Source: Nemertoderma westbladi
Taxonomy: Eukaryota > Animalia > Xenacoelomorpha
Reading direction: 5' to 3'
Length of the DNA: 64,000 nt
Assembly: GCA_032718475.1 (NCBI GenBank)
Contig: JAUCBJ010007937.1
Coordinates: forward strand, 1 to 64,000
A program made the position numbers and the translations under genes. The notes under the pieces were generated by a model. That model had not been told where the DNA came from. It did not search any database and was given only the letters and a program-made list of their open reading frames with translations. Shown piece by piece: positions 1 through 64,000 of the stretch; positions within the stretch are counted from its first letter, which is position 1; each line of letters starts with the position of its first letter.

Positions 1-245
1 GCTCCAAAAGAAACAAGGGGTGTACAGTCCCTAATTTCTTAAACAGCCTACCAATGTATAAGATCACAATCGAAATAATACTAAGGTACTTGTACAGCAG
101 TACCGGTTCAGGCAGTTGGGCCTACGGACCTACAAGAGTAATACCGGTTATGACAGTTGGGCCTACTGACCTACTGGTACCGGTTCTGATGTACCGGTAC
201 CTTTCAATCTTATTACTTACCGCAAATAAGATCGATAGCTATTAT

Positions 246-1477
246 TGTACGCGCTTTTATAGACCTTCAGCAGTTTAACCTGCCGAAATTTATATGTCTT
301 TATTGATAATCTGCCTTTTGTAAGATGATAAGATTTAATACAAAACAAACCAAAAACATTAGCCGAAGCCAGTCCATGCGCGTCCAAATGACCCGTTTAT
401 AACACCGGGAGACTGGATTCGTGGGCTTAAATTTATTTGCGGTCAAGCCTACTGTATTATTCGATTGATTACTAATATATAATCTCTGACAAATATTATT
501 CACTTTCGGGAAATATTAGCAGTTCCTTTTAGGACGTGGCGCTCTACCTATGTAAACAGAGTTATGACTGATATTACACACAACGATATGGCTTAAATTT
601 CAAGCATAGGGCGCATTCTTTAGGAATGCTTTATTATCAGACCCAATCACTTTACAATCACGCACGCTACCGGTAACGCACAACACTGCTCACTGATATG
701 CCGACAGTTACTGACTTTGATCAGGTATAAAGAGATATGCACTGGACTCAGGTAGTGTCTGTCAAACAACATTAGATTCACTACAAACACAATAATAAAG
801 TCGCAATTGTTGTACATAACCCTTCTCTCTAACCTGTAGTGTATCAAGGATATTGGGAAAATGCGGGTTGATTATTGATATTCTTCAACTAATAACATCC
901 AATTATACTGATACAAAATTACAAACAGTAAAAGCAGTATGACGGTAGGTTAAGATACAATTAGATTGCAAGTGATGAGATCAATCAATTAAATGATAAG
1001 ATGAGATAATAGCTATGCTTTCTATAATTTAGCCTACTAATGTTCTTATAAAAAGGCAGAAAACATTTCGCTATCTCAAAAACGGTCTTAAAACTCTGAT
1101 AATAAAGTCTCAAAATCATAACAAAAGTCCCGTGACTTTAGCTCTCTTATTTTCCAAGAATCCCGTTCAACACAGGTAATCAGCAGTGAGACAGGATAAT
1201 TTCAGTTCAGTAGCTCGGGATTGGTCGAAATCAGAACTAACTCAACGCAGGGCTATGGGTAACTAGGGCAACCTTCCCAAGCCGGCTGGCCAATCGAACA
1301 GCTCAGATCCCTCCTAAAGGATTCCAACGCCTTGGAGGGGGGAACTGGTTAGCAAAGAAAACAAATCAGTCATATCCCAGAAAAACCTTTACAGTAGGTT
1401 TCAGAGTATTTTAGCGTATGGGGGAAAAACTGGGTTGCGGGGCGAAGGGCCAGTTACATCCCACAGAAGCTTTTACA
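246..1477 (-). mobile_element. 5' LTR (~1.23 kb) of LTR retrotransposon D (related to element A); internal region runs off the left edge (245->1)
   Basis: Minus strand reads TGTAAAAGCTTCTG...AAAAGCGCGTACA, similar at both ends and over 250-1040 to the LTR at 10014-11207 (TGTAAAAGGTTTTG...AAAAGCGCGTACA). Flanks differ (ATTAT vs GCCGC), so it is not a solo LTR. It interrupts the C-family copy at 1478. Confidence 0.75.
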
Positions 1478-2682
1478 GCCGCGTGGGATGTACGAACTAT
1501 TAAGTACAAATTCAATTAATGCAAAATAATCATATAAGTGCAATTTGTATGTACGTACGTAGTAATTAGTAATCTAGAAATATATACATTCGGAGTAAGT
1601 ACTATAGTCATACAACCTTTCTCAATTAGCTACTGGGACTGGGGGATAACTGACTATGGCACTATGGACGAGACACCAGACAATTTCACACTTCTTGAGT
1701 GCGACGGCACGAGAGGGGGGGGGGAGATTCGTCAGAAGGGAAGAGACAGTCGAAGTGAGGTTGAGGGACGGAATAATAGTGCGGAGTGCGGAGAGAGTGC
1801 GGACGCAATTCTAGTGTGGGGGGGGGGAGAATAAGAGGCTGAGTAAGGGACGAGGAGGTCCGAGTGTGAGAGAGTTAGGGTGAGAGTGAAGAAGAGATAG
1901 GGCGGAAGTGTTGGGGAAACAAAAGTTGCGTGGGAGGTGAGCGCGATCGGCCCGACATGAGACGCCAGGCACACAGGGTAGCGTTATCATACCCATAGGG
2001 GGCGGCCTGGAAAGCCGACTCCGAGAGAAAAGAATTCCACCCCACACCCGATACTAGATCGGGATCCAGCGGGATTGTAGCGCACTTTTTTGGTTGATGC
2101 TATCTTCTTACCGGGAAGATAGCATGGGGGGGAGTGTTAGCTTATTCAATCCCGCTAACACCCCATAAAGTTATAAGCCGATAAGCAATATTGGGAGCCA
2201 CGAGATTGGGTAATTAACCAACTCGTGCCATCCCAATAAGAATGGGAAGGAAGCACACAATAGAGGGTCAGGGGCCAAACCCCTAACCCAGAGAGAATAG
2301 GTGGAGTGAACGGGAACACTCCAAAGGGCGCCAACAAGGGTATCAACCAATCAGAGGGGGGAAAGGCATCGAACAGGTAGAGTAACAAGGCCAACCGTGC
2401 AGTATAGCCACTTGGCAGTAATATTACCAATTCAGTTATCTCAGTGCAATACCGGTGCTAGTTAGGTTATTACATAGTTTTAGATAGGGAAGGACCGGGA
2501 CTTTAGTTACCGTATCCCGCCTTCCGTATACGACAATATTATATCATACTATATCTATATCTATATCCACATGTTATATTATATACGACAAACAACATCA
2601 GAACTCGTTTCACTCTTTATACACGGCGGGGATGCGTGAACTAAAACCGGATAAACCGGGATCCCTCTTGGATCCCGTCACA
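1478..2682 (+). mobile_element. 3' end of a C-family BEL/Pao copy (C'): 3' UTR, polypurine tract and 3' LTR (2135-2682)
   Basis: 1478-2360 is a near-identical reverse complement of ~38985-39869. PPT GGGGGGGAG is followed by TGTTAGC at 2135; the LTR ends GGATCCCGTCACA at 2682, then element A gag resumes. Confidence 0.9.
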
Positions 2683-5600
2683 GTAAAACTACAACTCATC
2701 AAGCAGTCCAGAGAGAAAACATCGGAAAATAAGGTAAGTGAGAAACCCGTTTCTAGGAGAAGAGTAACACCAGTGTGTTACACTGACGACGGCGAAAGCC
2801 AAGCTTCTCAAGAAGAGGACAGCGGGAAAGACACTGACCGATCTTACTACGTTAGCAAAACCTCAAAGGACGTAAGTAAATACAAGGCTCGAACCAAAGA
2901 TAGGAGAGAACAGGTTGCCAAGACTCCTCCTCAGTCTCCTAACAGAATGCACGGAAGAAAGACCGAAGAAAGAACGAGAGTGCATCAAGTTACCCAAGGT
3001 AAAGTGAGTAACATCAAACCAAACTGTGCGCTGTGCGATGGGACCCACCGTTTGAGTGCGTGTGCTGAATTTCTAAAGAAATCCCTTGTAGACAGACGTG
3101 CAGTCATGTGGGATAAGCGGTTATGCTATAATTGCCTCAGATCAGGACACCAACGGCGAACCTGTTACTCCGACGTAAAGTGTGCAAAGTGTGGCGCGAA
3201 ACATCACATCTTGTTACACAGTGAGTTCGAACGAGACAACCCGAGTCAGGTAAGTGAGCCCGAACTACATGTCCAATTCAGTGATGTAAATGACACTGAT
3301 CAAGAGTCTGAGATGGAAGGATTCTATACTGACGAATTCTCCGACGCCAACGAATCCTGTTACCTAATCAATACCGCGGTGTATCGAGCACTTACTTATG
3401 AAAAGGACACCGACAATGAGTTCCCCCCAACTACTTTTGCCAGACAACCATCTTGGAAAGCTCCAACTTCCAACGTAGGAATCAGAGAATTTCCTGTAGT
3501 ACAGGTAAGAGTTCACGGTCCTAACAAAAGTTACATAGTGAACGCCCTCCTTGACTCCGGCAGCACAGGAACATTCATCGATCAAGAACTAGCCGAAGAT
3601 ATCTTTGCTGGACAACCCAAATTCCGGACTAAATTGAATATGTCAGGAATTATGCAGGTTTGGAAATCTACCCTAACGGCAGATTACTATGTAGGTGTGT
3701 TGTCCACCCCCCAGGATAAATTAGGAGCACAAGGTATAAGGTCGGTAAAACTGGTGGCTATAAAGAACTTCGATACTACCCAAGCAGACCTTTATAATTG
3801 GGACGAGGATGAGAGCATCCAACATCTTAAGATACCTCGATTCTAGACAGATTATCCTGGAGTGCAAATACTCATCGGCCAAAACGCGCATGAGGCGCTC
3901 GAGACATTGGAGAAACGGCCTGCTCAACCGCAGCCACTGCAAACCTATGCGGTAAGAACTAGAGTAGGTTGGTACTTTACTGGCCCTTCCCGCAGAACTC
4001 TCGAAGAGAGAATGCCACAAGAACGAATATACCAAGTAAACGATTGGGAAGTGGAGAGCAATGAGGTGGACGAACTAACTGAGGGAACACCATACTCCTC
4101 AGATAATGACGACATCTACCAACTCTTCGATGAAGAGAACACAATCGACCTACTTACAGAAAACAAAAGTTGGAAAAACCAGGTGAACCTATGTCAACTG
4201 ATTCGCCCATCGGGACCCATTGATTACAATGACGAACTAAATGATGAGATAGAGCGCTACAACGCTAGAACTCGGGACGAACTCGCCGTACGATTCTTTA
4301 CTCAAGAATTGGTAGAGCCCAATTCATACGATAAGGCCCTATCGATAGAAGAAGAAAGAGCCAAGCAAATCCAGGAAACAACTATACGTTTTTTAAAAGA
4401 TCAAGGTAGATATGAAATCGGCCTATCATTTCGAAAACGAGAACCTAGATTTATAAATAACAGACCCTTGGCAGAGAAAAGAATCACTCAATTACATCGA
4501 CGCCTTACGGCTAACGCTTCAGCTAAAGAAATGTACCAAACTCAGTTGAAGAAATTTATTACAAAGGGATACGCGGAGCGAGTACCGGAAGGAACACCAG
4601 TAACTGAGAGAACGTATTACTTAATACATCATTACGTTCCCAAACCCGGTAAACCCCATGAAGTACGAGTCGTATTCGATGGCTCTGCTCTATATATGGG
4701 CCAATCCCTCAATTCCGAGTTGTTACCAGGACCCAACTTACTCCAATCTTTGTTGGGAATACTTTTAAGATTAAGACAATATTCCATCGCGTTCGCCTCC
4801 GATATAGAAGGAATGTTCTTACAAGTCAAGGCGCTGGATAGAGATAGAGACAGCCTGAGATTTCTGTGGTGGCCTGAAGGAGATCTCAACCAGAAACCGG
4901 TAGAGTACTGGATGACCATCCAGGCTTTTGGGATCATATCAAGCCCTTCCAACGCCTGCTCCATGGTGCGGACCACTGTGAATGACAACCGAGACGCCTT
5001 CTCAAAAGAGGTGATAGACAACATCAAGCGTAATATATACATGGACGACAATTTAAGGTCCCTTCCATCAGTAGAAGAAGCCATTGATGTCGCGAAAGGA
5101 ATGGTAGAGTGTTTGAAAAGAGGTGGATTTCGACTGACGAAATTCACCAGCAACTCCCGTGAGTTTCTGGAAGCGATACCGGTAGAAGACCGAGGAACGA
5201 AAGATCTAGACTTAATAAAGGACGATCTTCCAGAAACCAAGACGCTTGGCTTGAAGTGGGACACCGAAAGAGATATCCTGTTTTTTCAGCTAAAACAGCG
5301 AGATAATCCAGTTCGGACCAAACGGATTTGTTTAAGTATCCTGAGCACTTATTTCGACCCATTGGGATTTATTAGCCCAGTTATATTGATTGCTCGGAGT
5401 TTAGTACAACAAATGTGGCTTGAAAACCACTCATGGGACGATCCGCTTAAGGGAGAACTGTTAAAGAAATGGATGAAATGGGAAGATTCTCTACCTGCCA
5501 TCGAGAGCTTTGTAATTTCCCGTGCATATTTTGGTCATGTTCTTCCTACATATTCCTATCAACTCCATGTGTTTGGAGACGCCAGCGACATGGGAATAGG

Positions 5601-7915
5601 TATAGTAGCATATCTGCGAGTCGAAACTCCGGATGGAATCAAAGTCGCCTTGGTTACCTCTAAGGCATTGATTAACAACAAGTTAAAGGTTCCTCGAGCG
5701 GAGTTAAAGGCGGCTTTATACGCTACAGCCATCGGCCGGAACGTAACAGAACAAATCGACTATCCACTGGAGAAAACTGTTTATTGGACCGACGCTCTAC
5801 TCGTGTTGGAGTATATAACCAATGAAGTCTGTCAGTTCAGCGTTTTTGTTACTAACAGGGTAGCTATTATTCTTAGTCGCACAAAGATAGATCAATGGAG
5901 ACATTGCCCTGGTACGATTAATCCAGCTGATATCGCCTCCAGGGGAGCAACACCACAGGAACTGATAGATACTCCAGACTGGTTGGGTGGACCCGACTTC
6001 CTGAGTAAGGAAGAGGATGAATGGCCTCCTCACCTTACTACGGCGGAGATTAGACAAGCCAAGGGAGCGGAGAAAGTCAAACCTAAAACCCGGGCGAGTA
6101 AATCGAAGTTATTTAAACCGACTATCGATCTATCTGTATTACATACTTCCGGAAACGATGCTTCGGATCCACAATCCCTCGCCACAAATAAGTCTGTTGT
6201 GGAAATTAGAGATAGAGATTGGAAATCTGGAACACCAGACGTCTCGCAAGGAATCTCACCCCTGCTGCAGAGAGCAATGCATCACTACAGTTCCTGGAAT
6301 CGGCTCTGTAAAGCCGTCACATATTTAAGGCGATGTTTTCATCATCACTACTCCAGGACGAAGACCATTAGTGATACCGCTCCATTGACATCTGCGCAAG
6401 TTCATGTTATTAAAAATTTACCCAAATATAAGACATCCGACCGGTTTCTAAAGGAAAAAATCAGTTACCAGGAGCATGAAGAAACCAATAAGCAGATACT
6501 GAGACTCCTGCAATGCTATGAGGATTCCGATAAGTATTTCCTGTTGTTGAGAAATCCGCAGATGCGCTTAAGGGATCGCTTCTCTAGCACAATGATAGAT
6601 GGGTTAATACGTGTTGGAGGAAGGCTCACCAATGCGCCATTATCCTTTGACACTAAATTCCCCATACTCATTAGAAATCTTGAAGTACAAATCAAGATGA
6701 TTGTAGATGTTCACAGTAAACTTTATCATGCTGGTAGAGAACGAGTTCTTAGCGAAATTCGAACTCGCTATTATTTTGATAAACCCCGTAGAGCTCTGAA
6801 CCAAGTTCTTAGGAACTGCATACCCTGTATTCAGTAGGCCTTTAACACAGCGAGAGGCAGAATTACCTAGGGAACGAGTAAGCTTCTATGAACCACCTTT
6901 TACTAATACTGGTGTAGATTTATTTGGCCCTATTGAAGTATATCGTGCTAGGACTATAGTCAAGAGATGGTGTGTCATCTTCGTATGCATGACTTGTAGA
7001 GCCATCCATCTCGATATGGTGAACGATCTATCTACCAACAGCTTCGTCTTAAGTTTACGCCGACAGATCGCTCGCTTCGGGACGAGTAATACCATGAGAT
7101 CGGATAAGGGAACGAACTTCATTGGTGCCAACAACGAAATCCAGGCTTACGTGAAGGACTGGAACCAAAGACAGGTGGACGATCAGCTAAGGATAACAGC
7201 GTCTAGCTGGACCTTCAACGCCGCCGACGCCCCTTGGTGGGGAGGAAGTTGGGAGAGATTAATTAGAAGTGTCAAGACCGCATTTCACTTTATAGTGCCA
7301 TGCCGCGCGTATCTCACCGGCGAACTTTTGCGGACATTAATGGAGGAAATAGCTGCCTATCTCAACGAGAGACCGCTTATGTCAGTCTCATCGAGTCCCG
7401 ATTCCCTGGAAGCGCTAACACCCGCGCACTTCCTACTGAAGAAACCTGTAGCCATGCTCCCACGATCGGAGATTACCGACGGAGACGAATACTGCCGTCG
7501 AACTTGGCAACTTATGCAGTTGCTATCCCGTCGTTTCGCTGACCATTTCGAGAAACATTATCTGCCCACGCTACAACTTCGAACTAAGTGGTTTGCGCAG
7601 CAAGAAAACGTCAGAGCCGGAGATATGGTGCTTATTGTAGATTCAGGCCTTCCACGTAAACGGTGGCAGACAGGTCGTATCATCGAGACTCACATCTCGG
7701 ATGATGGTTTAGTACGCTCGGTAGAACTCGTCGTCATGCGGCGTAACTTCAAGAAGCCAGGCATAATCTTTGAGACGCAACAACTCAACCGCCCAGTTGG
7801 TCATTTATGTTTACTGGAAAGAGACAGAGAACTCTCCGGAAACTATGGAAGGCAAGACACTCTTCCCACGACCACCTCCCTAATTCCTCAAACATCTAGG
7901 GACTCCCCAACGTGA
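2683..7915 (+). pseudogene. Disrupted BEL/Pao gag-pol polyprotein of element A
   Basis: Triple zinc knuckle (CALCDGTH, CYNCLRSGH, CAKCGAKHH), protease LLDSGS, RT YMDD, RNase H FGDAS...YWTD...NPAD, integrase SDKGTNF...WERL. In-frame TAG at 3844-3846 and a frame break/deletion near 6835. Confidence 0.92.
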
Positions 7916-9541
7916 TACGTCTGGAGTGGGTGCATGACTATATTATTTTATCTATTTTATTATATTTTATATGTGAACATTATTATGTACTTTATTATAA
8001 TCGTTTTTATTCAATTTTATTTAGTAGAAGGTTATTTTAGATTATTTGGTAGATTAGTGCAATATATTAGTGTTTATTACGTAATTACATATATATAATA
8101 TATATTTAGTGTGACGGCGAGAAATAATTCTTTTTCTCTTTCCTTACTGTCCGTATTATATTATAAATACGAGACTACATGTAAGATGACATGTCAGTAC
8201 TTATTAAAGTACAATAAAGCTCCTACTATATTTAAGTATTATTGGTAGGCAGAGTATTAGGAATGCAAAGTTCAGATCCTCGTGTCTCGGCTAAACCAAG
8301 CTCTGGGTAGACCTTGGAAACGACTTGCCTCTTCACACTGACATTGCTTCGTGCGATATTGCTCTTCTACCTTATATTAAATAATACATATAGTAGCGTG
8401 ATGTCCCTATAACAGTAGCGTAAAACGCAAATAAATCTGTTAAACCTTTTTGATCATCTGTAATTCTAGTCGATTAAGATATCGTGGCACCCACCGATAT
8501 ACTTGAAAGACAAATTCTAGAATCAGTGGTTAACGTCCCCAGACAAGTTCTGGAATAAATCGGTGCCCATCTTAAATATTAATTTAATATTTATTAAAAT
8601 CTGTAAAATTCAGATCCTTTAAAATTTCTAGTCAATTAAGATATCGCAGCACTTACCGATACTCTTAAAGGACAATTTTATAGAATTAAGGATCCTAAGT
8701 CCCCAGACATGCTCTGGAATAAAAATTGTGTCAATTTTAACATCAAATAATAAAATTCACGGGAATAAATTTAAATTCATATTTTAAATGAATTTCATAA
8801 ATTGTCATTTTGTGCAATTTATAACATTCCCAAAATTCCATTAATTAATAGATCATGGGAGCGGAGATTCATCCTATTGAGTGTATTAGAGTGCGAGAAT
8901 CTCCAACATATAGTCAATAGCCGATAAAATTAATAAAATCATGCATAAAGAGGATATTGACAATTAAAGAATTACTATTAAATAGCATTCCAGATCTGTA
9001 TGCATGAGAATTACCCTAATTCTACCGCTAGCTTTCCATAATGTCACCATAGCAACACCCACGCTAGAATTAGAAGCAAGTTAAAAGAACAATAGAAAGC
9101 TTGTCCCATTGCCTAGCATAGAGAATGCATAGCACACTGTTAGTATCCAAAGATACACAGTAATACGTGACATTCTGGAAGGCACTGACTAACGGACAAA
9201 TGGCCTGTATGTGTACAATTGGTGACAGTTGTGTGGAATTTGTGCGTTTATAGGTGAATGTTACTGCTAAAGTATGTTTACAGTAGCTAGTCGCAATTGT
9301 GAAAGTAGCCCAACTCTCCTATAGAAAGAACCTAAAGTGGATTCAAGCCTTTGGGACGGACAGTGGAGTGACTTGTGCCAGTTATCGTTGTCGTGCTGTT
9401 GCTACATGTTGGCGTAAACACCGCGACGACGGTACATCGGCGCTGAGAATCCCACTGTCCGGGGGCAAAGAGAGGTAGGCAGCGACGTCCGCTCGCCTAA
9501 ACATAAACTCATTACAATATTAATAAACTCAGATAGCAGAT

Positions 9542-9940
9542 ATGACGGAGTTGATAGAAGATGATCTTGGTATCAGGGAGCGATATACTCTACCTTTACA
9601 AGCATTTGTGGATAGCTTGATATGCGGTGAAGCCGATCCAACCATTACGGAGAATGATGGTCGTTATATCGAACCGCCGATGTCCCAAGAGCAACTTACG
9701 CGTGAATTGGACTATCGAAAATTCACCGCTCGCTATACGCATCGTAATGGTACGTATATGGACTTCCTAACTACCGGCCATCCTATCGATTTACATGATA
9801 CGGACGATGTAGACACCGAAAGGGAAATGGTTCTATTTAAATATCATACCCAGCGGAGTCGTAACGATAAACCGAGAATAGATCACGAAAATTCTATTCG
9901 TAACAGACTGGGAAGACGAACCAATATGCCTAGAATCTGA
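9542..9940 (+). CDS. Small 132-aa ORF of unknown function just upstream of the PPT of element A
   Basis: ATG-started ORF in the position where B and C have their accessory ORF; no recognisable motif. Confidence 0.35.
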   Translation: MTELIEDDLGIRERYTLPLQAFVDSLICGEADPTITENDGRYIEPPMSQEQLTRELDYRKFTARYTHRNGTYMDFLTTGHPIDLHDTDDVDTEREMVLFKYHTQRSRNDKPRIDHENSIRNRLGRRTNMPRI

Positions 9941-10013
9941 GGAGATTCAGTGCGTATATTAGAAACTGTGATTTTGTATATTTATAGACTTGAATCCCAT
10001 TTTCTGGGAGCGG

Positions 10014-11207
10014 TGTAAAAGGTTTTGCGGATATAATCAGTCCCCTTGCCCGCAAAGTACCGTTGTAGGTGTTTTAACGGACATAAAAGTCATTCTTCTA
10101 TATGTGTGCTTTGGCGGACGTGGCAAGGCAAAAAACCCGCAATGCGTCAAATACTCTAGCACAGTGTAGCCTGGATGATTCAGATTACGACATCTAACAG
10201 CTGGTTGCTGGCATGGAAACGGCCATTGGACACATGGTTCTTTGTTTAGCTTAACAGCCAATCAGAGCGATTTTTTCTGTCGATGTGGAGATATTCTGCA
10301 GATCGTGCTAGGAGTGTTCAGTCTTACTTTTTTTTCTTGATACTGTTGTGTTGTTTCTATCTAGGCCAAGAACACCGGCTCTAGAGTCAATTTGTTTCAG
10401 ACTTTAGAAGAAACATTAGTAGGCTTAGATTATAGAACGTATAACTGTTATCGGTCCAGTACAATCAGTGCAATCAGCAGCAGTCTTATATCACTGCAAC
10501 ATACATTATTATACTGCTATTTACTGTTGTCATTATTTGTATCAGATGGTTGAATATTAATATTTGGAGAACATCTATAAAGAACCCAAATTTCCCAATT
10601 TTCTTGATACACTACAGGTTAGAGAGACGGGTTACATATAGCGATTGCGACTTATATTATTGTGGTTTGTAGTGAATTTAATGCTATTTGATAAGCACTA
10701 CATGAGTCAATTGCTGTTCTCTTTATATATGATAAAATTCATTGACGGTCGGCAAATTAGTGTGCAGTATTGTGTGTTACCGGTAGTGTGCATGATTGTG
10801 ACTGATAACTAAGCATTTCCTAAAGAATGCGCCTCATACGTGAATCATAAGCCTTACCGACTTACCGTTGTGTTTAGTATAAGTCATATCTCTGTTTACC
10901 TAGATAGAGCGCCACGTCCTAATAGAACTGTTAATATTTCCCGAAAGTGAATAATATTGGTCAGAAATTATTTATTAACGATCAATCGAATAATACGGTA
11001 AGCTTACACTGCAATAACAATCTAAGCCCTCCGAATCCAGTCTCCCGGGTATATCCAGCGGGTGAATGGACGCGCACTAGGCTGGCTTCGGCTAATGTTG
11101 TGTTTATTGGTATTAAATACTTGTCATTTTCTAAAGTTTATTTATAAACCAAAAGACATATAAATTTTGGCAGGTTAAACTGCTAAAGGTCTTCAAAAGC
11201 GCGTACA
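10014..11207 (+). repeat. 3' LTR of element A (~1.19 kb)
   Basis: Starts TG right after PPT GGGAGCGG, ends GCGCGTACA; diverged inverted homolog at 246-1477. Confidence 0.75.
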
Positions 11208-11398
11208 TTTCGGGACGAATGCTTTAAAGGGACCAGCCAGGGCGCATCTCTGCCTTGCATCCTTAAGTGGTAGCTAAATGAGTACTGGAGTTTCCTCTGG
11301 GGAGTAAAGTTCTGGGGGGACCGCACTGGATATAAGTCGTCAGACTTTGTGCGTAATCCCTGGCCTAGTGGCCGAAGAAAATTTACTTTACTTTATAC
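11208..11398 (+). repeat. SINE-like interspersed repeat, copy 1
   Basis: ~190 bp closely matching 37012-37204; ends in a (TTTAC)n-like tail. Confidence 0.6.
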
Positions 11399-11915
11399 TG
11401 TAATTCTGTGATAAATTTTGTGATAATTCTGTGGCAGTAAAAGTAAATAATATATTATGTATTTCAAATAACATTTTACATTATTCGATTTACATTTCAC
11501 TTTTAGACATATTATTTACTCGTTTACATTAAAACTTACAATTATATTTATTTATTTATTTTATTACATATTTATAGAATTAAATGTCTATTTACTTACT
11601 AATTGAACCAATTTGTTTTCTGTTTGTGTTTTCCAATACTTACAGTAATTTGTTGATCGACCAAATTATCTTCAAACGTCAATTTAACGCAAAATTACAA
11701 TTGACAATTGACTCCTCTGTTTGAAACATTAATGTTATTTATAAATTAACGGAAAGGAGCAAGTTTCAGTGCTTTTTATTTTACCCAAAACCGTAAATAA
11801 GAGTCAATACCACAGGCTACAGTTATAATTTTGTGATTAATCAGCTGTTTTTGCGTCGATTTCCCCTGGAAAGCACTAAAACGTTACAGTCGTCTTCAAT
11901 TGATTGTTCTCATAG

Positions 11916-12123
11916 AATTTCCGAGGAAGTGCGTATAACTGGCGTATTTGGGATCTGGAGTCTGGTGATATCGTATTAGACAGAGACGATTTACCGCCTT
12001 CCACCATCTTACCACCTCGCACACTAATGCCTGGACTCTATCGTGTGTGTCTACAGGTGTCGCTATTGCCTGTCGAGTTCTTTCTAGGGATGACTACTAG
12101 TGATTGCATGTACGCCCAAGTTG
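11916..12123 (+). CDS. Host exon, polycystin-1/REJ-domain protein (NFRGSAYNW...LPPRTLMPGLYRVCLQV...SDCMYAQV)
   Basis: catag acceptor, gtaggt donor, open frame ending in phase 1; REJ-like LPPxTLxPGxYxVxL pattern. Confidence 0.75.
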
Positions 12124-12557
12124 GTAGGTAACCTATTTATTTGGTAGAGATTGAAGGCATTGATTGCATTGAGTTCATTGAACTTGCGCAATACAATAAT
12201 GGCTCTTTGTTACGAGTTTTTACTTTTATTCCGATAGGAGATTTAATATTCAACTCAATTACCAAACCTAAACGCAACACAACTTGTACATTATTAAAAA
12301 TAAAATGAAGGCGGCGGGCTTTCTACCTGTTACCAAAACAATAAATGATATTGTTACTATTGCGGGAGAGTAACAGGTTAAAGAGGCGGGCATTTCTAGG
12401 TAACCCAAACTGTTATATCTTTGCTAACCTCTCTACGCTGGGTATATGAGTATTTTTATTCAGTTTAATAAGCTATTATATTGGAATAGTTTATTAATTA
12501 AGCTTTTGTTATTTGTTTTTTTATTCCAAAAATTACGACATTAGTTATTTTTTATAG

Positions 12558-12757
12558 AACTCCCACCTCTGGAAGCTTTCATAGTTGGAGGTTTAACAAT
12601 AACTATAGCGCCAACCAATCCGTCGGTATTAGTGGATGGGTTGACACAATCCCAGGATTCCTCTACAATCTCTAAGAACCATCTACTGTTTACATGGAGT
12701 TGTCTTTGGGTTAATAGATCACCGAATGTTTGCAACATTAACGATATAAGATCATTA
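12558..12757 (+). CDS. Host exon, REJ domain (ELPPLEAFIVGG...VDGLTQSQD...LLFTWSC...)
   Basis: tttatag acceptor, gtgagt donor, phase 1->0 compatible with the previous exon; PLxAxIxGG...DG..S.D...FxWxC REJ pattern. Confidence 0.8.
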
Positions 12758-12957
12758 GTGAGTCATCCCAATTCCTATAACTACAACTAACTGTTCTCGA
12801 AATTCATTTAAATTTTACAATAAGCTGCTTATATAGAATTATATTCCCTAAATGCCGTGGATTTTCAAAATTTTATTTTATTCGGATTAACTTTGTAAAG
12901 ATTGCTTTGAGTTCTCACTCGTATTGGTTCTATCTATTATGCATCTATCGGTCAAGT

Positions 12958-13034
12958 GGTTCAGTAGCTCAGTTGGTAGAGCGTTGGAAATTATATGTGT
13001 AGTAGGTATCGAGTTCGAATCCTAGTAAGTGCGA
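12958..13034 (+). promoter_or_regulatory. tRNA-like Pol III A/B-box module in the LTR (second copy 29659-29735)
   Basis: TAGCTCAGTTGGTAGAGC (A box/D arm) and GAGTTCGAATCC (B box/T loop) at tRNA spacing; acceptor and anticodon stems do not pair, so not a functional tRNA. Confidence 0.65.
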
Positions 13035-13100
13035 ATTATTTTTTGTGCAGAATTTCAACTCATTTAAATTAACCGCTACAAATTAATTGCATTTGTCTGT

Positions 13101-13380
13101 ACCAATGAGGCTGTAGTTATTTGATTGTAACCAATGTCGTGCAAGTTATATATTAGCTGGACCAATAGCTATCTTTAAAACCCTGTTAGAACCTATAGAA
13201 CAATCGGGAATTTTCTCGATTGATTGCGGCACAAATTTGGTATAAAAAGGTGCGATTTGTTCATTAGTTGACAATTATATCTATCTAATTCAATCTCAAT
13301 TGCTGATCTACCTTAACTTTCTGTCTTATTTCAGATTACATTGTTTATTGTATAATAGTTATTATATCTTTTGTAATAAA
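13101..13380 (+). promoter_or_regulatory. Putative LTR Pol II promoter and poly(A) signal of element B
   Basis: CCAAT at ~13102, 13131 and 13162; TATAAAA at 13241; AATAAA at 13375. Confidence 0.5.
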
Positions 13381-15547
13381 AGTCAGAAATACTAGTCACA
13401 TCTCAGCCCTTTTCTATCTGTTTTACTATGGTTTCACTACGGTGAACAAACTCAGGGACAGGATGGCCGGCTAGAGATCGGGCCGCAGCAATGAACGGGA
13501 ACATCACGGGAATGTAGACGAGAGACAACCCGCAATACCATTTAGAGTTATTCGCCCATCGCCTGAAAGGTTAGACAGCGTTCGATCCTTGCTACCTAAG
13601 TGTAAGACCAAAAGATCAAAAGGTAGACGTAGTGACACGCTGTAAGCCCAAAATTACATCATAGGGACTGTACCGTCTTGATTCAGGAAAAACCCACAGT
13701 AGACCTTCATATTCCTACGGGGGAGGGAGAGAGAGCAGATACTAGTACGCAGATAGGACGTAGGCACACCGGTACAAGGCATACACATTGGTTAGGGTGC
13801 AGCAAACTGTACGCTTAACTCTTGCTAAGTACAGGTGTGTGTGCGACTATTTACAGTACGACAGTGTCCATTACATCAGAACTTGTAGGCTAAGGGGGTT
13901 GCTGTGTTTTCACCTGAATTGGGATTGTACCGTTCAGGCGGTAGGGCAGTTTACACTAGGCGCAAATAAATTGAGGCTATCAGGGATATACTAACATCTA
14001 CCGTGTCCCCGCCAACGCCCTAATAGGAAGTTACCCGGACTACCTGGGTGACTAAAATTCTAGATAGGAGCCAGGATAGCTATTAGTACCCGTACGCCTA
14101 CAGTAGTAAACTAACACATCTCTTCTTAGTATCAGGGACCTGGTACCTAAAATTGCCGAATTCTGGGCGTAGTATTAACCTTATGCCTGAATTTGAGTCC
14201 TGGAAATACGCAAGAGGGGAAGGAACCTTATCATTCGTGAGTATTGGACCTACAAGTTACAAATTTAGAATATTCGTAAATGCACACCGCACCCAGTAAT
14301 TATATATGTGAAGGAGCAAAACTGTTTTGACCGTTCAGAATTAACACACGCGCGTTAGAAATTATTTACACCTCGAAATATATAAAATTAACTTTTGTCC
14401 GTACTGTGCTTTGCCCGCTAGTTAGACATCTCCAAATATCTGCTCTGTACCTAGCTAGCGTCCCTTTGCCCAACCATATAAATCACACCGCGGCAAAGTA
14501 TACGAGCCTCTTAGTCCGTCAGTGAGTCAGCCTGATTTTAGGATTCGATGCGCGGGATTTTGTTTCATCGAAGTTTGTCTGCTCGTAGACTGTTTTCTGC
14601 CTCACCGGTTATAAGAGATCGATACTGCAATATATTCGCTTACTTAGAGTTTACTGTTTTGGTGAGAAGGTCGGATTTATGATTTGATTCACAAACTTTA
14701 CAGTAGGATATTGCAGGTATTGTTGCTGTCTCTTCAATTAGTAGGAATGTGTTTTACTGAACTACGGTTCGGTAGGACTAAAGTTATTTGAAAATTTTGT
14801 ATTTTGAGGTAAAAGTTTGTATTTGATTAGCTAAGTGCTAATTTTGAAATAAAAATTTGATTTGAACCGCGTGTAAAATATTTTGGAATTGAATACCGGT
14901 GTTTAAAAGGGGTTTAAATACCATATTGTACCGGTACAAAATTTTCGTAAAAGTAAAACCTAACTCTTTTGTTTTTCAGGATTCAGAACTCATTTCTAGA
15001 CTGTAACGGGAGCAAGACCGTGTTTAGCAAGTTTGGGAGATAGATAACTCAACAACTTTGGTTGGGAAAATCGCGTTTCGTCCGCAACGTTAAAAACGGA
15101 AAGGTTCACGTCCGGTTTGTATCTGAGAATCTGTTTTTCTGGAGAATTATTGGAGTGGGTGAGTTTGAAAAGTTGCATAAATAAGTTAGGCATTACCGTA
15201 TTAGTTAAAATTATTGTGGGTTCCACTGTCTCAAGTATTTATGCATTCCGTATGATTTCTTTGTTCATTGCTGAATTAGTCCGTATTATTGTATTTAATT
15301 TACCTTTTGATAACGCATATCGTTATCCGATTTATTTGTTATAAAATTGGCCGCTAGGCTAATTTTATTATATACTTATTCCGTGACATTTATTTGCTGT
15401 AAAATTGGCCGTTTAGGCTAATTTTATCCATCTGCTATAAAATCGGCCGGTAGGCTAATTTTATAAGACTGTAATTAGTACCGTTTTATACAAATACGGT
15501 AAATTCGATACTTTGACACTCACTTCACTTGACTTACAACTACCGAA

Positions 15548-18500
15548 ATGAGTGACAAACAAGACTATACGAAGAATACACCTACCGACTATGACTCATG
15601 TGACGGAGATAAGTCAGCAGCGGAAGAACAACAGGGGAAGACTCGCGAGCCTACCGAACCTACACCGTGTGCGTCACCAGTACATCCAACGGGAGTACCG
15701 GATGCCGTAGTACGAGGCGACGGCAGGACCGAGGACTTTCTAACTGTTCCGCAACCTAGATATAGGGAAACGGAAATGGTAAGTTCAGCAGGAAGCACAG
15801 AAAGTGTGGTTAGAAGCGTCGGTGGATACATGGCGCATATAACCAGGAGTATTGGAGAAGGCCAACGCATATTAGACGGGTTGACCGCTCCGATGTCTCG
15901 ATTCGAGTTCTACACCCTCCAGGTTAGAGTACAGAGTAAAGTATATAAGTCCGTAGATAATCTAGTTGGCCTACAAGATCTAGCTAGACAGAGACAGGAC
16001 ATGGATACTCAACTTAGAATCCTCGAGAAACTAATGATCACTAGAGAGAAACTGATTCAGTTTAAGTCGACGATTAGACAGATACAACAGGAACAAGCGG
16101 ACCAGTTGTTAGGTGAGTCAGTTTCAGACGAATTATTACAGCCCGAGGAAGAACAGGAACTGTACCGACTGGATGGACAATTGAAACACCTGACAGATCA
16201 CTTACGCATGTGTGGCGAGGACGTCGGAGATTTGGAAACCGTGCCGGAATACACGAGGGAAACTCCATTCGCACAAATCGAATCGGCACCGGAAATATTG
16301 AATCAATCATTGGTAAGTATTCGTAGCGAAATCTGCGAGGGAAGTATGGTCACGTCAGAAGTTGCTCGACAACAGCAACAGTTCTACAGACAGCAACACG
16401 AGATGGAAGAACAAGCTCAACTTCTAATGCTACAAGCAGCAGTAGAAGAAGAGAAGCTACGCGTTGCAAATATAGCAAGAATCTCCCACCTGCAAGAACA
16501 AGCCGAGTTGGAAGCAGCCGAGATGGAAAGGTTAGAGTTGGACATTGCGCAACAAACAGCAGCAGCGGCAGCGGCTGAGTCAGAGCGACAAGCGGCATCG
16601 GCTGAGTCAGAGCGACAAGCGGCAGCGGCTGAGTCAGAGCGACAAGCGGCAGCGGCTGAGTCAGAGCGACAAGCGGCAGCGGCTGAGTCAGAGCGACAAG
16701 CGACAGCGGCAGCGGCAGCGGCGAAGATAGAGAGAAACCGGTTAGTTTTAGAAGCCAGAGCAGAAATGAAGACACGGCAAATAAAGGCCCAGTCAGCTAT
16801 ACGACAAGCGGAACTCGAGGCGCAACAACAACAAACGGAACAACACGAGAAAGAAGTTAAACTTCGTTTCGAACTCGAGAAGAAGGCGAGAGAATTAGCC
16901 AACGCCAAGGAAGACCTGGATCTACAAGCCTGCGATCGATCGATGAGATCTCGTGACGGACATGATTTGGACCAGTTAGAGGTAAGACATCGCCAAATTC
17001 AGGAACGAAAGAAGGAAGGAAGTGTAGGAGCACCCGGACGGGAACGACAATTAGTAAAAGACGTGTGTCAACGATTCCCACAGGTAACTCATATGTTTGC
17101 ACCGGTTACGACTAAGGAACCTATTTCGATTGCTGGTAGCAGCGATATCTCTCCTATCCATGGTGTGACGGAACACAGGTTTGTTATTCCGGACGAGTTT
17201 ACCCCGCCAAGGGCAACGTCGTCGCCTATTCCGAAAGTCAAGGTAAGTAACCCACCGATTACAGATCGTAGTAGTTTATTAGTCGGACCTGCACTACTGA
17301 CGATAAAACAGGTGAGTCCACCTTTGACACCTAAACCCGTTACGCACTACGATTACCCAATGACATTTCGGCCTACAAGGCCTTTGGATTCAAACGCGGT
17401 CGTCCGACCACCGTTCAACCAGTTTACATCGCAATCTACGACTTCGAGGAAGACTTGTGAGCCTACCGAACAACGGAGAACAGTGGAGACGCGACCATTC
17501 AACCAGTTTACATCGCAATCTACGACTTCGAGGAAGACTTGTGAGCCTACCGAACAACGGAGAACAGTGGAGACGCGACCATTCAACCAGTTTACATCGC
17601 AATCTACGACTTCGAGGAAGACTTGTGAGCCTACCGAACAACGGAGAACAGTGGAGACGCGACCATTCAACCAATTTACATCGCAATCTACGACTTCGAG
17701 GAAGACTTGTGAGCCTACCGAACAACGTAGATCAGTGGACGATGTTCCGAAACGGAATGTTAGAATTCGTACGACGCAACGGACGCGAGCACGTCGACCA
17801 CCATATCCGGATGATAGTAGTACTTCGAGCGAATCGGATTACCCGAAACGCGAGGTATTTAGAACAGGGGCGGCCGATGAATATAAACGCGAGCGTTCAG
17901 ACAACTCCTTTGCAGATAACCCTCCACAGAATACACCAACACAGAAGGCGTTACAACCAACGGATGCAATTAGTACACAACAGTTCGCCGACATCCTGCG
18001 ACCAGTTGTCAACAAGTTGGCTCAGATCGAGGAACGTCTGGAGGAAGGTTACACCGACAGTTCGAGAAATTCCGAATTCGAACACAATAGACACCCGAAG
18101 GGACCACAAAGACCGGTACCTTCAAACCCCACATCATATCAGGGAAAAGCGCCAAGAAGGGATATCAACAAGAATACCAACCAAGGACGCGAAACTCTGA
18201 ACGTTGCAGAGGAGATAGCGAAATTCGCAGCCAGACAGGGATTGCCGGTACAACAACCACCGAAGTTTTCCGGTAGCTCAAAACACTGGCATACCTTCGT
18301 AGACTATATCGAATCCCAGATCGCCGTGTGCGCCTTTACATCACGGGAGAAGTTCAATTACCTGCTTCAAACGTTGTCAGGAGAACCTAAACGTTTGGCG
18401 GAGACTTTCGTCGGTGTACCGGACGCTTTCGAACTAGCGTACGATCGTTTGACTTCGATATACGGAGGTACAGTGAGCATGGCCAGGTCAGTAATAGAGG

Positions 18501-21500
18501 AACTCTGTAAGGGAGGGGCTATCACTAAACCCGTCGACTTACTAAAACTAGCTGACGAGATCAAGAACGCTATCACTACCTTAAGATCAATTGGACAACT
18601 TGATTACGGGAATACCCCTACAGTTCTATTAAAGATAATAGGACGACTCCACCATCGACTTCGTCGGGAGTGGAGGAAGGTCGAATACCAGCGAGAGGAG
18701 CGAGGAGGATTCCTAAAATTAGAAGATGTGTACCTTTTAATATCCAGGGAGGCGGTAGTAGAAACTCGATCTAACTACACCGACCAGCACATCGTGGCAG
18801 AAGGAATCACATTGCCCTCTTCAAACCGACAAAAACCCCAGACAACATCCACAAAGACGGCCACTTACGCCACATCGACGGAATCACGACAATTCTCAGA
18901 CGGTAATAGAGTATCTGCGCCTATTGGGACGAAACAGACGAGACAGCAACTCAGCACCGACTTCAACGGCTGCCAATACTGCGAGCATCTAGGTAAGCGG
19001 TATATTGGTCACAAGTTACGAGGTTGTCGACAATTTCGCGAGTTGAACTCGGAAGAACGACGGCTGCAGATACGGCCACTGGACTCTTGTTGGCGGTGTA
19101 CGCGACACGGACACGTCCGTAAGGATTGCCCAAATACCGACACTTGTCCATCCTGTGGACGCAACCATGACGGTCTGCTCCACACGGACAGCCACACGCC
19201 GACGAAACGCTTCGCCAGGGAACACCCGGAAGCAGCAGCGAGATGTGATGCGGCCTACCGAAAACGAGAATCGAAAACGACTCCGACCTTCGTGACACAT
19301 ATTGAGGATTGCTTCTCAGAACAATCCGGATCGTCGGACGAAGAATCAGAAGACGACGACGAATATTCCAATGGAGACGAACAACCGTCGATCGCGCTTC
19401 TAACCACTGACCAACTGAAGGGATTCAGTGTAATCCCGATTAAGATCACTGGCACAAAGGGGAGTAAGAGGATTTACGCGATTCTAGACTCAGCCTCATC
19501 TCACAGTTACGTGGATGAAAAGATAGCTGACGTCGTAACGGATCTCAGACAAGGTAAACACGTCAGTTATACAGTAAGTAGTATGCACGGACAGCGTGCA
19601 ATACCAGTGACACGAGTTAAGTTGGACTTAGACTCTCTTCTTCCAAAATCGCAACACAGCGAGAGGGAGAGGTCTTTGTTACCCTTTAGAGATCTAACCT
19701 TTGCGGCCACGAAGGACTTTAGTAACCTACTAGGTCCAGTGCCGGAACAATCTCTGGAGGACCGTAAGTATTTCAGACACCTTGGTGTACCCGAATGTCC
19801 TGTCAATTATAGATCGGTAGCAATGCTGATCGGGACGGACCAATTCAACCTACATCAGGTGTGGGAAACCAGACCATCGGCAGTTGTAGCAGGAAACGCA
19901 TACGCCTGCAGAACGCCGATAGGGTGGTATACTCGAGCGCCTGTGCGCACACTAGACGTAAGTGACGAGGAAGACGATGTACAGAGTACATGTAGTTTAT
20001 TAACTACAAATTCAATCCATTCCTTTTCACACGACGTGAACCATACTACGCTACAGTCGACAAAACATGACAGACGGGTAACTAGTATGATAAGTCACAA
20101 GGAGCAGCTAACCCACAAGGTGAGTCTAGGACTTGGGGGGAAGACGAGTCAGCTAGAGATTCCATCGACGACAGATGATAGGCTTGCGAGTCTACCTACC
20201 CCAATAACCTCAACAGTGCCCGTCGATATCGACGATGACGCGTTGAAAATTCATCAGTTGGAACAAGCCGCCTTGGACAAAGAATTAACGGAGAAGACTA
20301 TCAGGTGGTTAGAACAAGATACAGCTGAACCTGGTAGCTACGAACCTTGTATGTCGGAACAGGAGAAACAATCTCTAAAGATCATGGAAGATACTATCCG
20401 ACAGACGGAGGACGGACATTACGAGGTGGGGATGTTATGGCGTAGCCAAAGTCCTAAACTTATAAATAACTACCCACTGGCTTTGAGACGTCTACACTCA
20501 ATACGACAACGTCTATTAAAGGACGAGAAAGCCCATCTGCAGTACAACACTCAGATGGAGACGTATTTGACTGAAGGATACGCTATCCGAATGACTAACC
20601 CGGAGCGAGTGACCGACCAGACATACTACCTGCCACATCACTATGTGAGACATCCCGACAAACCAGATAAAGTACGCGTAGTCAATGATTGTGCGGCTCT
20701 ATTTGAGGGAATGTCCCTCAATAGTGAGTTGATGGATGGACCGAACATGAATAATTATCTTATGGGGGTGATTATGCGCTTCCGTCAGCGTCAAGTAGCC
20801 TTTACTTGCGACGTTGAAGCGATGTTTCACCAAGTAAAAGCGTTAGAGCGAGACAGAGACAGTTTGCGGTTCCTCTGGTATCCGGAAGGAGACTTAAGTC
20901 TACCACCAGCGACTTACCAAATGCAAGTTCGCGTCTTCGGTGCCAGAGACAGCCCAAATTGTACGATGTACGCCTTGAAGCAAGCCGCTAGAGATCAGAA
21001 ACATCTATATGACCCAGAGATAATTAGAATTGTAGAACGTGACTTTTACGTCGACGACGGTTTACAGAGTTGCGACACAGTAGAACGTGCTACAACAGTA
21101 GCACATCAATTACGGGACTGCTTGGCGGGCGGAGGTTTTAACCTCACCAAATTCGCCTCAAACAGTGCCGAACTAGTAGACTCATTCGGAACTACTGAGC
21201 GTGGAGGTGGTGACATAGACCTAGAGTTCGAACCACTACCGACGACTAAGGTGTTAGGGCTCTTTTGGGACCCAAACACAGACAACTTTCGAGTGAAGGT
21301 GAGACTGGACAGTCAAGGAAACACACTGACCAAGAGATCATGCTTGTCAAAATTGAGCCGATTGTTCGATCCGTTAGGATTCATCAGTCCAGTGATACTG
21401 CAAGCCCGCATTTATATGCGCAGTATATGGAAGGATGGACTAACATGGGACGAGCCGATCTCATCAGACCAAGTGGACTTATGGAAGACCTGGGAGGCGG

Positions 21501-24415
21501 AATTATCTTCACTAGAGGATTATTTCATACCCAGGGTTTACTTTCCATTACAAAGTACATTTCCTGACAACTTGGAACTACACTGTTTTTCTGACGCCAG
21601 TGACAACGGTTTTGGTGTGGCAGCGTATTTGCGCAGACAAGTAGAATCGGACGAGTTCGATGTTTCGCTCATTACTTCTAAGGCTAAGACCATGCCTACT
21701 AAGTATATGACGACGCCACGAGCCGAGCTACAAGCCGCGACCCTGTCAACCACCATCGTGAACCTCATACAGACAGAACTACAGTCGAGTTTACAGATAT
21801 TTTATTGGACTGACGCGACGTTGGTTTTATTTTACATAAACAACGACACACTCGAATTCAAGACATTCGTAGCTAACCGTCGCGCGGAAATTCTAGACCG
21901 TTCAATAAAGGAGGATTGGCGACATTGTCCCGGACCACAAAACCCAGCTGATATTGCGTCGCGAGGAATGATGCCTGAGGAATTCTGTAAACCGGAGAAC
22001 AAAGAGTTTTGGCAACACGGACCCCAGTTCTTGCAGAAATCGACACAAGATTGGCCTCCGTTATACGACAACAAGTCCAACACCATTCCTAAGGACGCCG
22101 AAATCAAGAAACCAAAAAAGGGGAAGACAAAGAAAAAGACGACGGCGACAAAACTCAAGAAAAAACCGAAGGCGAAATGGAAGGATATAACTTCAAAGGT
22201 CAAGAGAGGAAGACTTGCGAGCCTTTCTACACCAGACATATCGCCAGACGGTCAACCAGACACGTTACTAGACGGTCAACCAGACGTTTTGACAGACATG
22301 TCACAAAATGTTCCACCAGACGTTAGTAACACACTGACAAACAGTGAAGCCGCAGTTTCTCTATTGGAGCGGCCTTCTATTGACAAACAACTAGATACGT
22401 TACCAGACGTATCGCCAGACACATTACTAGACAGTCAACTAGACACTAGTAATGTATTGACTAACAATAAAGCCGCAGTTTCCCTATTGGAGCGGCCTTG
22501 TATTGACAAACTACCAATTTTGACACACTTGAGCAACCATAAGCACGGTGAAACCTCATGTATTACAGATGTGGGTAGTACCTACGCTAATGTAAATACA
22601 GGTGTTACTTTGCGCTCAAGAGACATACCGAACCTGCAACCTACGTTGAGACCTGGGATTAATGTCGGCAGAAAAATAAGTTTACCGAAACCTGCTGACC
22701 CCATAGAGTTCAAACCACCATTAACGATCGACTTACAAAGTACCGACAATCAAGGTAATAGGACAAAAAGGGACAAATTACTTGTAGACCCGGACGGATC
22801 AACAGTCAACAAGGGAATACTTACCGGCGGACCCGTGGGCCCTTCTAGTAATTCAAAACCTTCCAAATTCTCCATTGACTTACCTGATGACGTCACAAAT
22901 ACTCATGTCGACCGTATTGTAAATCTAACAGATTCTTGGTCAAACGCTTGCCGAAAATTAGCGTGGATTGTACGTTTCGTACAATACGTTAAAGGCAAAC
23001 GTGACTTTACACGTCGACTTACATTGGCTGAGATTGACAGGTGTGAGATTAAATTAATTCGCCATTATCAACTGCGATATTTCGCGCGCGAATTCACATC
23101 TATACATCAAGGTCAACCAATCAAGTCGTCACCGATACTGTGTTGGAGTCCGATTATTTACAATGGCTTAATTTGTCATAAATCTCGGCTTCAAAACATT
23201 GACTTTAACACAAACTTTAGGTACCCAATAATAATACCGCAACACCACGAACTACAACGTGCAATGATACTGGACGCACATCTACATCTGAAACACGCTG
23301 GAAGACACCATTGTCTTTCCTACTTACGTACTAGATTTGTATTAATTAGACCCAGTAAAGCATTAAGTTCAGTGACACGTACGTGTATTATTTGTAAAAA
23401 GGTACATTCTAGAATAGGTACCCAAGAAATGAGTGAACTACCACAAGCACGACTTCAAGCATTCAGACCACCTTTTACAGAGACTGGTATTGATTGCTTT
23501 GGTCCCATACATACGAAACGTGGACGTATACTAGTAAAACGCTGGGGACTGATTTTCACATGTATGTCCAGTAGGGCAGTTCATATTGAACGTGTGATGG
23601 ATCTTTCCACCAACGCGTTTATACTAGCACTGCGGCGATTTATCGCTAGACGCGGACTAGTAAAATGCTTGTACTCAGACCAAGGGACAAACTTTGTTGG
23701 TGCTCGGAATGAGATTGCTAGAGCCTTTAAGAAATTAGATCATGATCAAATCTCAAACGAACTGCAACCTCACAAGATTGTTTGGAAGTTCAATCCTCCA
23801 GATAGTCCTTGGAGAGGCGGAGTCTGGGAGAGACTGATTAGATCTATAAAGACAGCAATGGCAAAGGTCATTCCAGTAAACCACATATTAACAGACGACC
23901 AACTGACAACATTGTTTGTTGAAATCGAGGCAATACTAAATACTAGACCAATAGTATTAGTACCCGATGACAAACAATCTCAGTTTGCTTTGACACCGGC
24001 ACACCTGCTAATGCAGGCACCGACGACTTTGACACCGATTTCTATTCCAATAGAAAGCGACAGCTACGGTAGAAAAGCGTGGAAAATCACGCAACTACTG
24101 GCTAACAAATTCTGGGAAATATGGCAAAACCATTATTTGCCCTCTATTTCTGCCAGAACAACATGGTACAATAACACCCGCGCATTAAAGCCGGGAGATC
24201 ACGTGCTGTTGGCAGAAGTGAATCTAAAAAGACGCTTCTGGATAACAGGTGTCATTTTAGCCACACATCCATCTATGGATGGAGTGACAAGAACTGTGAC
24301 GGTACGGACAATTGACGGTCGTACAGTAGACAGACCGACTCAACGTCTCGTACTCCTTGAAGAGACTCGTAACGAGTCTGGAGACTACAAATCTCCACCT
24401 AATACTAGTAAATAA
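15548..24415 (+). CDS. BEL/Pao Gag-Pol polyprotein, 2955 aa, intact
   Basis: Coiled-coil/repeat N-terminus, gag core (PPKFSG), three zinc knuckles, protease ILDSAS, RT YVDD, RNase H FSDAS, integrase HHCC and SDQGTNF...WERL. Confidence 0.96.
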   Translation: MSDKQDYTKNTPTDYDSCDGDKSAAEEQQGKTREPTEPTPCASPVHPTGVPDAVVRGDGRTEDFLTVPQPRYRETEMVSSAGSTESVVRSVGGYMAHITRSIGEGQRILDGLTAPMSRFEFYTLQVRVQSKVYKSVDNLVGLQDLARQRQDMDTQLRILEKLMITREKLIQFKSTIRQIQQEQADQLLGESVSDELLQPEEEQELYRLDGQLKHLTDHLRMCGEDVGDLETVPEYTRETPFAQIESAPEILNQSLVSIRSEICEGSMVTSEVARQQQQFYRQQHEMEEQAQLLMLQAAVEEEKLRVANIARISHLQEQAELEAAEMERLELDIAQQTAAAAAAESERQAASAESERQAAAAESERQAAAAESERQAAAAESERQATAAAAAAKIERNRLVLEARAEMKTRQIKAQSAIRQAELEAQQQQTEQHEKEVKLRFELEKKARELANAKEDLDLQACDRSMRSRDGHDLDQLEVRHRQIQERKKEGSVGAPGRERQLVKDVCQRFPQVTHMFAPVTTKEPISIAGSSDISPIHGVTEHRFVIPDEFTPPRATSSPIPKVKVSNPPITDRSSLLVGPALLTIKQVSPPLTPKPVTHYDYPMTFRPTRPLDSNAVVRPPFNQFTSQSTTSRKTCEPTEQRRTVETRPFNQFTSQSTTSRKTCEPTEQRRTVETRPFNQFTSQSTTSRKTCEPTEQRRTVETRPFNQFTSQSTTSRKTCEPTEQRRSVDDVPKRNVRIRTTQRTRARRPPYPDDSSTSSESDYPKREVFRTGAADEYKRERSDNSFADNPPQNTPTQKALQPTDAISTQQFADILRPVVNKLAQIEERLEEGYTDSSRNSEFEHNRHPKGPQRPVPSNPTSYQGKAPRRDINKNTNQGRETLNVAEEIAKFAARQGLPVQQPPKFSGSSKHWHTFVDYIESQIAVCAFTSREKFNYLLQTLSGEPKRLAETFVGVPDAFELAYDRLTSIYGGTVSMARSVIEELCKGGAITKPVDLLKLADEIKNAITTLRSIGQLDYGNTPTVLLKIIGRLHHRLRREWRKVEYQREERGGFLKLEDVYLLISREAVVETRSNYTDQHIVAEGITLPSSNRQKPQTTSTKTATYATSTESRQFSDGNRVSAPIGTKQTRQQLSTDFNGCQYCEHLGKRYIGHKLRGCRQFRELNSEERRLQIRPLDSCWRCTRHGHVRKDCPNTDTCPSCGRNHDGLLHTDSHTPTKRFAREHPEAAARCDAAYRKRESKTTPTFVTHIEDCFSEQSGSSDEESEDDDEYSNGDEQPSIALLTTDQLKGFSVIPIKITGTKGSKRIYAILDSASSHSYVDEKIADVVTDLRQGKHVSYTVSSMHGQRAIPVTRVKLDLDSLLPKSQHSERERSLLPFRDLTFAATKDFSNLLGPVPEQSLEDRKYFRHLGVPECPVNYRSVAMLIGTDQFNLHQVWETRPSAVVAGNAYACRTPIGWYTRAPVRTLDVSDEEDDVQSTCSLLTTNSIHSFSHDVNHTTLQSTKHDRRVTSMISHKEQLTHKVSLGLGGKTSQLEIPSTTDDRLASLPTPITSTVPVDIDDDALKIHQLEQAALDKELTEKTIRWLEQDTAEPGSYEPCMSEQEKQSLKIMEDTIRQTEDGHYEVGMLWRSQSPKLINNYPLALRRLHSIRQRLLKDEKAHLQYNTQMETYLTEGYAIRMTNPERVTDQTYYLPHHYVRHPDKPDKVRVVNDCAALFEGMSLNSELMDGPNMNNYLMGVIMRFRQRQVAFTCDVEAMFHQVKALERDRDSLRFLWYPEGDLSLPPATYQMQVRVFGARDSPNCTMYALKQAARDQKHLYDPEIIRIVERDFYVDDGLQSCDTVERATTVAHQLRDCLAGGGFNLTKFASNSAELVDSFGTTERGGGDIDLEFEPLPTTKVLGLFWDPNTDNFRVKVRLDSQGNTLTKRSCLSKLSRLFDPLGFISPVILQARIYMRSIWKDGLTWDEPISSDQVDLWKTWEAELSSLEDYFIPRVYFPLQSTFPDNLELHCFSDASDNGFGVAAYLRRQVESDEFDVSLITSKAKTMPTKYMTTPRAELQAATLSTTIVNLIQTELQSSLQIFYWTDATLVLFYINNDTLEFKTFVANRRAEILDRSIKEDWRHCPGPQNPADIASRGMMPEEFCKPENKEFWQHGPQFLQKSTQDWPPLYDNKSNTIPKDAEIKKPKKGKTKKKTTATKLKKKPKAKWKDITSKVKRGRLASLSTPDISPDGQPDTLLDGQPDVLTDMSQNVPPDVSNTLTNSEAAVSLLERPSIDKQLDTLPDVSPDTLLDSQLDTSNVLTNNKAAVSLLERPCIDKLPILTHLSNHKHGETSCITDVGSTYANVNTGVTLRSRDIPNLQPTLRPGINVGRKISLPKPADPIEFKPPLTIDLQSTDNQGNRTKRDKLLVDPDGSTVNKGILTGGPVGPSSNSKPSKFSIDLPDDVTNTHVDRIVNLTDSWSNACRKLAWIVRFVQYVKGKRDFTRRLTLAEIDRCEIKLIRHYQLRYFAREFTSIHQGQPIKSSPILCWSPIIYNGLICHKSRLQNIDFNTNFRYPIIIPQHHELQRAMILDAHLHLKHAGRHHCLSYLRTRFVLIRPSKALSSVTRTCIICKKVHSRIGTQEMSELPQARLQAFRPPFTETGIDCFGPIHTKRGRILVKRWGLIFTCMSSRAVHIERVMDLSTNAFILALRRFIARRGLVKCLYSDQGTNFVGARNEIARAFKKLDHDQISNELQPHKIVWKFNPPDSPWRGGVWERLIRSIKTAMAKVIPVNHILTDDQLTTLFVEIEAILNTRPIVLVPDDKQSQFALTPAHLLMQAPTTLTPISIPIESDSYGRKAWKITQLLANKFWEIWQNHYLPSISARTTWYNNTRALKPGDHVLLAEVNLKRRFWITGVILATHPSMDGVTRTVTVRTIDGRTVDRPTQRLVLLEETRNESGDYKSPPNTSK
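17412..17730 (+). repeat. 84-bp tandem repeat x~4 in gag (PFNQFTSQSTTSRKTCEPTEQRR)
   Basis: Near-perfect in-frame repeats. Confidence 0.9.
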
Positions 24416-25071
24416 TTAGGAGTTTACAAATAGATTCCACGTACCTGTACACCGTAGTAAGGACAGCGGTAGAATTCCATTGTCTTTATATGTGAACATT
24501 GAGGGTAGTACCCTTATGTGTCACATAGGAGCGGGATTTGTAGGTATAAGAAATGGAATTCTACTCGGAACTCACAATATTGAGACATTTTCGAAATTTT
24601 AGACAATCCATTTGGATTTAAAAATTTTTAAAAAATTTCTCCAGTGAATAGATTTCAGGGTACAGTCGGGTGGAACTTAAAATTAGAGAAACAAGAGAGG
24701 AAGACTTGCGAGCCTTTCTTAAAATTTTAATTAAATTTTACACGGTCTTGTTTCAATAAGTTACGTCAAATAGACTCCCCTATATTTATTACTAATTCTT
24801 GATTGCTTATTTTCTGATAATAGTTTGGGATCAAAAAGTGAGTATTTTAGACTCACAGCCAGTTTAGCCCAAATTCGTTTTTACTTCGGCAAAAAATTTT
24901 AGATAAGAAGCAGCGTGTCATTAAAGAAACCCTAGATCTTAGGCTATGGGTAGGAGGTTAGAGCGTTGTCGAGCCCAAAGGGCAGACGAAACTCTCACGT
25001 CTCCTCACAACTAACTACAAACTCTGTTGTATTCCCTCTAGTAGTAATGATTATGTAACTACACCCTAATT

Positions 25072-28000
25072 ATGGAGAAAGGGATACAAGGAGAGCCGAG
25101 ATGGGGATATGATATCCAAGAGGAGGCAGCAGCGCCATTCGAAAGATTTGGAGCCAAGGATTACACTATATTTGGTATAAAAGAATTATCGGAAAGTACA
25201 GCGAAACTCGCGAGAACTAAATATGACTCGAATGTATTAAAGAGAAGGCAAAACGCATTAAACGAAAGAATCGAAAGTTTGCGCCAAACCTTCAACGAAC
25301 TCTACCCGTACGATGCTTTGTGTGATACGGGAGACATTAGCGAAGACCCCGATACTGAAATTAGTCGTTTGTATCATACCATGCAATACCTAAAGGCGCA
25401 CGAACCTATGCCCGCGGTAAGAGATGAATTCGATGGAATGCATCTTTACAGACGAACTCGAGGGGACGATAGAGAAACCAAAGAAGCATTTTCAGTTTAT
25501 AAACTTTATTATCAATGCGGTTCTTGTATGCGCGAACAACGAAATGCGATTCCGATGCGTTTGAATAAGGAAAATCCCGAACCGATATTGGCGAGGTGTT
25601 CGAATCATCAACAACTACGCTACCAGGAAGGAGGGTATCCTTTATCGAATCCATATCATTCATTTGCTATGACCGGACCAAAGGCGGGAGAAACTGTCAT
25701 TTACCCACCTAAGGTTGTTGAACCCGATGTATTTGAACTTACGCTGGACGAGGCGAATCAGTCAACCCGCGAAAAGAAAGAAGCTCTTAGCCTATACAGA
25801 GCCTACAAGGCTTTCGAGAAAGGTGAGATGGAAGAATGGGGTGGAAGACTCGCGAGCCTACCTTGCCATTGGACGTCACACGATCAAACTTCAGCTAAGG
25901 AGATGACACCGGAAGTTTTCGAGAGCATAAACTTCGCTCAAAACGTTATTCAGAGACTACAGATTGCATCCCCGGAGAGGCCAAGAGAAATGCAACCGTA
26001 TAGTACTTCAGCTACGAAACCATTGAGTACGACACTCAATTTCCCTATTAGTATACCAGTCCGACAGGATACGACGTACGAAATACCCATCGTGGATCAT
26101 CCAGAAATCATTTCGAACTTGGAGTTTCTTCCTGCAGTTGTTTTCAGCGATATGAGTAAGATATATGATTTACGTAGACATATTACTCAAAAGGTCGTGA
26201 ACAACGTTCCACCTCATATCCAAGATTTCAAGGAACTGGATAGAGCTGGTGACGACATAGCTCCGAGTAATCTGAAAGGATATCTAACCAAGACGATTCG
26301 TTTATGGATTGGAATCGGAACCTTCGAGTCGGATACAGATATTGCCGCAGATTGGCGAGGTAAGGTTATTCGTTTCGATGAGGATAAGGATATAGAGAAG
26401 ATTTGGCAACCTTCGGAAGAATTGTTGGACGAATGGACTAGGACGTTTAGATCGTTTCAGGAAAACGGTTATATGTTTTACGATAACGAGGGCGGCAGTC
26501 ATCAGCAGAGTTTGACTTCTAAGACTATACAGATTAGAGCAGCGGACGGAGTCCTGCACGTTTTCAGTAGACAGAGGAGCGACAAACGAATGCCGATACC
26601 TCCAGCGAATACAAAGCGACACCATCTTATCACCGATATAGTAAAGAAGATGGACCAAGCTTGTAATATTGACGCTAGAATGCTACCGAAGATGGTAAGA
26701 AACAAGATTTTAGATAAAACTGTTGTAAAGGTTGGATCAGGAGTAAGGGAGGATTTAATTAGCGACTTCGCCGGCATGACGGACAGCGATGACCGACTAC
26801 CGACACCATACGTCGACACTCGACCTCTTATTCTGTGGTCTATAGAACAGGGATATTTTCGTGAGTATAATACTCAGAAGACTGGAACTGGATACATTTC
26901 CTACCTGTTATTCAATTGGGATTATAAGGAAGGTAAAAGAAACAAGTATATTGAAACTTATGGAGAAGGTGATACTCCAGATATGAGTGAGTTTGAATCA
27001 CAGCTTAAATGGAGAGGATGCGTGTATTGGGCTATTACGTCACCTCCAAGAGCGGTCTTACAATATTATTTAGCAATAGAGTCGTCAGTGAATGTTTGCC
27101 TAATCGCCGACATTGTGTCTCGGACTCTCAAAAGACATCCACTTTGTCTCGGAGAAGATCATACGTTCTACATGGAAGGGAGAATTCGTACCGACGTGTT
27201 TAGACGATTCCTTGAACCCTTCTACAACTCCGACGCTCAATGTAATGCCTTTACTCGAGCAGGATTTAGCATATTTCGAGACGTGTATCTTCGCTGTGCG
27301 GGATCTCTTATCGAAAGACCATCTATGTTTACATTGTTACCTTATGAAGGAGAACGTATTGTGGAAATTACGGATGAATCACGGCAGACGCGCGCGCCTA
27401 TCGGTCACCTCGGTGATGATTTCAACGTAACTACTACGATCGCCGACGATCCTTTAGAGGAACTTCTTGAAATAGAAAGGAACCTCCCGAAGAAATCTCA
27501 GACGGAGATTCGACAACTTGAAGCAACAGATGCTATAGTTTGTATACAACCTTCAGAAACCTACCAACCCATAGACCCAGATGATTACGATTATAGTATG
27601 GGAGGAAGCGCTCGACCGATTGGAGATCTTATATACGAACGAGTGTGGTACCCTGCTAATACGATGTGTAGTAAATGTGGCGTCGCTGGACATCATATGG
27701 CAAAGTGCAGTGGAAAGCACATTACTACGACTCAGCTAATCTGTGGATGGTGTGGGGATCAAGGGTCTCATACCTTTTATACTTGCTGGAGATTTATGGC
27801 TCAATGTACTTACTGCAATATAAAAGGACATCGAGCATCTGAATGCCAACTGAGAGACATACCTTATGAACACGAATCTGTTAAACTCGTGAGGAAATTA
27901 TTTGATGAGTGGGAAGATTTGGCCGACGAACATGTATCGGCACAAAGAAGACGGTTTCCGATGAGAGCGCATCTCGGATTTTGGGCGGTAAATCCCCAGA

Positions 28001-28797
28001 CGATGATGTCGGAAGGATATATCTCCGCTATGCCTCAATATGACGAACTTATCGAGGTTGTCGATATTTTGCCCCACGACAGCGGATTCCGAGTGATGCG
28101 CGAGTATCTACTACAGATTCACCCGGATAACAAAAACACGTGGAATTTTCAGAAAGTCGTTAATCGGATTACGTATGGTGAATTCGATCGTTTCCGAACT
28201 GAAAAACGGAACAAGGGAGCTTGGTTAACCGTCGCATGGGCGTACCGAGCCGCGTTTTACCATAAACGTATACGAGTGAGCGTATTCGAGGAAGAAGAGG
28301 TCCTAGAGGCGACGAATATACCAGCCACTCCGGTTGCGCCGTCTGCACGTCACCCTCGGGAGGACGGACAGGGTAGGATCATACGGGTCCAGAAAGTGGG
28401 CCAACAATTGAAGAAAATTATTAATGTAGAAGAACGCAAGGGAGTTGAGCCGACTATTCGAGTTACTCGGGATACGGTATCACTTCCAAGAGAACCAGTA
28501 GGAGGATCGGGACATACACCAGCTGATCAACAGGGGGCGCAAGCTACTCTTGGGTCTGCGTCGTCCGCTTCTCACGCGTTCCCAGACGTTCTACCAACTG
28601 TAGTGACGACTGATCGGTCACGAGGAATTGGTCGAGGTTTTGGGATGCCAAATAGACGAATTTGCGAGGAAATAGTTGCACCGTCTCTCAACGTCCCAAG
28701 TAAACCAGTGACTCGCCCCATTAGTCCCATATCGCGAGCAAAGTCACCTGTGCGCAGTTTTCGAGGACGCGGCAGGGCTCGATCAACTAAGCGATAA
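25072..28797 (+). CDS. Accessory ORF of element B: DEDD(y)-like 3'-5' exonuclease plus 3 CCHC zinc knuckles, 1241 aa
   Basis: YMFYDNEG (ExoI), LPKMV...DKTVVKVGSGVRED (ExoII), YVDT, QYYLAIE (ExoIII-like); CSKCGVAGHHMAKC, CGWCGDQGSHTFYTC, CTYCNIKGHRASEC. Homologous to 39925-42474. Confidence 0.8.
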   Translation: MEKGIQGEPRWGYDIQEEAAAPFERFGAKDYTIFGIKELSESTAKLARTKYDSNVLKRRQNALNERIESLRQTFNELYPYDALCDTGDISEDPDTEISRLYHTMQYLKAHEPMPAVRDEFDGMHLYRRTRGDDRETKEAFSVYKLYYQCGSCMREQRNAIPMRLNKENPEPILARCSNHQQLRYQEGGYPLSNPYHSFAMTGPKAGETVIYPPKVVEPDVFELTLDEANQSTREKKEALSLYRAYKAFEKGEMEEWGGRLASLPCHWTSHDQTSAKEMTPEVFESINFAQNVIQRLQIASPERPREMQPYSTSATKPLSTTLNFPISIPVRQDTTYEIPIVDHPEIISNLEFLPAVVFSDMSKIYDLRRHITQKVVNNVPPHIQDFKELDRAGDDIAPSNLKGYLTKTIRLWIGIGTFESDTDIAADWRGKVIRFDEDKDIEKIWQPSEELLDEWTRTFRSFQENGYMFYDNEGGSHQQSLTSKTIQIRAADGVLHVFSRQRSDKRMPIPPANTKRHHLITDIVKKMDQACNIDARMLPKMVRNKILDKTVVKVGSGVREDLISDFAGMTDSDDRLPTPYVDTRPLILWSIEQGYFREYNTQKTGTGYISYLLFNWDYKEGKRNKYIETYGEGDTPDMSEFESQLKWRGCVYWAITSPPRAVLQYYLAIESSVNVCLIADIVSRTLKRHPLCLGEDHTFYMEGRIRTDVFRRFLEPFYNSDAQCNAFTRAGFSIFRDVYLRCAGSLIERPSMFTLLPYEGERIVEITDESRQTRAPIGHLGDDFNVTTTIADDPLEELLEIERNLPKKSQTEIRQLEATDAIVCIQPSETYQPIDPDDYDYSMGGSARPIGDLIYERVWYPANTMCSKCGVAGHHMAKCSGKHITTTQLICGWCGDQGSHTFYTCWRFMAQCTYCNIKGHRASECQLRDIPYEHESVKLVRKLFDEWEDLADEHVSAQRRRFPMRAHLGFWAVNPQTMMSEGYISAMPQYDELIEVVDILPHDSGFRVMREYLLQIHPDNKNTWNFQKVVNRITYGEFDRFRTEKRNKGAWLTVAWAYRAAFYHKRIRVSVFEEEEVLEATNIPATPVAPSARHPREDGQGRIIRVQKVGQQLKKIINVEERKGVEPTIRVTRDTVSLPREPVGGSGHTPADQQGAQATLGSASSASHAFPDVLPTVVTTDRSRGIGRGFGMPNRRICEEIVAPSLNVPSKPVTRPISPISRAKSPVRSFRGRGRARSTKR

Positions 28798-29532
28798 AAG
28801 GGAGGGCAAGGGTGGACGGAAGACTCGTGAGCCTTTCTTATGATTTGTGATTTATTTGAATTATATGTTTTATATTTAGGAAGTTTTGTATTCTGAAAGG
28901 GACTCATATTTAGTGAAACTTATATTCTATATTTGTGCTTATTCTGAACGCAATTTATATTTTATAAGCAGTATTTGTACCTAAAGAGAAAGTTTTATAG
29001 ACAGAAAATTTTGTGCTCAGAAAGACTCATATTTGTAATTATTCCAAACTTATGCAATCTACATTTAGGTACGAAAGTATTTGTAATTACTTGAATTTAT
29101 GCAATATTTGAGATGCAATAGTAGATGGAAGACTTGCGAGCCTTTCTTATTGTTTTCATTTATTTGTATTTGTAATTGTTTGAATTTTTGCAATATTTGA
29201 GATGCAATAGTAGATGGAAGACTTGCGAGCCTTTCTTATTGTTTTCATTTATTTGTATTTGTAATTGTTTGAATTTATGCAATATTTGAGATGCAATAGA
29301 TTTATATTGGTGAATTTAATTTAGATTTATATTGTACTTACTTAGTAAAGCCTTAAATACGTAAAGTTTGAATTTGTAATTAATTTTGTATCGAATCATT
29401 ACGTAGAAAGGAAGTATTGTTTGAAACTTAATTGTAAATATGTAAGTACGCCCTAAGTATTCTATAGTTTGATTGATTATTGGTGAAAACCGTATATTTT
29501 ATGCACGATAATATCCTGTTTTCATGGAGCGG

Positions 29533-31441
29533 TATAGAATTATATTCCCTAAATGCCGTGGATTTTCAAAATTTTATTTTATTCGGATTAACTTTGTAAA
29601 GATTGCTTTGAGTTCTCACTCGTATTGGTTCTATCTATTATGCATCTATCGGTCAAGTGGTTCAGTAGCTCAGTTGGTAGAGCGTTGGAAATTATATGTG
29701 TAGTAGGTATCGAGTTCGAATCCTAGTAAGTGCGAATTATTTTTTGTGCAGAATTTCAACTCATTTAAATTAACCGCTACAAATTAATTGCATTTGTCTG
29801 TACCAATGAGGCTGTAGTTATTTGATTGTAACCAATGTCGTGCAAGTTATATATTAGCTGGACCAATAGCTATCTTTAAAACCCTGTTAGAACCTATAGA
29901 ACAATCGGGAATTTTCTCGATTGATTGCGGCACAAATTTGGTATAAAAAGGTGCGATTTGTTCATTAGTTGACAATTATATCTATCTAATTCAATCTCAA
30001 TTGCTGATCTACCTTAACTTTCTGTCTTATTTCAGATTACATTGTTTATTGTATAATAGTTATTATATCTTTTGTAATAAAAGTCAGAAATACTAGTCAC
30101 ATCTCAGCCCTTTTCTATCTGTTTTACTATGGTTTCACTACGGTGAACAAACTCAGGGACAGGATGGCCGGCTAGAGATCGGGCCGCAGCAATGAACGGG
30201 AACATCACGGGAATGTAGACGAGAGACAACCCGCAATACCATTTAGAGTTATTCGCCCATCGCCTGAAAGGTTAGACAGCGTTCGATCCTTGCTACCTAA
30301 GTGTAAGACCAAAAGATCAAAAGGTAGACGTAGTGACACGCTGTAAGCCCAAAATTACATCATAGGGACTGTACCGTCTTGATTCAGGAAAAACCCACAG
30401 TAGACCTTCATATTCCTACGGGGGAGGGAGAGAGAGCAGATACTAGTACGCAGATAGGACGTAGGCACACCGGTACAAGGCATACACATTGGTTAGGGTG
30501 CAGCAAACTGTACGCTTAACTCTTGCTAAGTACAGGTGTGTGTGCGACTATTTACAGTACGACAGTGTCCATTACATCAGAACTTGTAGGCTAAGGGGGT
30601 TGCTGTGTTTTCACCTGAATTGGGATTGTACCGTTCAGGCGGTAGGGCAGTTTACACTAGGCGCAAATAAATTGAGGCTATCAGGGATATACTAACATCT
30701 ACCGTGTCCCCGCCAACGCCCTAATAGGAAGTTACCCGGACTACCTGGGTGACTAAAATTCTAGATAGGAGCCAGGATAGCTATTAGTACCCGTACGCCT
30801 ACAGTAGTAAACTAACACATCTCTTCTTAGTATCAGGGACCTGGTACCTAAAATTGCCGAATTCTGGGCGTAGTATTAACCTTATGCCTGAATTTGAGTC
30901 CTGGAAATACGCAAGAGGGGAAGGAACCTTATCATTCGTGAGTATTGGACCTACAAGTTACAAATTTAGAATATTCGTAAATGCACACCGCACCCAGTAA
31001 TTATATATGTGAAGGAGCAAAACTGTTTTGACCGTTCAGAATTAACACACGCGCGTTAGAAATTATTTACACCTCGAAATATATAAAATTAACTTTTGTC
31101 CGTACTGTGCTTTGCCCGCTAGTTAGACATCTCCAAATATCTGCTCTGTACCTAGCTAGCGTCCCTTTGCCCAACCATATAAATCACACCGCGGCAAAGT
31201 ATACGAGCCTCTTAGTCCGTCAGTGAGTCAGCCTGATTTTAGGATTCGCTGCGCGGGATTTTGTTTCATCGAAGTTTGTCTGCTCGTAGACTGTTTTCTG
31301 CCTCACCGGTTATAAGAGATCGATACTGCAATATATTCGCTTACTTAGAGTTTACTGTTTTGGTGAGAAGGTCGGATTTATGATTTGATTCACAAACTTT
31401 ACAGTAGGATATTGCAGGTATTGTTGCTGTCTCTTCAATTA
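29533..31441 (+). repeat. 3' LTR of element B
   Basis: Follows the PPT; followed by TSD GCTTA. Confidence 0.95.
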
Positions 31442-31504
31442 GCTTAATATAGCATATAGTGACAGGACAATTGTCCCTAGACAATTATTATTGCCCTCAA
31501 GACT

Positions 31505-32555
31505 ATTTCCTCCCAATTACACTTATATTTCCACCAAAGACACTTATATTTCCCCCCAATGATACTTATATTTTCCCCCAATTACACTTATATTTCCCTC
31601 TAATTACACTTATATTTCCCCCCAATGACACTTATATTTCCCCCCAATGGCACTTATATTCCCCCCCAATGACACTTATATTTCCCCCCGCCCCAAAGAC
31701 ACTTATATTTTCCCCCAATGACACTTATATTTCCCCCCGCCCCAAAGACACCTATATTTCCCCCAATGACACTTATATTTCCCCCCAATTACACTTATAT
31801 TTCCCCCTAATTACACTTATATTTTGCCAATGATACTTATATTTCACCCAATGACACTTATATTTCCCCCAATGGCACTTATATTTCCCCTCAATGACAC
31901 TTATATTTCCCCCCGCCCCAAAGACACTTATATTTCCCCCAATGACACTTATATTTTCCCCCAATTACACTTATATTTCCCCCTAATTACACTTATATTT
32001 CCCCCCAATGACACTTATATTTCCCCCCAATGATACTTATATTTCCCCCAATGACACTTATATTTCCCCCCAATGACACTTATATCCCCCCCAATGACAC
32101 TTATATTTCCCCCCAATGACTCTTATATTTCCCCCAAATTACACTTATATTTCCCCACAATGACACTTATATTTCCACCCAATCACACTTATATTCCCCC
32201 CCACCCCAATGACACTTATATTTCCCCCCCCCCCCAATGACACTTATATTTCCCCTCAATTACACTTATTTTTTCCTCCAAATACACTTATATTTCCCCC
32301 TAATTACACTTATATTTCCCCCAATGACACTTATATTTCCCCCAATGACACTTATATTTCCCCCCCCCAATGACACTTATATTTCCCCCAATAACACTTA
32401 TATTTCCCCCCGCCCCAAAGATACTTATATTTCCCCCAATGACACTTATATTTCCCCCAATTACACTTATATTTCCCCCTAATTACACTTATATTTCCCC
32501 CCAATGACACTTATATTTCCCCCCAATGACACTTATATTTTCCCCCAATGACACG
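31505..32555. repeat. ~22-bp minisatellite (CCCCCAATGACACTTATATTT)n
   Basis: Degenerate tandem array. Confidence 0.92.
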
Positions 32556-32559
32556 CATA

Positions 32560-34600
32560 TTACGTGCGGCAACTCCTACGCATGTAGGAGTTGCGACCAC
32601 AAGCGGTTTACTCTCGCAACTGAAAGATATGAGTATGAGAACCCTCCAGGAGAAATGCCGGCTCGGTCGTCGCCCGGGTCAACAAGGACCGCGTCCCCCA
32701 GTGGTACACCAGGCTGGGGTCGATAAATTGGCTACTGGAACAGAAGACAGAGAAGAAAGAAGAACCAACCTGCTGAAATGTAAAAAGACACTAAGATTGC
32801 TACAATGAACGCACGCACGCTGAAAGCACAGAGCAAACAGGGTGACATGGTCGCTCTGGCAATGGAATATAACATCGACATCATCTGCATCCAAGAACGT
32901 CGGATTTGTCATGAAGACACTGCCATGAAGTACAATGACATTGGAAATGGATGGACTTTTGTAACAAGCTCAGCAGTAAGAAACTCGGCCAATGCATCAA
33001 TTGGAGGAGTTGGAATTCTGCTAAGTCAATTTGCACTTATGACCCTAAACAACATCGAATCTATAAATTCCAGGGTTATGATAGCAACATTTGAGGGTAA
33101 TCCCAAGACAACAGTAATATGTTGCTACAGTCCAACCAATGCCTCAGAGCCAGAACAAGCAGTCAAGTTTTATGAAGATCTGACTGGACTTATAAAGGAC
33201 ATTCCGAAACACAACGTTAAAGTCATTGCTGGTTACCTGAATGCTCAAATTGGCCCAGAAGACATCAAGGGTTACACACATAACACCAGTTCTAATAGAA
33301 ATGGGTACTTACTTTTAGACCTAATGGAAGAATGTGAATTGATACCAACAAACACCACATTCGAAAAGAGTAAGGGGAAGCTATGGACCTTTCAATACCC
33401 TAATGGAACCAAAGCACAACTGGATTACATCCTCATAAACAAAAAGTGGAGAAACAGCATGATCAACTGCGAGGCATACAGCTCGTTCAACCTAATTGGT
33501 TCGGACCACAGAATTGTGACTGCAGAGATCAGACTCAGTTTGAGAGCCAGCAAACCTAGGACAAGCAAGCAAATCAACTATGACTGGGAGAAACTCAGAA
33601 CTGACAATGCAGTAAAGGATGCTTACACAGTAGAAGATCAAAACCGCTTTGAAGCACTCCAGTCAATGGATGAAGACCAGTCCACCGATTCAATATACCA
33701 GAATATAATAAAAGCCCACAAGGAATCAGCTAAGAGGCATATCCCCCAGAAACCCAAACGAAAACAGTATGTGCCATGGCGAAACTCTGAGGTTACTTGT
33801 AAGAGAGAAGATCTTAAGATAGCCTACAAAGTAAAAACCGAACAACCAACAACCGAAAACATTAACAAGGTTGAGAAAGCTAAGGATGATCTTAAATTGG
33901 CCTACAACATCAGCCAGGAAAAGTACATACAGGATAAAACTGAAGCAATTACAACTGCTCACATACAGCAACAATCAAGACTTACCTGTAATACCAGAAG
34001 TAATCGTTGCTGGCATTGGATTGTTATATTGTGACACAGAAGCGCAGGTACTCTCACCAGATGGTGAAACTGAGTTTTTCTCAATCCTGGCTGGCGTACT
34101 GCAAGGTGACACATTTGCACCATTACTATTTGTAATTGTGCTGGATTACGCAATAAGGACGGCCACAAAGGGTGAAGATCTGGGACTCACACTTCAAGAA
34201 CGCAGAAGTAGTAGATATCCGGCAACTACAGTCACAGACACCGACTTTGCGGATGACATCGCCCTGCTCTCTAATACGCTAGCAGATGTACAGCTTCTAC
34301 TAAATAAAGTGGAGAGGGCTGATAATGAGGTTGGATTGCATATAAATGCTACCAAGACCGAATTCATGACCTTTAATGTTGATGGAAACTTGACAACCAT
34401 TGATAATAATCAACTAAGTAAGGTCGATGACTTCCAGTACCTTGGATCATGGATAGAGAGTAGCAAAAAGGACATAGAAGTTAGGAAAGCAAAGGCTTGG
34501 GTAGCTCTATCAAGAATGGATACCATGTGGAAATCAGATTTCCCCAGGCACCTGAAGACTAAGTTCTTTCGAGCCACAGTGGAAAGTGTATTTTTATTAA
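32560..34600 (+). pseudogene. RTE-type non-LTR retrotransposon, internally deleted and 3' truncated
   Basis: AP endonuclease (TMNARTL, ICIQE, LDYIL, SDHR), then an RT remnant (GVLQGDT, FADD, YLGS); the first RT subdomains are missing near 33985-34030. Confidence 0.88.
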
Positions 34601-34603
34601 GTG

Positions 34604-34757
34604 AATATTCCACATTTTTTCCATAATAATATTACACATTTTTTCCATAATAATATTCCACATTTTTTCCATAATAATATTACACATTTTTTCCATAATA
34701 ATATTACACTTTTTTTCCATAATAATATTACACATTTTTTCCATAATAATATTACAC
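34604..34757. repeat. 24-bp tandem repeat x~6
   Basis: (TACACATTTTTTCCATAATAATAT)n. Confidence 0.9.
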
Positions 34758-34900
34758 ATAATAATTGTTTGTGTTAATTTTGAGTGATTTTTCATGGTTG
34801 AAGAGTAAAATCCACAAATAGTTACTGCATTATATATAAAAAACGAAGAAAATAATTTAAATAGTAATAATAATCTTTCAACATTAATTTCTTAATAAAG

Positions 34901-35067
34901 GTAATTTCTGAAGGGGTTTGGGAACTGAATGTTTTTCAACTGGATGTTGGCGATGTACTAGATGTAACGCTGGTTTTACGTAGCGATAACGAAGTTGACA
35001 CTAGAGAATCGACCTTCACGCAAACAATACGAGTTGTTAATTCCCGTCCACCGGATCTAACCCTAAG
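34901..35067 (+). CDS. Host exon, REJ domain (VISEGVWELN...LDVTLVL...QTIRVVNSRPPDLTL)
   Basis: aataaag acceptor gives phase 0 (matches the exon ending at 12757); gtaaat donor in phase 2; QxIxV...PP REJ pattern. Acceptor choice is inferred from phase. Confidence 0.72.
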
Positions 35068-36477
35068 GTAAATGTTATTCTACCTAACTATAATGTAAAT
35101 TATATTCTACCTAACTATTATGTAAATGTTATTCTACCTAACTATAATGTAAATGTTATTCTACCTAACTATAATGTAAATGTTATTCTACCTAACTATA
35201 ATGTAAATGTTATTCTACCTAACTATTATGTAAATGTTATTCTACCTAACTATAATGTAAATGTTATTCTACCTAACTATTATGTAAATGTTATTCTACC
35301 TAACTATAATGTAAATGTTATTCTACCTAACTATAATGTAAATGTTATTCTACCTAACTATAATGTAAGTGTTATTCTACCTAACTATAATGTAAATGTT
35401 ATTCTACCTAACTATAATGTAAGTGTTATTCTACCTAACTATAATGTAAATGTTATTCTACCTAACTATAATGTAAATGTTATTCTACCTAACTATAATG
35501 TAAATGTTATTCTACCTAACTATAATGTAAGTGTTATTCTACCTAACTATAATGTAAATGTTATTCTACCTAACTATAATGTAAGTGTTATTCTACCTAA
35601 CTATAATGTAAATGTTATTCTACCTAGCTATAATGTAAATGTTATTCTACGTTACTATAATGTAAATTATATTCTACCTAACTATTATGTAAATGTTATT
35701 CTACCTAACTATAATGTAAATGTTATTCTACCTAACTATAATGTAAATGTTATTCTACCTAACTATAATGTAAATGTTATTCTACCTAACTATTATGTAA
35801 ATGTTATTCTACCTAACTATAATGTAAATGTTATTCTACCTAACTATAATGTAAATGTTATTCTACCTAACTATAATGTAAGTGTTATTCTACGTAACTA
35901 TAATGTAAATGTTATTCTACCTAACTATTATGTAAATGTTATTCTACCTAACTATAATGTAAATGTTATTCTACCTAACTATAATGTAAATGTTATTCTA
36001 CCTAACTATAATGTAAATGTTATTCTACCTAACTATAATGTAAATGTTATTCTACCTAACTATAATGTAAGTGTTATTCTACCTAACTATAATGTAAGTG
36101 TTATTCTACCTAACTATAATGTAAATGTTATTCTACCTAACTATAATGTAAGTGTTATTCTACGTAACTATAATGTAAATGTTATTCTACCTAACTATTA
36201 TGTAAATGTTATTCTACCTAACTATAATGTAAATGTTATTCTACCTAACTATAATGTAAATGTTATTCTACCTAACTATAATGTAAATGTTATTCTACCT
36301 AACTATAATGTAAATGTTATTCTACCTAACTATTATGTAAATGTTATTCTACCTAACTATAATGTAATTGTTATTCTACCTAACTATAATGTAAGTGTTA
36401 TTCTACCTAACTATAATGTAAATGAAATTCTGCCTAACTACCTAACTATAATGTAAATGTTATTCTACCTAACTATA
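35068..36477. repeat. 27-bp satellite, ~52 copies (GTAAATGTTATTCTACCTAACTATAAT)n
   Basis: Highly homogeneous tandem array starting at the exon donor site. Confidence 0.95.
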
Positions 36478-36479
36478 TA

Positions 36480-36921
36480 TCACGACTAACTCTACCTATC
36501 TAACACGAGTGGCAGGGATGGGGAAACCCAACAAATGGGAGGGCCGCACATGGCGGCTAAAACTGGTTAGTCAACACGTAGGTAGAACTGTGTAATAAGT
36601 TTCCATACAATTTCCATATATCTGTTACCCAATATTAATTGTGTTCAATTGTCTATTATCTACTGCGGATGTCGGACGGTTTTTGACCGTCGTCGTTGCG
36701 TGTAGTACTTTGATTGTGCTGTAATCTATTTACCGGTATTTATACACATATCAGCTATTATTAACAACGATAAAGCAATAACTCTTTTAACTCTGTTATT
36801 CATACCGGCCTGCAGCCTTTTCAACCTTGATAGTCATCACAAGCGCGGCGATGCGTACTACTGTATACCACGACATAGAATTTCCCAGTCGGGATCCTTT
36901 GCCAACTCGGATCCCGTCACA
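36480..36921 (+). mobile_element. Probable solo LTR distantly related to the C family
   Basis: Ends GGATCCCGTCACA like C-family LTRs; ATATA on both sides (36475-36479, 36922-36926); left boundary ambiguous. Confidence 0.5.
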
Positions 36922-37011
36922 ATATAAGTTATGTTCAATCGAACCGCCTTTTAGTCTTCAAATAGGTATATATCTTGATTGATCGCCTCACATGGGCCAG
37001 GGCAGTTTTCG

Positions 37012-37204
37012 TTTCGGCACGAATGCATTAAAGGGACCAGCCAGGGCGCATCTCTGCCTTGCATCCTTAAGTGGTAGCTAAATGAGTACTCGAGTTTCCT
37101 CTGGGGAGTAAAGTTCTGGGGGGAACGCACTGGAAATAAGTCGTCAGACTTTGTGCGTAATCCCTGGCCTAGCGGCCGAAGAAAATTTACTTTTTTTTAC
37201 TTTT
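37012..37204 (+). repeat. SINE-like interspersed repeat, copy 2
   Basis: Matches 11208-11398. Confidence 0.6.
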
Positions 37205-37251
37205 GCTATTAAGATATGCTAAATAATATTTAAGTAACTTTTTTTTTGTAG

Positions 37252-37451
37252 ATGTGTTACCAACTGCAAGGAGAAACTCAACCCAGATGGTGTTTTTATT
37301 GCGATAGCGGAATGTGGTAATTGCGCGGATGAATATCCTGATGCCACCTACCATTGGCTGCTGGAATGCCATGGTTACAACCAGGAAAAATGCCAAACTG
37401 CGGGAAATATCGCTAATTTTCAATCCGATTTCGATGTGGCTCAAAATGACG
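37252..37451 (+). CDS. Host exon, REJ domain (RCVTNCKEKLNPDG...CGNC...YHWLL...)
   Basis: T-tract+tag acceptor, gttagt donor, phase 2->1 compatible; CxxNC..K.NP...CxxC...YxWxL REJ signature. Confidence 0.82.
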
Positions 37452-38680
37452 GTTAGTTAAATTTACATTGAAAATTATGTAGGAGCCCAAAATCGCTATA
37501 AAATACTTGTCAGGGCCAATTTGCCGGGTACCCAGATGACATTATTTAAGTAAATACATTTATTATTATTAAGTTATATATTTATTTCAATAATATATAT
37601 ATTTTATATTTAACAAGCTGGAAATACCCGAGGCTGCTTACCCGGTATTTCCCGATAATTGTATTGCTAGGCCTACCTAATGTAGAATGCAGTACCATTA
37701 ATATGTACGGTAATTCAAAAGAAAAAAACGGGCCGGTAACGGTTCTGCCAAAACCGGCAATATACTTTACCGGTACCGAACGAGAAATACACTTTTCGAA
37801 GTGACCTATAATGACAGCTCGTTAAAGTTTACGCCAAGTTTCAACGCAATCCCTCCACCCGTTTTAGAGGAGTTCGAGCACAACAGGGAGAGAGACAGTG
37901 AGAGAGAAATAATTTGGCTTTTATAGGCATGGATGATGTAGATCTTATGACCATGAGGACAGAACGCACACCAAAGAGTATCGTTTCGAGAAAAATAGCA
38001 AAAAAAAACTGTAATTTTAATTTATTAAAGAACGAGCTATCAGATAATCGATCATAGAGGCTGACCAACACTATAAATTAACTGTCTTATTATTTAGCCG
38101 GGTGGGTTGTTTAGAACAACCCGCACAGTTTACATGACTTCGGTTTGTGTACTGCGGGTTGTTTTACTTCTGTTATTTTGTAAACTTTAATGTTGTGTGG
38201 CTTATTCTGGTTCTCCTATTATCACAATATCATTCTAATTTGACCAGCATACGACTCTAGTATATTAGATATATTTATTATTGCTTCAGATTTATAGCTT
38301 TGATTGTAACGAGTCAAAAATACTGTCAATCCCTGGTTAATGTACCTTATCCAACATGCGCAAAACACACTTAGTTATCAATTTGTTATTTATAATATAA
38401 CTCTTGACTTCTATGGGATATCCGGTATTTTGTGGAGCTTTTCTGTTGTATTGTTTCGGACGCTGCAATATCGTCATTCCATGATGGATTCGCATTGTCT
38501 TCCAACACAAATATAATAAACGAACCATCACTAGAAACACGGTTGTCGGTGGTCTCGGGTCATCCAGAAGATATTCATGAGTCACATAATCCATTCAGCA
38601 TGTTACAGAGAACTGGTATGGTGTAACGTTCTAGAATTTTATTATCCCCCACACCACATATGGTAATAGGTGGCGTTAAT

Positions 38681-39210
38681 TGTGACGGAATCCAGGAGGG
38701 ATCCCGATTTATCCGGTATTTAGTTCACGCGTCCCCGCCGTGTATAAAGAGTGAATGAAAGTAAAATGAGTTCTGAAGTTCGGTGTATAATAATAGAGGT
38801 ATAAGATATAGATATATTGTATAGTATATGGAAGGCGGGATACGGTAACTAAAAGTCCCGTGCTCCCCTATCTAAACTAATTAACCTATGCTAGCACTAC
38901 TGCACTGAGATAACTGAATTACTGATATTGGGTTACTGGTTATATTGCACGGTTGGCCTGATTACTACCTAATCGATGCCTTGCCCCCCTCTGATTGGTT
39001 GATACCCTTGTTGGCGCCCTTTGGAGTGTTCCCGTTCACTCCACCTATTCTCTCTGGGTTAGGGGTTTGGCCCCTGACCCTCTATTGTGTGCTTCCTTCC
39101 CATTCTTATTGGGATGGCACGAGTTGGTTAATTATCCAATCTCGTGGCTCCCAATATTGCTTATCGGCTTATAACTTTATGGGGTGTTAGCGGGATTGAA
39201 TAAGCTAACA
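38681..39210 (-). repeat. 3' LTR of element C
   Basis: Direct repeat of 51527-52056. Confidence 0.95.
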
Positions 39211-39924
39211 CTCCCCCCCATGCTATCTTCCCGGTAAGAAGATAGCATCAACCAAAAAAGTGCGCTACAATCCCGCTGGATCCCGATCTAGTATCGGGTG
39301 TGGGGTGGAATTCTTTTCTCTCGGAGTCGGCTTTCCAGGCCGCCCCCTATGGGTATGATAACGCTACCCTGTGTGCCTGGCGTCTCATGTCGGGCCGATC
39401 GCGCTCACCTCTCACGCAACTTTTGTTTCCCCAACACTTCCGCCCTATCTCTTCTTCACTCTCACCCTAACTCTCTCACACTCGGACCTCCTCGTCCCTC
39501 ACTCAGCCTCTTATTCTCCCCCCCCCACACTAGAATTGCGTCCGCACTCTCTCCGCACTCCGCACTATTATTCCGTCCCTCAACCTCACTTCGACTGTCT
39601 CTTCCCTTCTGACGAATCTCCCCCCCCCCCTCTCGTGCCGTCGCACTCAAGAAGTGTGAAATTGTCTGGTGTCTCGTCCATAGTGCCATAGTCAGTTGTC
39701 CCCCAGTCCCAGTAGCTAATTGAGAAAGGTTGTATGACTATAGTACTTACTCCGAACGTATATATATTTCTAGATTACTAATTACTACGTACGTACATAC
39801 AAATTGCACTTATATGATTATTTTGCATTAATTGAATTTGTACTTAATAGTTCGTACATCCCACGCGGCGCCTACCAGGCGTACCACGTCCAAGTCCCAG
39901 TCTCTCTCCCTCGACTCTGGGAAC

Positions 39925-42474
39925 CTATCTGTTCCTCCGGGGGTAGTTCCCCCTGGCGTCCTCTTCCCTGGGTCGTTTCTTGGTTATCACCGTTCCTCTG
40001 GCATCATCCGCTTTCTGCTTTCGGACCTTCGCCGCCACTTCCTTGCTGATCCCGGTCGTTGGCTCCTTGGGCGCTGGTGTTATTAGTGCCCGATATCGCT
40101 TCGCCGGTGGCCCCTCAGAGTGGCCCGGTTGTCTCCCTCTAGTGGCGTCCCATAGGATCATTTTCATTGCCTTTGGTACGTGCTCCGCCAAGAAATCCCT
40201 AAACTCCCTTCGGTTCTCTGGCGTCCACCTGTCCAGATACCTTTGCGTGTTCATCACTCCAGCGTACGACGCCGCCGTTGCTACCTCTTGGTAGGTAAAC
40301 GGTAGCCTCCGCTTTATGATTTCCATGTGAGTCTCCTGATTGATAAGGAAGAAACCCCACTTGAACTCCTGGGCCTTCATGCGCTGGCGCGTCATGGCCC
40401 CGACGTCGGCCCACTCCTCGAATCTTGTGAACTTCTCCTCGTCGTTCATCCAGTCGCACTCGCGCCCGTAGTGTCCCCGAAAGTGGCACTTTGGACATCG
40501 GTTATGCAACCGTGGACACGCCCCCATCCTGTGACTTGGTTCTCTGCAGTAGAGACAAAAGGTTCCCTGTTGGAACCGGTATAGGCAGCTGCTTTCCCGA
40601 TGGGTCTGTCTCCCACAGTAGTCGCAGCCGAGTACCAATGTCTCCCGTCCCACCTCGTCTTTCGTCCCAAGCGATCTCCGCGGTCTGTGGAGTCGCTGGT
40701 AGGCGAACTTCTCTACGTTGGTCTCCCTGTCTACGTCGATCTCTCCGCCCCTCTCGGGCATCGTCTCCCCGAATACTATCCGTGGTGCCGTCCCCGGTTG
40801 CTCGCCCAACCTGATGGTGCTCCCCGCGAAATCCATCGCCGGCTCCTCGTGCACCCAGGTCCGCTTGCCGGATCTGTTCCAGAAGGCCCTCGCCCCACTG
40901 GCCGTCACCACCCTTCCGCCAACCCAGTCCGTGTCCGAGTGGCCTATCCTCTCGATGGGCGGCATCTCTCCGAACTCGTCGTCGTCGTCCTCCTCTTCTG
41001 GTAGTGTCTCCAATCCCGGTATCCCGATGGATCCACTATGTCCCTTCCCGCCTTGGCTCTCGCCCGTAGCTCTCCATCCCTCTAGCTCCCTTAACTTCCT
41101 TGGCGGTTGGTCGCCCTCGGCGCCCGCTGGTATGGGCATCGTTCGCAACCCCGACGTCGACTGTTTCGGCGATCCCACCGTCCATCCCAATTCTCGCCCC
41201 AGAGACTCCCCCGAACTCCCTGATGAAGTCCAATGAAGCTCGTCTAGGCCCGCCTGTTCCTCGAAGCCGTAACTCTGTGTCCTGGCCTCCTCTTCCCTCT
41301 CCTCTGCTTCTATCCTCTCCCGTCTAGCGACTTCTTCCAGTCGCTTTGCTTCTCGTCTATCCGTCTCTAGCTGCTCCCATCTCTGATACGGTGTATCTGT
41401 CTCCCCGTCTACCAGATGTCGGCTGTTGTAATACACCGACTCGCCCTTCAGCCCCGGGTGGTCTACCAGACCGTCAAAAGCCACTTTAAAGGCTCTCCTG
41501 TAGCTTAGGGGTGATCCCGATAACAGAAATGCCCCTGGTTCCCTCTCGATAATCACGGTCATGAATAAGTTAAGCAAACTTATCATCATCCAGTCCTCCT
41601 GCAGGATATATCGCTTCTGATATACCTTTATCGCTCCCCTGCGGAACTGATATACCTCCTGCTTTCCCGGTCTCGCTCCCCACTTTAGCGAGTTCGCTAG
41701 TTCTGCTCCGTATTCTTCCCTAAACTTCCCCCAGTCCATCGGTTTGTGGCACACGAGCCCCAATAATTGGCCCATCGCCACCGCCCCGCATTGGCCTGTG
41801 TTTTCGACTACCCCCAATCCATCCGGTGCCGTCATAGCCATAAAGACTTTCTGCATATCCAGGAGGTTGGTGGCGTCCGGACCGATGATCCTCTCCGCGT
41901 CCTCGCGAATCGCCGATCCCACTTTCGTCGTCGACTTCTCTCTTACTAAGACTTGTACCGCTTTCGGTAATCGGTCTAATTTCGGCCCGTCCTTCTTCCC
42001 ATACGTCCCTAGGTCGAATAAGAAGATGTCCCCATTTGGCGCGGCCAAATGTAGGAGTATGGTCCTGGCCGACCCTGCCATTCCTCGTCTCGAACCCGCT
42101 TCGTCTTCCACGGTTCCCTCGTCATCTAGGATCATATATCCTCCTCTGTTGACGGACTCTATGAATCTCTTCCAGTCCTTCCTCGGTGATTCCCTCAGGT
42201 ATTTCGGAATCCCGAACTTCGCCTCGTCCCCTTTCACCACGTAATGGAAGTGTTGGAAAATCGCGTTGTCTAGCGACGGCGTCCCGTAGGTCCTGACCAG
42301 CCGCTGTTCGTGCATCTCTCTGAAGTGATCCTGCAGCGCTCGCGCCGCGTGACCCCTTTCCAACCTCTCGTAGTATCCTCTCGTCTTCTCTTCCGGATGT
42401 CTCTCGGTGAAATCCACCAGTATTTCCTTTCCTCCTGACTCCGCCTTTCTCTTTCTGATCAACTTACTCGCCAT
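39925..42474 (-). CDS. Accessory ORF of element C: DEDD(y)-like 3'-5' exonuclease plus 3 CCHC zinc knuckles, 849 aa
   Basis: GYMILDDEG (ExoI), LLHLAAPNGDIFLF, LPKAV...EKSTTKVGSAIRED (ExoII), LLDM, QKRYILQED (ExoIII-like); CDYCGRQTHRESSC, CLYCREPSHRMGAC, CPKCHFRGHYGREC. Confidence 0.82.
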   Translation of the reverse strand: MASKLIRKRKAESGGKEILVDFTERHPEEKTRGYYERLERGHAARALQDHFREMHEQRLVRTYGTPSLDNAIFQHFHYVVKGDEAKFGIPKYLRESPRKDWKRFIESVNRGGYMILDDEGTVEDEAGSRRGMAGSARTILLHLAAPNGDIFLFDLGTYGKKDGPKLDRLPKAVQVLVREKSTTKVGSAIREDAERIIGPDATNLLDMQKVFMAMTAPDGLGVVENTGQCGAVAMGQLLGLVCHKPMDWGKFREEYGAELANSLKWGARPGKQEVYQFRRGAIKVYQKRYILQEDWMMISLLNLFMTVIIEREPGAFLLSGSPLSYRRAFKVAFDGLVDHPGLKGESVYYNSRHLVDGETDTPYQRWEQLETDRREAKRLEEVARRERIEAEEREEEARTQSYGFEEQAGLDELHWTSSGSSGESLGRELGWTVGSPKQSTSGLRTMPIPAGAEGDQPPRKLRELEGWRATGESQGGKGHSGSIGIPGLETLPEEEDDDDEFGEMPPIERIGHSDTDWVGGRVVTASGARAFWNRSGKRTWVHEEPAMDFAGSTIRLGEQPGTAPRIVFGETMPERGGEIDVDRETNVEKFAYQRLHRPRRSLGTKDEVGRETLVLGCDYCGRQTHRESSCLYRFQQGTFCLYCREPSHRMGACPRLHNRCPKCHFRGHYGRECDWMNDEEKFTRFEEWADVGAMTRQRMKAQEFKWGFFLINQETHMEIIKRRLPFTYQEVATAASYAGVMNTQRYLDRWTPENRREFRDFLAEHVPKAMKMILWDATRGRQPGHSEGPPAKRYRALITPAPKEPTTGISKEVAAKVRKQKADDARGTVITKKRPREEDARGNYPRRNR

Positions 42475-42908
42475 TCCGAATGTTCACTCGCTCACCTGCA
42501 AGGTGGTGCCTTACCAAGGCGCAATACAGATGAGTGATGTATCTAGGATGTTCTGTACAGTTCGATAATGGCCTATTTCCTACTTAACTGCGCCTTTAAC
42601 CTAAATTATTCCTAATTAATTTTGAAGCTAGTAAATGAGCGTAATTTACAATTTCTGTCCGTTACTAACTAACGGTACTTACGTACCCTCTAACTAACTC
42701 TCTAACTGGCGGTACTACGTACCTCCTAACTAACTAACTAACTAGGTACTACGTACCTTCTTACTAACTCTCTGCCTACTAACTGCGTACCTACCATGTA
42801 CTATTTTTTTTATTTTATTTTATTATTTTGTTTGTGGGAAGGGCGTCTCGCCCTCAATCCCACCCCCTCAGTCCAAAACTTGGACGACTAAACTTTCCTC
42901 TAACTTTG

Positions 42909-45900
42909 CTAAGGTGCCCCTTCCAATAGACAGTATTTACCTACAGCTCTCCTGTAAGTTTTTCTGTCCTTCGCACCTATCTTTCCACCTATCCGCACTT
43001 CTACCGATCGGACTCTTCCGTCCTCGTCGGAGTAGGTGCCTACAACTCTCGCCAACCGCCATTGGTTGTTGATGATAGTATCATCCGTGACGATTACGAG
43101 ATCTCCTGCTCTCAACTCCCTGTTTGACTTCCTCCACTTGCTTCGTTTATGGAGCGTGGGTAGGTATTCTTCGACCCACCTCCTCCAATACTCTGCGCTT
43201 ATTGCTTTAGCGACTTTCCAACTTTGGCGGGAGTGTATGTCGTCTGGGTCTACACCCCGCATATCGATGGTCGCTGGCCTCTCCATTAGGAAATGGCTAG
43301 GCGTTAGCACGTCTAGCGACTCAGGGTCATCATTCTCCGGATATAGCGGTCTGCTATTAATGATCCCCTCGCACTTCGCAAGTACTGTACGTAAGACGTC
43401 CTCGGTGACCATGTGGGTGTTCATTAGCTTCGTCATTAGACGCTTTGAACTGCCCACCAGTCTCTCGATGCATCCTAGTGTATGTGGTGCATACGGCGTC
43501 CTTCTCTCCCACTTTTCTTGTCGTCTCCTCATGGCTGCCTTGACTTCTTCTCCCTCCAAGGTGTCCAGGGCCTCTGCCATCTCACTCTCTGCGCCCACAA
43601 AGTTGGTGCCGTTGTCGCTGTATATCACTGCGATCGTCCCACCTTTGCGGTCCCTAAACCTTTCTAAGGCGTTAATGAACGCTGATGTGGTTGCATCTTG
43701 GGCGAGTTCTATCCCTACCGCCCGCGTATTGTTGCATACGAAGATAATGCCGTAGCGTTTCTCCATGTGTCGCATCACTTTGATCTTTATCGGCCCGAAC
43801 ATGTCCACACCGCAATGCGTAAATGGCGGGTCGTGCTGTCTTACCCTACTCGCCGGTAGTGGCGCCATCTCCTGTACGGCTCGCTCCTTCTTCGCTCGTC
43901 GGCAGGTCTGGCACTGCCCCACTACCGCTTTAACCTTCTTCCTTAATTGTTTGACCCAATAGGTCCTCCTTATCTCTGTGAGGGTTCGGTTGGTGCCCCC
44001 GTGCAATATCGATTTGTGGGAGTCCCATATAATCTGGTGGACTATTGGCGATCCTGTAGGAATGATGATGGGTTTCGGTGGTACGACTATGCTGTTGTTG
44101 TATCCCACCCTAGAATTCATTACTAGAATCCCGTCGTCATTGAGTTGTGGCGACAGCGTAATCAGCTCGCTGTCCCGTCGGAGGTGCTGTTGGTTACCGA
44201 CGCGTTCCACCTCGTCACCGTAGTTCTTCCGTTGTTCATAGCGGATCACTGCCTTGGCCGCTCCTTCCAGATCTATGGTTGTCCTGATCTTCTTGCCCTT
44301 GCCGACTCCCGCAAGGAAATTCCCGAAGGCTCTCCAGTACGCCACTAGTTTCTTGGTCTTATACCAACTAGAACTGTAGCTGAGGAGTTTATCCGTTGGG
44401 TTATCGCACAGTTCCCTTCCTGGTTGCACGTCCCTAATCTCCCTCACCATCTGGGAGTATATCTCTTCTCCATCTGAATCTCCCTCTTCTCCTTCTGATA
44501 CTACTTCCGAGCCCGGGTCCACCTTCCTCATCGGCGGCCAGGCCTCCCTATCGCTCAGAAATTGTGGCCCATGTTGCCACAATACTTCCTTCTTCAGGAA
44601 AGTGTGGCGTTCCACGCCCCTCGACAGCAAGTCCGCTGGGTTCTCGTCTGTTGGGCAGTAGTGCCACCTTTCCAGTTCTGTGCTCGCCCTTATTTCGTCC
44701 ACTCTATTCGCGACGAATATCGGGTATCTCGTCCTTTCGTTGTATAGCCAACCAAGCACTACCATGGAGTCCGTCCAGTAGTGTGTCTCCACTATGTTGG
44801 GAATAGTATCCACTAGGTAGGCTGTGGCTCTTACTCCTAGTCTCGCAGCTGTCAATTCTAACTTGGGAACTGATGCTGAATCTGGCGGCGTTGACTTTGC
44901 TTTGCTAAAGGCTAGCCTTGGCTTATGAGCCCCCTCTCGTTCTACTAAGTAGAGTGCCGCTCCGTACGCTTCCAACGACGCGTCGGAGAACATGTGTAGG
45001 TCCAGATTCGTCATGTTCCCATCCGGGAAATACACCCTTGGCATGTTGTATGTTCCCATCTTCTCCAAGTTTCCTGTCCACTTGCTCCACTGTTTCTTGA
45101 TTTCCTCTGGTACCTCTACGTCCCACTCATCTTTCAATTTGTATACTCTCTTGAGTATCTGTTTCCCCGTGACTAATAATGGGGATGCTAGGCCTAGGGG
45201 ATCGTATATCCTTGCTATATACGATACATAGCCCCTCTTCGTGTGGATGTCTGCGCCCTCCTGGCTCAGCTGATACTTCAGTTCGTCTGTCTCTCTATCC
45301 CACACGATTCCCAATGCCTTCTGCTGGGATTCCGTTCTCTTAATCGCCATGTCCTGCCCTTTGGCTGTTGTGGGATTATCCATGGTCGATTCTGGTTTCC
45401 TGTCCTCTATGGCTTTGATAAATTCTTCCGAACTGGATTGGAATTTGGTCAGGTTAAAGCCGGATCCTTTTAGGATGTCGCGAACCTCGCGCCCTGTATC
45501 CAGTATCTCCTTAACCGTATTTCCAGACTCCATTCCGTCGTCTACGTAGAAGCCGCGTCGAATCATATCGACGGCCCTACTGCTGTATCTATCTTCCTTC
45601 CCCTTTACTGTGTCTCTCACTGCCATAGTCGTCATAAATGAAGACGACTTGGCCCCCATGTTCTGTACTATCATCTTATATGCTGGTATTATCGGCGGTT
45701 CTTCTTCGCCGTTATACCATAAGAAGCGTTGACTGTCGCTATCTTCTTCCGTTACACGGACTTGGTTGAACATGCCTTCTATGTCACACGTGAAGGCGTG
45801 TTTCCCATTTCGAAATCTAAGTAACACCTCTATGCCCGAATTGTAAATGTTTGGGCCTTCTAACAGGTAGTCGTTTAAGCACTTTCCATCGGTCTTTGCC

Positions 45901-47876
45901 GATGCGTCGACTACCATCCTTAGTTTACCTTTCTTTGGATCTAAAGCCACGTGCAGTGGCAGGTAATATGTTCTATCCGTGTTCGGCTCGTCGACCGGTA
46001 ACTCCACGGCCCATCCTTTCTCGACGTACTTCTTAATTGTTCTGTGGATGTACTCATTCTTCTCGGGGCTCCGTTTTAGTGTTTGTTTCAGTTTGCGGAG
46101 TCTCGTGAGTACCATCCCCCTATTGTCGGGCAGCGTTATCTTCGGTAGTTTCCATACCATTCCTATAGTATACCATCCCTCATCGCACGTCATTGATTCC
46201 TCCACGCTTTGTAGTGCCTGTTTGTCTTCTACCGAGGTCCCGACCCCGGTTTCTTTCAGTCCCTCGAAATCTTGTCTGAGCAGTCTTTTGAGCTGCTCCT
46301 CTGCTCCCTCATCACCCATTTCCTGCATTGTCCCCGCGAACATGCATCCTGATGTCTCCGACATCCTAAATGGTATCTTGCTCTTGATTGGACCACTCAG
46401 CGTCCACCCGAATGGTGTTAATATGGCCACCGGGTCACTCTGCTTGTCTTCACCGAAGACCGTTTGCATTCTTTCGTGGGCCGTTGGGCAGTCCATACCT
46501 ACTATGATGGATACCTTCCTAACGTCCACGTCTGGGATTGAGAAGTCAATGTTGTCCAGGAATTTATACTGCTCGACCTCGATGTTGGTTGGCCGCCTGG
46601 CATTGATATTAATTGACTCTATCACTTGAATGGGGTCGATGGTTGCCCCATAGTCGCATCCCGGTGCCACTGCTGCAATTGCGCACCGTCCTGTTCTCAT
46701 CTCCAGGATCTCATCTTTACTAGAGATGGTTGTTACCGCCATTCTGCTTGGCCTCGTTCTCAATCCTATCTCCTCGGCCACCCATTCCTCGACTAATGTG
46801 AAGGCAGCTCCACTATCAACCAGCATTAGTGTTGTTACTGATCGATTGCCTTCCCCGATCACTCGTACTGGTACTACTCCAAGTAGCACCGTTCCTCTTT
46901 TCTTCGCCCCTACTGTGCTCGTCGCCATCGTTTGGCCTCTCCTTTGGCCAAATTTCATTGGCCTCTCCTTGCACTCCCTTGCTCTATGTCCACTCATTAC
47001 ACATCGCGAGCAGATTTTATTGCTGAACGCATAATCTATCTGATCTTGCCTAGGTAGCGCCTGCCAGTACCTGCAGTTCATAGTTTGATGAGGCGCATTT
47101 GCGTGTAGCTGGCATTTGCTCTTTGGGTCGTAGCCCTCTTTATACAGTGCATTGCGTATCGCAGTTGCGTTCGTACCAAAGTCCCTACTATTCTTATTGT
47201 TTGGGTTTTGCCTATTGGACGTACTGGGGTTATGTTTATTCGTGTTATTATTGTTTCCCTGTCCGTTCCATGATGTTGTCTTATCCTCGGCTAGCTGTGG
47301 ACTTGCAGTCCCCTGCGTCGCTGCATATGGCAATGATTGCCTGAGTCTCGGTAATGCGTTCGATGTGTTGTGCTCTGGTTTCGGTCTATGGTAGTCTGTC
47401 TTCGGTCCCTTTCCCAGGCTGTCTTCGCTATAGACTGGGTCAGTTATTAGTTCAGCCTCGTAGTTTAAGAAGTTTGACATTTCTTCTAAACCCGGTTCCG
47501 CACCCTTCTTATCTCGAGTGGAGAAGGCAATTTTCCTCCATTTGTTGCGCAGCCAGTTTGGTAGTGCCTGCGCTATCTTGGTGATGTTGTTGGACGCATT
47601 GAGCTCGTACGGCGCGTCTAGCGTCTTCAGCACGATTAGCGCCTTTTCGACTTTGTTAGCGAACGTCTTAATGCTAACGGGATTATCCTGTAGGCCACCC
47701 GATGTTATGCCTCTCAGCGTCTGCCTGATGATCTTGGCCGGGTGCCCGTATTCCCTATCCAGTGCCCGCCATGCTGTCGTGAAGCCGCCCTCTATTCCTT
47801 GATATTGCCTCACGATGTCGTATGCTGGGCCTCCCGTGTACACTTGTAGATACTTTAGGCACTCCGCCTGCGTCAA
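42909..47876 (-). CDS. BEL/Pao Gag core-PR-RT-RH-IN of element C (distal part of the polyprotein)
   Basis: CSRCVMSGHRAREC, LVDSGA, YVDD, FSDAS, SDNGTNF. Confidence 0.93.
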   Translation of the reverse strand: MTQAECLKYLQVYTGGPAYDIVRQYQGIEGGFTTAWRALDREYGHPAKIIRQTLRGITSGGLQDNPVSIKTFANKVEKALIVLKTLDAPYELNASNNITKIAQALPNWLRNKWRKIAFSTRDKKGAEPGLEEMSNFLNYEAELITDPVYSEDSLGKGPKTDYHRPKPEHNTSNALPRLRQSLPYAATQGTASPQLAEDKTTSWNGQGNNNNTNKHNPSTSNRQNPNNKNSRDFGTNATAIRNALYKEGYDPKSKCQLHANAPHQTMNCRYWQALPRQDQIDYAFSNKICSRCVMSGHRARECKERPMKFGQRRGQTMATSTVGAKKRGTVLLGVVPVRVIGEGNRSVTTLMLVDSGAAFTLVEEWVAEEIGLRTRPSRMAVTTISSKDEILEMRTGRCAIAAVAPGCDYGATIDPIQVIESININARRPTNIEVEQYKFLDNIDFSIPDVDVRKVSIIVGMDCPTAHERMQTVFGEDKQSDPVAILTPFGWTLSGPIKSKIPFRMSETSGCMFAGTMQEMGDEGAEEQLKRLLRQDFEGLKETGVGTSVEDKQALQSVEESMTCDEGWYTIGMVWKLPKITLPDNRGMVLTRLRKLKQTLKRSPEKNEYIHRTIKKYVEKGWAVELPVDEPNTDRTYYLPLHVALDPKKGKLRMVVDASAKTDGKCLNDYLLEGPNIYNSGIEVLLRFRNGKHAFTCDIEGMFNQVRVTEEDSDSQRFLWYNGEEEPPIIPAYKMIVQNMGAKSSSFMTTMAVRDTVKGKEDRYSSRAVDMIRRGFYVDDGMESGNTVKEILDTGREVRDILKGSGFNLTKFQSSSEEFIKAIEDRKPESTMDNPTTAKGQDMAIKRTESQQKALGIVWDRETDELKYQLSQEGADIHTKRGYVSYIARIYDPLGLASPLLVTGKQILKRVYKLKDEWDVEVPEEIKKQWSKWTGNLEKMGTYNMPRVYFPDGNMTNLDLHMFSDASLEAYGAALYLVEREGAHKPRLAFSKAKSTPPDSASVPKLELTAARLGVRATAYLVDTIPNIVETHYWTDSMVVLGWLYNERTRYPIFVANRVDEIRASTELERWHYCPTDENPADLLSRGVERHTFLKKEVLWQHGPQFLSDREAWPPMRKVDPGSEVVSEGEEGDSDGEEIYSQMVREIRDVQPGRELCDNPTDKLLSYSSSWYKTKKLVAYWRAFGNFLAGVGKGKKIRTTIDLEGAAKAVIRYEQRKNYGDEVERVGNQQHLRRDSELITLSPQLNDDGILVMNSRVGYNNSIVVPPKPIIIPTGSPIVHQIIWDSHKSILHGGTNRTLTEIRRTYWVKQLRKKVKAVVGQCQTCRRAKKERAVQEMAPLPASRVRQHDPPFTHCGVDMFGPIKIKVMRHMEKRYGIIFVCNNTRAVGIELAQDATTSAFINALERFRDRKGGTIAVIYSDNGTNFVGAESEMAEALDTLEGEEVKAAMRRRQEKWERRTPYAPHTLGCIERLVGSSKRLMTKLMNTHMVTEDVLRTVLAKCEGIINSRPLYPENDDPESLDVLTPSHFLMERPATIDMRGVDPDDIHSRQSWKVAKAISAEYWRRWVEEYLPTLHKRSKWRKSNRELRAGDLVIVTDDTIINNQWRLARVVGTYSDEDGRVRSVEVRIGGKIGAKDRKTYRRAVGKYCLLEGAP

Positions 47877-50800
47877 GTTTTTGTTAGTATTTCGTTACTA
47901 TACATGCGCCGAAACTGTAGATATTCTTCCGGCCTGCTCCCATCGAATTTGAATGGTTCCACGGGTGGTAACTCGATCCTCGTTTTCAACGCATCGATCA
48001 ACGTGGCCATCCCCATCGCCTGCGCTTCCAATGGATTCGATGGGTTCTGCATAGTTTCTCCTGTCTGGTGCGTTCCGTCTGTCCTATTTCTTGACTTTCT
48101 CTGGCTTGGGTATGTCATCGGGGGTAGCGGCCCCCTCCATATGTCTGTATCACACGATCTATTCTCATCCAAGGGTCTCGTTGTTCTTGCCCCTATCGGG
48201 GTATATTGTTGATATTGTGATGGGGGAATGTCACCCTGTCCCCCCCCCACCGGTATGTTTGGTACTGGGGTTGATGTTAATATGTTGGGGCCCATGCACC
48301 TATCCGCAATAATTCCCCCCTCCCCTGGGTATATGTTATGTCCCTGCATGCTGTAGTCATACTGCTGTGCTGGTACCGGTATAGGCCTATCAGCTTCTGG
48401 CCTACTCGCCGGTATGTATTCCGCGACTTCCGGGTTTAATCCCGTTGTCCACGCCATCCTATCGCCTACATTGCCTCTCTCAGTATGGCCTATGGTATGT
48501 GCAGTAAGGCCTACAGTATGTCCTACAGTCTGCATGTGTCGCTCGGGATCGAAGTTTATTCTTCTCGAATAATCCTCCCCGCGGCTACCGTATTCTCGAT
48601 CGATAGGTGTATTCCGTCGGAAAGTTTCTCTTCGACCCCCCTCTCTACTGTCCTCATCTTCGTACCGGTACATCGCGTACCCCTCTCTCGGCGCGTAGTG
48701 CGCCTCGCCGGGTCGCATCTCTCCGGGGCGACGGCAATCTCCCGGAGTCCGACCCCACTGACTCTCCGTTCTCATCTCAACTACCGACGGCTCGCTATCC
48801 ATCCTCGCTCTTCTATCGTTCGCGGCGATACCTCTACTACTCTTCTCTTCTTCTCCTTTCAGTGGAGTATTCCCGCTCGTGAGATCTCTCGTCGACCTCC
48901 CGGTTAAACCCCACTGTTCTTCTTCCCTCTTCTGATCGGGCTCGACGCTTCGTCCGCCCTCTTACGACGTCAACCTGTCTCTCTCTGCTCGGTCGCACGC
49001 CGCTGGGGATACTCGCAACCCCCCTATTACTTTCCGTCGCCGGTTGTTGCGGTTCACCTATTTCGGCCCGCGCACCATCCGCTGACGGCTGTGGGACACT
49101 CTCTGCCCCCCCCCCCCCCTTTCGCCGCTAACTCGCTGTTGTGGGGTTCTCGTAGCCCCCCCCCCCCCCCCCACTCGCCACATCTAACTTCGCTACTCCT
49201 CACCCCGCTACTATATCCCTCTCCAGTCGACACATCAAGCCTACCGCGGTCGGGTCTATTCACCCCCGCCTCTCCCTCTGCTATTGCGTGGCCTACCAGG
49301 CCCTCTACTCCCTGCCTACCAACTATGTGGCCTACCAGGCCCTCGCTGGGTCTACCTAACCCAGCCACTCCCTGCCTACCAACTACGTGGCCTACCAGGC
49401 CCTCGCTGGGTCTACCTAACCCAGCTATTCCCTGCCTACCAACTACGTGGCCTACCAGGCCCTCGCTGGGTCTACCTAACCCAGCTATTCCCTGCCTACC
49501 AACTACGTGGCCTACCAGGTCCTCGTCTGTCTGGCCACACACGCCCGACGTGTTTATATTAATAGCACCCGTATTGGAAACGGAATTAATTTGTTCGTTC
49601 GAAATAAAATCATTTGAATTATCTTGCGCGACTACACCATCTGAATTATTTTGTAAATTCGGGCTCGCTGAATTATTTAAGTTATTTAGATTATTTTGTG
49701 TTATTGCATTACTTAAATTATTTTCTAAGTTCGGATTTGGGTTATTACTTTGATTAATTGGATTATTTTGCGTAGCTACATTAATATTAGAATTATTTTC
49801 TACATTAATATTAGGAATGTTCTGATTTAAATTTAAATTACTACCACTAGGTAAAGTATTTCCTGCAATAAAGGTTTGATTAGAATTGTCCCATACGGTA
49901 CTATTAATATTAACCACGTCTACTGTACCATTATCATTATTACCCCCCCCCCCCCCCCCCGCCCGTACGGTCACACCAGTTTTGAGTCTGTCGTGCGGTC
50001 CCTGTAAGTGGGGTATTAATAAATGTATCCACGGCCCCCGGCTCCTCAAAAATACTCGAGCCAGCCTCGCTCTCAGACTCCCCCATTTGCGCCAGTTCCA
50101 CCTCACGCGCGTGTATAGCTTCATACTCTACGAGTTTGTCTCGCTGTTTCTCCAATTCTCTTCGCTCACGCTCCGCTTTTGCTATTTTATCCATAGCCTC
50201 CCTCTCGGTCTGCTTGGCCAATTCCATCTCTCTCCTAATCCCCTCCCTTCGCCTCGCCTCACGCGCTCTACGTTCACTCTCCTCCCTCACTTCACGCTCT
50301 CTGCGTTCACTTTTCTCCTTCGCTTCACGCTTCTCGCGTTCGCTTTTCTCTCTCGCCACACGCTCTTCTTGTTCCTTCAACTCTATTTCATCATACTCCC
50401 TGAGGCTCCTCACGGCCCTTTCGGCCCTCTCTCTTACCTCTCCAATCGACGCCATTTCCCTCTCCAGCAGCACTCTCCCTTCCTCTAGCCGTCTACCTAC
50501 TTCTCTATTACCTTGCACTGCTAGATTGAGACAGTACCTAGCGTCTATCTCTCTCACCCGTCTTTCTTTTGCGGAGGATGTAGCAGACTTATCGTTTGTG
50601 GAGGATTCCCTCCGCCTTCCCGATCTACTAGCTTTCCCCCTCCTCCCGGAACTCCCTCCGACCGACGAGACCGAATCCGCGGGGTCAGCCTCGGATTCGC
50701 CCTCCTCAGGTCTGTTCCAACCCACTAATTTTACTCCCCGGGCATCGACCAAGTATGGCCCTATGTACACTGACGCTACGCTAGGTTCCATACTCCCACA

Positions 50801-51466
50801 TTCCCATAGTTCAAATAGTTCGCTGGCAACCCCTTTTGCTCTCTCCTCGGCTAGTTCTCTCTGCCCAAAACGCATTAGGTAATTAAAGTGTCTATCCGAA
50901 TCACCTAGTCGTTTCCTCAGTCTCACCTCGTCTATCGTTTTCCCTTTTCTGGCCTCCTCTAGTAGTCTCCGGGTCGCGTTGTAGGCCCGTCGAAGTTGCT
51001 CAGAAACCCCGACGTCCTCGTCGCCGACCTCTCGTCCGTCTCTCCGGGTTCGACGTCGTACCGGCGGCCCCACCGTCGCCGTTTCGGCGGGCCGCTCGTC
51101 GCCCTCGGCCTGTGGCTGGCCGGCGGCATCGGTACCGATATCTCGTTCGCCTCTCTGCGTCCGGGGCCGCACCGTCGGCCCCACCTTCGCCGTTTCGGCG
51201 GGCCGCTCGTCGCCCTCGGCCTGTGGCTGGCCGGCGACACCGGTGCGTCGACCCCCGTCCCGTGTCGACTCGTCTCCGTCTCCCTCCGTCCCGCTCTCTC
51301 TTTCTCTCGGTTCGAGCTCGGGTTCCAGGCCCCCCTCGTCCTGAACTGCCGGATGACCCGTTACCGATGGGTCCGGCGTTGTGGGCCTGTATCGCCTGGT
51401 TGCGGCCTCGCGGATCGTTAGGTCTTCGTCTGGGGTCCGCGTCGGTGTCTCGCCCGATTGACTCAT
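47873..51466 (-). CDS. N-terminal Gag region of element C, split into several frames at homopolymer runs
   Basis: ATG at 51466 just after the 5' LTR; charged coiled coil, Asn-rich block, 60-bp repeats, then IELPPVEPFKFDG gag motif. Frame breaks coincide with long C runs (~49950, 49105-49172) and an A run (47880). Confidence 0.7.
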
Positions 51467-51526
51467 CTCGCTGGTGATTGGTGGCTGATGGTTTGGCTAG
51501 CTAGGGCAGCGGTTGGTTTTAGTTAC

Positions 51527-52056
51527 TGTGACGGGATCCAGGAGGGATCCCGATTTATCCGGTATTTAGTTCACGCGTCCCCGCCGTGTATAAAGAGTGA
51601 ATGAAAGTGAAATGAGTTCTGAAGTTCGGTGTATAATAATAGAGGTATAAGATATAGATATATTGTATAGTATATGGAAGGCGGGATACGGTAACTAAAA
51701 GTCCCGTGCTCCCCTATCTAAACTAATTAACCTATGCTAGCACTACTGCACTGAGATAACTGAATTACTGATATTGGGTTATTGGTTATATTGCACGGTT
51801 GGCCTGATTACTACCTAATCGATGCCTTGCCCCCCTCTGATTGGTTGATACCCTTGTTGGCGCCCTTTGGAGTGTTCCCGTTCACTCCACCTATTCTCTC
51901 TGGGTTAGGGGTTTGGCCCCTGACCCTCTATTGTGTGCTTCCTTCCCATTCTTATTGGGATGGCACGAGTTGGTTAATTATCCAATCTCGTGGCTCCCAA
52001 TATTGCTTATCGGCTTATAACTTTATGGGGTGTTAGCGGGATTGAATAAGCTAACA
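51527..52056 (-). repeat. 5' LTR of element C
   Basis: Direct repeat of 38681-39210. Confidence 0.95.
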
Positions 52057-52150
52057 TTAATACTATATGTTGACGGAGTATAATATATCTTACATATCTT
52101 TGGAACTTAGGCAATATAAACTAGTAGACGCCTTATGGTTCCTTATGGAC

Positions 52151-54581
52151 TGATGATGATGATCGGCTTGCACTAGGGTGCAGTGCCGGCGGCCCCAGAA
52201 ACATAGCGCCCCCAGATCTTGCGGTCAGCCATACAATTTCCTAATTCATTCCTGTTCTCAAGTCCTGTGTCCTTGAGCAGGCGTTTGAGGAAAGTCATTG
52301 GCTGTCCACCACGTCTATTCTCGCCAGCAGGCTGCCACAGCACAAGGTTGTGTACAGGTTGATCCTGCCGGCGGAAACAGTGCCCAGCAAGCATTAGACG
52401 GCGTTTCTGCAGGGTGATGCTAGGTCTTGGCAATGAGATGTTACCATATTTATATAACACCTCATTGCTTATGTGTGCATCATATGCTATGTTGTGCACC
52501 CGGCGAAGCATCCTGGTGTATGTGCCATCCAAGGACCTGGTGTCTTCAGCAGTTAGAGCCCAGCATGGGCTGCCATAGAGCAGCACAGGCTCCACTGCTG
52601 CACGGAAAAGGCGTACCTTTAAAGAGCATGAGATGTCAGAGCTCTTCCAGATCCTGGATAGCTTGTGGATGGCGGACCAGGCTTTCCCTTTGCGAATTCG
52701 GAGATCTTCAGCAGACCTCCGAACCCATGATCCAAGGTAGCAGAAGTCGTTCACATGACTTACCAGTCCATCCAGCGATTGAATGTTATCCCGATCAATT
52801 TTCTGCTGATCTGAATCCATGTTTACTGTCAGAATTTTGGTCTTTGTGCTATTCACAAAGAGGCCAACACTAGATGCAGCCTCCTCTAAGCTAGATAGCA
52901 GCTTCTGTGCTCCTTCTAATGTCTCTGACAGTAAACCAAGGTCATCTGCAAAGTCAAGGTCGGTTAGATGTTCTGCTGGGGAACCACGTCTACGGCTACC
53001 TGATGGTGGAGATATTTCCACCCCATCAGCTTCATGAAGATCGAGTGATGTCCGCAGCACATAGTCCACCACAATAATGAAGAGGAACGGGGCTAATGTG
53101 TCTCCTTGAAGGACACCCCAGAGAACCTCAAATGGGTCTGTGTCTCCATCAGTAGTGGATACAAAGGTCGTGGAACCGTCATATACTGATCTGATTGCAT
53201 TAATGATCTCATTGGGGATCCCATATGCCTGAAGAATTTGGAACATGCGTGGGCGTGACACGGAATCGAAGGCCTTGAAGAAATCCACAAATATGACAGC
53301 CAAATGTCTGTCTTTCTTTGTAGAAACCTCTTCAATAATCCTTCTAAGTGCCAGAATGGGTTCAAAGGTACCTCTACCTTTTCGAAACCCATTTTGATTC
53401 CCACGCAAGAGTCTTTCTACAGGATCCCTAATGCGATTCAGCATTATTCTGTTGAATAATTTAGCTGCAATTGAGATTAGACTAATTCCACGATATGAAC
53501 CAAAATAGGAGAGGTTGCCCTTCTTTGGAACGGGTGTTAGCCGATTAGTCTTCAGTTCTTGTGGTGCAATCTTAGTGCGGTACATTTCTGCTAGGATAGG
53601 GTGGGCTAGTTGAAGGCATTCTCTGATCTTAAAGACCTCGGGAGGCACATCATCAACACCAGATGCCCTATTGGTTTTAATGTCATTCGAAGCAGTTAAG
53701 ACCTCTTCGAATGTTATGTCACCAATTGGGATGTCTGAGAGTATTGTGTGTGACACAGGCTTTACAGTGAAATCGTCAGTCAGTTCTCGATCATTATTTA
53801 GCAATTTCTCGAAATGAGACTTCCAGCCTGCCAAGCGGTCGGCTGGAGAATCAGCCTTCACCTTGGCAGTTGGTCGGCTTTTTCTTCCAGAGAGCAGGTT
53901 GATTGCTTGCCAGGCTTCAGCAGATTTCCTGCTTTCGTCAGCAGCATTGATAGTATCAACCTGCTCGCTGATAAGCTTTGCTTTATTAATCGAGTATTGC
54001 TTGTTTAGAGATTTCACTGAAGCTTTCACTGCATTTTTTGCAGAAGTTGTACGTCGGCTACGATACTCTCTTTGGGCTTTGTTCAATGCCTCTCGCAGGT
54101 CTAGAATGCGCTGGTCTGCCCAGGGGATCTTCTTCAACTTCCGTGGCTTTAGAGGAACAGTTTTCTTTGCAGCTGACTTTACTGCTGCAGCAAACTGGGT
54201 ATATTTCTCACAGTGGTTCATTTCTTCATTTATGAGACTGGAATATCTATTTGTAACCTCAATTGTAAAGTTATCCTTTATAATGGGGTTTTTATCCAAG
54301 GTAGACCAGTCATGATGTGGGGTGGACTTTTTAAGACCCTTGTTTGCACGAAGGCTTAATTTGGTCTTTCCCATAACCAATCGATGGTCAGTCTGAAATG
54401 TCCGCACTGTGAGAGAAGAGCAGTCAATTATTGATCCTCTGTATTTCTTACGGAAGATGAGGTGGTCTATCTGGGACTTATGACCACTGGGTCCCACATG
54501 GGTGTACAGCTTTCCAGGTCGTTTTTGGAAATTTGTATTGGCCGAAAACAGCTCATTTGCCAGAATTTCTCATTTCCCAGA
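52151..54581 (-). mobile_element. 5'-truncated RTE-type LINE, copy 1 (ORF 52173-54497)
   Basis: End of AP endonuclease (IDHLI, TDHR), RT (QNGFR, GVLQGDT, FADD), (CAT)n tail. Confidence 0.9.
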
Positions 54582-54756
54582 ATATAATTTCTTACATTTA
54601 ATTATTGAAATATATTGGAGGGGAATCTCGACGAATTAACAATACCAATTATCAACATCACGTGACATACTATAGCACTTATTTCTTCTTAAAGATTGGC
54701 GAAACCTACAAAAAAGATTTCAATGAACAACGGACTTACCCTACCTACCCATTAGT

Positions 54757-56744
54757 CTGGCCAACTCGGTCGACTGAGTCCTAAACTTCGTCAGCAGGTG
54801 TTTCCACCCCTGAACGTCGACGCCCGACGGCCCAGCAGCGTTCCCCTTCATCCGGAGTAGGCTAGACAGTATTACTTCTCCGTCTATCCCCTCGAAGATG
54901 ACGCCGTGATGTTCAGGGGCGCCAGGATACTCTGCTGGGTCGATGAGTATGGACTCATCCGCTGGTTGAGCTGGTGGATGTTTGTCACGTAAAACATCTC
55001 TCACCGTCTTCGTGACGCCGTCTTTGTCGAGAAACGACTCCCCCAACTTCATTGGCGCCCCACGATTAGCCGCACTCAGACACCGTGTGGCTGCTGAGAT
55101 GTTGCCGCTCAACATGTGGCGGACGAATGCCTTCTGTAGAGCGACGGTTTGGGAGGCGGTCTGTCGAGGTTTGGGGAGATGGTATTGTATCGCCCGGGCC
55201 TCGACCATCAGTTCCTGGAACTGACCTCCCTGCCAGCTCACCAGCCGTCGCTGTAAAACACGCCGATGTGTCGCCGTTGTTGAGTTGCGGCTGGGCTTCT
55301 GTTGGAGTAAAGCCGGCAGCAACATCAACAACGTACCGGCGATGTCTCTCAGTGGATTGTCAGACACAGTTAGGGATATAAGACGGGTCATCTCAGGCAC
55401 TACCTGGCGACCCACCGCCCCCTGAGGCATCAAAAACAAATTCGATCGCCAGTGAACGATTTCATCGTATGTCTGGTTTATGGTGGAATAAAACTCAGAC
55501 TTTGGGAATCGTTTCATCCCCCAAGTAACTTCGCCGGTCTGGGACGTTGCTGTCGATGACGTGGTGGTAGAGGGGCCCGAGGATGACGAGATGGGAGTGG
55601 GGCCAACGGAACCCGACGATGACATGGTGGAGGTGGGGCCAACGGAACCCGACAATGACGTGGTGGTAGTGGGGCCCGAGGATGACGAGGTGGGAGTGGG
55701 GCCAACGGAACCCGATGATGACGTGGTGGGAGTGGGGCCAACGGAACCCGACGATGACGTGGTGGAAGTGGGATAAAACTCAGACTTTGGGAATCGTTTC
55801 ATCCCCCAAGTAACTTCGCCGGTCTGGGACGTTGCTGTCGATGACGTGGTGGTAGAGGGGCCCGAGGATGACGAGATGGGAGTGGGGCCAACGGAACCCG
55901 ACGATGACGTGGTGGAGGTGGGGCCAACGGAACCCGACAATGACGTGGTGGTAGTGGGGCCCGAGGATGACGAGGTGGGAGTGGGGCCAACGGAACCCGA
56001 TGATGACGTGGTGGGAGTGGGGCCAACGGAACCCGACGATGACGTGGTGGAAGTGGGGCCAACGGAACCCGACGATGACGTGGTGGGAGTGGGGCCAGCG
56101 GAACCCGACGATGTTGTTGTGGGGCCAATGGAACCCGACGATGACGTGGTGGAAGCAGGGCCAGCGGAACCCGACGATGTGGTTGTGGGGCCAACGGATC
56201 CCGACGATGTTGTTGTTGGGCCAGCGGAACCTGACGATGTTGTTGTGGGGCCAGCGGATCCCGACGATGTTGTTGTTGGGCCAGCGGAACCCGACGATGT
56301 TGTTGTGAGGCCAGCGGTACCCGACGATGTTGTTGTGGAGCCAACGGAACCCGACGATGACGATCCTATAGTTTGTAACGAGAGGGGGAGACAATCCCGT
56401 GGGGTTGAGGGGACCAGAGTCACGTCCAAGTCTACCAGTGTTGTGTCGTCATCACTGGTAGTGTCGCTGGCTAATGCCGATAATCGCCCCCCATCCTGGG
56501 AATAGAAGACGGGGGCCGAAACGTCGGGATTGTCATGCACTGGTAGCGGCTGCGACTGATGAAGCGCTCTGGTATCAGACAATACCGGTGCAACCGGTAT
56601 TTGTGTACCAGCTTGTCCCCTATTTCTACAATTATTTTTCCCCCCAGGGGCACAGTTTGTACATAACCTCCCCTGCCGTGCACAAACACACTTGGCGCAT
56701 CGCCCCGTTGTCGCATTACAGCTGCAACAAGCCGATCCCGACAT
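54757..56744 (-). pseudogene. 5' portion of a CRE-like non-LTR retrotransposon ORF, cut off just at the start of RT
   Basis: Cys-rich N-terminus, S/G/T/P repeat block, then WRSNLF..P.G..G, LLQQKPS, RRLVSW..G, KHPPAQPA, AAGPSGVD, which I recognise from metazoan CRE-clade elements. Confidence 0.65.
55490..56362. repeat. 30-36-bp coding tandem repeats with a ~288-bp higher-order duplication
   Basis: (GGGCCAACGGAACCCGACGATG...)n; 55485-55772 repeated at 55773-56060. Confidence 0.9.
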
Positions 56745-56949
56745 GTCCTCTATCCTCTATATTACATAATTATAATATGTTAATCTCAGGTATAAGCTCA
56801 ACCATCAAGTATCAGCAGATTTGGGCTGGGCTGGGCTAGGCCTACCTACCGGTACACTGCAGTACGGTACTATAATGGAATATACTATAAGTCTAAGTAA
56901 TGAAATTTCTTGTTAAACAATATGTATTTTATATATAATTTCTTACATT

Positions 56950-59379
56950 TGATGATGATGATCGGCTTGCACTAGGGTGCAGTGCCGGCGGCCCCAGAAA
57001 CATAGCGCCCCCAGATCTTGCGTCAGCCATACAATTTCCTAATTCATTCCTGTTCTCAAGTCCTGTGTCCTTGAGCAGGCGTTTGAGGAAAGTCATTGGC
57101 TGTCCACCACGTCTATTCTCGCCAGCAGGCTGCCACAGCACAAGGTTGTGTACAGGTTGATCCTGCCGGTGGAAACAGTGCCCAGCAAGCATTAGACGGC
57201 GTTTCTGCAGGGTGATGCTAGGTCTTGGCAATGAGATGTTACCATATTTATATAACACCTCATTGCTTATGTGTGCATCATATGCTATGTTGTGCACCCG
57301 GCGAAGCATCCTGGTGTATGTGCCATCCAAGGACCTGGTGTCTTCAGCAGTTAGAGCCCAGCATGTGCTGCCATAGAGCAGCACAGGCTCCACTGCTGCA
57401 CGGAAAAGGCGTACCTTTAAAGAGCATGAGATGTCAGAGCTCTTCCAGATCCTGGATAGCTTGTGGATGGCGGACCAGGCTTTCCCTCTGCGAATTCGGA
57501 GATCTTCAGCAGACCTCCGAACCCATGATCCAAGGTAGCAGAAGTCGTTCACATGACTTACCAGTCCATCCAGCGATTGAATGTTATCCCGATCAATTTT
57601 CTGCTGATCTGAATCCATGTTTACTGTCAGAATTTTGGTCTTTGTGCTATTCACAAAGAGGCCAACACTAGATGCAGCCTCCTCTAAGCTAGATAGCAGC
57701 TTCTGTGCTCCTTCTAATGTCTCTGACAGTAAACCAAGGTCATCTGCAAAGTCAAGGTCGGTTAGATGTTCTGCTGGGGAACCACGTCTACGGCTACCTG
57801 ATGGTGGAGATATTTCCACCCCATCAGCTTCATGAAGATCGAGTGATGTCCGCAGCACATAGTCCACCACAATAATGAAGAGGAACGGGGCTAATGTGTC
57901 TCCTTGAAGGACACCCCAGAGAACCTCAAATGGGCCTGTGTCTCCATCAGTAGTGGATACAAAGGTCGTGGAACCGTCATATACTGATCTGATTGCATTA
58001 ATGATCTCATTGGGGATCCCATATGCCTGAAGAATTTGGAACATGCGTGGGCGTGACACGGAATCGAAGGCCTTGAAGAAATCCACAAATATGACAGCCA
58101 AATGTCTGTCTTTCTTTGTAGAAACCTCTTCAATAATCCTTCTAAGTGCCAGAATGGGTTCAAAGGTACCTCTACCTTTTCGAAACCCATTTTGATTCCC
58201 ACGCAAGAGTCTTTCTACAGGATCCCTAATGCGATTCAGCATTATTCTGTTGAATAATTTAGCTGCAATTGAGATTAGACTAATTCCACGACATGAACCA
58301 AAATAGGAGACGTTGCCCTTCTTTGGAACGGGTGTAAGCCGATTAGTCTTCAGTTCTTGTGGTGCAATCTTAGTGCGGTACATTTCTGCTAGGATAGGGT
58401 GGGCTAGTTGAAGGCATTCTCTGATCTTAAAGACCTCGGGAGGCACATCATCAACACCAGATGCCCTATTGGTTTTAATGTCATTCGAAGCAGTTAAGAC
58501 CTCTTCGAATGTTATGTCACCAATTTGGATGTCTGAGAGTATTGTGTGTGACACAGGCTTTACAGTGAAATCGTCAGTCAGTTCTCGATCATTATTTAGC
58601 AATTTCTCGAAATGAGACTTCCAGCCTGCCAAGCGGTCGGCTGGAGAATCAGCCTTCACCTTGGCAGTTGGTCGGCTTTTTCTTCCAGAGAGCAGGTTGA
58701 TTGCTTGCCAGGCTTCAGCAGATTTCCTGCTTTCGTCAGCAGCATTGATAGTATCAACCTGCTCGCTGATAAGCTTTGCTTTATTAATCGAGTATTGCTT
58801 GTTTAGAGATTTCACTGAAGCTTTCACTGCATTTTTTGCAGAAGTTGTACGTCGGCTACGATACTCTCTTTGGGCTTTGTTCAATGCCTCTCGCAGGTCT
58901 AGAATGCGCTGGTCTGCCCAGGGGATCTTCTTCAACTTCCGTGGCTTTAGAGGAACAGTTTTCTTTGCAGCTGACTTTACTGCTGCAGCAAACTGGGTAT
59001 ATTTCTCACAGTGGTTCATTTCTTCATTTATGAGACTGGAATATCTATTTGTAACCTCAATTGTAAAGTTATCCTTTATAATGGGGTTTTTATCCAAGGT
59101 AGACCAGTCATGATGTGGGGTGGACTTTTTAAGACCCTTGTTTGCACGAAGGCTTAATTTGGTCTTTCCCATAACCAATCGATGGTCAGTCTGAAATGTC
59201 CGCACTGTGAGAGAAGAGCAGTCAATTATTGATCCTCTGTATTTCTTACGGAAGATGAGGTGGTCTATCTGGGACTTATGACCACTGGGTCCCACATGGG
59301 TGTACAGCTTTCCAGGTCGTTTTTGGAAATTTGTATTGGCCGAAAACAGCTCATTTGCCAGAATTTCTCATTTCCCAGA
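56950..59379 (-). mobile_element. 5'-truncated RTE-type LINE, copy 2, with TSD
   Basis: Near-identical to copy 1; 18-bp TSD ATATAATTTCTTACATTT (56933-56950 / 59380-59397); 1-bp frameshift near the C-terminus. Confidence 0.9.
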
Positions 59380-59636
59380 ATATAATTTCTTACATTTAAT
59401 TATTGAAATATATTGGAGGGGAATCTCGACGAATTAACAATACCAATTATCAACATCACGTGACATACTATAGCACTTATTTCTTCTTAAAGATTGGCGA
59501 AACCTACAAAAAAGATTTCAATGAACAACGGACTTACCCTACCTACCCATTAGTACTCCATACATCAAGAAGTCTGTGCACATCTGTACACTCAACCAGA
59601 AAACCACATACATATTACACACCAGGGGTTATAATA

Positions 59637-61355
59637 ATATGTGACGTGTCAAGTAGAAACGTATGTTATCAGAAAAATCGAATATTTTTATGGTCGATTC
59701 TGGTAGAGAATTTGTCGGCCTATCTAGTGGTATATAACACTTATCTTCTATCATTTTCCATTTTGGAGTAATTTTACGAAAACTAAAGGGTAATCGTTCA
59801 TAATTTATTCAAAATGAGTTCACAGTTCAAAACGACACCAGATATTCATTCATATTTCTGTCTGTCGGTCTGTTTGTATGTCAAACATTAAGAATACAGG
59901 CTAACTAAAATTCTCGCTATAGAGGTTTTTTGGGTTCGTGATTTCATTTCCGATGTCCTTTTTTCACATTTCACGTAACATAGACTGTCTGTCCGTCTTT
60001 TTGTCAGACTGTCTGTCAAACATTAAAAAAATATACAAACTAAAATTCTCGCTAAAGAGGTTTTCCGGGTTCGTGATTTCATTTCCGATATAAATTTTCA
60101 CAATTCATGGAATCTATACAGCCTGTCCGCCCGTCTGTCTGTCCGTATTTTTGTCAAACTGTCCGTCATACATCCGTCAAACATACAAACTCACTAAAAT
60201 TCTCGCTATGGGGGTTTCTTGGGTTCGTGATTTCATTTCTGATATCAGTTTTCAAATTTCACGAAATCTAGATTGTCTGACTAGACCGTCTGCCAATCTG
60301 TCTGTCATTAGATATTTGCTGCGAACAAAGGATTGCGTCTACGTGGTTTAAATCAAAATTTTCGGATTCCTCGTAAAATTTTGAGTGGGAAACTGTCGTT
60401 CTAGCACATAGGGTCTTAAGGAGAAAAATAAACATATAATAAAACACTAAAACAATAAAACACCATTATAAACACAATTATTCAACATAAATACAAAACA
60501 TTTAATTTAATTTAGTTTAAAATTGATTTATTTAATATTGTAGAAATGAAAAATAAAACACCATTTTGGTAAAAAATATGTTAAAAATACGAAATTAATA
60601 ATTAATAAAATAATAAAAAATACGAAATTCTTTTATGATCTATTATGATGCACCATTGAATGGTGTTTCCAAATCTGAAAACCGCTATTTATTAGCTCTT
60701 TTAGTTTTCAAGTTAAAACAATTTCCATTTATGGAATCCTATTGAAATTACTATTACTATGTATAATGAAAGGTCGATTATCTCCAAATAATTTTTTTAT
60801 GTAATTAACCCTACTACGTCTACAATTTTTGAGCAATTAGTCTGAAACTTTCTGTGGGTGTCTACGTAGCCACCCTGCATAATAGTATCAGACAACTTTC
60901 GAAATTATTTGTTAATAAAATTTAATACTATTTATAACAAACCTAAATATTTAGCATAAATTTGCAGCGCCACCTAGCGGTGCAGAATTATTTCACAAAA
61001 TTTCGCCTGATAGTTATGTTGCCCCATCTTTTATCTATCATATAAAAAAATTTTCATGTGATTTAGATTCAAAACTGTAAAAGCCTTAGGGTTTTAAGCG
61101 CAACAAAGTTTTTTTTTGTTGTTAACTAGTATTAACTAATATTAAATAGCGAAAAATAAAAATTTTCTAACCTGTCATGTAGAATGCATCTTAAGTACCT
61201 ATATGCCAGATTATAGCCAAAACCATACAATTTTGAAACGCTGAGAGTGATAAATCGAAGAGTTGTACGAAAATGGTGTACCCCCCCTTAAATGTGTTTT
61301 TCTCAGAACGCTTTTTTTTTTGATACTATACGTTTCTACTTGACACGCCACATAT
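59637..61355. mobile_element. Non-autonomous TIR DNA element, unclassified, with internal repeats
   Basis: 28-bp inverted repeats ATATGTGACGTGTCAAGTAGAAACGTAT / ATACGTTTCTACTTGACACGCCACATAT; three ~140-bp internal subrepeats (59905, 60040, 60195); no transposase ORF. Confidence 0.65.
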
Positions 61356-64000
61356 TTATAAAATTAATATTTCATAAGTTACAGGTCGGGCAGTACAGTA
61401 GATTGTTCACATATGTCGCCACCCCTAACAACCATTTAAAAGCAAAGCAGCAGAGGCAATAAAGGGAATGGCGTGGAGGTAGTAAGCCATGGATTGATTG
61501 AGAAAAACAGATGTTTTCGGTTGGCCATGAATATCTTTCAACCAATCGCTTTATTGCATGCAACTAGGGACATATCATAAATGCTTTGCTGCTGAGGCAA
61601 TCTTTGTACAGTTTGTGTTTACATATAGTACTACAGGAAGGGAATTTATTGCTTTGACCTAAAGTATATTATATTTAAAGGTTAATGTTCTGCATGTGGT
61701 TATGTAGGCTAATTTTGAGATTAATATAATTATGCATTGTATTTTCAGTACGATAAAATGCAACAAACCTAATAAGCCTATTATTAGTAAATGTATACAA
61801 GTTGAAAAGCGAACATAAAGAGGAAATGCAACCTTTCCAAATATAAAAATGACTCATTAATATATTTCAAAATAGAACATATAATTTATTATAAACCGGG
61901 CATTTTCTCATATGACTGGCTGGATGCCACATGTTAAGCCAACATAGGTGTACCGTGAATGTACATGTAGAATTGTGTTCGAAGCAGCTACCCTACCCTG
62001 ACAAAATAACAATTATGTGCAATTCCTATTGTTGTGATTGCAAACGAATATGGAACACATACAAACACATGGTGATAATTATTTATCATATAAATAAATA
62101 GCTTTTCTTTTAAAATATTATAAAATTTAACAATTTAAAAATGTTATATGCATAATTTTCATTAAATTTTCACATTCGCAAATTTCCAGAGGGATCACAT
62201 CACATTGTCGCTAATATATTTTATTTGAAACTATAAACATTTCTTTATTATGCTCACTGTTTTCAACATAGCCAGGATATTTAGCACTTGATTATCCCAC
62301 CTACCTTTTAAAGTATACTGAGGAATAACTTATAAATAACTAAGAGCCGAAGGTGTAACAATTCTGATAATTTACTGTCGTAGTCATTATCAGACTGTTT
62401 ATCCCACAGTTGTGAGGGTGAGGCCCACTGTTGTGGTATCCCTCAATTCTAGCAGAACTCAGAAGAAAATTATCGGTTTCCGACACGAAATAAAATAGCG
62501 CGCAAATATTTAAATTCGAGGCATGGATAACATTCCAATCCTGCAATCCGAGAATCGTGGACTGGAAATTCGCGAAACCGACTCAAGACTAAAACGCTTC
62601 GTGTGAATACAATACGAACGGTTCTCTACACTTTTAGTCCGATCTCGTACCCTAATAATACACCTTTTTCCACATTTTATGCCTTATAGCTACGCTAACT
62701 GCTACACAACCTGAGAATTTTCGTTTGAGCACAATCAGGAGAAACTTCTAACTGAGATTAGTGTTTGACGTAAGTCATCCCAAGTGATTACTAGCTACGA
62801 TACGTACCTAGGTACGTGCGCCACCATGGCTGTTTCGACAATCATGAATATAAATTGCAGGAGAGATTGAGTTTTAAATGTAGCAGTAGTAATTGGTTCG
62901 TTTTGTAAGATGGGGCAGGCATGGCATGCTGGAGGGTGAGAATGTCGACGATTGGTGATACCGTTCCTCATATTTCCGAGGCTGCTAACTGCTGAGACTG
63001 GCCTTCTTATTAACCAGTCGTGTCACTTCTTTCAATAAATTAAGTTTTCTAGGATCTGCTAATGATAGGTTACATCCTGGCATCTCCAGGCATCGTGCAC
63101 TACTCTCGCATCCTATGTACGTATACTAGGTTGGCTGCTGCTACATATAGCTGAAATTTACATTATTTTCTGTGACCAATCAATCATACATAATTTATTA
63201 GCTTTGTACAACTATTTTGCTTCGAAACCCTTATTAAAAACAATATTTTATCTTGACATATAGTTAGTTTCTTCCACTGTAAATCCCCACCTATAAAATA
63301 ACAGTGAATTAATGTAATACTTTATTTTATTATTAATATTACATTCAATCACTAGTTAGTAGTTACTATGGGAACTAACCCACTAGTTGCTGTGGGAACT
63401 AACCAGAAACATAACTTCTCCCACTAGTTTTAATTATAGAAAGTATTTATACCAGTGTTGTTTAAGGAATATCAAGATAATTTAGATTGTTGCAGTTCTA
63501 GATTCAGTGCGCTTCAATTTAAAGTTACTATCAATATTCATACAACTTATACTAAATATATACTGTTGCACAATGTGCACACTAAGTCTATAAAATACTA
63601 TTACTCATATACAATAACTACCAAAATTAATAACCCATAGACACGATTGCTGGGAAATATTTTCTGAAAACTTAACTAAATTTGGTGTAATTTACACGTT
63701 ACTAATAAGTTAATTAAAATCCACCCCCCCCCCCCCTTTGGTATGATGATAGTTCGACAATTTTTCTAACTGCTGGCAGAGCCGGTTTTTTTTCATATTT
63801 ATGACCTATTTCGATTCAACAAACCGTTAAAGATCGTATATTTGGCAATATTGTGTCACCTCAGTCGGCTTTATTTTTCGTCTTTGGAATGTAATCTAGA
63901 TATTATGAGAACCACCATCATCTGCAGATTCCGAATCTGATAACCGTTTTCAATTTCATCAACAATTTCCCGAGATATTATCAAAATACTAAGGTGTAAA

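Follow-up and report, generated by a model that had tools for sequence, protein, structure and literature searches.

Introduction

To our knowledge, Tf1-type gypsy elements are the only ones in which priming of reverse transcription by an element's own RNA has been demonstrated, and for a single copia lineage it has been predicted. Passages in three accounts of Tf1 describe a cut by RNase H between bases 11 and 12 as the step that gives the primer (PMC7175516, PMC4600332, PMC5341516). For the TAR lineage of plant Ty1/copia elements (Houba, Osr-1), part of PMC6317226 predicts self-priming through a complementarity of at least 10 bp located 0-5 bp after the 5′ LTR. The BEL/Pao elements are treated by the ICTV as Belpaoviridae (Semotivirus), whose 18-nt primer-binding site (PBS) takes tRNA-Arg or tRNA-Gly of the host; their LTRs measure 0.2-1.2 kb and their genomes 4.2-10 kb (PMC8742986). 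A literature search over titles and the opening parts of abstracts, with subscription papers, Repbase, Dfam and GyDB largely outside its range, returned no report of self-priming or of a splice-built primer in BEL/Pao elements. Passages of PMC5443660, PMC3601003, PMC8220671, PMC554778 and PMC2864245 contain none, and the words "primer" and "tRNA" do not occur in the main text of PMC3118150 and PMC6238403.

The DNA analysed here, called the window, is a stretch of 64,000 nucleotides from Nemertoderma westbladi (contig JAUCBJ010007937.1, positions 1 to 64,000). A preliminary description of the window had proposed self-priming for one of its elements, D, and the present work follows up that proposal.

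Results

Organization of the window

LTR retrotransposons of the BEL/Pao type, with elements A, B, C and D, form a nest in the window. Its main components are as follows.

246..1393, minus strand: LTR of element D, 1148 bp, TGT...ACA, taken as the 5′ LTR and read from 1393 to 246
1489..2682, plus strand: C2, the 3′ LTR of a C-family element, 93% identical to C, inside the gag of A
3847..7915, plus strand: pol of element A, encoding RT, Pao RNase H and integrase, divided between two frames that overlap
10014..11207, plus strand: 3′ LTR of element A, a sister family of D, with a polypurine tract (PPT) ahead
12832..14740, plus strand: 5′ LTR of element B, 1909 bp, with TA...TA ends
15533..24415, plus strand: gag-pol of element B, a single open frame of 2960 codons
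29533..31441, plus strand: 3′ LTR of element B, with one mismatch to the 5′ LTR
38681..39858, minus strand: 3′ LTR of element C, with a PPT ahead
42909..47894, minus strand: main gag-pol frame of element C, with BEL/Pao domains
51527..52056, minus strand: 530-bp remnant of the 5′ LTR of element C, its upstream part replaced by a non-LTR-type RT element

The frames of A contain Pao RNase H, integrase and DUF5641 domains, and its gag, upstream of pol, is broken by a stop at 3844-3846 and by the inserted C2 LTR. Element B is complete and young; it has a PPT and is flanked by a 5-bp target-site duplication, which was placed according to LTRs that start with TA and end with TA instead of TG...CA. 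The 5′ LTR remnant of C differs from the 3′ LTR by three mismatches. All three coding elements match PF05380, PF18701 and PF17921, B and C also match PF03564, and homologues of their proteins carry the same Pfam families. The RT-RNase H region of B is 45% identical to that of A and 34% identical to that of C, and the acidic motifs of RNase H line up in A, B and C when the alignment is inspected by eye. The nearest named proteins come from mollusc, cnidarian, tunicate, echinoderm, crustacean and tick genomes. Thus, the hallmarks of BEL/Pao elements are present: a Pao-type pol, the order PR-RT-RH-IN and a gag with DUF1759, together with LTRs, PPT and target-site duplication (all three in B; in A and C a PPT before the 3′ LTR).

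Of element D, only the LTR and 245 bp downstream of it are visible, and the coding region lies to the left of the window. Its LTR shares 79% identity with the 3′ LTR of A across 246-940, and through this likeness alone D may be assigned, indirectly, to the BEL/Pao group to which the open reading frames (ORFs) of A belong.

Several further insertions were observed. Within 1394-2682, the order of nesting is a C-family element into the gag of A, followed later by D about 95 bp upstream of the 3′ LTR of that element. Element A is inserted beside a dispersed 188-bp repeat, whose copies at 11208-11395 and 37012-37199 are 96% identical and which is high-copy in the sequencing runs compared. The minus strand of 52151-59554 holds two 2.6-kb copies, 99.7% identical, of an ORF with RT and DUF6451, which flank a repeat-rich ORF of 671 codons and take the place of the upstream part of the 5′ LTR of C. 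Tandem arrays with periods of 27 bp and 22 bp occupy 34922-36500 and 31460-32620, respectively, and are adjoined by a broken RT fragment at 33835-34626. Long extra ORFs follow pol in B (25051-28797, plus strand) and in C (39925-42483, minus strand). They show a weak likeness to each other (26% over 114 aa), have zinc-knuckle-like motifs (weak Pfam matches) and are not env-like. Residues 390-720 of the B ORF resemble 3′-5′ exonuclease domains (PF01612 clusters, score 0.91, 24 of 30 hits), which is a lead only; a sequence search of the PDB with this ORF gave no match, and a role of the extra ORFs in primer trimming would be pure speculation. The U3 of B contains by eye an A- and B-box-like (tRNA/SINE-like) stretch at 12950-13030; ARAGORN and Rfam made no call there or elsewhere in the window.

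The junction of the D LTR

The region around the end of the D LTR contains the following features, all on the minus strand.

235..245, minus strand: primer-binding position of D, 11 nt, flush with the LTR end
1006..1016, minus strand: LTR-internal exact complement of the PBS, the predicted 3′ segment of the self-primer
1045..1050, minus strand: TATA-like hexamer of D, 34 nt above the internal complement and without a conserved counterpart in A
433..443, minus strand: U5 arm of an 11-bp U5-leader stem (reached by 1 of 300 shuffles)
219..229, minus strand: opposite arm of this stem, in the leader, 6 nt below the PBS

The preliminary description had reported that the 11 nt following the LTR are complementary to an LTR-internal site, that no tRNA-type PBS is present and that a TATAAG precedes the internal site, and all three statements were borne out. 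The sequence read from 245 to 235 is the exact reverse complement of that read from 1016 to 1006, pairing ends on both sides of these 11 nt, the second-best flush match within the LTR is 6 nt long, TGG is absent from the first 8 nt after the LTR, and TATAAG is located at 1050 to 1045. Bases 1-245 look like the interior of the element, as had been assumed. The D LTR has neither an upstream PPT nor a target-site duplication, which indicates a 5′ LTR followed by interior, and A-type contigs continue with homologous sequence. An exact complement in the D LTR was found for 192 of 200,000 shuffles of the 11-mer and for 147 of 103,978 11-mers of the window (p ~0.001). When offsets of 0-3 and both spliced and contiguous complements were permitted, at least 10 nt (10-11 nt) were also reached by 6 of 202 unrelated pairs of LTR and PBS. 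Therefore, D alone, with p ~0.001-0.03 depending on the freedom of the search, is suggestive and not decisive.

Covariation in the A family

The counterpart of the D site lies where the preliminary description had placed it.

10441..10451, plus strand: homologue of the D primer site in the A LTR, with two substitutions relative to D, at site positions 4 and 7

From this site a covarying PBS had been predicted for A-type elements, and the prediction was largely fulfilled in public contigs of run X3: positions 1-10, including both compensatory bases, are as predicted, and position 11 is mismatched. Among the matches listed, three contigs of this run, of low depth, exit the LTR of A exactly at 11207; their junction sequence is a majority call (agreement 0.91) compared by eye. 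Past the PBS they continue with sequence homologous to the interior of D, which by eye also complements 11008-11017 of A, the homologue of the U5 stem arm of D. The PBS variant comes from a single run, in contigs that do not extend to their own LTR site.

Elements B and C

The same arrangement, in other letters, was found in two more families of the window.

14741..14751, plus strand: primer-binding position of B, flush with the LTR end, no TGG
13708..13718, plus strand: LTR-internal complement of the B PBS, 11 nt with one G-U pair
51517..51526, minus strand: primer-binding position of C, 10 nt, flush with the LTR end
38854 to 38845 (3′ LTR) and 51700 to 51691 (5′ LTR remnant), minus strand: exact 10-nt complements of the C PBS

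The PBSs of D, B and C are unrelated in sequence, and each pairs with its own LTR, flush with the LTR end; as in D, TGG is absent from the first 8 nt after the LTRs of B and C. A complement as good as that of B was reached by 278 of 100,000 shuffles (p ~0.003), whereas by strict Watson-Crick pairing the B match shrinks to 8 nt and is not significant (59 of 300 shuffles). For C, 310 of 200,000 shuffles were as good (p ~0.0016). In the flanks of the 3′ LTRs of A, B and C, the best flush matches were 8, 5 and 6 nt, respectively, and downstream of the C2 LTR the best was 4 nt. The sequence downstream of C2, which starts like a PBS, was considered and rejected as one; it is the gag frame of A and serves as a negative control. 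The primer site of C2 itself differs from that of C at the first base, which predicts a matching change in the C2 PBS outside the window.

Complements across a predicted intron in the LTRs of relatives

Metagenome contigs were searched with an alignment of A, B and C, which yielded 80 loci (L001-L080) with 37-44% identity. The LTR end was set where two LTR copies part, independently of any pairing. A repeat was present in 35 loci, and in 17 of these the copies diverge inside the contig, 14 times at a CA. L021 was dropped as an internal repeat and L029 and L064 as duplicates of L035 and L052, and L043, whose 3′ copy stops at the contig end, was added on the strength of a boundary shared with L052/L064. 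This left 12 contigs of 11 families, in none of which TGG occurs at the LTR end. ARAGORN detected no tRNA in 60 of the 80 loci, and scans of IMG/VR for relatives found none.

A contiguous complement of at least 10 nt was present in one of the 12 contigs (L076, 11 nt), the others having 4-9 nt; as the contiguous-only test failed for most relatives, a splice-junction reading was tried. When a GT donor and an AG acceptor inside the LTR were joined under strict filters, a perfect complement of 10-15 nt, starting 0-3 nt after the CA, was obtained in 9 of the 12 contigs, with introns of 71-404 nt and with 0 or 1 of 300 shuffles reaching such matches. Two of the misses are L002, which gives 11 nt once the acceptor pyrimidine filter is removed, and L052, in which the 3′ LTR carries a substitution and the 5′ LTR copy gives 10 nt. 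In total, all 11 families with independently set LTR ends have a self-complement of 10-15 nt. In 10 of them a GT-AG intron within the LTR has to be removed for the complement to form at all or to form best, and in the eleventh one LTR copy has lost the intron exactly. The 3′ LTR of this family (L076) equals the LTR of its sister L078 minus a 536-nt GT...AG intron at the exact joint, which would be the trace left by reverse transcription of spliced RNA; the two L076 LTRs are 88% identical in an assembled contig, so both may stem from different copies. The 13 controls from 3′ flanks reached at most 7 nt, or 9 nt with any GT-AG.

The splice-site filters had been chosen after the junctions were seen, and therefore the later blind, wider-offset and out-of-sample tests matter. 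A first blind scan at a threshold of at least 12 nt was discarded because it missed cases of 10-11 nt and caught palindromes. In the blind scan of 37 upstream regions, a spliced match of 10-14 nt was found in 12, compared with 1 of 37 on the reverse strand; 24 regions had no match and one had a contiguous match only. Several of the misses hold no LTR by eye, an explanation that does not apply to L019, L021, L045 and L062. With offsets of up to 6 nt, 5 of 18 regions matched, compared with 0 of 18 controls. The out-of-sample locus L095 has an 11-nt complement across a GTAAG-type donor and a TAG acceptor, reached by 0 of 200 shuffles.

Elements with a TGG-type site

The out-of-sample set was retrieved with an insect-type alignment and comprised 19 loci, of which 17 were examined. 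Ten of these, from about five families, share one TGG-starting site, which we take to be a tRNA site, and in the nine TGG-type loci that were scored the best self-complement is only 4-6 nt. RT-RNase H trees were built with FastTree, the second being midpoint-rooted, with no true outgroup. The deepest split of the latter separates all 23 self-complementary elements included, one of which is L095, from all 7 TGG-type elements together with the insect proteins (local supports 0.97 and 0.99); the clustering of L001-L080 is partly by design, because they were retrieved with the window proteins. In one TGG-type family (L085, L086, L088, L090) the LTR also ends a few bases beyond the CA. Loci L082-L099 are complete animal-type BEL/Pao elements with LTRs in contigs filed as bacterial metagenome-assembled genomes, most likely host DNA in bacterial bins.

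Discussion

Complementarity, its position, covariation, the splice-site context, the exact loss of an intron in one LTR and the phylogenetic split are the observations on which an interpretation has to be built. The 14 tabulated PBSs start with G or A followed by T and are variable from position 3, differing at positions 3-10. The position where a primer must end, the lack of a tRNA site, the family-wise matching and the dependence on splicing together point to pairing at the RNA level that would supply the primer. D, A, B, C and the branch of their relatives most likely prime minus-strand DNA with their own RNA, either in cis or in trans. The self-primer reading that the preliminary description had offered for D is thus strengthened, as the self-complement occurs in two more families of the window, in 11 of 11 related families and, with covariation, in the A-type PBS, and is absent in the TGG-type elements.

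The part of that reading which took the primer to be the first 11 nt of the RNA, as in Tf1, is doubtful as a general rule. D and L030 have a TATA-like box 31-34 nt above the segment, but the TATAAG of D is missing from the LTR of A, and in three families (L035, L066, L076) a clear TATA box is 124-135 nt upstream, so the segment is probably not always the 5′ end of the RNA. The primer would then often be an internal segment with a capped 5′ tail. In 10 of the 11 related families and in A, B and D, the primer segment is followed, before the LTR ends, by a poly(A) signal (AATAAA or ATTAAA), and no such hexamer was found below the segment of C. This position places the primer segment and the intron in R.

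The cis route, in which the segment acts within its own RNA, is in our judgement probable. The LTR segment would fold back onto the PBS, and the RNase H of the element would cut the segment at its 3′ end to produce a priming 3′-OH; RNA pairing, cleavage, priming and the cis geometry are inferred here, the fold-back and the cut by analogy with Tf1. Strong-stop DNA would cover U5 together with R as far as the cut; the rest of R, with its intron, would be copied from the unspliced 3′ R. In most of the marine-type relatives, host splicing would join the LTR segment across the GT-AG intron and so build the primer; in the window elements D, A, B and C the segment is contiguous. New copies would retain the intron, since it is located 5′ of the cut and ahead of the poly(A) signal and would be recopied from an unspliced 3′ R. 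Pairing is weak in D and C, with duplex energies of -11.3 and -9.6 kcal/mol that are equalled by 2 of 30 and 7 of 30 shuffles, which speaks against the proposed route; duplex energy alone separates AU-rich sites poorly from shuffles. A Tf1-like U5-leader stem is significant in D only among 13 elements, in a simple Watson-Crick test that could miss bulged stems. As the predicted cut sites and junctions are exact, they can be checked with existing kinds of RNA data.

Self-derived priming may also proceed in trans, in which case the unspliced genomic RNA would be primed by another LTR transcript that is spliced or short, such as its partner in a packaged dimer. Priming by a spliced partner RNA fits almost as well as the cis route and would directly explain the retention of introns in both LTRs in most relatives. 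The distance from primer to PBS, which is long and variable (88-1022 nt), and the minimum-energy fold of the LTR-leader RNA of C, in which the primer-PBS pair does not form, are also in its favor. However, the intron-less 3′ LTR of L076 indicates that spliced R was copied into DNA at least once, the poly(A) position puts the intron in R so that cis priming would keep it too, and Tf1, the sole demonstrated system, is described as fold-back in a passage of PMC7175516. Priming in trans is considered unlikely, and priming in cis is preferred.

It is still less probable that the pairing is a selected RNA structure with another task, such as a translation switch, packaging or dimerisation, and that another host RNA or a protein primes. 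Covariation demonstrates RNA pairing and not priming, and several families have a long distance between the TATA box and the primer segment below it. Nevertheless, the duplex always starts 0-5 nt after the CA of the LTR, at the point where a primer has to end, the LTR end retains no tRNA-type site, and the pairing is absent in the TGG-type relatives, all of which speak for a primer. Binding of the PBS by host tRNA halves or other small RNAs, with the LTR complement as chance or by-product, is very improbable: half-tRNA priming is known in some copia lineages (according to part of PMC6317226) and D alone is compatible with chance at the p values given above, but the 14 differing PBSs are each matched by their own LTR, often only across a splice junction, and the flank, shuffle and reverse-strand controls fail.

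Taking priming by the element's own RNA as the preferred reading, a broader scenario seems plausible on balance. A deep BEL/Pao branch across invertebrate phyla would have given up tRNA priming; in most of its families the spliceosome would assemble the primer from two LTR exons, so that splicing would license replication, with the intron regenerated in each cycle from the unspliced 3′ R, and in D, A, B and C the primer would have become contiguous. If true, self-priming in a third superfamily would change the view of how priming evolved in Ortervirales, would account for many aquatic BEL/Pao elements with "no PBS" and would provide a simple annotation rule. The splice-junction form, if true, would link splicing to reverse transcription in a new way and let these elements escape control by tRNA fragments.

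The elements described here resemble Belpaoviridae in their LTRs, PPT, gag-PR-RT-RH-IN order and Pao-specific Pfam families, but differ from them in the PBS, which is not of tRNA type in D, B and C (no TGG) and is so in the ten TGG-bearing loci of the other branch, and in the size of B, with an LTR of 1.9 kb and a length of 18.6 kb. The arrangement predicted for the TAR lineage is found in D, B (with one G-U pair) and C; that lineage, however, consists of plant copia elements, and the part of PMC6317226 concerned with it describes no splice-assembled primer. The closest likeness is to Tf1 and Tf2 of S. pombe, Tj1 of S. japonicus and the Tf1/Sushi-Tcn1 chromoviruses (Ty3/gypsy), in which about 11 nt after the 5′ LTR complement an LTR segment and no tRNA site is present; likewise, the PBS here complements an LTR segment over at least 10 nt, 0-5 nt after the LTR. 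In contrast to that group, the superfamily here is BEL/Pao and not Ty3/gypsy, with a Pao-type pol and no match to a chromodomain as in the integrase of Tf1/Sushi elements; the segment is probably often internal and is split by an LTR intron in most relatives, a U5-leader stem was significant only in D, and the system is known from sequence alone. The feature described here is real and holds for a lineage and not only for D: a putative signature of self-priming that would add a third superfamily and that takes a splice-assembled form in the relatives.

Follow-up and report, generated by a model that had tools for sequence, protein, structure and literature searches.

What nuclease ORFs in the env position do is a question posed by the 2017 rotifer report, and the locus described here raises it again: what would a BEL/Pao retrotransposon do with an intact third gene predicted to encode an exonuclease joined to zinc knuckles? 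In the window, which is the whole 64,000-nucleotide stretch of Nemertoderma westbladi DNA analysed, this gene belongs to element A, an 18,610-bp (18.6 kb) element of BEL/Pao type, flanked by a 5-bp target-site duplication and bounded by 1.9-kb LTRs that are nearly identical; its basic parts are the following:

12827..12831 and 31442-31446: left and right copies of the 5-bp target-site duplication
12832..14740, forward strand: 5' LTR, 1909 bp, with TA...TA ends
14741..14751, forward strand: primer-binding-site (PBS) position, whose first bases are not TGG
15548..24415, forward strand: intact BEL/Pao-type gag-pol, 2955 aa, with DUF1759, CCHC, protease (DSAS), RT (YVDD), Peptidase_A17, integrase and DUF5641
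29526..29532 (approximately), forward strand: short purine-rich tract in the PPT position, abutting the 3' LTR
29533..31441, forward strand: 3' LTR, placed by self-BLAST and its flanks

The two LTRs matched each other by self-BLAST at 99.95% over 1910 bp, with one mismatch, and their boundary is ambiguous by 1 base, a length of 1910 bp together with a duplication of 4 bp being compatible as well. The gag-pol follows the PR-RT-RH-IN order and carries BEL/Pao-specific domains found by Pfam (Peptidase_A17 at E 9e-42, DUF1759, DUF5641 and Integrase_H2C2), together with the DSAS and YVDD motifs. Among the descriptive features that the ICTV profile gives for Belpaoviridae are a size of 4.2-10 kb, LTRs of 0.2-1.2 kb (PMC8742986) and an 18-nt PBS complementary to the 3' end of a tRNA. 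Element A (LTR 1909 bp) and a second element of the window, element B (13,376 bp, LTR 530 bp), fall outside that size range, and in both the TGG after the LTR is absent and the site pairs with the element's own LTR; one tRNA-like stretch of the LTR was passed over by both ARAGORN and Rfam. As they have no tRNA-type PBS, A and B are classed in the BEL/Pao lineage by their Pol domains, and not as typical semotiviruses.

The accessory gene of element A and the intron that precedes it are located as follows:

25072..28797, forward strand: accessory ORF, 1241 aa with 0 stops, from ORF calling and comparison with the ORF of element B
26359..27186, forward strand: predicted DEDDy-type 3'-5' exonuclease domain, aa 430-705, with D471, E473, D561, Y666 and E670
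27667..27846, forward strand: three CCHC zinc knuckles, aa 866-925, from motif positions
15159..25041, forward strand: GT..AG intron whose removal would give a subgenomic message for the accessory ORF

The ORF starts 656 nt downstream of the gag-pol, upstream of the purine run and the 3' LTR, and consists, in order, of an unmatched N-terminal region of 430 aa, the predicted exonuclease, an acidic linker, three knuckles, a short conserved stretch and a basic tail. For the N-terminal 430 aa, no match was detectable in the ORF of element B (77 of 500 shuffles attain the score) or in Pfam and NCBIfam. An earlier note on this DNA had proposed an intact sense ORF between the integrase and the PPT, with DxE, KVGSGVRED and YxxxE motifs, three CCHC knuckles and no env features, and all of these were recovered. 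D471 is encoded at 26482, KVGSGVRED at 26728-26754 and Y666..E670 at 27067-27081, while the knuckles lie at 27667 (CX2CX4HX4C), at 27742 (the variant CX2CX5HX4C) and at 27805-27846. Pfam zf-CCHC matched weakly, under the curated cut-off (E 0.024 with the whole protein, 0.0048 with a fragment), and nucleocapsid sequences of the PDB resembled the knuckle region weakly (E 0.11-0.26). Since the maximum 19-residue Kyte-Doolittle mean is just 1.38, no membrane segment is evident in the A protein; the B protein reaches 1.32, both N-termini are charged, and the signal peptide and transmembrane anchor of an env-like product are evident in neither. Like the env-like third ORF of BEL/Pao elements, as described in PMC8742986 and PMC3118150, the gene lies between integrase and PPT and has the signals for a spliced subgenomic message; unlike it, it has no hydrophobic segment and few N-glycosylation sequons (2 in A and 1 in B), and bears nuclease and knuckle motifs.

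The accessory ORF probably has a spliced message of its own. The canonical donor reads GG/GTGAGT, and the acceptor, with a pyrimidine tract and ACTAAC upstream, lies 30 nt 5' of the ATG. The joint 15158/25042 was found in one contig of one public run, X1, at a depth of 210.9 and with 29 letters on its shorter side; the type of this run is not recorded, nor is any listed run containing these sequences recorded as RNA, but the spliced form exists even should X1 be DNA. As a separate observation, depth in X1 climbs toward the 3' end and toward places rich in A, a pattern like that of poly(A) RNA; contig depth can't prove this, and it was excluded as evidence. The ORF is also under purifying selection among copies. 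Within an 801-nt stretch, the 40 best-supported of 95 copy differences comprise 28 synonymous, 12 non-synonymous and 0 stops, so that the comparison of copies suggested by the earlier note returned a synonymous excess (pN/pS 0.11-0.18, p <= 1e-7, with no indels listed); the variants in the codons of E473 and D561 change no residue.

The gene has a homologue in element B, on the other strand:

38681..52056, reverse strand: element B, BEL/Pao-type, 13.4 kb, with LTRs at 51527-52056 and 38681-39210
39925..42474, reverse strand: homologous accessory ORF, 849 aa, with D117, E119, D192, Y289 and E293, and knuckles at aa 617-673

Element B sits 11 kb from element A and has LTRs with 3 mismatches and TG..CA ends, the duplication ATTAA, a pol frame at 42909-47894 and a gag region broken into several reading frames. 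The Pol proteins of A and B are 30-34% identical. Their accessory ORFs have in common the DxE, KVGS..RED, YxxxE and triple-knuckle layout, and match by BLASTP in the exonuclease region (E 4e-6) and the knuckle region (E 6e-8), neither score being matched in 500 shuffles; the basic tail of the B protein carries NLS-like motifs. At an identity of only ~25%, the accessory proteins share all four acids as well as the Tyr, which suggests selection on metal binding. The proposed linkage to BEL/Pao was thus borne out, the ORF being a conserved accessory gene, at the same position, of at least two divergent families. Another element, C, is closer to A in Pol (39-43%) than B is, yet lacks the exonuclease ORF; this absence suggests that the accessory role is dispensable and host-facing, but element C is itself broken and the absence may be mere decay. 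Such patchy presence would suit an ORF that is no more than a passenger, whether taken from a host gene recently or inserted independently, and of no use to the element, a reading that is scarcely credible and largely refuted by the occurrence of intronless intact frames at the same place in two divergent families, with a dedicated splice acceptor and purifying selection.

The domain very probably has a DEDDy fold, judging from its sequence and from modelling, and the WRN/EXD/mut-7/RNase D type (PF01612-like) is its best assignment; membership in DEDDy is likely, not proven. For each of the two proteins, the language-model features of the ESM Atlas pointed to PF01612 in 25 of 30 matches, at scores of 0.92 and 0.94. 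When a pattern made from A and B alone was used in a blind scan, 40 of the 83 motif-bearing ORFs (28 distinct) fell in the largest of 24 clusters, and the 8 members tested were all PF01612, with WRN, EXD2 and mut-7 as best PDB relatives. Aligned by MAFFT with those enzymes, D471, E473, G555 and D561 occupy invariant columns. The DxE expected of ExoI after a hydrophobic strand is present in both proteins, D471/E473 and D117/E119 being in columns invariant with the bacterial members, and the ExoII Asp of the KVG....D block is D561 in A and D192 in B, though the bacterial set was itself chosen by this block. With the block fixed, a conserved DxE upstream and Yxxx[DE] downstream arose in 16 of 20000 column shuffles, and the ExoI region alone had a weak DnaQ-family match (NCBIfam PRK06309, E 0.03). 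The B ORF is in register with the family at ExoI, the next strands, ExoII, the D-x-Q motif and ExoIII. Its MSA-assisted model (pLDDT 70.6) had TbRND as first Foldseek match (E 8.5e-6) and aligned with Nibbler, WRN, TbRND and EXD1 at Z 12.0-12.2 (rmsd 3.1-3.9, 167-187 aligned), with Egalitarian at 11.6 and EXD2 at 8.8; WRN and A-family polymerase proofreading domains were among the tied top matches (Z 12-13), the top ones so near-tied that no subfamily stands out. As the alignment behind this model included 49 bacterial exonucleases, the match is partly circular, and it concerns B only, without a control; the single-sequence fold of A (pLDDT 31) was unusable, so that of the fold comparison proposed earlier there is an assisted B model that would fit a DnaQ/RNase H-like fold and no usable model of A.

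The domain is nevertheless predicted to be a divergent, non-canonical DEDDy-like variant, with Glu for Asp in ExoIII. In place of YxxxD, both proteins have YxxxE (Y666/E670 and Y289/E293), and the motif spacings, 90/105 in A and 75/97 in B, exceed the 59/65 of the family. The motifs LP..V......K.KVG....D, DxE, Y-x3-acid and a W before ExoIII are as in WRN exonuclease, EXD2, mut-7/Nibbler, EXD1 and Egalitarian; unlike PF01612 members, the two proteins have large insertions and identities of 11-21%, under the Pfam threshold, and neither gave a PF01612 match in Pfam at E up to 10. In the profile-profile comparison, one block of 24 residues, ExoII, accounts for the score: of 150 nulls in which this block was retained, 76 scored as high as the real alignment, masking the block abolishes significance, and global hhalign gave no support. 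MAFFT mis-registered the ExoIII of A in family alignments. The DEDDy-type assignment of the earlier note stays the best one, with the ExoIII Asp and a Pfam match missing. It is very unlikely that the motifs are coincidental and the fold another one; the failed Pfam match and unassisted fold and the dependence on one block speak for this, and the order of the motifs, the Atlas agreement for both proteins, the register of B and the weak independent DnaQ match to ExoI speak against it.

Searches for relatives were negative. The search of a 5.8-billion-protein set covered near-length and shorter proteins, longer, fused forms being outside its scope, and no relatives were found among the near-length proteins with region 420-960 (3587 candidates) or among the shorter ones with region 440-950 (2597 candidates), nor among the 7996 scored with an alignment of A and B. 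The A and B exonuclease profile returned 0 of 1.84 billion representative proteins at E 0.001. A PDB sequence search gave nothing for the A domain and chance-level matches for the profile, and the scan of metagenome and viral contigs and the tblastn of phages and plasmids with the B domain were empty. We found no paper linking BEL/Pao with an exonuclease ORF in a search with Repbase, Dfam, GyDB, subscription journals and supplements outside it, and the word 'exonuclease' occurs 0 times in the main texts of PMC3118150, PMC8556966 and PMC6238403.

Within the searches made, the BEL/Pao host, the knuckle fusion and the evidence of selection and splicing are new, while the kind of ORF has already been described. 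Juno and Vesta of bdelloid rotifers are gypsy-like elements. DEDDy exonuclease ORF3s are known in these LTR retrotransposons and in Athena/Terminon elements, and a role in RNA 3'-end processing or in mut-7-like silencing was already suggested for them (PMC5408684); together with the exonuclease and knuckles of TbRND (PMC7797062), this leaves no support for the kind being undescribed, the earlier note having known of no description. As in the bdelloid ORF3s, a non-env enzymatic ORF lies 3' of pol in an LTR element, with an RNase D/mut-7/WRN-type domain, an altered acidic set, no TM domain and family-specific presence, and the same roles are proposed. The host here is BEL/Pao, unlike the Juno/Vesta and Penelope-like hosts, and the acidic set is D-E-D-E, not DEED; in the available text of PMC5408684, ORF3 is not said to carry CCHC knuckles, a Cys-His-Cys motif being given just for two of the families. 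The proteins described here, of 849-1241 aa, come with evidence of purifying selection and of a splice joint, and none of the protein searches returned the Juno, Vesta or Athena ORFs. The 2017 report saw no clear link of ORF3 to copy number, and activity was not demonstrated (PMC5408684). TbRND, the RNase D of Trypanosoma brucei, is a DEDD exonuclease with C-terminal CCHC knuckles (PDB 7c42/7c4c), and its CCHC domain strongly boosts RNA binding and cleavage (PMC7797062). The A and B proteins likewise have a predicted DEDD-type domain followed by tandem C-terminal knuckles, a likeness of architecture only: TbRND is a cellular mitochondrial protein with four knuckles, a 28-aa linker and a canonical DEDD set, whereas the A and B ORFs are element-encoded, with three knuckles, a linker of 160-300 aa and Glu in ExoIII.

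Our reading, offered tentatively, is that the accessory ORF would encode, from its own spliced message, a DEDDy-type 3'-to-5' exoribonuclease with RNA-gripping knuckles, directed most likely against host silencing RNAs. The domain is probably a catalytically active RNase, and by analogy with TbRND it is rather likely that the knuckles serve as an RNA clamp; the three of them would grip single-stranded RNA and pass its 3' end to the active site, and the nuclease would act in trans, destroying or mis-trimming the host's small silencing RNAs or the precursors of these. That the target is host silencing RNA is, overall, a guarded proposal; one point against it is the 2'-O-methylation of mature piRNAs, which withstand many 3' exonucleases. 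Two further features of element A may bear on what else the protein might do:

13708..13718, forward strand: candidate self-primer, a stretch of the LTR that can pair with nt 1-11 downstream of the LTR
15636..29232, forward strand: span of a sense-strand 17-nt motif with 11 exact copies at seven places (0.02 expected by chance)

The nuclease might polish the 3' end of the element's own self-primer, the RNA being cut just past the LTR segment paired with the PBS and its unpaired tail then trimmed to the duplex for the start of reverse transcription. This is improbable, in spite of the fact that A and B, without a TGG-type primer site, each pair 10-11 nt with their own LTR at the PBS position (0/300 shuffles each), and that DEDDy enzymes trim the 3' ends of structured RNAs (PMC5408684). 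The pairing in A comprises 11 bp including one G.U (0/300 shuffles), or 8 bp excluding it (9/300), and a common variant occurs in three runs at the G.U position, 13710. A third family in the window has the same LTR pairing (11 bp, 1/300 shuffles), element C, a relative whose LTR is 79% alike, lacks the exonuclease ORF, and a protein outside Gag-Pol would require a separate route into particles. In Tf1, moreover, the element's RNase H alone makes the primer.

It is also unlikely that the domain, derived from an exonuclease, has kept hardly any activity or none and serves as an RNA-binding adaptor in the manner of EXD1, Maelstrom or Egalitarian, binding the element RNA, perhaps at the 17-nt motif, for export, transport or packaging. 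The non-canonical ExoIII Glu, the NLS-like motifs of B, and EXD1 and Egalitarian among the near-tied structural matches would suit such a protein, and so would the copies of the motif over element A (15636; four at 17448-17716; 22208; 24699; 25843; 28818; 29127 and 29216), which fall in two reading frames and in non-coding DNA. Against it, the four acids and the Tyr are kept at ~25% identity, and element B has neither the motif nor a comparable dispersed repeat; no stable common fold of the motif was found (-2.0 to -7.6 kcal/mol, with differing structures). By analogy with the nidovirus ExoN, a DNA-directed or mismatch-editing exonuclease could proofread or trim cDNA ends and aid an unusually long genome. 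We hold this to be quite unlikely: WRN and polymerase proofreading domains are among the tied matches, and A and B exceed the family size range (PMC8742986), but the far larger LTR elements Ogre and Burro are described without such a domain in the available part of PMC6431247, tandem CCHC knuckles on a DEDD domain indicate RNA in the one solved example, TbRND, and the protein is separate from Pol.

Returning to the exoribonuclease reading, the ORF persists intact in two young divergent elements, where purifying selection acts on it and where it comes with a splice signal and a putative RNA-binding module for which a solved structural analogue exists, and A and B offer two natural proteins with clear catalytic positions for direct assay. 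That a BEL/Pao lineage possesses a dedicated enzymatic suppressor of piRNA/siRNA, with a DEDDy core and knuckle array made from a spliced message, in combination with self-priming and a 17-nt tag in one family, is doubtful as a whole. If the target is a self-primer or cDNA, the nuclease would add a new step to LTR replication; should the target be host small RNA, the nuclease would serve an animal retrotransposon as an enzymatic counter-defence against the piRNA/siRNA system.

The accessory ORF of element A, an 18.6-kb BEL/Pao-type LTR element, is open throughout its 1241 codons and is preceded by an intact gag-pol (2955 aa, with BEL/Pao-specific Pfam domains) with a short purine-rich tract and then the 3' LTR downstream. 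The positions used here are:

12832-14740 and 29533-31441: LTRs of element A, one base differing between them
25072-28797, plus strand: accessory ORF of element A
38681-52056, minus strand: element B, with 530-bp LTRs (3 mismatches) and a gag region broken into several frames
39925-42474, minus strand: accessory ORF of element B
2488-11207, plus strand: element C, a third BEL/Pao element, with breaks in pol

Since the LTRs of element A are nearly identical and the pair is flanked by a 5-bp duplication, the ORF belongs to a recently inserted element. The motifs read in it by the earlier note, DxE (here ExoI, D471/E473), the KVGSGVRED block (ExoII, D561), YxxxE (ExoIII, Y666/E670) and three CCHC zinc knuckles, were all located where they had been placed, the middle knuckle being a CX2CX5HX4C variant; a hydrophobic segment is absent, in agreement with the lack of an obvious TM segment described there. 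The LTRs are unusually long and end in TA...TA, not TG...CA. Their U3 part contains a tRNA-like stretch with an A-box and a B-box (12955-13035), spotted by eye; neither ARAGORN nor Rfam called it. Tandem arrays of 22 bp and 27 bp (31450-32600 and 34922-36480) adjoin the element, with an endonuclease-bearing non-LTR remnant between them (32805-34626).

Element B carries a homologous 849-aa ORF 3' of its integrase. The two ORFs share 24% identity over the exonuclease region (E 4e-6) and 26% over the knuckle region (E 6e-8), scores that were each reached by 0 of 500 shuffles; the score of the stretch beyond the knuckles was reached by 6 of 500, and the N-terminal parts are unrelated. In Pol, element C is nearer to A (39-43% identity) than B is (30-34%), and a profile search of all 1064 window frames of 30 aa or more found no exonuclease ORF in C. 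This leaves two histories, an old gene since lost from C or one passed between families; as C is broken, decay is another possible cause of the absence. The only ORF before the 3' LTR of C has 137 aa (9527-9940), and at its 5' end lies a B-family 3' fragment (1478-2682, 93%). The spacer between pol and the accessory ORF of B contains three short GGTAC..GTACC hairpins (42650-42770, minus strand). Elsewhere (52151-59554, minus strand), two near-identical 2.6-kb non-LTR RT segments (99.7%) stand either side of a 667-aa ORF, which is rich in Cys at its N-terminus, contains Ser/Thr repeats and includes the beginning of a further RT-like region.

Several results speak against an exonuclease assignment. 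The exonuclease family was not matched by the A and B proteins in Pfam, PDB sequence searches with the A domain and with an A+B profile were blank, and no protein relatives appeared among 5.8 billion proteins or 1.84 billion representatives. Profile-profile comparison gave a probability of 67% (E 5e-5), no better than nulls keeping the ExoII block, 76 of 150 of which reached it. The A protein folded alone yielded no fold, and the fourth acidic position is Glu in both proteins. Four other lines point to the PF01612 group (WRN/EXD/mut-7/RNase D). By ESM Atlas features, 25 of 30 hits for the A protein were assigned to PF01612, and likewise for B, at scores of 0.92 with 162 shared features (below the 170 typical of true members) and 0.94 with 168. 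A DNA pattern built from A and B alone, scanned across a metagenome collection (53 of its 64 parts), found 119 loci, which together with one viral locus gave 83 motif-bearing ORFs in 24 clusters; PF01612 was assigned to 8 of 8 members tested from the largest (40 ORFs, 28 distinct sequences; nearest solved relatives WRN, EXD2 and mut-7) and to 0 of 4 tested from other clusters. With the ExoII block held fixed, 16 of 20000 column shuffles produced an upstream DxE conserved in both proteins plus a downstream Yxxx[DE]; when the hydrophobic lead-in was demanded as well, the count fell to 0 of 20000. The ExoI region of A by itself gave a weak DnaQ match (E 0.03). A model of the element B protein assisted by an alignment of 49 bacterial exonucleases and A (pLDDT 70.6) matches TbRND (Trypanosoma brucei RNase D), EXD2, RNase D, Nibbler, WRN, EXD1 and giant-virus exonucleases; it is compatible with the fold without proving it independently, and the matches single out no subfamily. 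We consider a DEDDy-type fold highly probable, a wrong fold call very improbable, and catalytic activity reasonably probable. The protein would act in the manner of a DEDDy exonuclease whose knuckles are arrayed as in TbRND, but in none of the families tested does it count as a canonical member.

Element A was compared with four public runs. One contig of run X1 (kind of run unrecorded), and of no other run, places 15158 directly next to 25042, leaving out a GT..AG intron whose donor and acceptor match the consensus and which ends 30 nt 5' of the ATG, with an upstream frame of 3 codons in between. Over the 801-nt exonuclease region no indels were listed in any run, with covering contigs down to about 81-83% identity. 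The 40 best-supported of 95 differences comprise 28 silent, 12 replacing and 0 stops (pN/pS 0.11-0.18, varying with transition weight), and the E473 and D561 codons show silent differences. The accessory gene is real, selected and apparently separately expressed, and is present in two BEL/Pao families; that it is a mere passenger is hardly credible. Some copies in three runs have 2-kb internal deletions of the ORF (joints 25211-27244 and 25231-27356) that remove the exonuclease domain, and further joints are deletions inside pol. Upstream of the donor, the 5' leader contains a strong acceptor-like splice site (14955-14981) that may bound a small internal exon; no joint uses it among the 15 of 66 listed.

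The earlier note knew of no description of this architecture, but a gene of this kind has a precedent in the ORF3s of the bdelloid LTR elements Juno and Vesta and of Athena/Terminon elements, which encode DEDDy exonucleases whose motif is DEED; the paper describing them proposes a role in processing RNA 3' ends, or one like that of mut-7, and demonstrates no activity (PMC5408684), an account repeated in two reviews. The ICTV profile of Belpaoviridae lists no genes beyond gag, pol and an env-like one; it gives a size of 4.2-10 kb and a primer site for a tRNA (PMC8742986). Full-text searches of the literature, as distinct from repeat databases, subscription journals and supplements, found no BEL/Pao exonuclease ORF.

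In A, B and a third family, the first 10-11 nt past the LTR pair with a segment of the element's own LTR:

13708-13718 with 14741-14751, plus strand: element A, 0 of 300 shuffles
51700-51691 with 51526-51517, minus strand: element B, 0 of 300 shuffles
1006-1016 with 245-235, minus strand: LTR of the third family, 1 of 300 shuffles

The primer sites of three BEL/Pao families in the window are without TGG, and the pairing is a Tf1-like self-priming signature. A common variant in three runs coincides with the single G.U pair of element A. The pairing segment of A starts on an initiator-like sequence. A separate TATA/initiator lies about 440 nt upstream of it, and the first AATAAA is upstream of it too, an arrangement suggestive of two promoters and two poly(A) sites. 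A 17-nt motif occurs in A (15636-29232, plus strand) as 11 exact copies (0.02 expected), all in the sense strand. They are spread over seven distinct spots, within gag and pol, within the accessory ORF and in non-coding DNA, and lie in two reading frames. The motif is absent from B and C; as B lacks it, no tie with the accessory protein is established, and it is a putative cis-element.

The self-pairing makes it a real rival that the nuclease polishes the element's own primer, but the signature is also seen in a family group whose visible member has no exonuclease ORF, and we hold this role to be unlikely. A non-catalytic RNA adaptor is equally unlikely, and editing of cDNA more so.

The nearest solved architecture, TbRND, likewise joins a DEDD exonuclease to a CCHC array, of four C-terminal knuckles, with which RNA is both bound and cleaved much more strongly (PMC7797062). 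If the accessory protein is analogous, its knuckles would grip single-stranded RNA and the exonuclease core would strip nucleotides off the 3' end of that RNA. The target step is purely inferred: because the protein is made separately from Gag-Pol and a close relative lacks it, both as expected for a host-facing accessory gene, we put host silencing RNAs, or the precursors of these, first among the candidate targets, at somewhat less than even chances. The accessory protein might, tentatively, serve to suppress small-RNA silencing by enzymatic means.

Follow-up and report, generated by a model that had tools for sequence, protein, structure and literature searches.

Why retrotransposons carry third genes other than env is an open question, and the DEDDy-type ORFs of rotifer elements are without demonstrated activity or function. 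The question is raised twice in a 64,000-nucleotide stretch of the Nemertoderma westbladi genome (contig JAUCBJ010007937.1; termed the window), in which two BEL/Pao LTR retrotransposons, elements B and C, each carry an intact third ORF (ORF3) downstream of Pol, in the env position. An earlier note on this DNA had proposed that the ORF of C is colinear with that of B and that both represent an old exonuclease-knuckle module kept under selection. The two elements are laid out as follows.

12832-31441, plus strand: element B, BEL/Pao LTR retrotransposon, multi-copy, young
12832..14740, plus strand: B 5' LTR, 1909 bp, ends TA..TA, target duplication GCTTA
15533..24415, plus strand: B Gag-Pol, single stop-free frame, 2960 aa
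25072..28797, plus strand: B ORF3, 1241 aa, laid out in the same order as C ORF3
29533..31441, plus strand: B 3' LTR, 1 mismatch to the B 5' LTR
52056-38681, minus strand: element C, BEL/Pao LTR retrotransposon, multi-copy, young
51527..52056, minus strand: C 5' LTR, 530 bp, ends TG..CA, target duplication ATTAA
47873..51496, minus strand: C Gag N-terminal region, three separate stop-free frames in this copy
42909..47894, minus strand: C-terminal part of C Gag, and Pol (DUF1759, protease, RT, Pao RNase H PF05380, integrase, DUF5641)
39925..42474, minus strand: C ORF3, 849 aa, ATG to stop
38681..39210, minus strand: C 3' LTR, 3 mismatches to the C 5' LTR; a G-rich polypurine tract lies ahead of it

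Both elements, with lengths of 13.4 kb (C) and 18.6 kb (B), possess the BEL/Pao domain set, including Pao RNase H (PF05380, E 4e-40 in C and 9e-42 in B), DUF1759 and DUF5641, and both LTR pairs are bounded by 5-bp target duplications. All 120 matches listed for the RT-RNase H region carry PF05380 at 29-38% identity; the Pol relatives in the tree are without named reference BEL/Pao elements. The triple Cys-His Gag box ending in CCHH, a Belpaoviridae (BEL/Pao) trait (PMC554778), was seen in B and in a further element A introduced below, while C has one canonical knuckle; the N-terminal Gag frames of this C copy meet near 49.9-50.1 kb, 49.0 kb and 47.9 kb. A tRNA-like stretch in the B LTR received no call by ARAGORN or Rfam. 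As previously claimed, C differs from B in its LTRs (530 vs 1909 bp, which BLASTN does not match to each other), in GC content (0.566 vs 0.451 for ORF3, with GC3 of 0.674 vs 0.403) and in Pol, where identity is 34% and 30% over two main blocks.

The third ORFs of these dissimilar elements share one plan. In C, an N-terminal part is followed by a putative DEDDy-type nuclease domain, an acidic linker, three CCHC knuckles, a short conserved segment and a basic tail, and from the nuclease domain to the tail the same order is found in B.

41524..42186, minus strand: C nuclease domain (putative); codon starts of ExoI D 42126 and E 42120, ExoII D 41901, ExoIII Y 41610 and E 41598
40456..40626, minus strand: three CCHC zinc knuckles of C ORF3
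26425..27150, plus strand: B nuclease domain (putative); codon starts of ExoI D 26482 and E 26488, ExoII D 26752, ExoIII Y 27067 and E 27079
27667..27846, plus strand: three CCHC zinc knuckles of B ORF3

The colinearity asserted in the earlier note was recovered in full, each of its 12 quoted motifs occurring a single time and their order agreeing between the two proteins (residues 115, 144, 186, 292, 688 and 710 in C; 473, 493, 559, 673, 951 and 976 in B; stop-to-stop frames), and the three knuckles were likewise found in each protein. BLASTP aligned the two proteins in two colinear segments, of which one comprises the knuckles and the stretch after them (E 5e-8) and the other the knuckle-free domain (24% identity over 248 columns, E 3e-6). 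The exonuclease domains score 77 against each other, a value matched by none of 1000 shuffles (maximum 59; reversed sequence 31); the scores of the whole knuckle-free N-terminal parts and of the knuckles were attained by 0/500 and 0/1000 shuffles, respectively. Upstream of the nuclease domain, relatedness of B and C was not detectable (176 of 1000 shuffles attain the score). The post-knuckle FEEWAD/FDEWED segment, which had been described as shared, is weak when taken alone, since 15 of 1000 shuffles attain its score and a reversed control scores higher. At the DNA level the best match between the two ORF3 reaches only E 0.34, in line with the lack of visible similarity noted before. By these protein comparisons, B and C ORF3 are homologous outside the knuckles, without DNA similarity.

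Two other origins for parts of ORF3 were considered. A recent copying of Gag knuckles was rejected, the knuckles of the two ORF3 scoring 75 against each other vs 34-54 against Gag boxes, and three CCHC knuckles were found in none of the 120 Pol relatives among the matches listed. ORF3 is also not env-like, because its highest 19-residue hydropathy is only 1.38 and 1.32 in the two proteins; no match to a Pfam fusogen family was obtained.

As to the identity of the knuckle-free domain, a number of individually modest results point the same way, to a 3'-5' exonuclease like WRN, EXD2 and RNase D, and a DEDDy-type fold is highly probable from the sequence comparisons. ExoI D-x-E, ExoII D and ExoIII Y are in register with 15 bacterial reference enzymes, to which B and C are 12-20% identical, and no aligned row (17/17) departs from D, E, D, W and Y; both domains score below the Pfam cut-off. 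Like cellular PF01612 enzymes (WRN exo, EXD2, RNase D, Nibbler/mut-7, Egalitarian), B and C display the ExoI D-x-E, a KVG..D ExoII, the ExoIII Tyr, LQLA-like and YLFD-like strands and a W ahead of ExoIII; unlike them, they have E for the ExoIII D and insertions past the third strand and ahead of ExoIII. When each domain was queried alone, 24 of the 30 language-model neighbours of the B domain, and likewise of the C domain, fell in PF01612 clusters, with top neighbours of identical length and cluster size; neighbour scores were 0.90-0.95, a range reached by shuffled proteins 4-10 times in 100. Of 78 window frames, the two ORF3 frames rank 1 and 2 against profiles built from bacterial WRN-like and RNase D-like enzymes, with E-values (0.08 and 0.51) that are not significant alone. 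In hhalign, the C match to the reference profile spans 130 columns at E 0.0014 and outscores each of 60 shuffles, while B scored 19.3, under the best shuffle at 20.6, and the probabilities were low throughout (1.5-18%). No nuclease family of Pfam or PHROGs and no PDB sequence was matched by either ORF3; B gave a single weak PHROGs match, to a family of unknown function, and a match to DnaQ PRK06309 at E 0.03. A single-sequence fold (pLDDT 42.5) yielded no structural match in Foldseek, and a guided model (pLDDT 72) matched EXD2, Egalitarian, RNase D, Nibbler and Exd1, a circular result because its alignment consisted of reference exonucleases.

The putative active site reads D-E-D-Y-E in both B and C. 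At the last acidic (ExoIII) site, four residues past the Tyr, both have E where 15/15 references have D, in register, which agrees with the substitution pointed out earlier. Such a joint deviation, accompanied by differences at the reference Ala/Ser/Val positions past this site, would suit a catalytically dead domain that serves, together with the knuckles, as an RNA adaptor comparable to Egalitarian, EXD1 or Maelstrom and that moves element RNA or protects it; RNA-binding inactive DEDD derivatives are known, and Egalitarian is among the matches of the circular model. However, two proteins only about 24% identical retain all four acidic sites as well as the Tyr, whereas dead enzymes usually lose their catalytic acidic sites, and the same Asp-to-Glu change in the Klenow exonuclease (D501E) reportedly retains much activity, so we regard a dead adaptor as rather improbable. 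An enzyme active with Glu as its final metal ligand is the likelier case, and a fairly probable one; if confirmed, the occurrence in nature of a DEDDy active site with Glu for Asp would be a new detail.

Whether ORF3 is maintained was judged from differences among copies. In C ORF3, 13 of 16 listed differences are silent, and in the B nuclease domain 28 of 40, among the best-supported 40 of 1607 and the best 40 of 59 sites; the expected silent fraction is 21-32%, and C Pol, for comparison, has 19 silent of 24 listed. Two of the listed changes fall in catalytic codons of B, both of them silent, and the listed variants of the B nuclease domain include no indel; the C nuclease has ten listed variant sites, clustered in residues 256-282 and linked. 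ORF3 thus looks selected, and the proposed purifying selection is supported by these counts.

The module also looks old, as had been suggested. Under LG+G4 the path from B to C measures 3.06 in the nuclease tree and 2.22 in that of RT-RNase H, which argues against a recent nuclease swap. The possible grouping of the two domains with different host gene families was put to 15 bacterial reference enzymes only, among which B and C are sisters (100/99, on long branches). Its history is complicated by a third element.

2683..7915, plus strand: element A, BEL/Pao, 5'-truncated; end of gag plus pol, spread over three frames

In the Pol trees, one of which is a quick tree, A is sister to B (SH-aLRT 96-98), and an exclusive B+C clade was rejected in an AU test on 20 of 122 rows (p 0.028); an A+B+C clade has support of 97 under LG+G4 and is unresolved under a mixture model. 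No exonuclease or knuckle ORF lies downstream of Pol in this copy of A, and a 132-aa ORF there was rejected as a remnant of ORF3, since its scores are attained by 454 and 297 of 500 shuffles. Because A is the Pol sister of B and is, in this copy, without ORF3, the gene would be either ancestral and lost in A, or acquired twice long ago. The designation of ORF3 as a lineage-defining gene is therefore supported only in part. Under the second alternative, B and C would each have drawn the gene, on separate occasions, from a stock of exonuclease-knuckle ORFs that retroelements have in common, and it would be no marker of a single lineage; besides the Pol trees and the state of A, this accords with the seemingly unrelated N-terminal parts of the two ORF3 and with the rotifer DEDDy ORF3, which was gained at least two times from a common pool (PMC5408684). 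Against it, position and domain order are identical in B and C, the nuclease distance exceeds the Pol distance, as expected under co-descent, a non-tRNA priming signal is common to both, and A, being 5'-truncated, may be a deleted copy. We judge separate uptake possible yet unlikely, and consider that the gene is probably about as old as the Pol split, derived from a common ancestor and lost in A or in this A copy.

Relatives of ORF3 were sought widely. No homologous protein was found among 6552 candidates for C residues 60-400 or among 3191 for B residues 400-1080 (one length range each), and no ORF3 relative in metagenome contigs, viral contigs, phage records or PDB sequences. The single phmmer match among 1.84 billion representatives, a tandem-repeat protein pairing 19 residues 14 times, was rejected as an artefact. 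None of the 120 Pol relatives listed showed a fused nuclease when scanned with a B+C profile (best E 0.3).

DEDDy-type ORF3 have nevertheless been published for the bdelloid rotifer LTR retrotransposons Juno and Vesta and for Athena/Terminon elements (Rodriguez et al. 2017, PMC5408684), and B and C are a variant of the kind already known from rotifer gypsy-like elements. Common to both are an RNase D-like exonuclease, a separate ORF3 past pol, the lack of a transmembrane segment and an altered acidic motif, which, compared by description, is DEED in rotifers and D-E-D-E here. The hosts differ, being Juno, Vesta and Penelope-like elements there and BEL/Pao here, and the B and C nucleases are, unlike the rotifer ones, fused to three CCHC knuckles in proteins of 849-1241 aa. 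While neutral variation was found in rotifer env-like and GDSL ORFs (PMC5408684), the listed differences in B and C ORF3 are mostly silent. Within BEL/Pao, env-like third genes occur in Drosophila roo, the nematode elements Cer13 and Atlas, Ascaris Tas and mosquito gB-like elements (PMC8742986, PMC9094657, PMC13524379). B and C resemble these in Gag-Pol domain order, Pao RNase H and extra coding sequence at the env position, but their ORF3 is no membrane glycoprotein, they measure 13-19 kb vs 4.2-10 kb, and they have no tRNA primer site. Some C. elegans Cer (BEL/Pao) elements reportedly contain, in accounts of about 1999-2001, a 3'-5' exonuclease-like region with Cys-His motifs; if so, Cer would be the nearest precedent and B and C less novel. 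In the literature outside subscription papers and Repbase, neither an exonuclease ORF nor self-priming was found reported for BEL/Pao.

The priming signals offer a possible substrate. Belpaoviridae have an 18-nt primer site for tRNA-Arg or tRNA-Gly past the 5' LTR (PMC8742986), which is typical of the family and not a classifying trait. In B and C such a site is absent; the leaders start with GTAA and GTAG and have no TGG site. They do, however, contain the following pairs.

51517..51526, minus strand: C candidate primer-binding site, first 10 nt past the 5' LTR
51691..51700, minus strand: C candidate self-primer (LTR positions 357-366), perfect 10-nt complement of 51517..51526
14741..14751, plus strand: B candidate primer-binding site, first 11 nt past the 5' LTR
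13708..13718, plus strand: B candidate self-primer (LTR positions 877-887), 11-nt complement of 14741..14751 with one G-U pair

According to PMC4600332, Tf1 and Tj1 have a primer-binding site complementary to a 5' LTR stretch and use no tRNA, and Tf1-type self-priming elements are described from fungi to vertebrates. The Tf1-type trait, an LTR stretch of about 11 nt complementary to the site adjoining the 5' LTR, appears to be present in B and C: the 10-nt (C) and 11-nt (B) matches at offset 0 are equalled at 4/1751 and 4/2105 control positions, although under strict pairing the B match is 8 nt and ordinary (73/2105 controls). The complementarity makes both elements candidates for self-priming, predicted from sequence alone, unlike in Tf1/Tj1; in BEL/Pao, self-priming would be a new detail if confirmed.

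Taken with the knuckles, this leads to a tentative proposal, somewhat short of an even chance, that the third gene of B and C is a DEDDy-type exonuclease that binds and trims the 3' ends of the element's own RNA and possibly finishes a self-made primer. ORF3 would be expressed in the manner of env genes, either by splicing, with candidate acceptors ending at 42496 and 25041, or from an internal transcript; the enzyme would be active with its Glu ligand, the knuckles would recruit it to element RNA, and it would trim a free 3' end back to duplex, the least supported step. The LTR stretch pairing flush with the 5' LTR end would supply a duplex of this kind, with the 3'-OH in the right place. In the sections of PMC4600332 considered, Tj1, a self-priming element of the Tf1 type, is described without an exonuclease ORF, which counts against the primer link.

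An active nuclease might instead be directed against host defence, degrading or mis-trimming small silencing RNAs or dsRNA as a counter-silencing factor. The enzyme family includes members of small-RNA pathways, Nibbler and Exd1 are among the matches of the circular model, the B and C families are abundant in DNA runs, a silencing-related role was raised by Rodriguez et al. (PMC5408684), and an arenavirus exonuclease suppresses innate sensing (PMC3429428, PMC7968707). This would leave the unusual priming signals unexplained, though these are possibly unrelated, and we rate it as doubtful, behind RNA trimming. Very improbable is proofreading for the reverse transcriptase, which would permit genomes of 13.4 and 18.6 kb where Belpaoviridae have 4.2-10 kb, and for which the weak DnaQ match of B and the nidovirus ExoN precedent (PMC7968707) can be cited; ORF3 is separate from Pol, its neighbours are stand-alone PF01612 proteins, and RNA-type knuckles are attached.

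Returning to the trimming proposal, its fullest form, to which we assign a low probability, is that an undescribed, host-restricted BEL/Pao lineage gave up tRNA priming, took to self-priming and has retained an ancient gene for a Glu-variant DEDDy exonuclease with three knuckles, which trims the element's RNA to the primer duplex. If true, this would be an LTR retrotransposon with its own primer-processing enzyme. To the question of why such third genes are carried, B and C contribute two very distant versions of one gene in abundant young families, together with a candidate substrate, the predicted self-primer duplex.

Three BEL/Pao LTR retrotransposons, termed A, B and C, are present in the 64-kb window, and all three harbor the Pao RNase H family PF05380 together with DUF5641. 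In B and C, Pol is followed, after a spacer of 430-660 nt, by a third open reading frame (ORF3), and the features concerned are as follows.

2683-7915, plus strand: element A, a 5'-truncated copy preceded by a second C-family LTR
12832-31441, plus strand: element B, with 1909-bp LTRs (1 mismatch) and the target duplication GCTTA
25072-28797, plus strand: ORF3 of B, 1241 aa
52056-38681, minus strand: element C, with 530-bp TG..CA LTRs (3 mismatches) and the target duplication ATTAA
42474-39925, minus strand: ORF3 of C, 849 aa, exactly the interval named in the earlier note

The Gag-Pol of B occupies one frame of 2960 aa, and that of C is split over four frames in this copy, which was left as found. 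Named Pol relatives among the listed matches are 29-38% identical and belong to molluscs, echinoderms, cnidarians, fish, flatworms and arthropods. The LTRs of B (12832-14740 and 29533-31441) end in TA..TA rather than TG..CA, and the 5-bp target duplication that flanks the element is clean. Upstream of A, 1478-2682 (plus strand) holds a second C-family 3' untranslated region and LTR, 93% identical to C, which abuts the truncated gag of A and is followed by bases starting GTAA, as in the leader of C itself; it may have arisen by template switching or because a C-family copy inserted into A. A 132-aa ORF of unknown kind lies 3' of the A pol (9542-9940, plus strand), after which a purine tract resembling that of B (GGAGCGG) at about 10005-10020 precedes a TG that is perhaps the start of the 3' LTR of A, and an inverted pair of an unclassified repeat (246-940 and 10511-11207, 79%) is situated on either side of A. 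Elsewhere, tandem non-LTR (RTE/L2-like) RT segments at 52151-54756 and 56950-59554 (minus strand) are 99.7% identical and enclose an ORF with Ser/Thr/Gly repeats (54741-56756), and a broken non-LTR element (32784-34626) is surrounded by minisatellites with units of 22, 24 and 27 bp (31504-32561, 34604-34759 and 35057-36477).

The earlier note had proposed that the two ORF3s are homologous, and the motifs it quoted were all found, colinear, in both frames, each of which contains three CCHC knuckles. Similarity outside the knuckles, whose lack of significance the note had named as refuting, amounted to 24% over 248 columns (E 3e-6), a score equalled by 0 of 1000 shuffles, so that the homology withstands this test. 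The shared post-knuckle segment is present, but alone it is marginal (15/1000 shuffles equal its score), and the N-terminal parts are unrelated (176/1000). As had been described, C differs from B in LTR, GC content and Pol, and the ORF3s display no DNA similarity (best E 0.34); their knuckles are nearer to each other than to the Gag boxes.

With regard to the nature of the domain, Pfam detected a weak knuckle alone in ORF3 and missed the nuclease domain, PDB sequence searches gave no nuclease match, no relatives were found in the protein or contig collections searched, and neither ORF3 has a transmembrane-grade segment. Several modest lines nevertheless point one way, to a DEDDy exonuclease type. 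In the ESM atlas, PF01612 clusters made up 24 of the 30 neighbours of each domain (scores 0.90-0.95), which also included unnamed eukaryotic clusters, and the B domain matched DnaQ (E 0.03). Profiles of bacterial reference enzymes, WRN-like and RNase D-like, ranked the ORF3 of C first and that of B second among 78 window frames, at E of only 0.08 and 0.51. The C domain aligned with the references by hhalign over 130 columns (E 0.0014, beating 60/60 shuffles), and the score of the B domain fell inside the shuffle range. The ExoI D and E, the ExoII D, the W before ExoIII and the ExoIII Y are invariant in all 17 rows of the joint alignment, where E replaces the ExoIII D in B and C, as had been noted, against D in 15/15 references; the register is fixed here because a downstream W of C aligns with the W of 7/8 WRN-like rows. 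AlphaFold run on C alone gave an uninformative model (pLDDT 42.5); with the references as alignment the pLDDT rose to 72, and EXD2, Egalitarian, RICE1, RNase D and Nibbler were among the structural matches, which is evidence of compatibility only, being circular. The Klenow D501E variant reportedly keeps activity. That ORF3 is a dead RNA adaptor, with its knuckles but an inactive nuclease fold, appears improbable.

Public DNA runs contain many diverged copies of the B and C families, down to about 81% identity, with ORF3 covered throughout. Silent differences accounted for 13/16 in the C ORF3 and 19/24 in the C Pol (among the best 40 of 1607 sites), and for 28/40 in the B nuclease (best 40 of 59), against an expected share of 21-32% (binomial p <= 6.5e-5; rough dN/dS 0.07-0.19 for these best-listed sites), where sites are linked, changes were scored singly and one C Pol change was scored as a stop. 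Of 56 indels in the C stretch, the 12 that were listed fall outside ORF3, although several contigs bear internal deletions crossing it. Judged from sequence, the ORF3 observation is real and the frame is under selection.

An RT-RNase H tree was built from 122 rows, the three elements plus 119 relatives, since of the 120 listed P0101 was dropped for coverage. Under LG+G4, A+B received a support of 96 and A+B+C 97; a mixture model kept A+B (98 with 36 rows, 97 with 20) and gave C, a long branch, no firm position, and an exclusive B+C grouping was rejected (AU p 0.028, 20-row set). No nuclease or knuckle motif occurs in any frame of the 4.9 kb downstream of A. In the nuclease tree, B and C form a sister pair to the exclusion of the bacterial references (100/99), on long branches and in a set free of animal genes. 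The B-C distance is larger for the nuclease (3.06) than for Pol (2.22), a pattern that makes a recent swap unlikely. ORF3 was probably inherited from a common ancestor and lost in A; two old, separate captures by B and C are less likely.

The tRNA primer site of the family is 18 nt according to ICTV (PMC8742986), and no TGG tRNA site was found in B or C. In C, LTR positions 357-366 are perfectly complementary to the 10 nt just past the 5' LTR, and in B the corresponding 11 nt pair with LTR positions 877-887, one of the pairs being G-U; each match begins directly at the LTR end, and the two candidate primers share a terminal TAC. Control positions equalled the match length in 4/1751 cases for C and 4/2105 for B, or in 2/1751 and 73/2105 under strict pairing only. 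This complementarity resembles the self-priming of Tf1/Tj1 as presented in the available portion of PMC4600332, and it could also be a U5-leader stem. The B LTRs further contain a tRNA-like stretch with D-arm-like and T-arm-like motifs (about 12950-13030 and 29650-29730, plus strand), which neither ARAGORN nor Rfam called. A 16-nt motif, GGAAGACTYGYGAGCC, possibly a packaging or protein-binding signal, has 11 copies on the sense strand of B (15636-29231, plus strand), distributed over Gag-Pol (6, in two different frames), the Pol-ORF3 spacer (1), ORF3 (1) and the 3' untranslated part (3), with none outside B in the window and none on the opposite strand (chance expectation ~6e-5).

From the observed structure, homology, motifs, complementarity and silent-site excess among the listed variants, we infer a tentative chain, which as a whole falls somewhat short of even chances. 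ORF3 would be translated from an internal transcript or a spliced one, bind RNA via its knuckles and basic tail, and have 3'-5' nuclease activity in which Glu serves as the last ligand; the best guess at its substrate is element RNA, which would be trimmed as far as a duplex, for instance the one formed by the primer pairing. The RT of Tf1 is reported to trim its own primer. The GT opening each leader (51526, minus strand; 14741, plus strand) is a possible splice donor for the ORF3 message, and candidate acceptors end at 42496 (minus strand) and 25041 (plus strand), the second of them accompanied by a branch-like CTAAC site and a short upstream ATG. A selected nuclease might instead serve as a counter-silencing factor, which seems unlikely, or in proofreading, which is very improbable.

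Some nematode Cer elements reportedly contain an exonuclease-like region, described in papers of 1999-2001. Rotifer Juno, Vesta and Athena carry DEDDy ORF3s with a DEED motif, gained more than once and of untested function, according to the available portion of Rodriguez et al. 2017 (PMC5408684), an account repeated in the accessible parts of two reviews (PMC6431247, PMC5718144). The term 'nuclease' is absent from the BEL/Pao survey PMC3118150, and the available portions of PMC9094657, PMC554778, PMC13524379, PMC11662393, PMC3985635 and PMC3601003 present env-type extras or nothing relevant. The ORF3 of B and C most likely represents the DEDDy third-gene theme within BEL/Pao, and adds to it the knuckle fusion, the Glu variant and, possibly, a context of self-priming.
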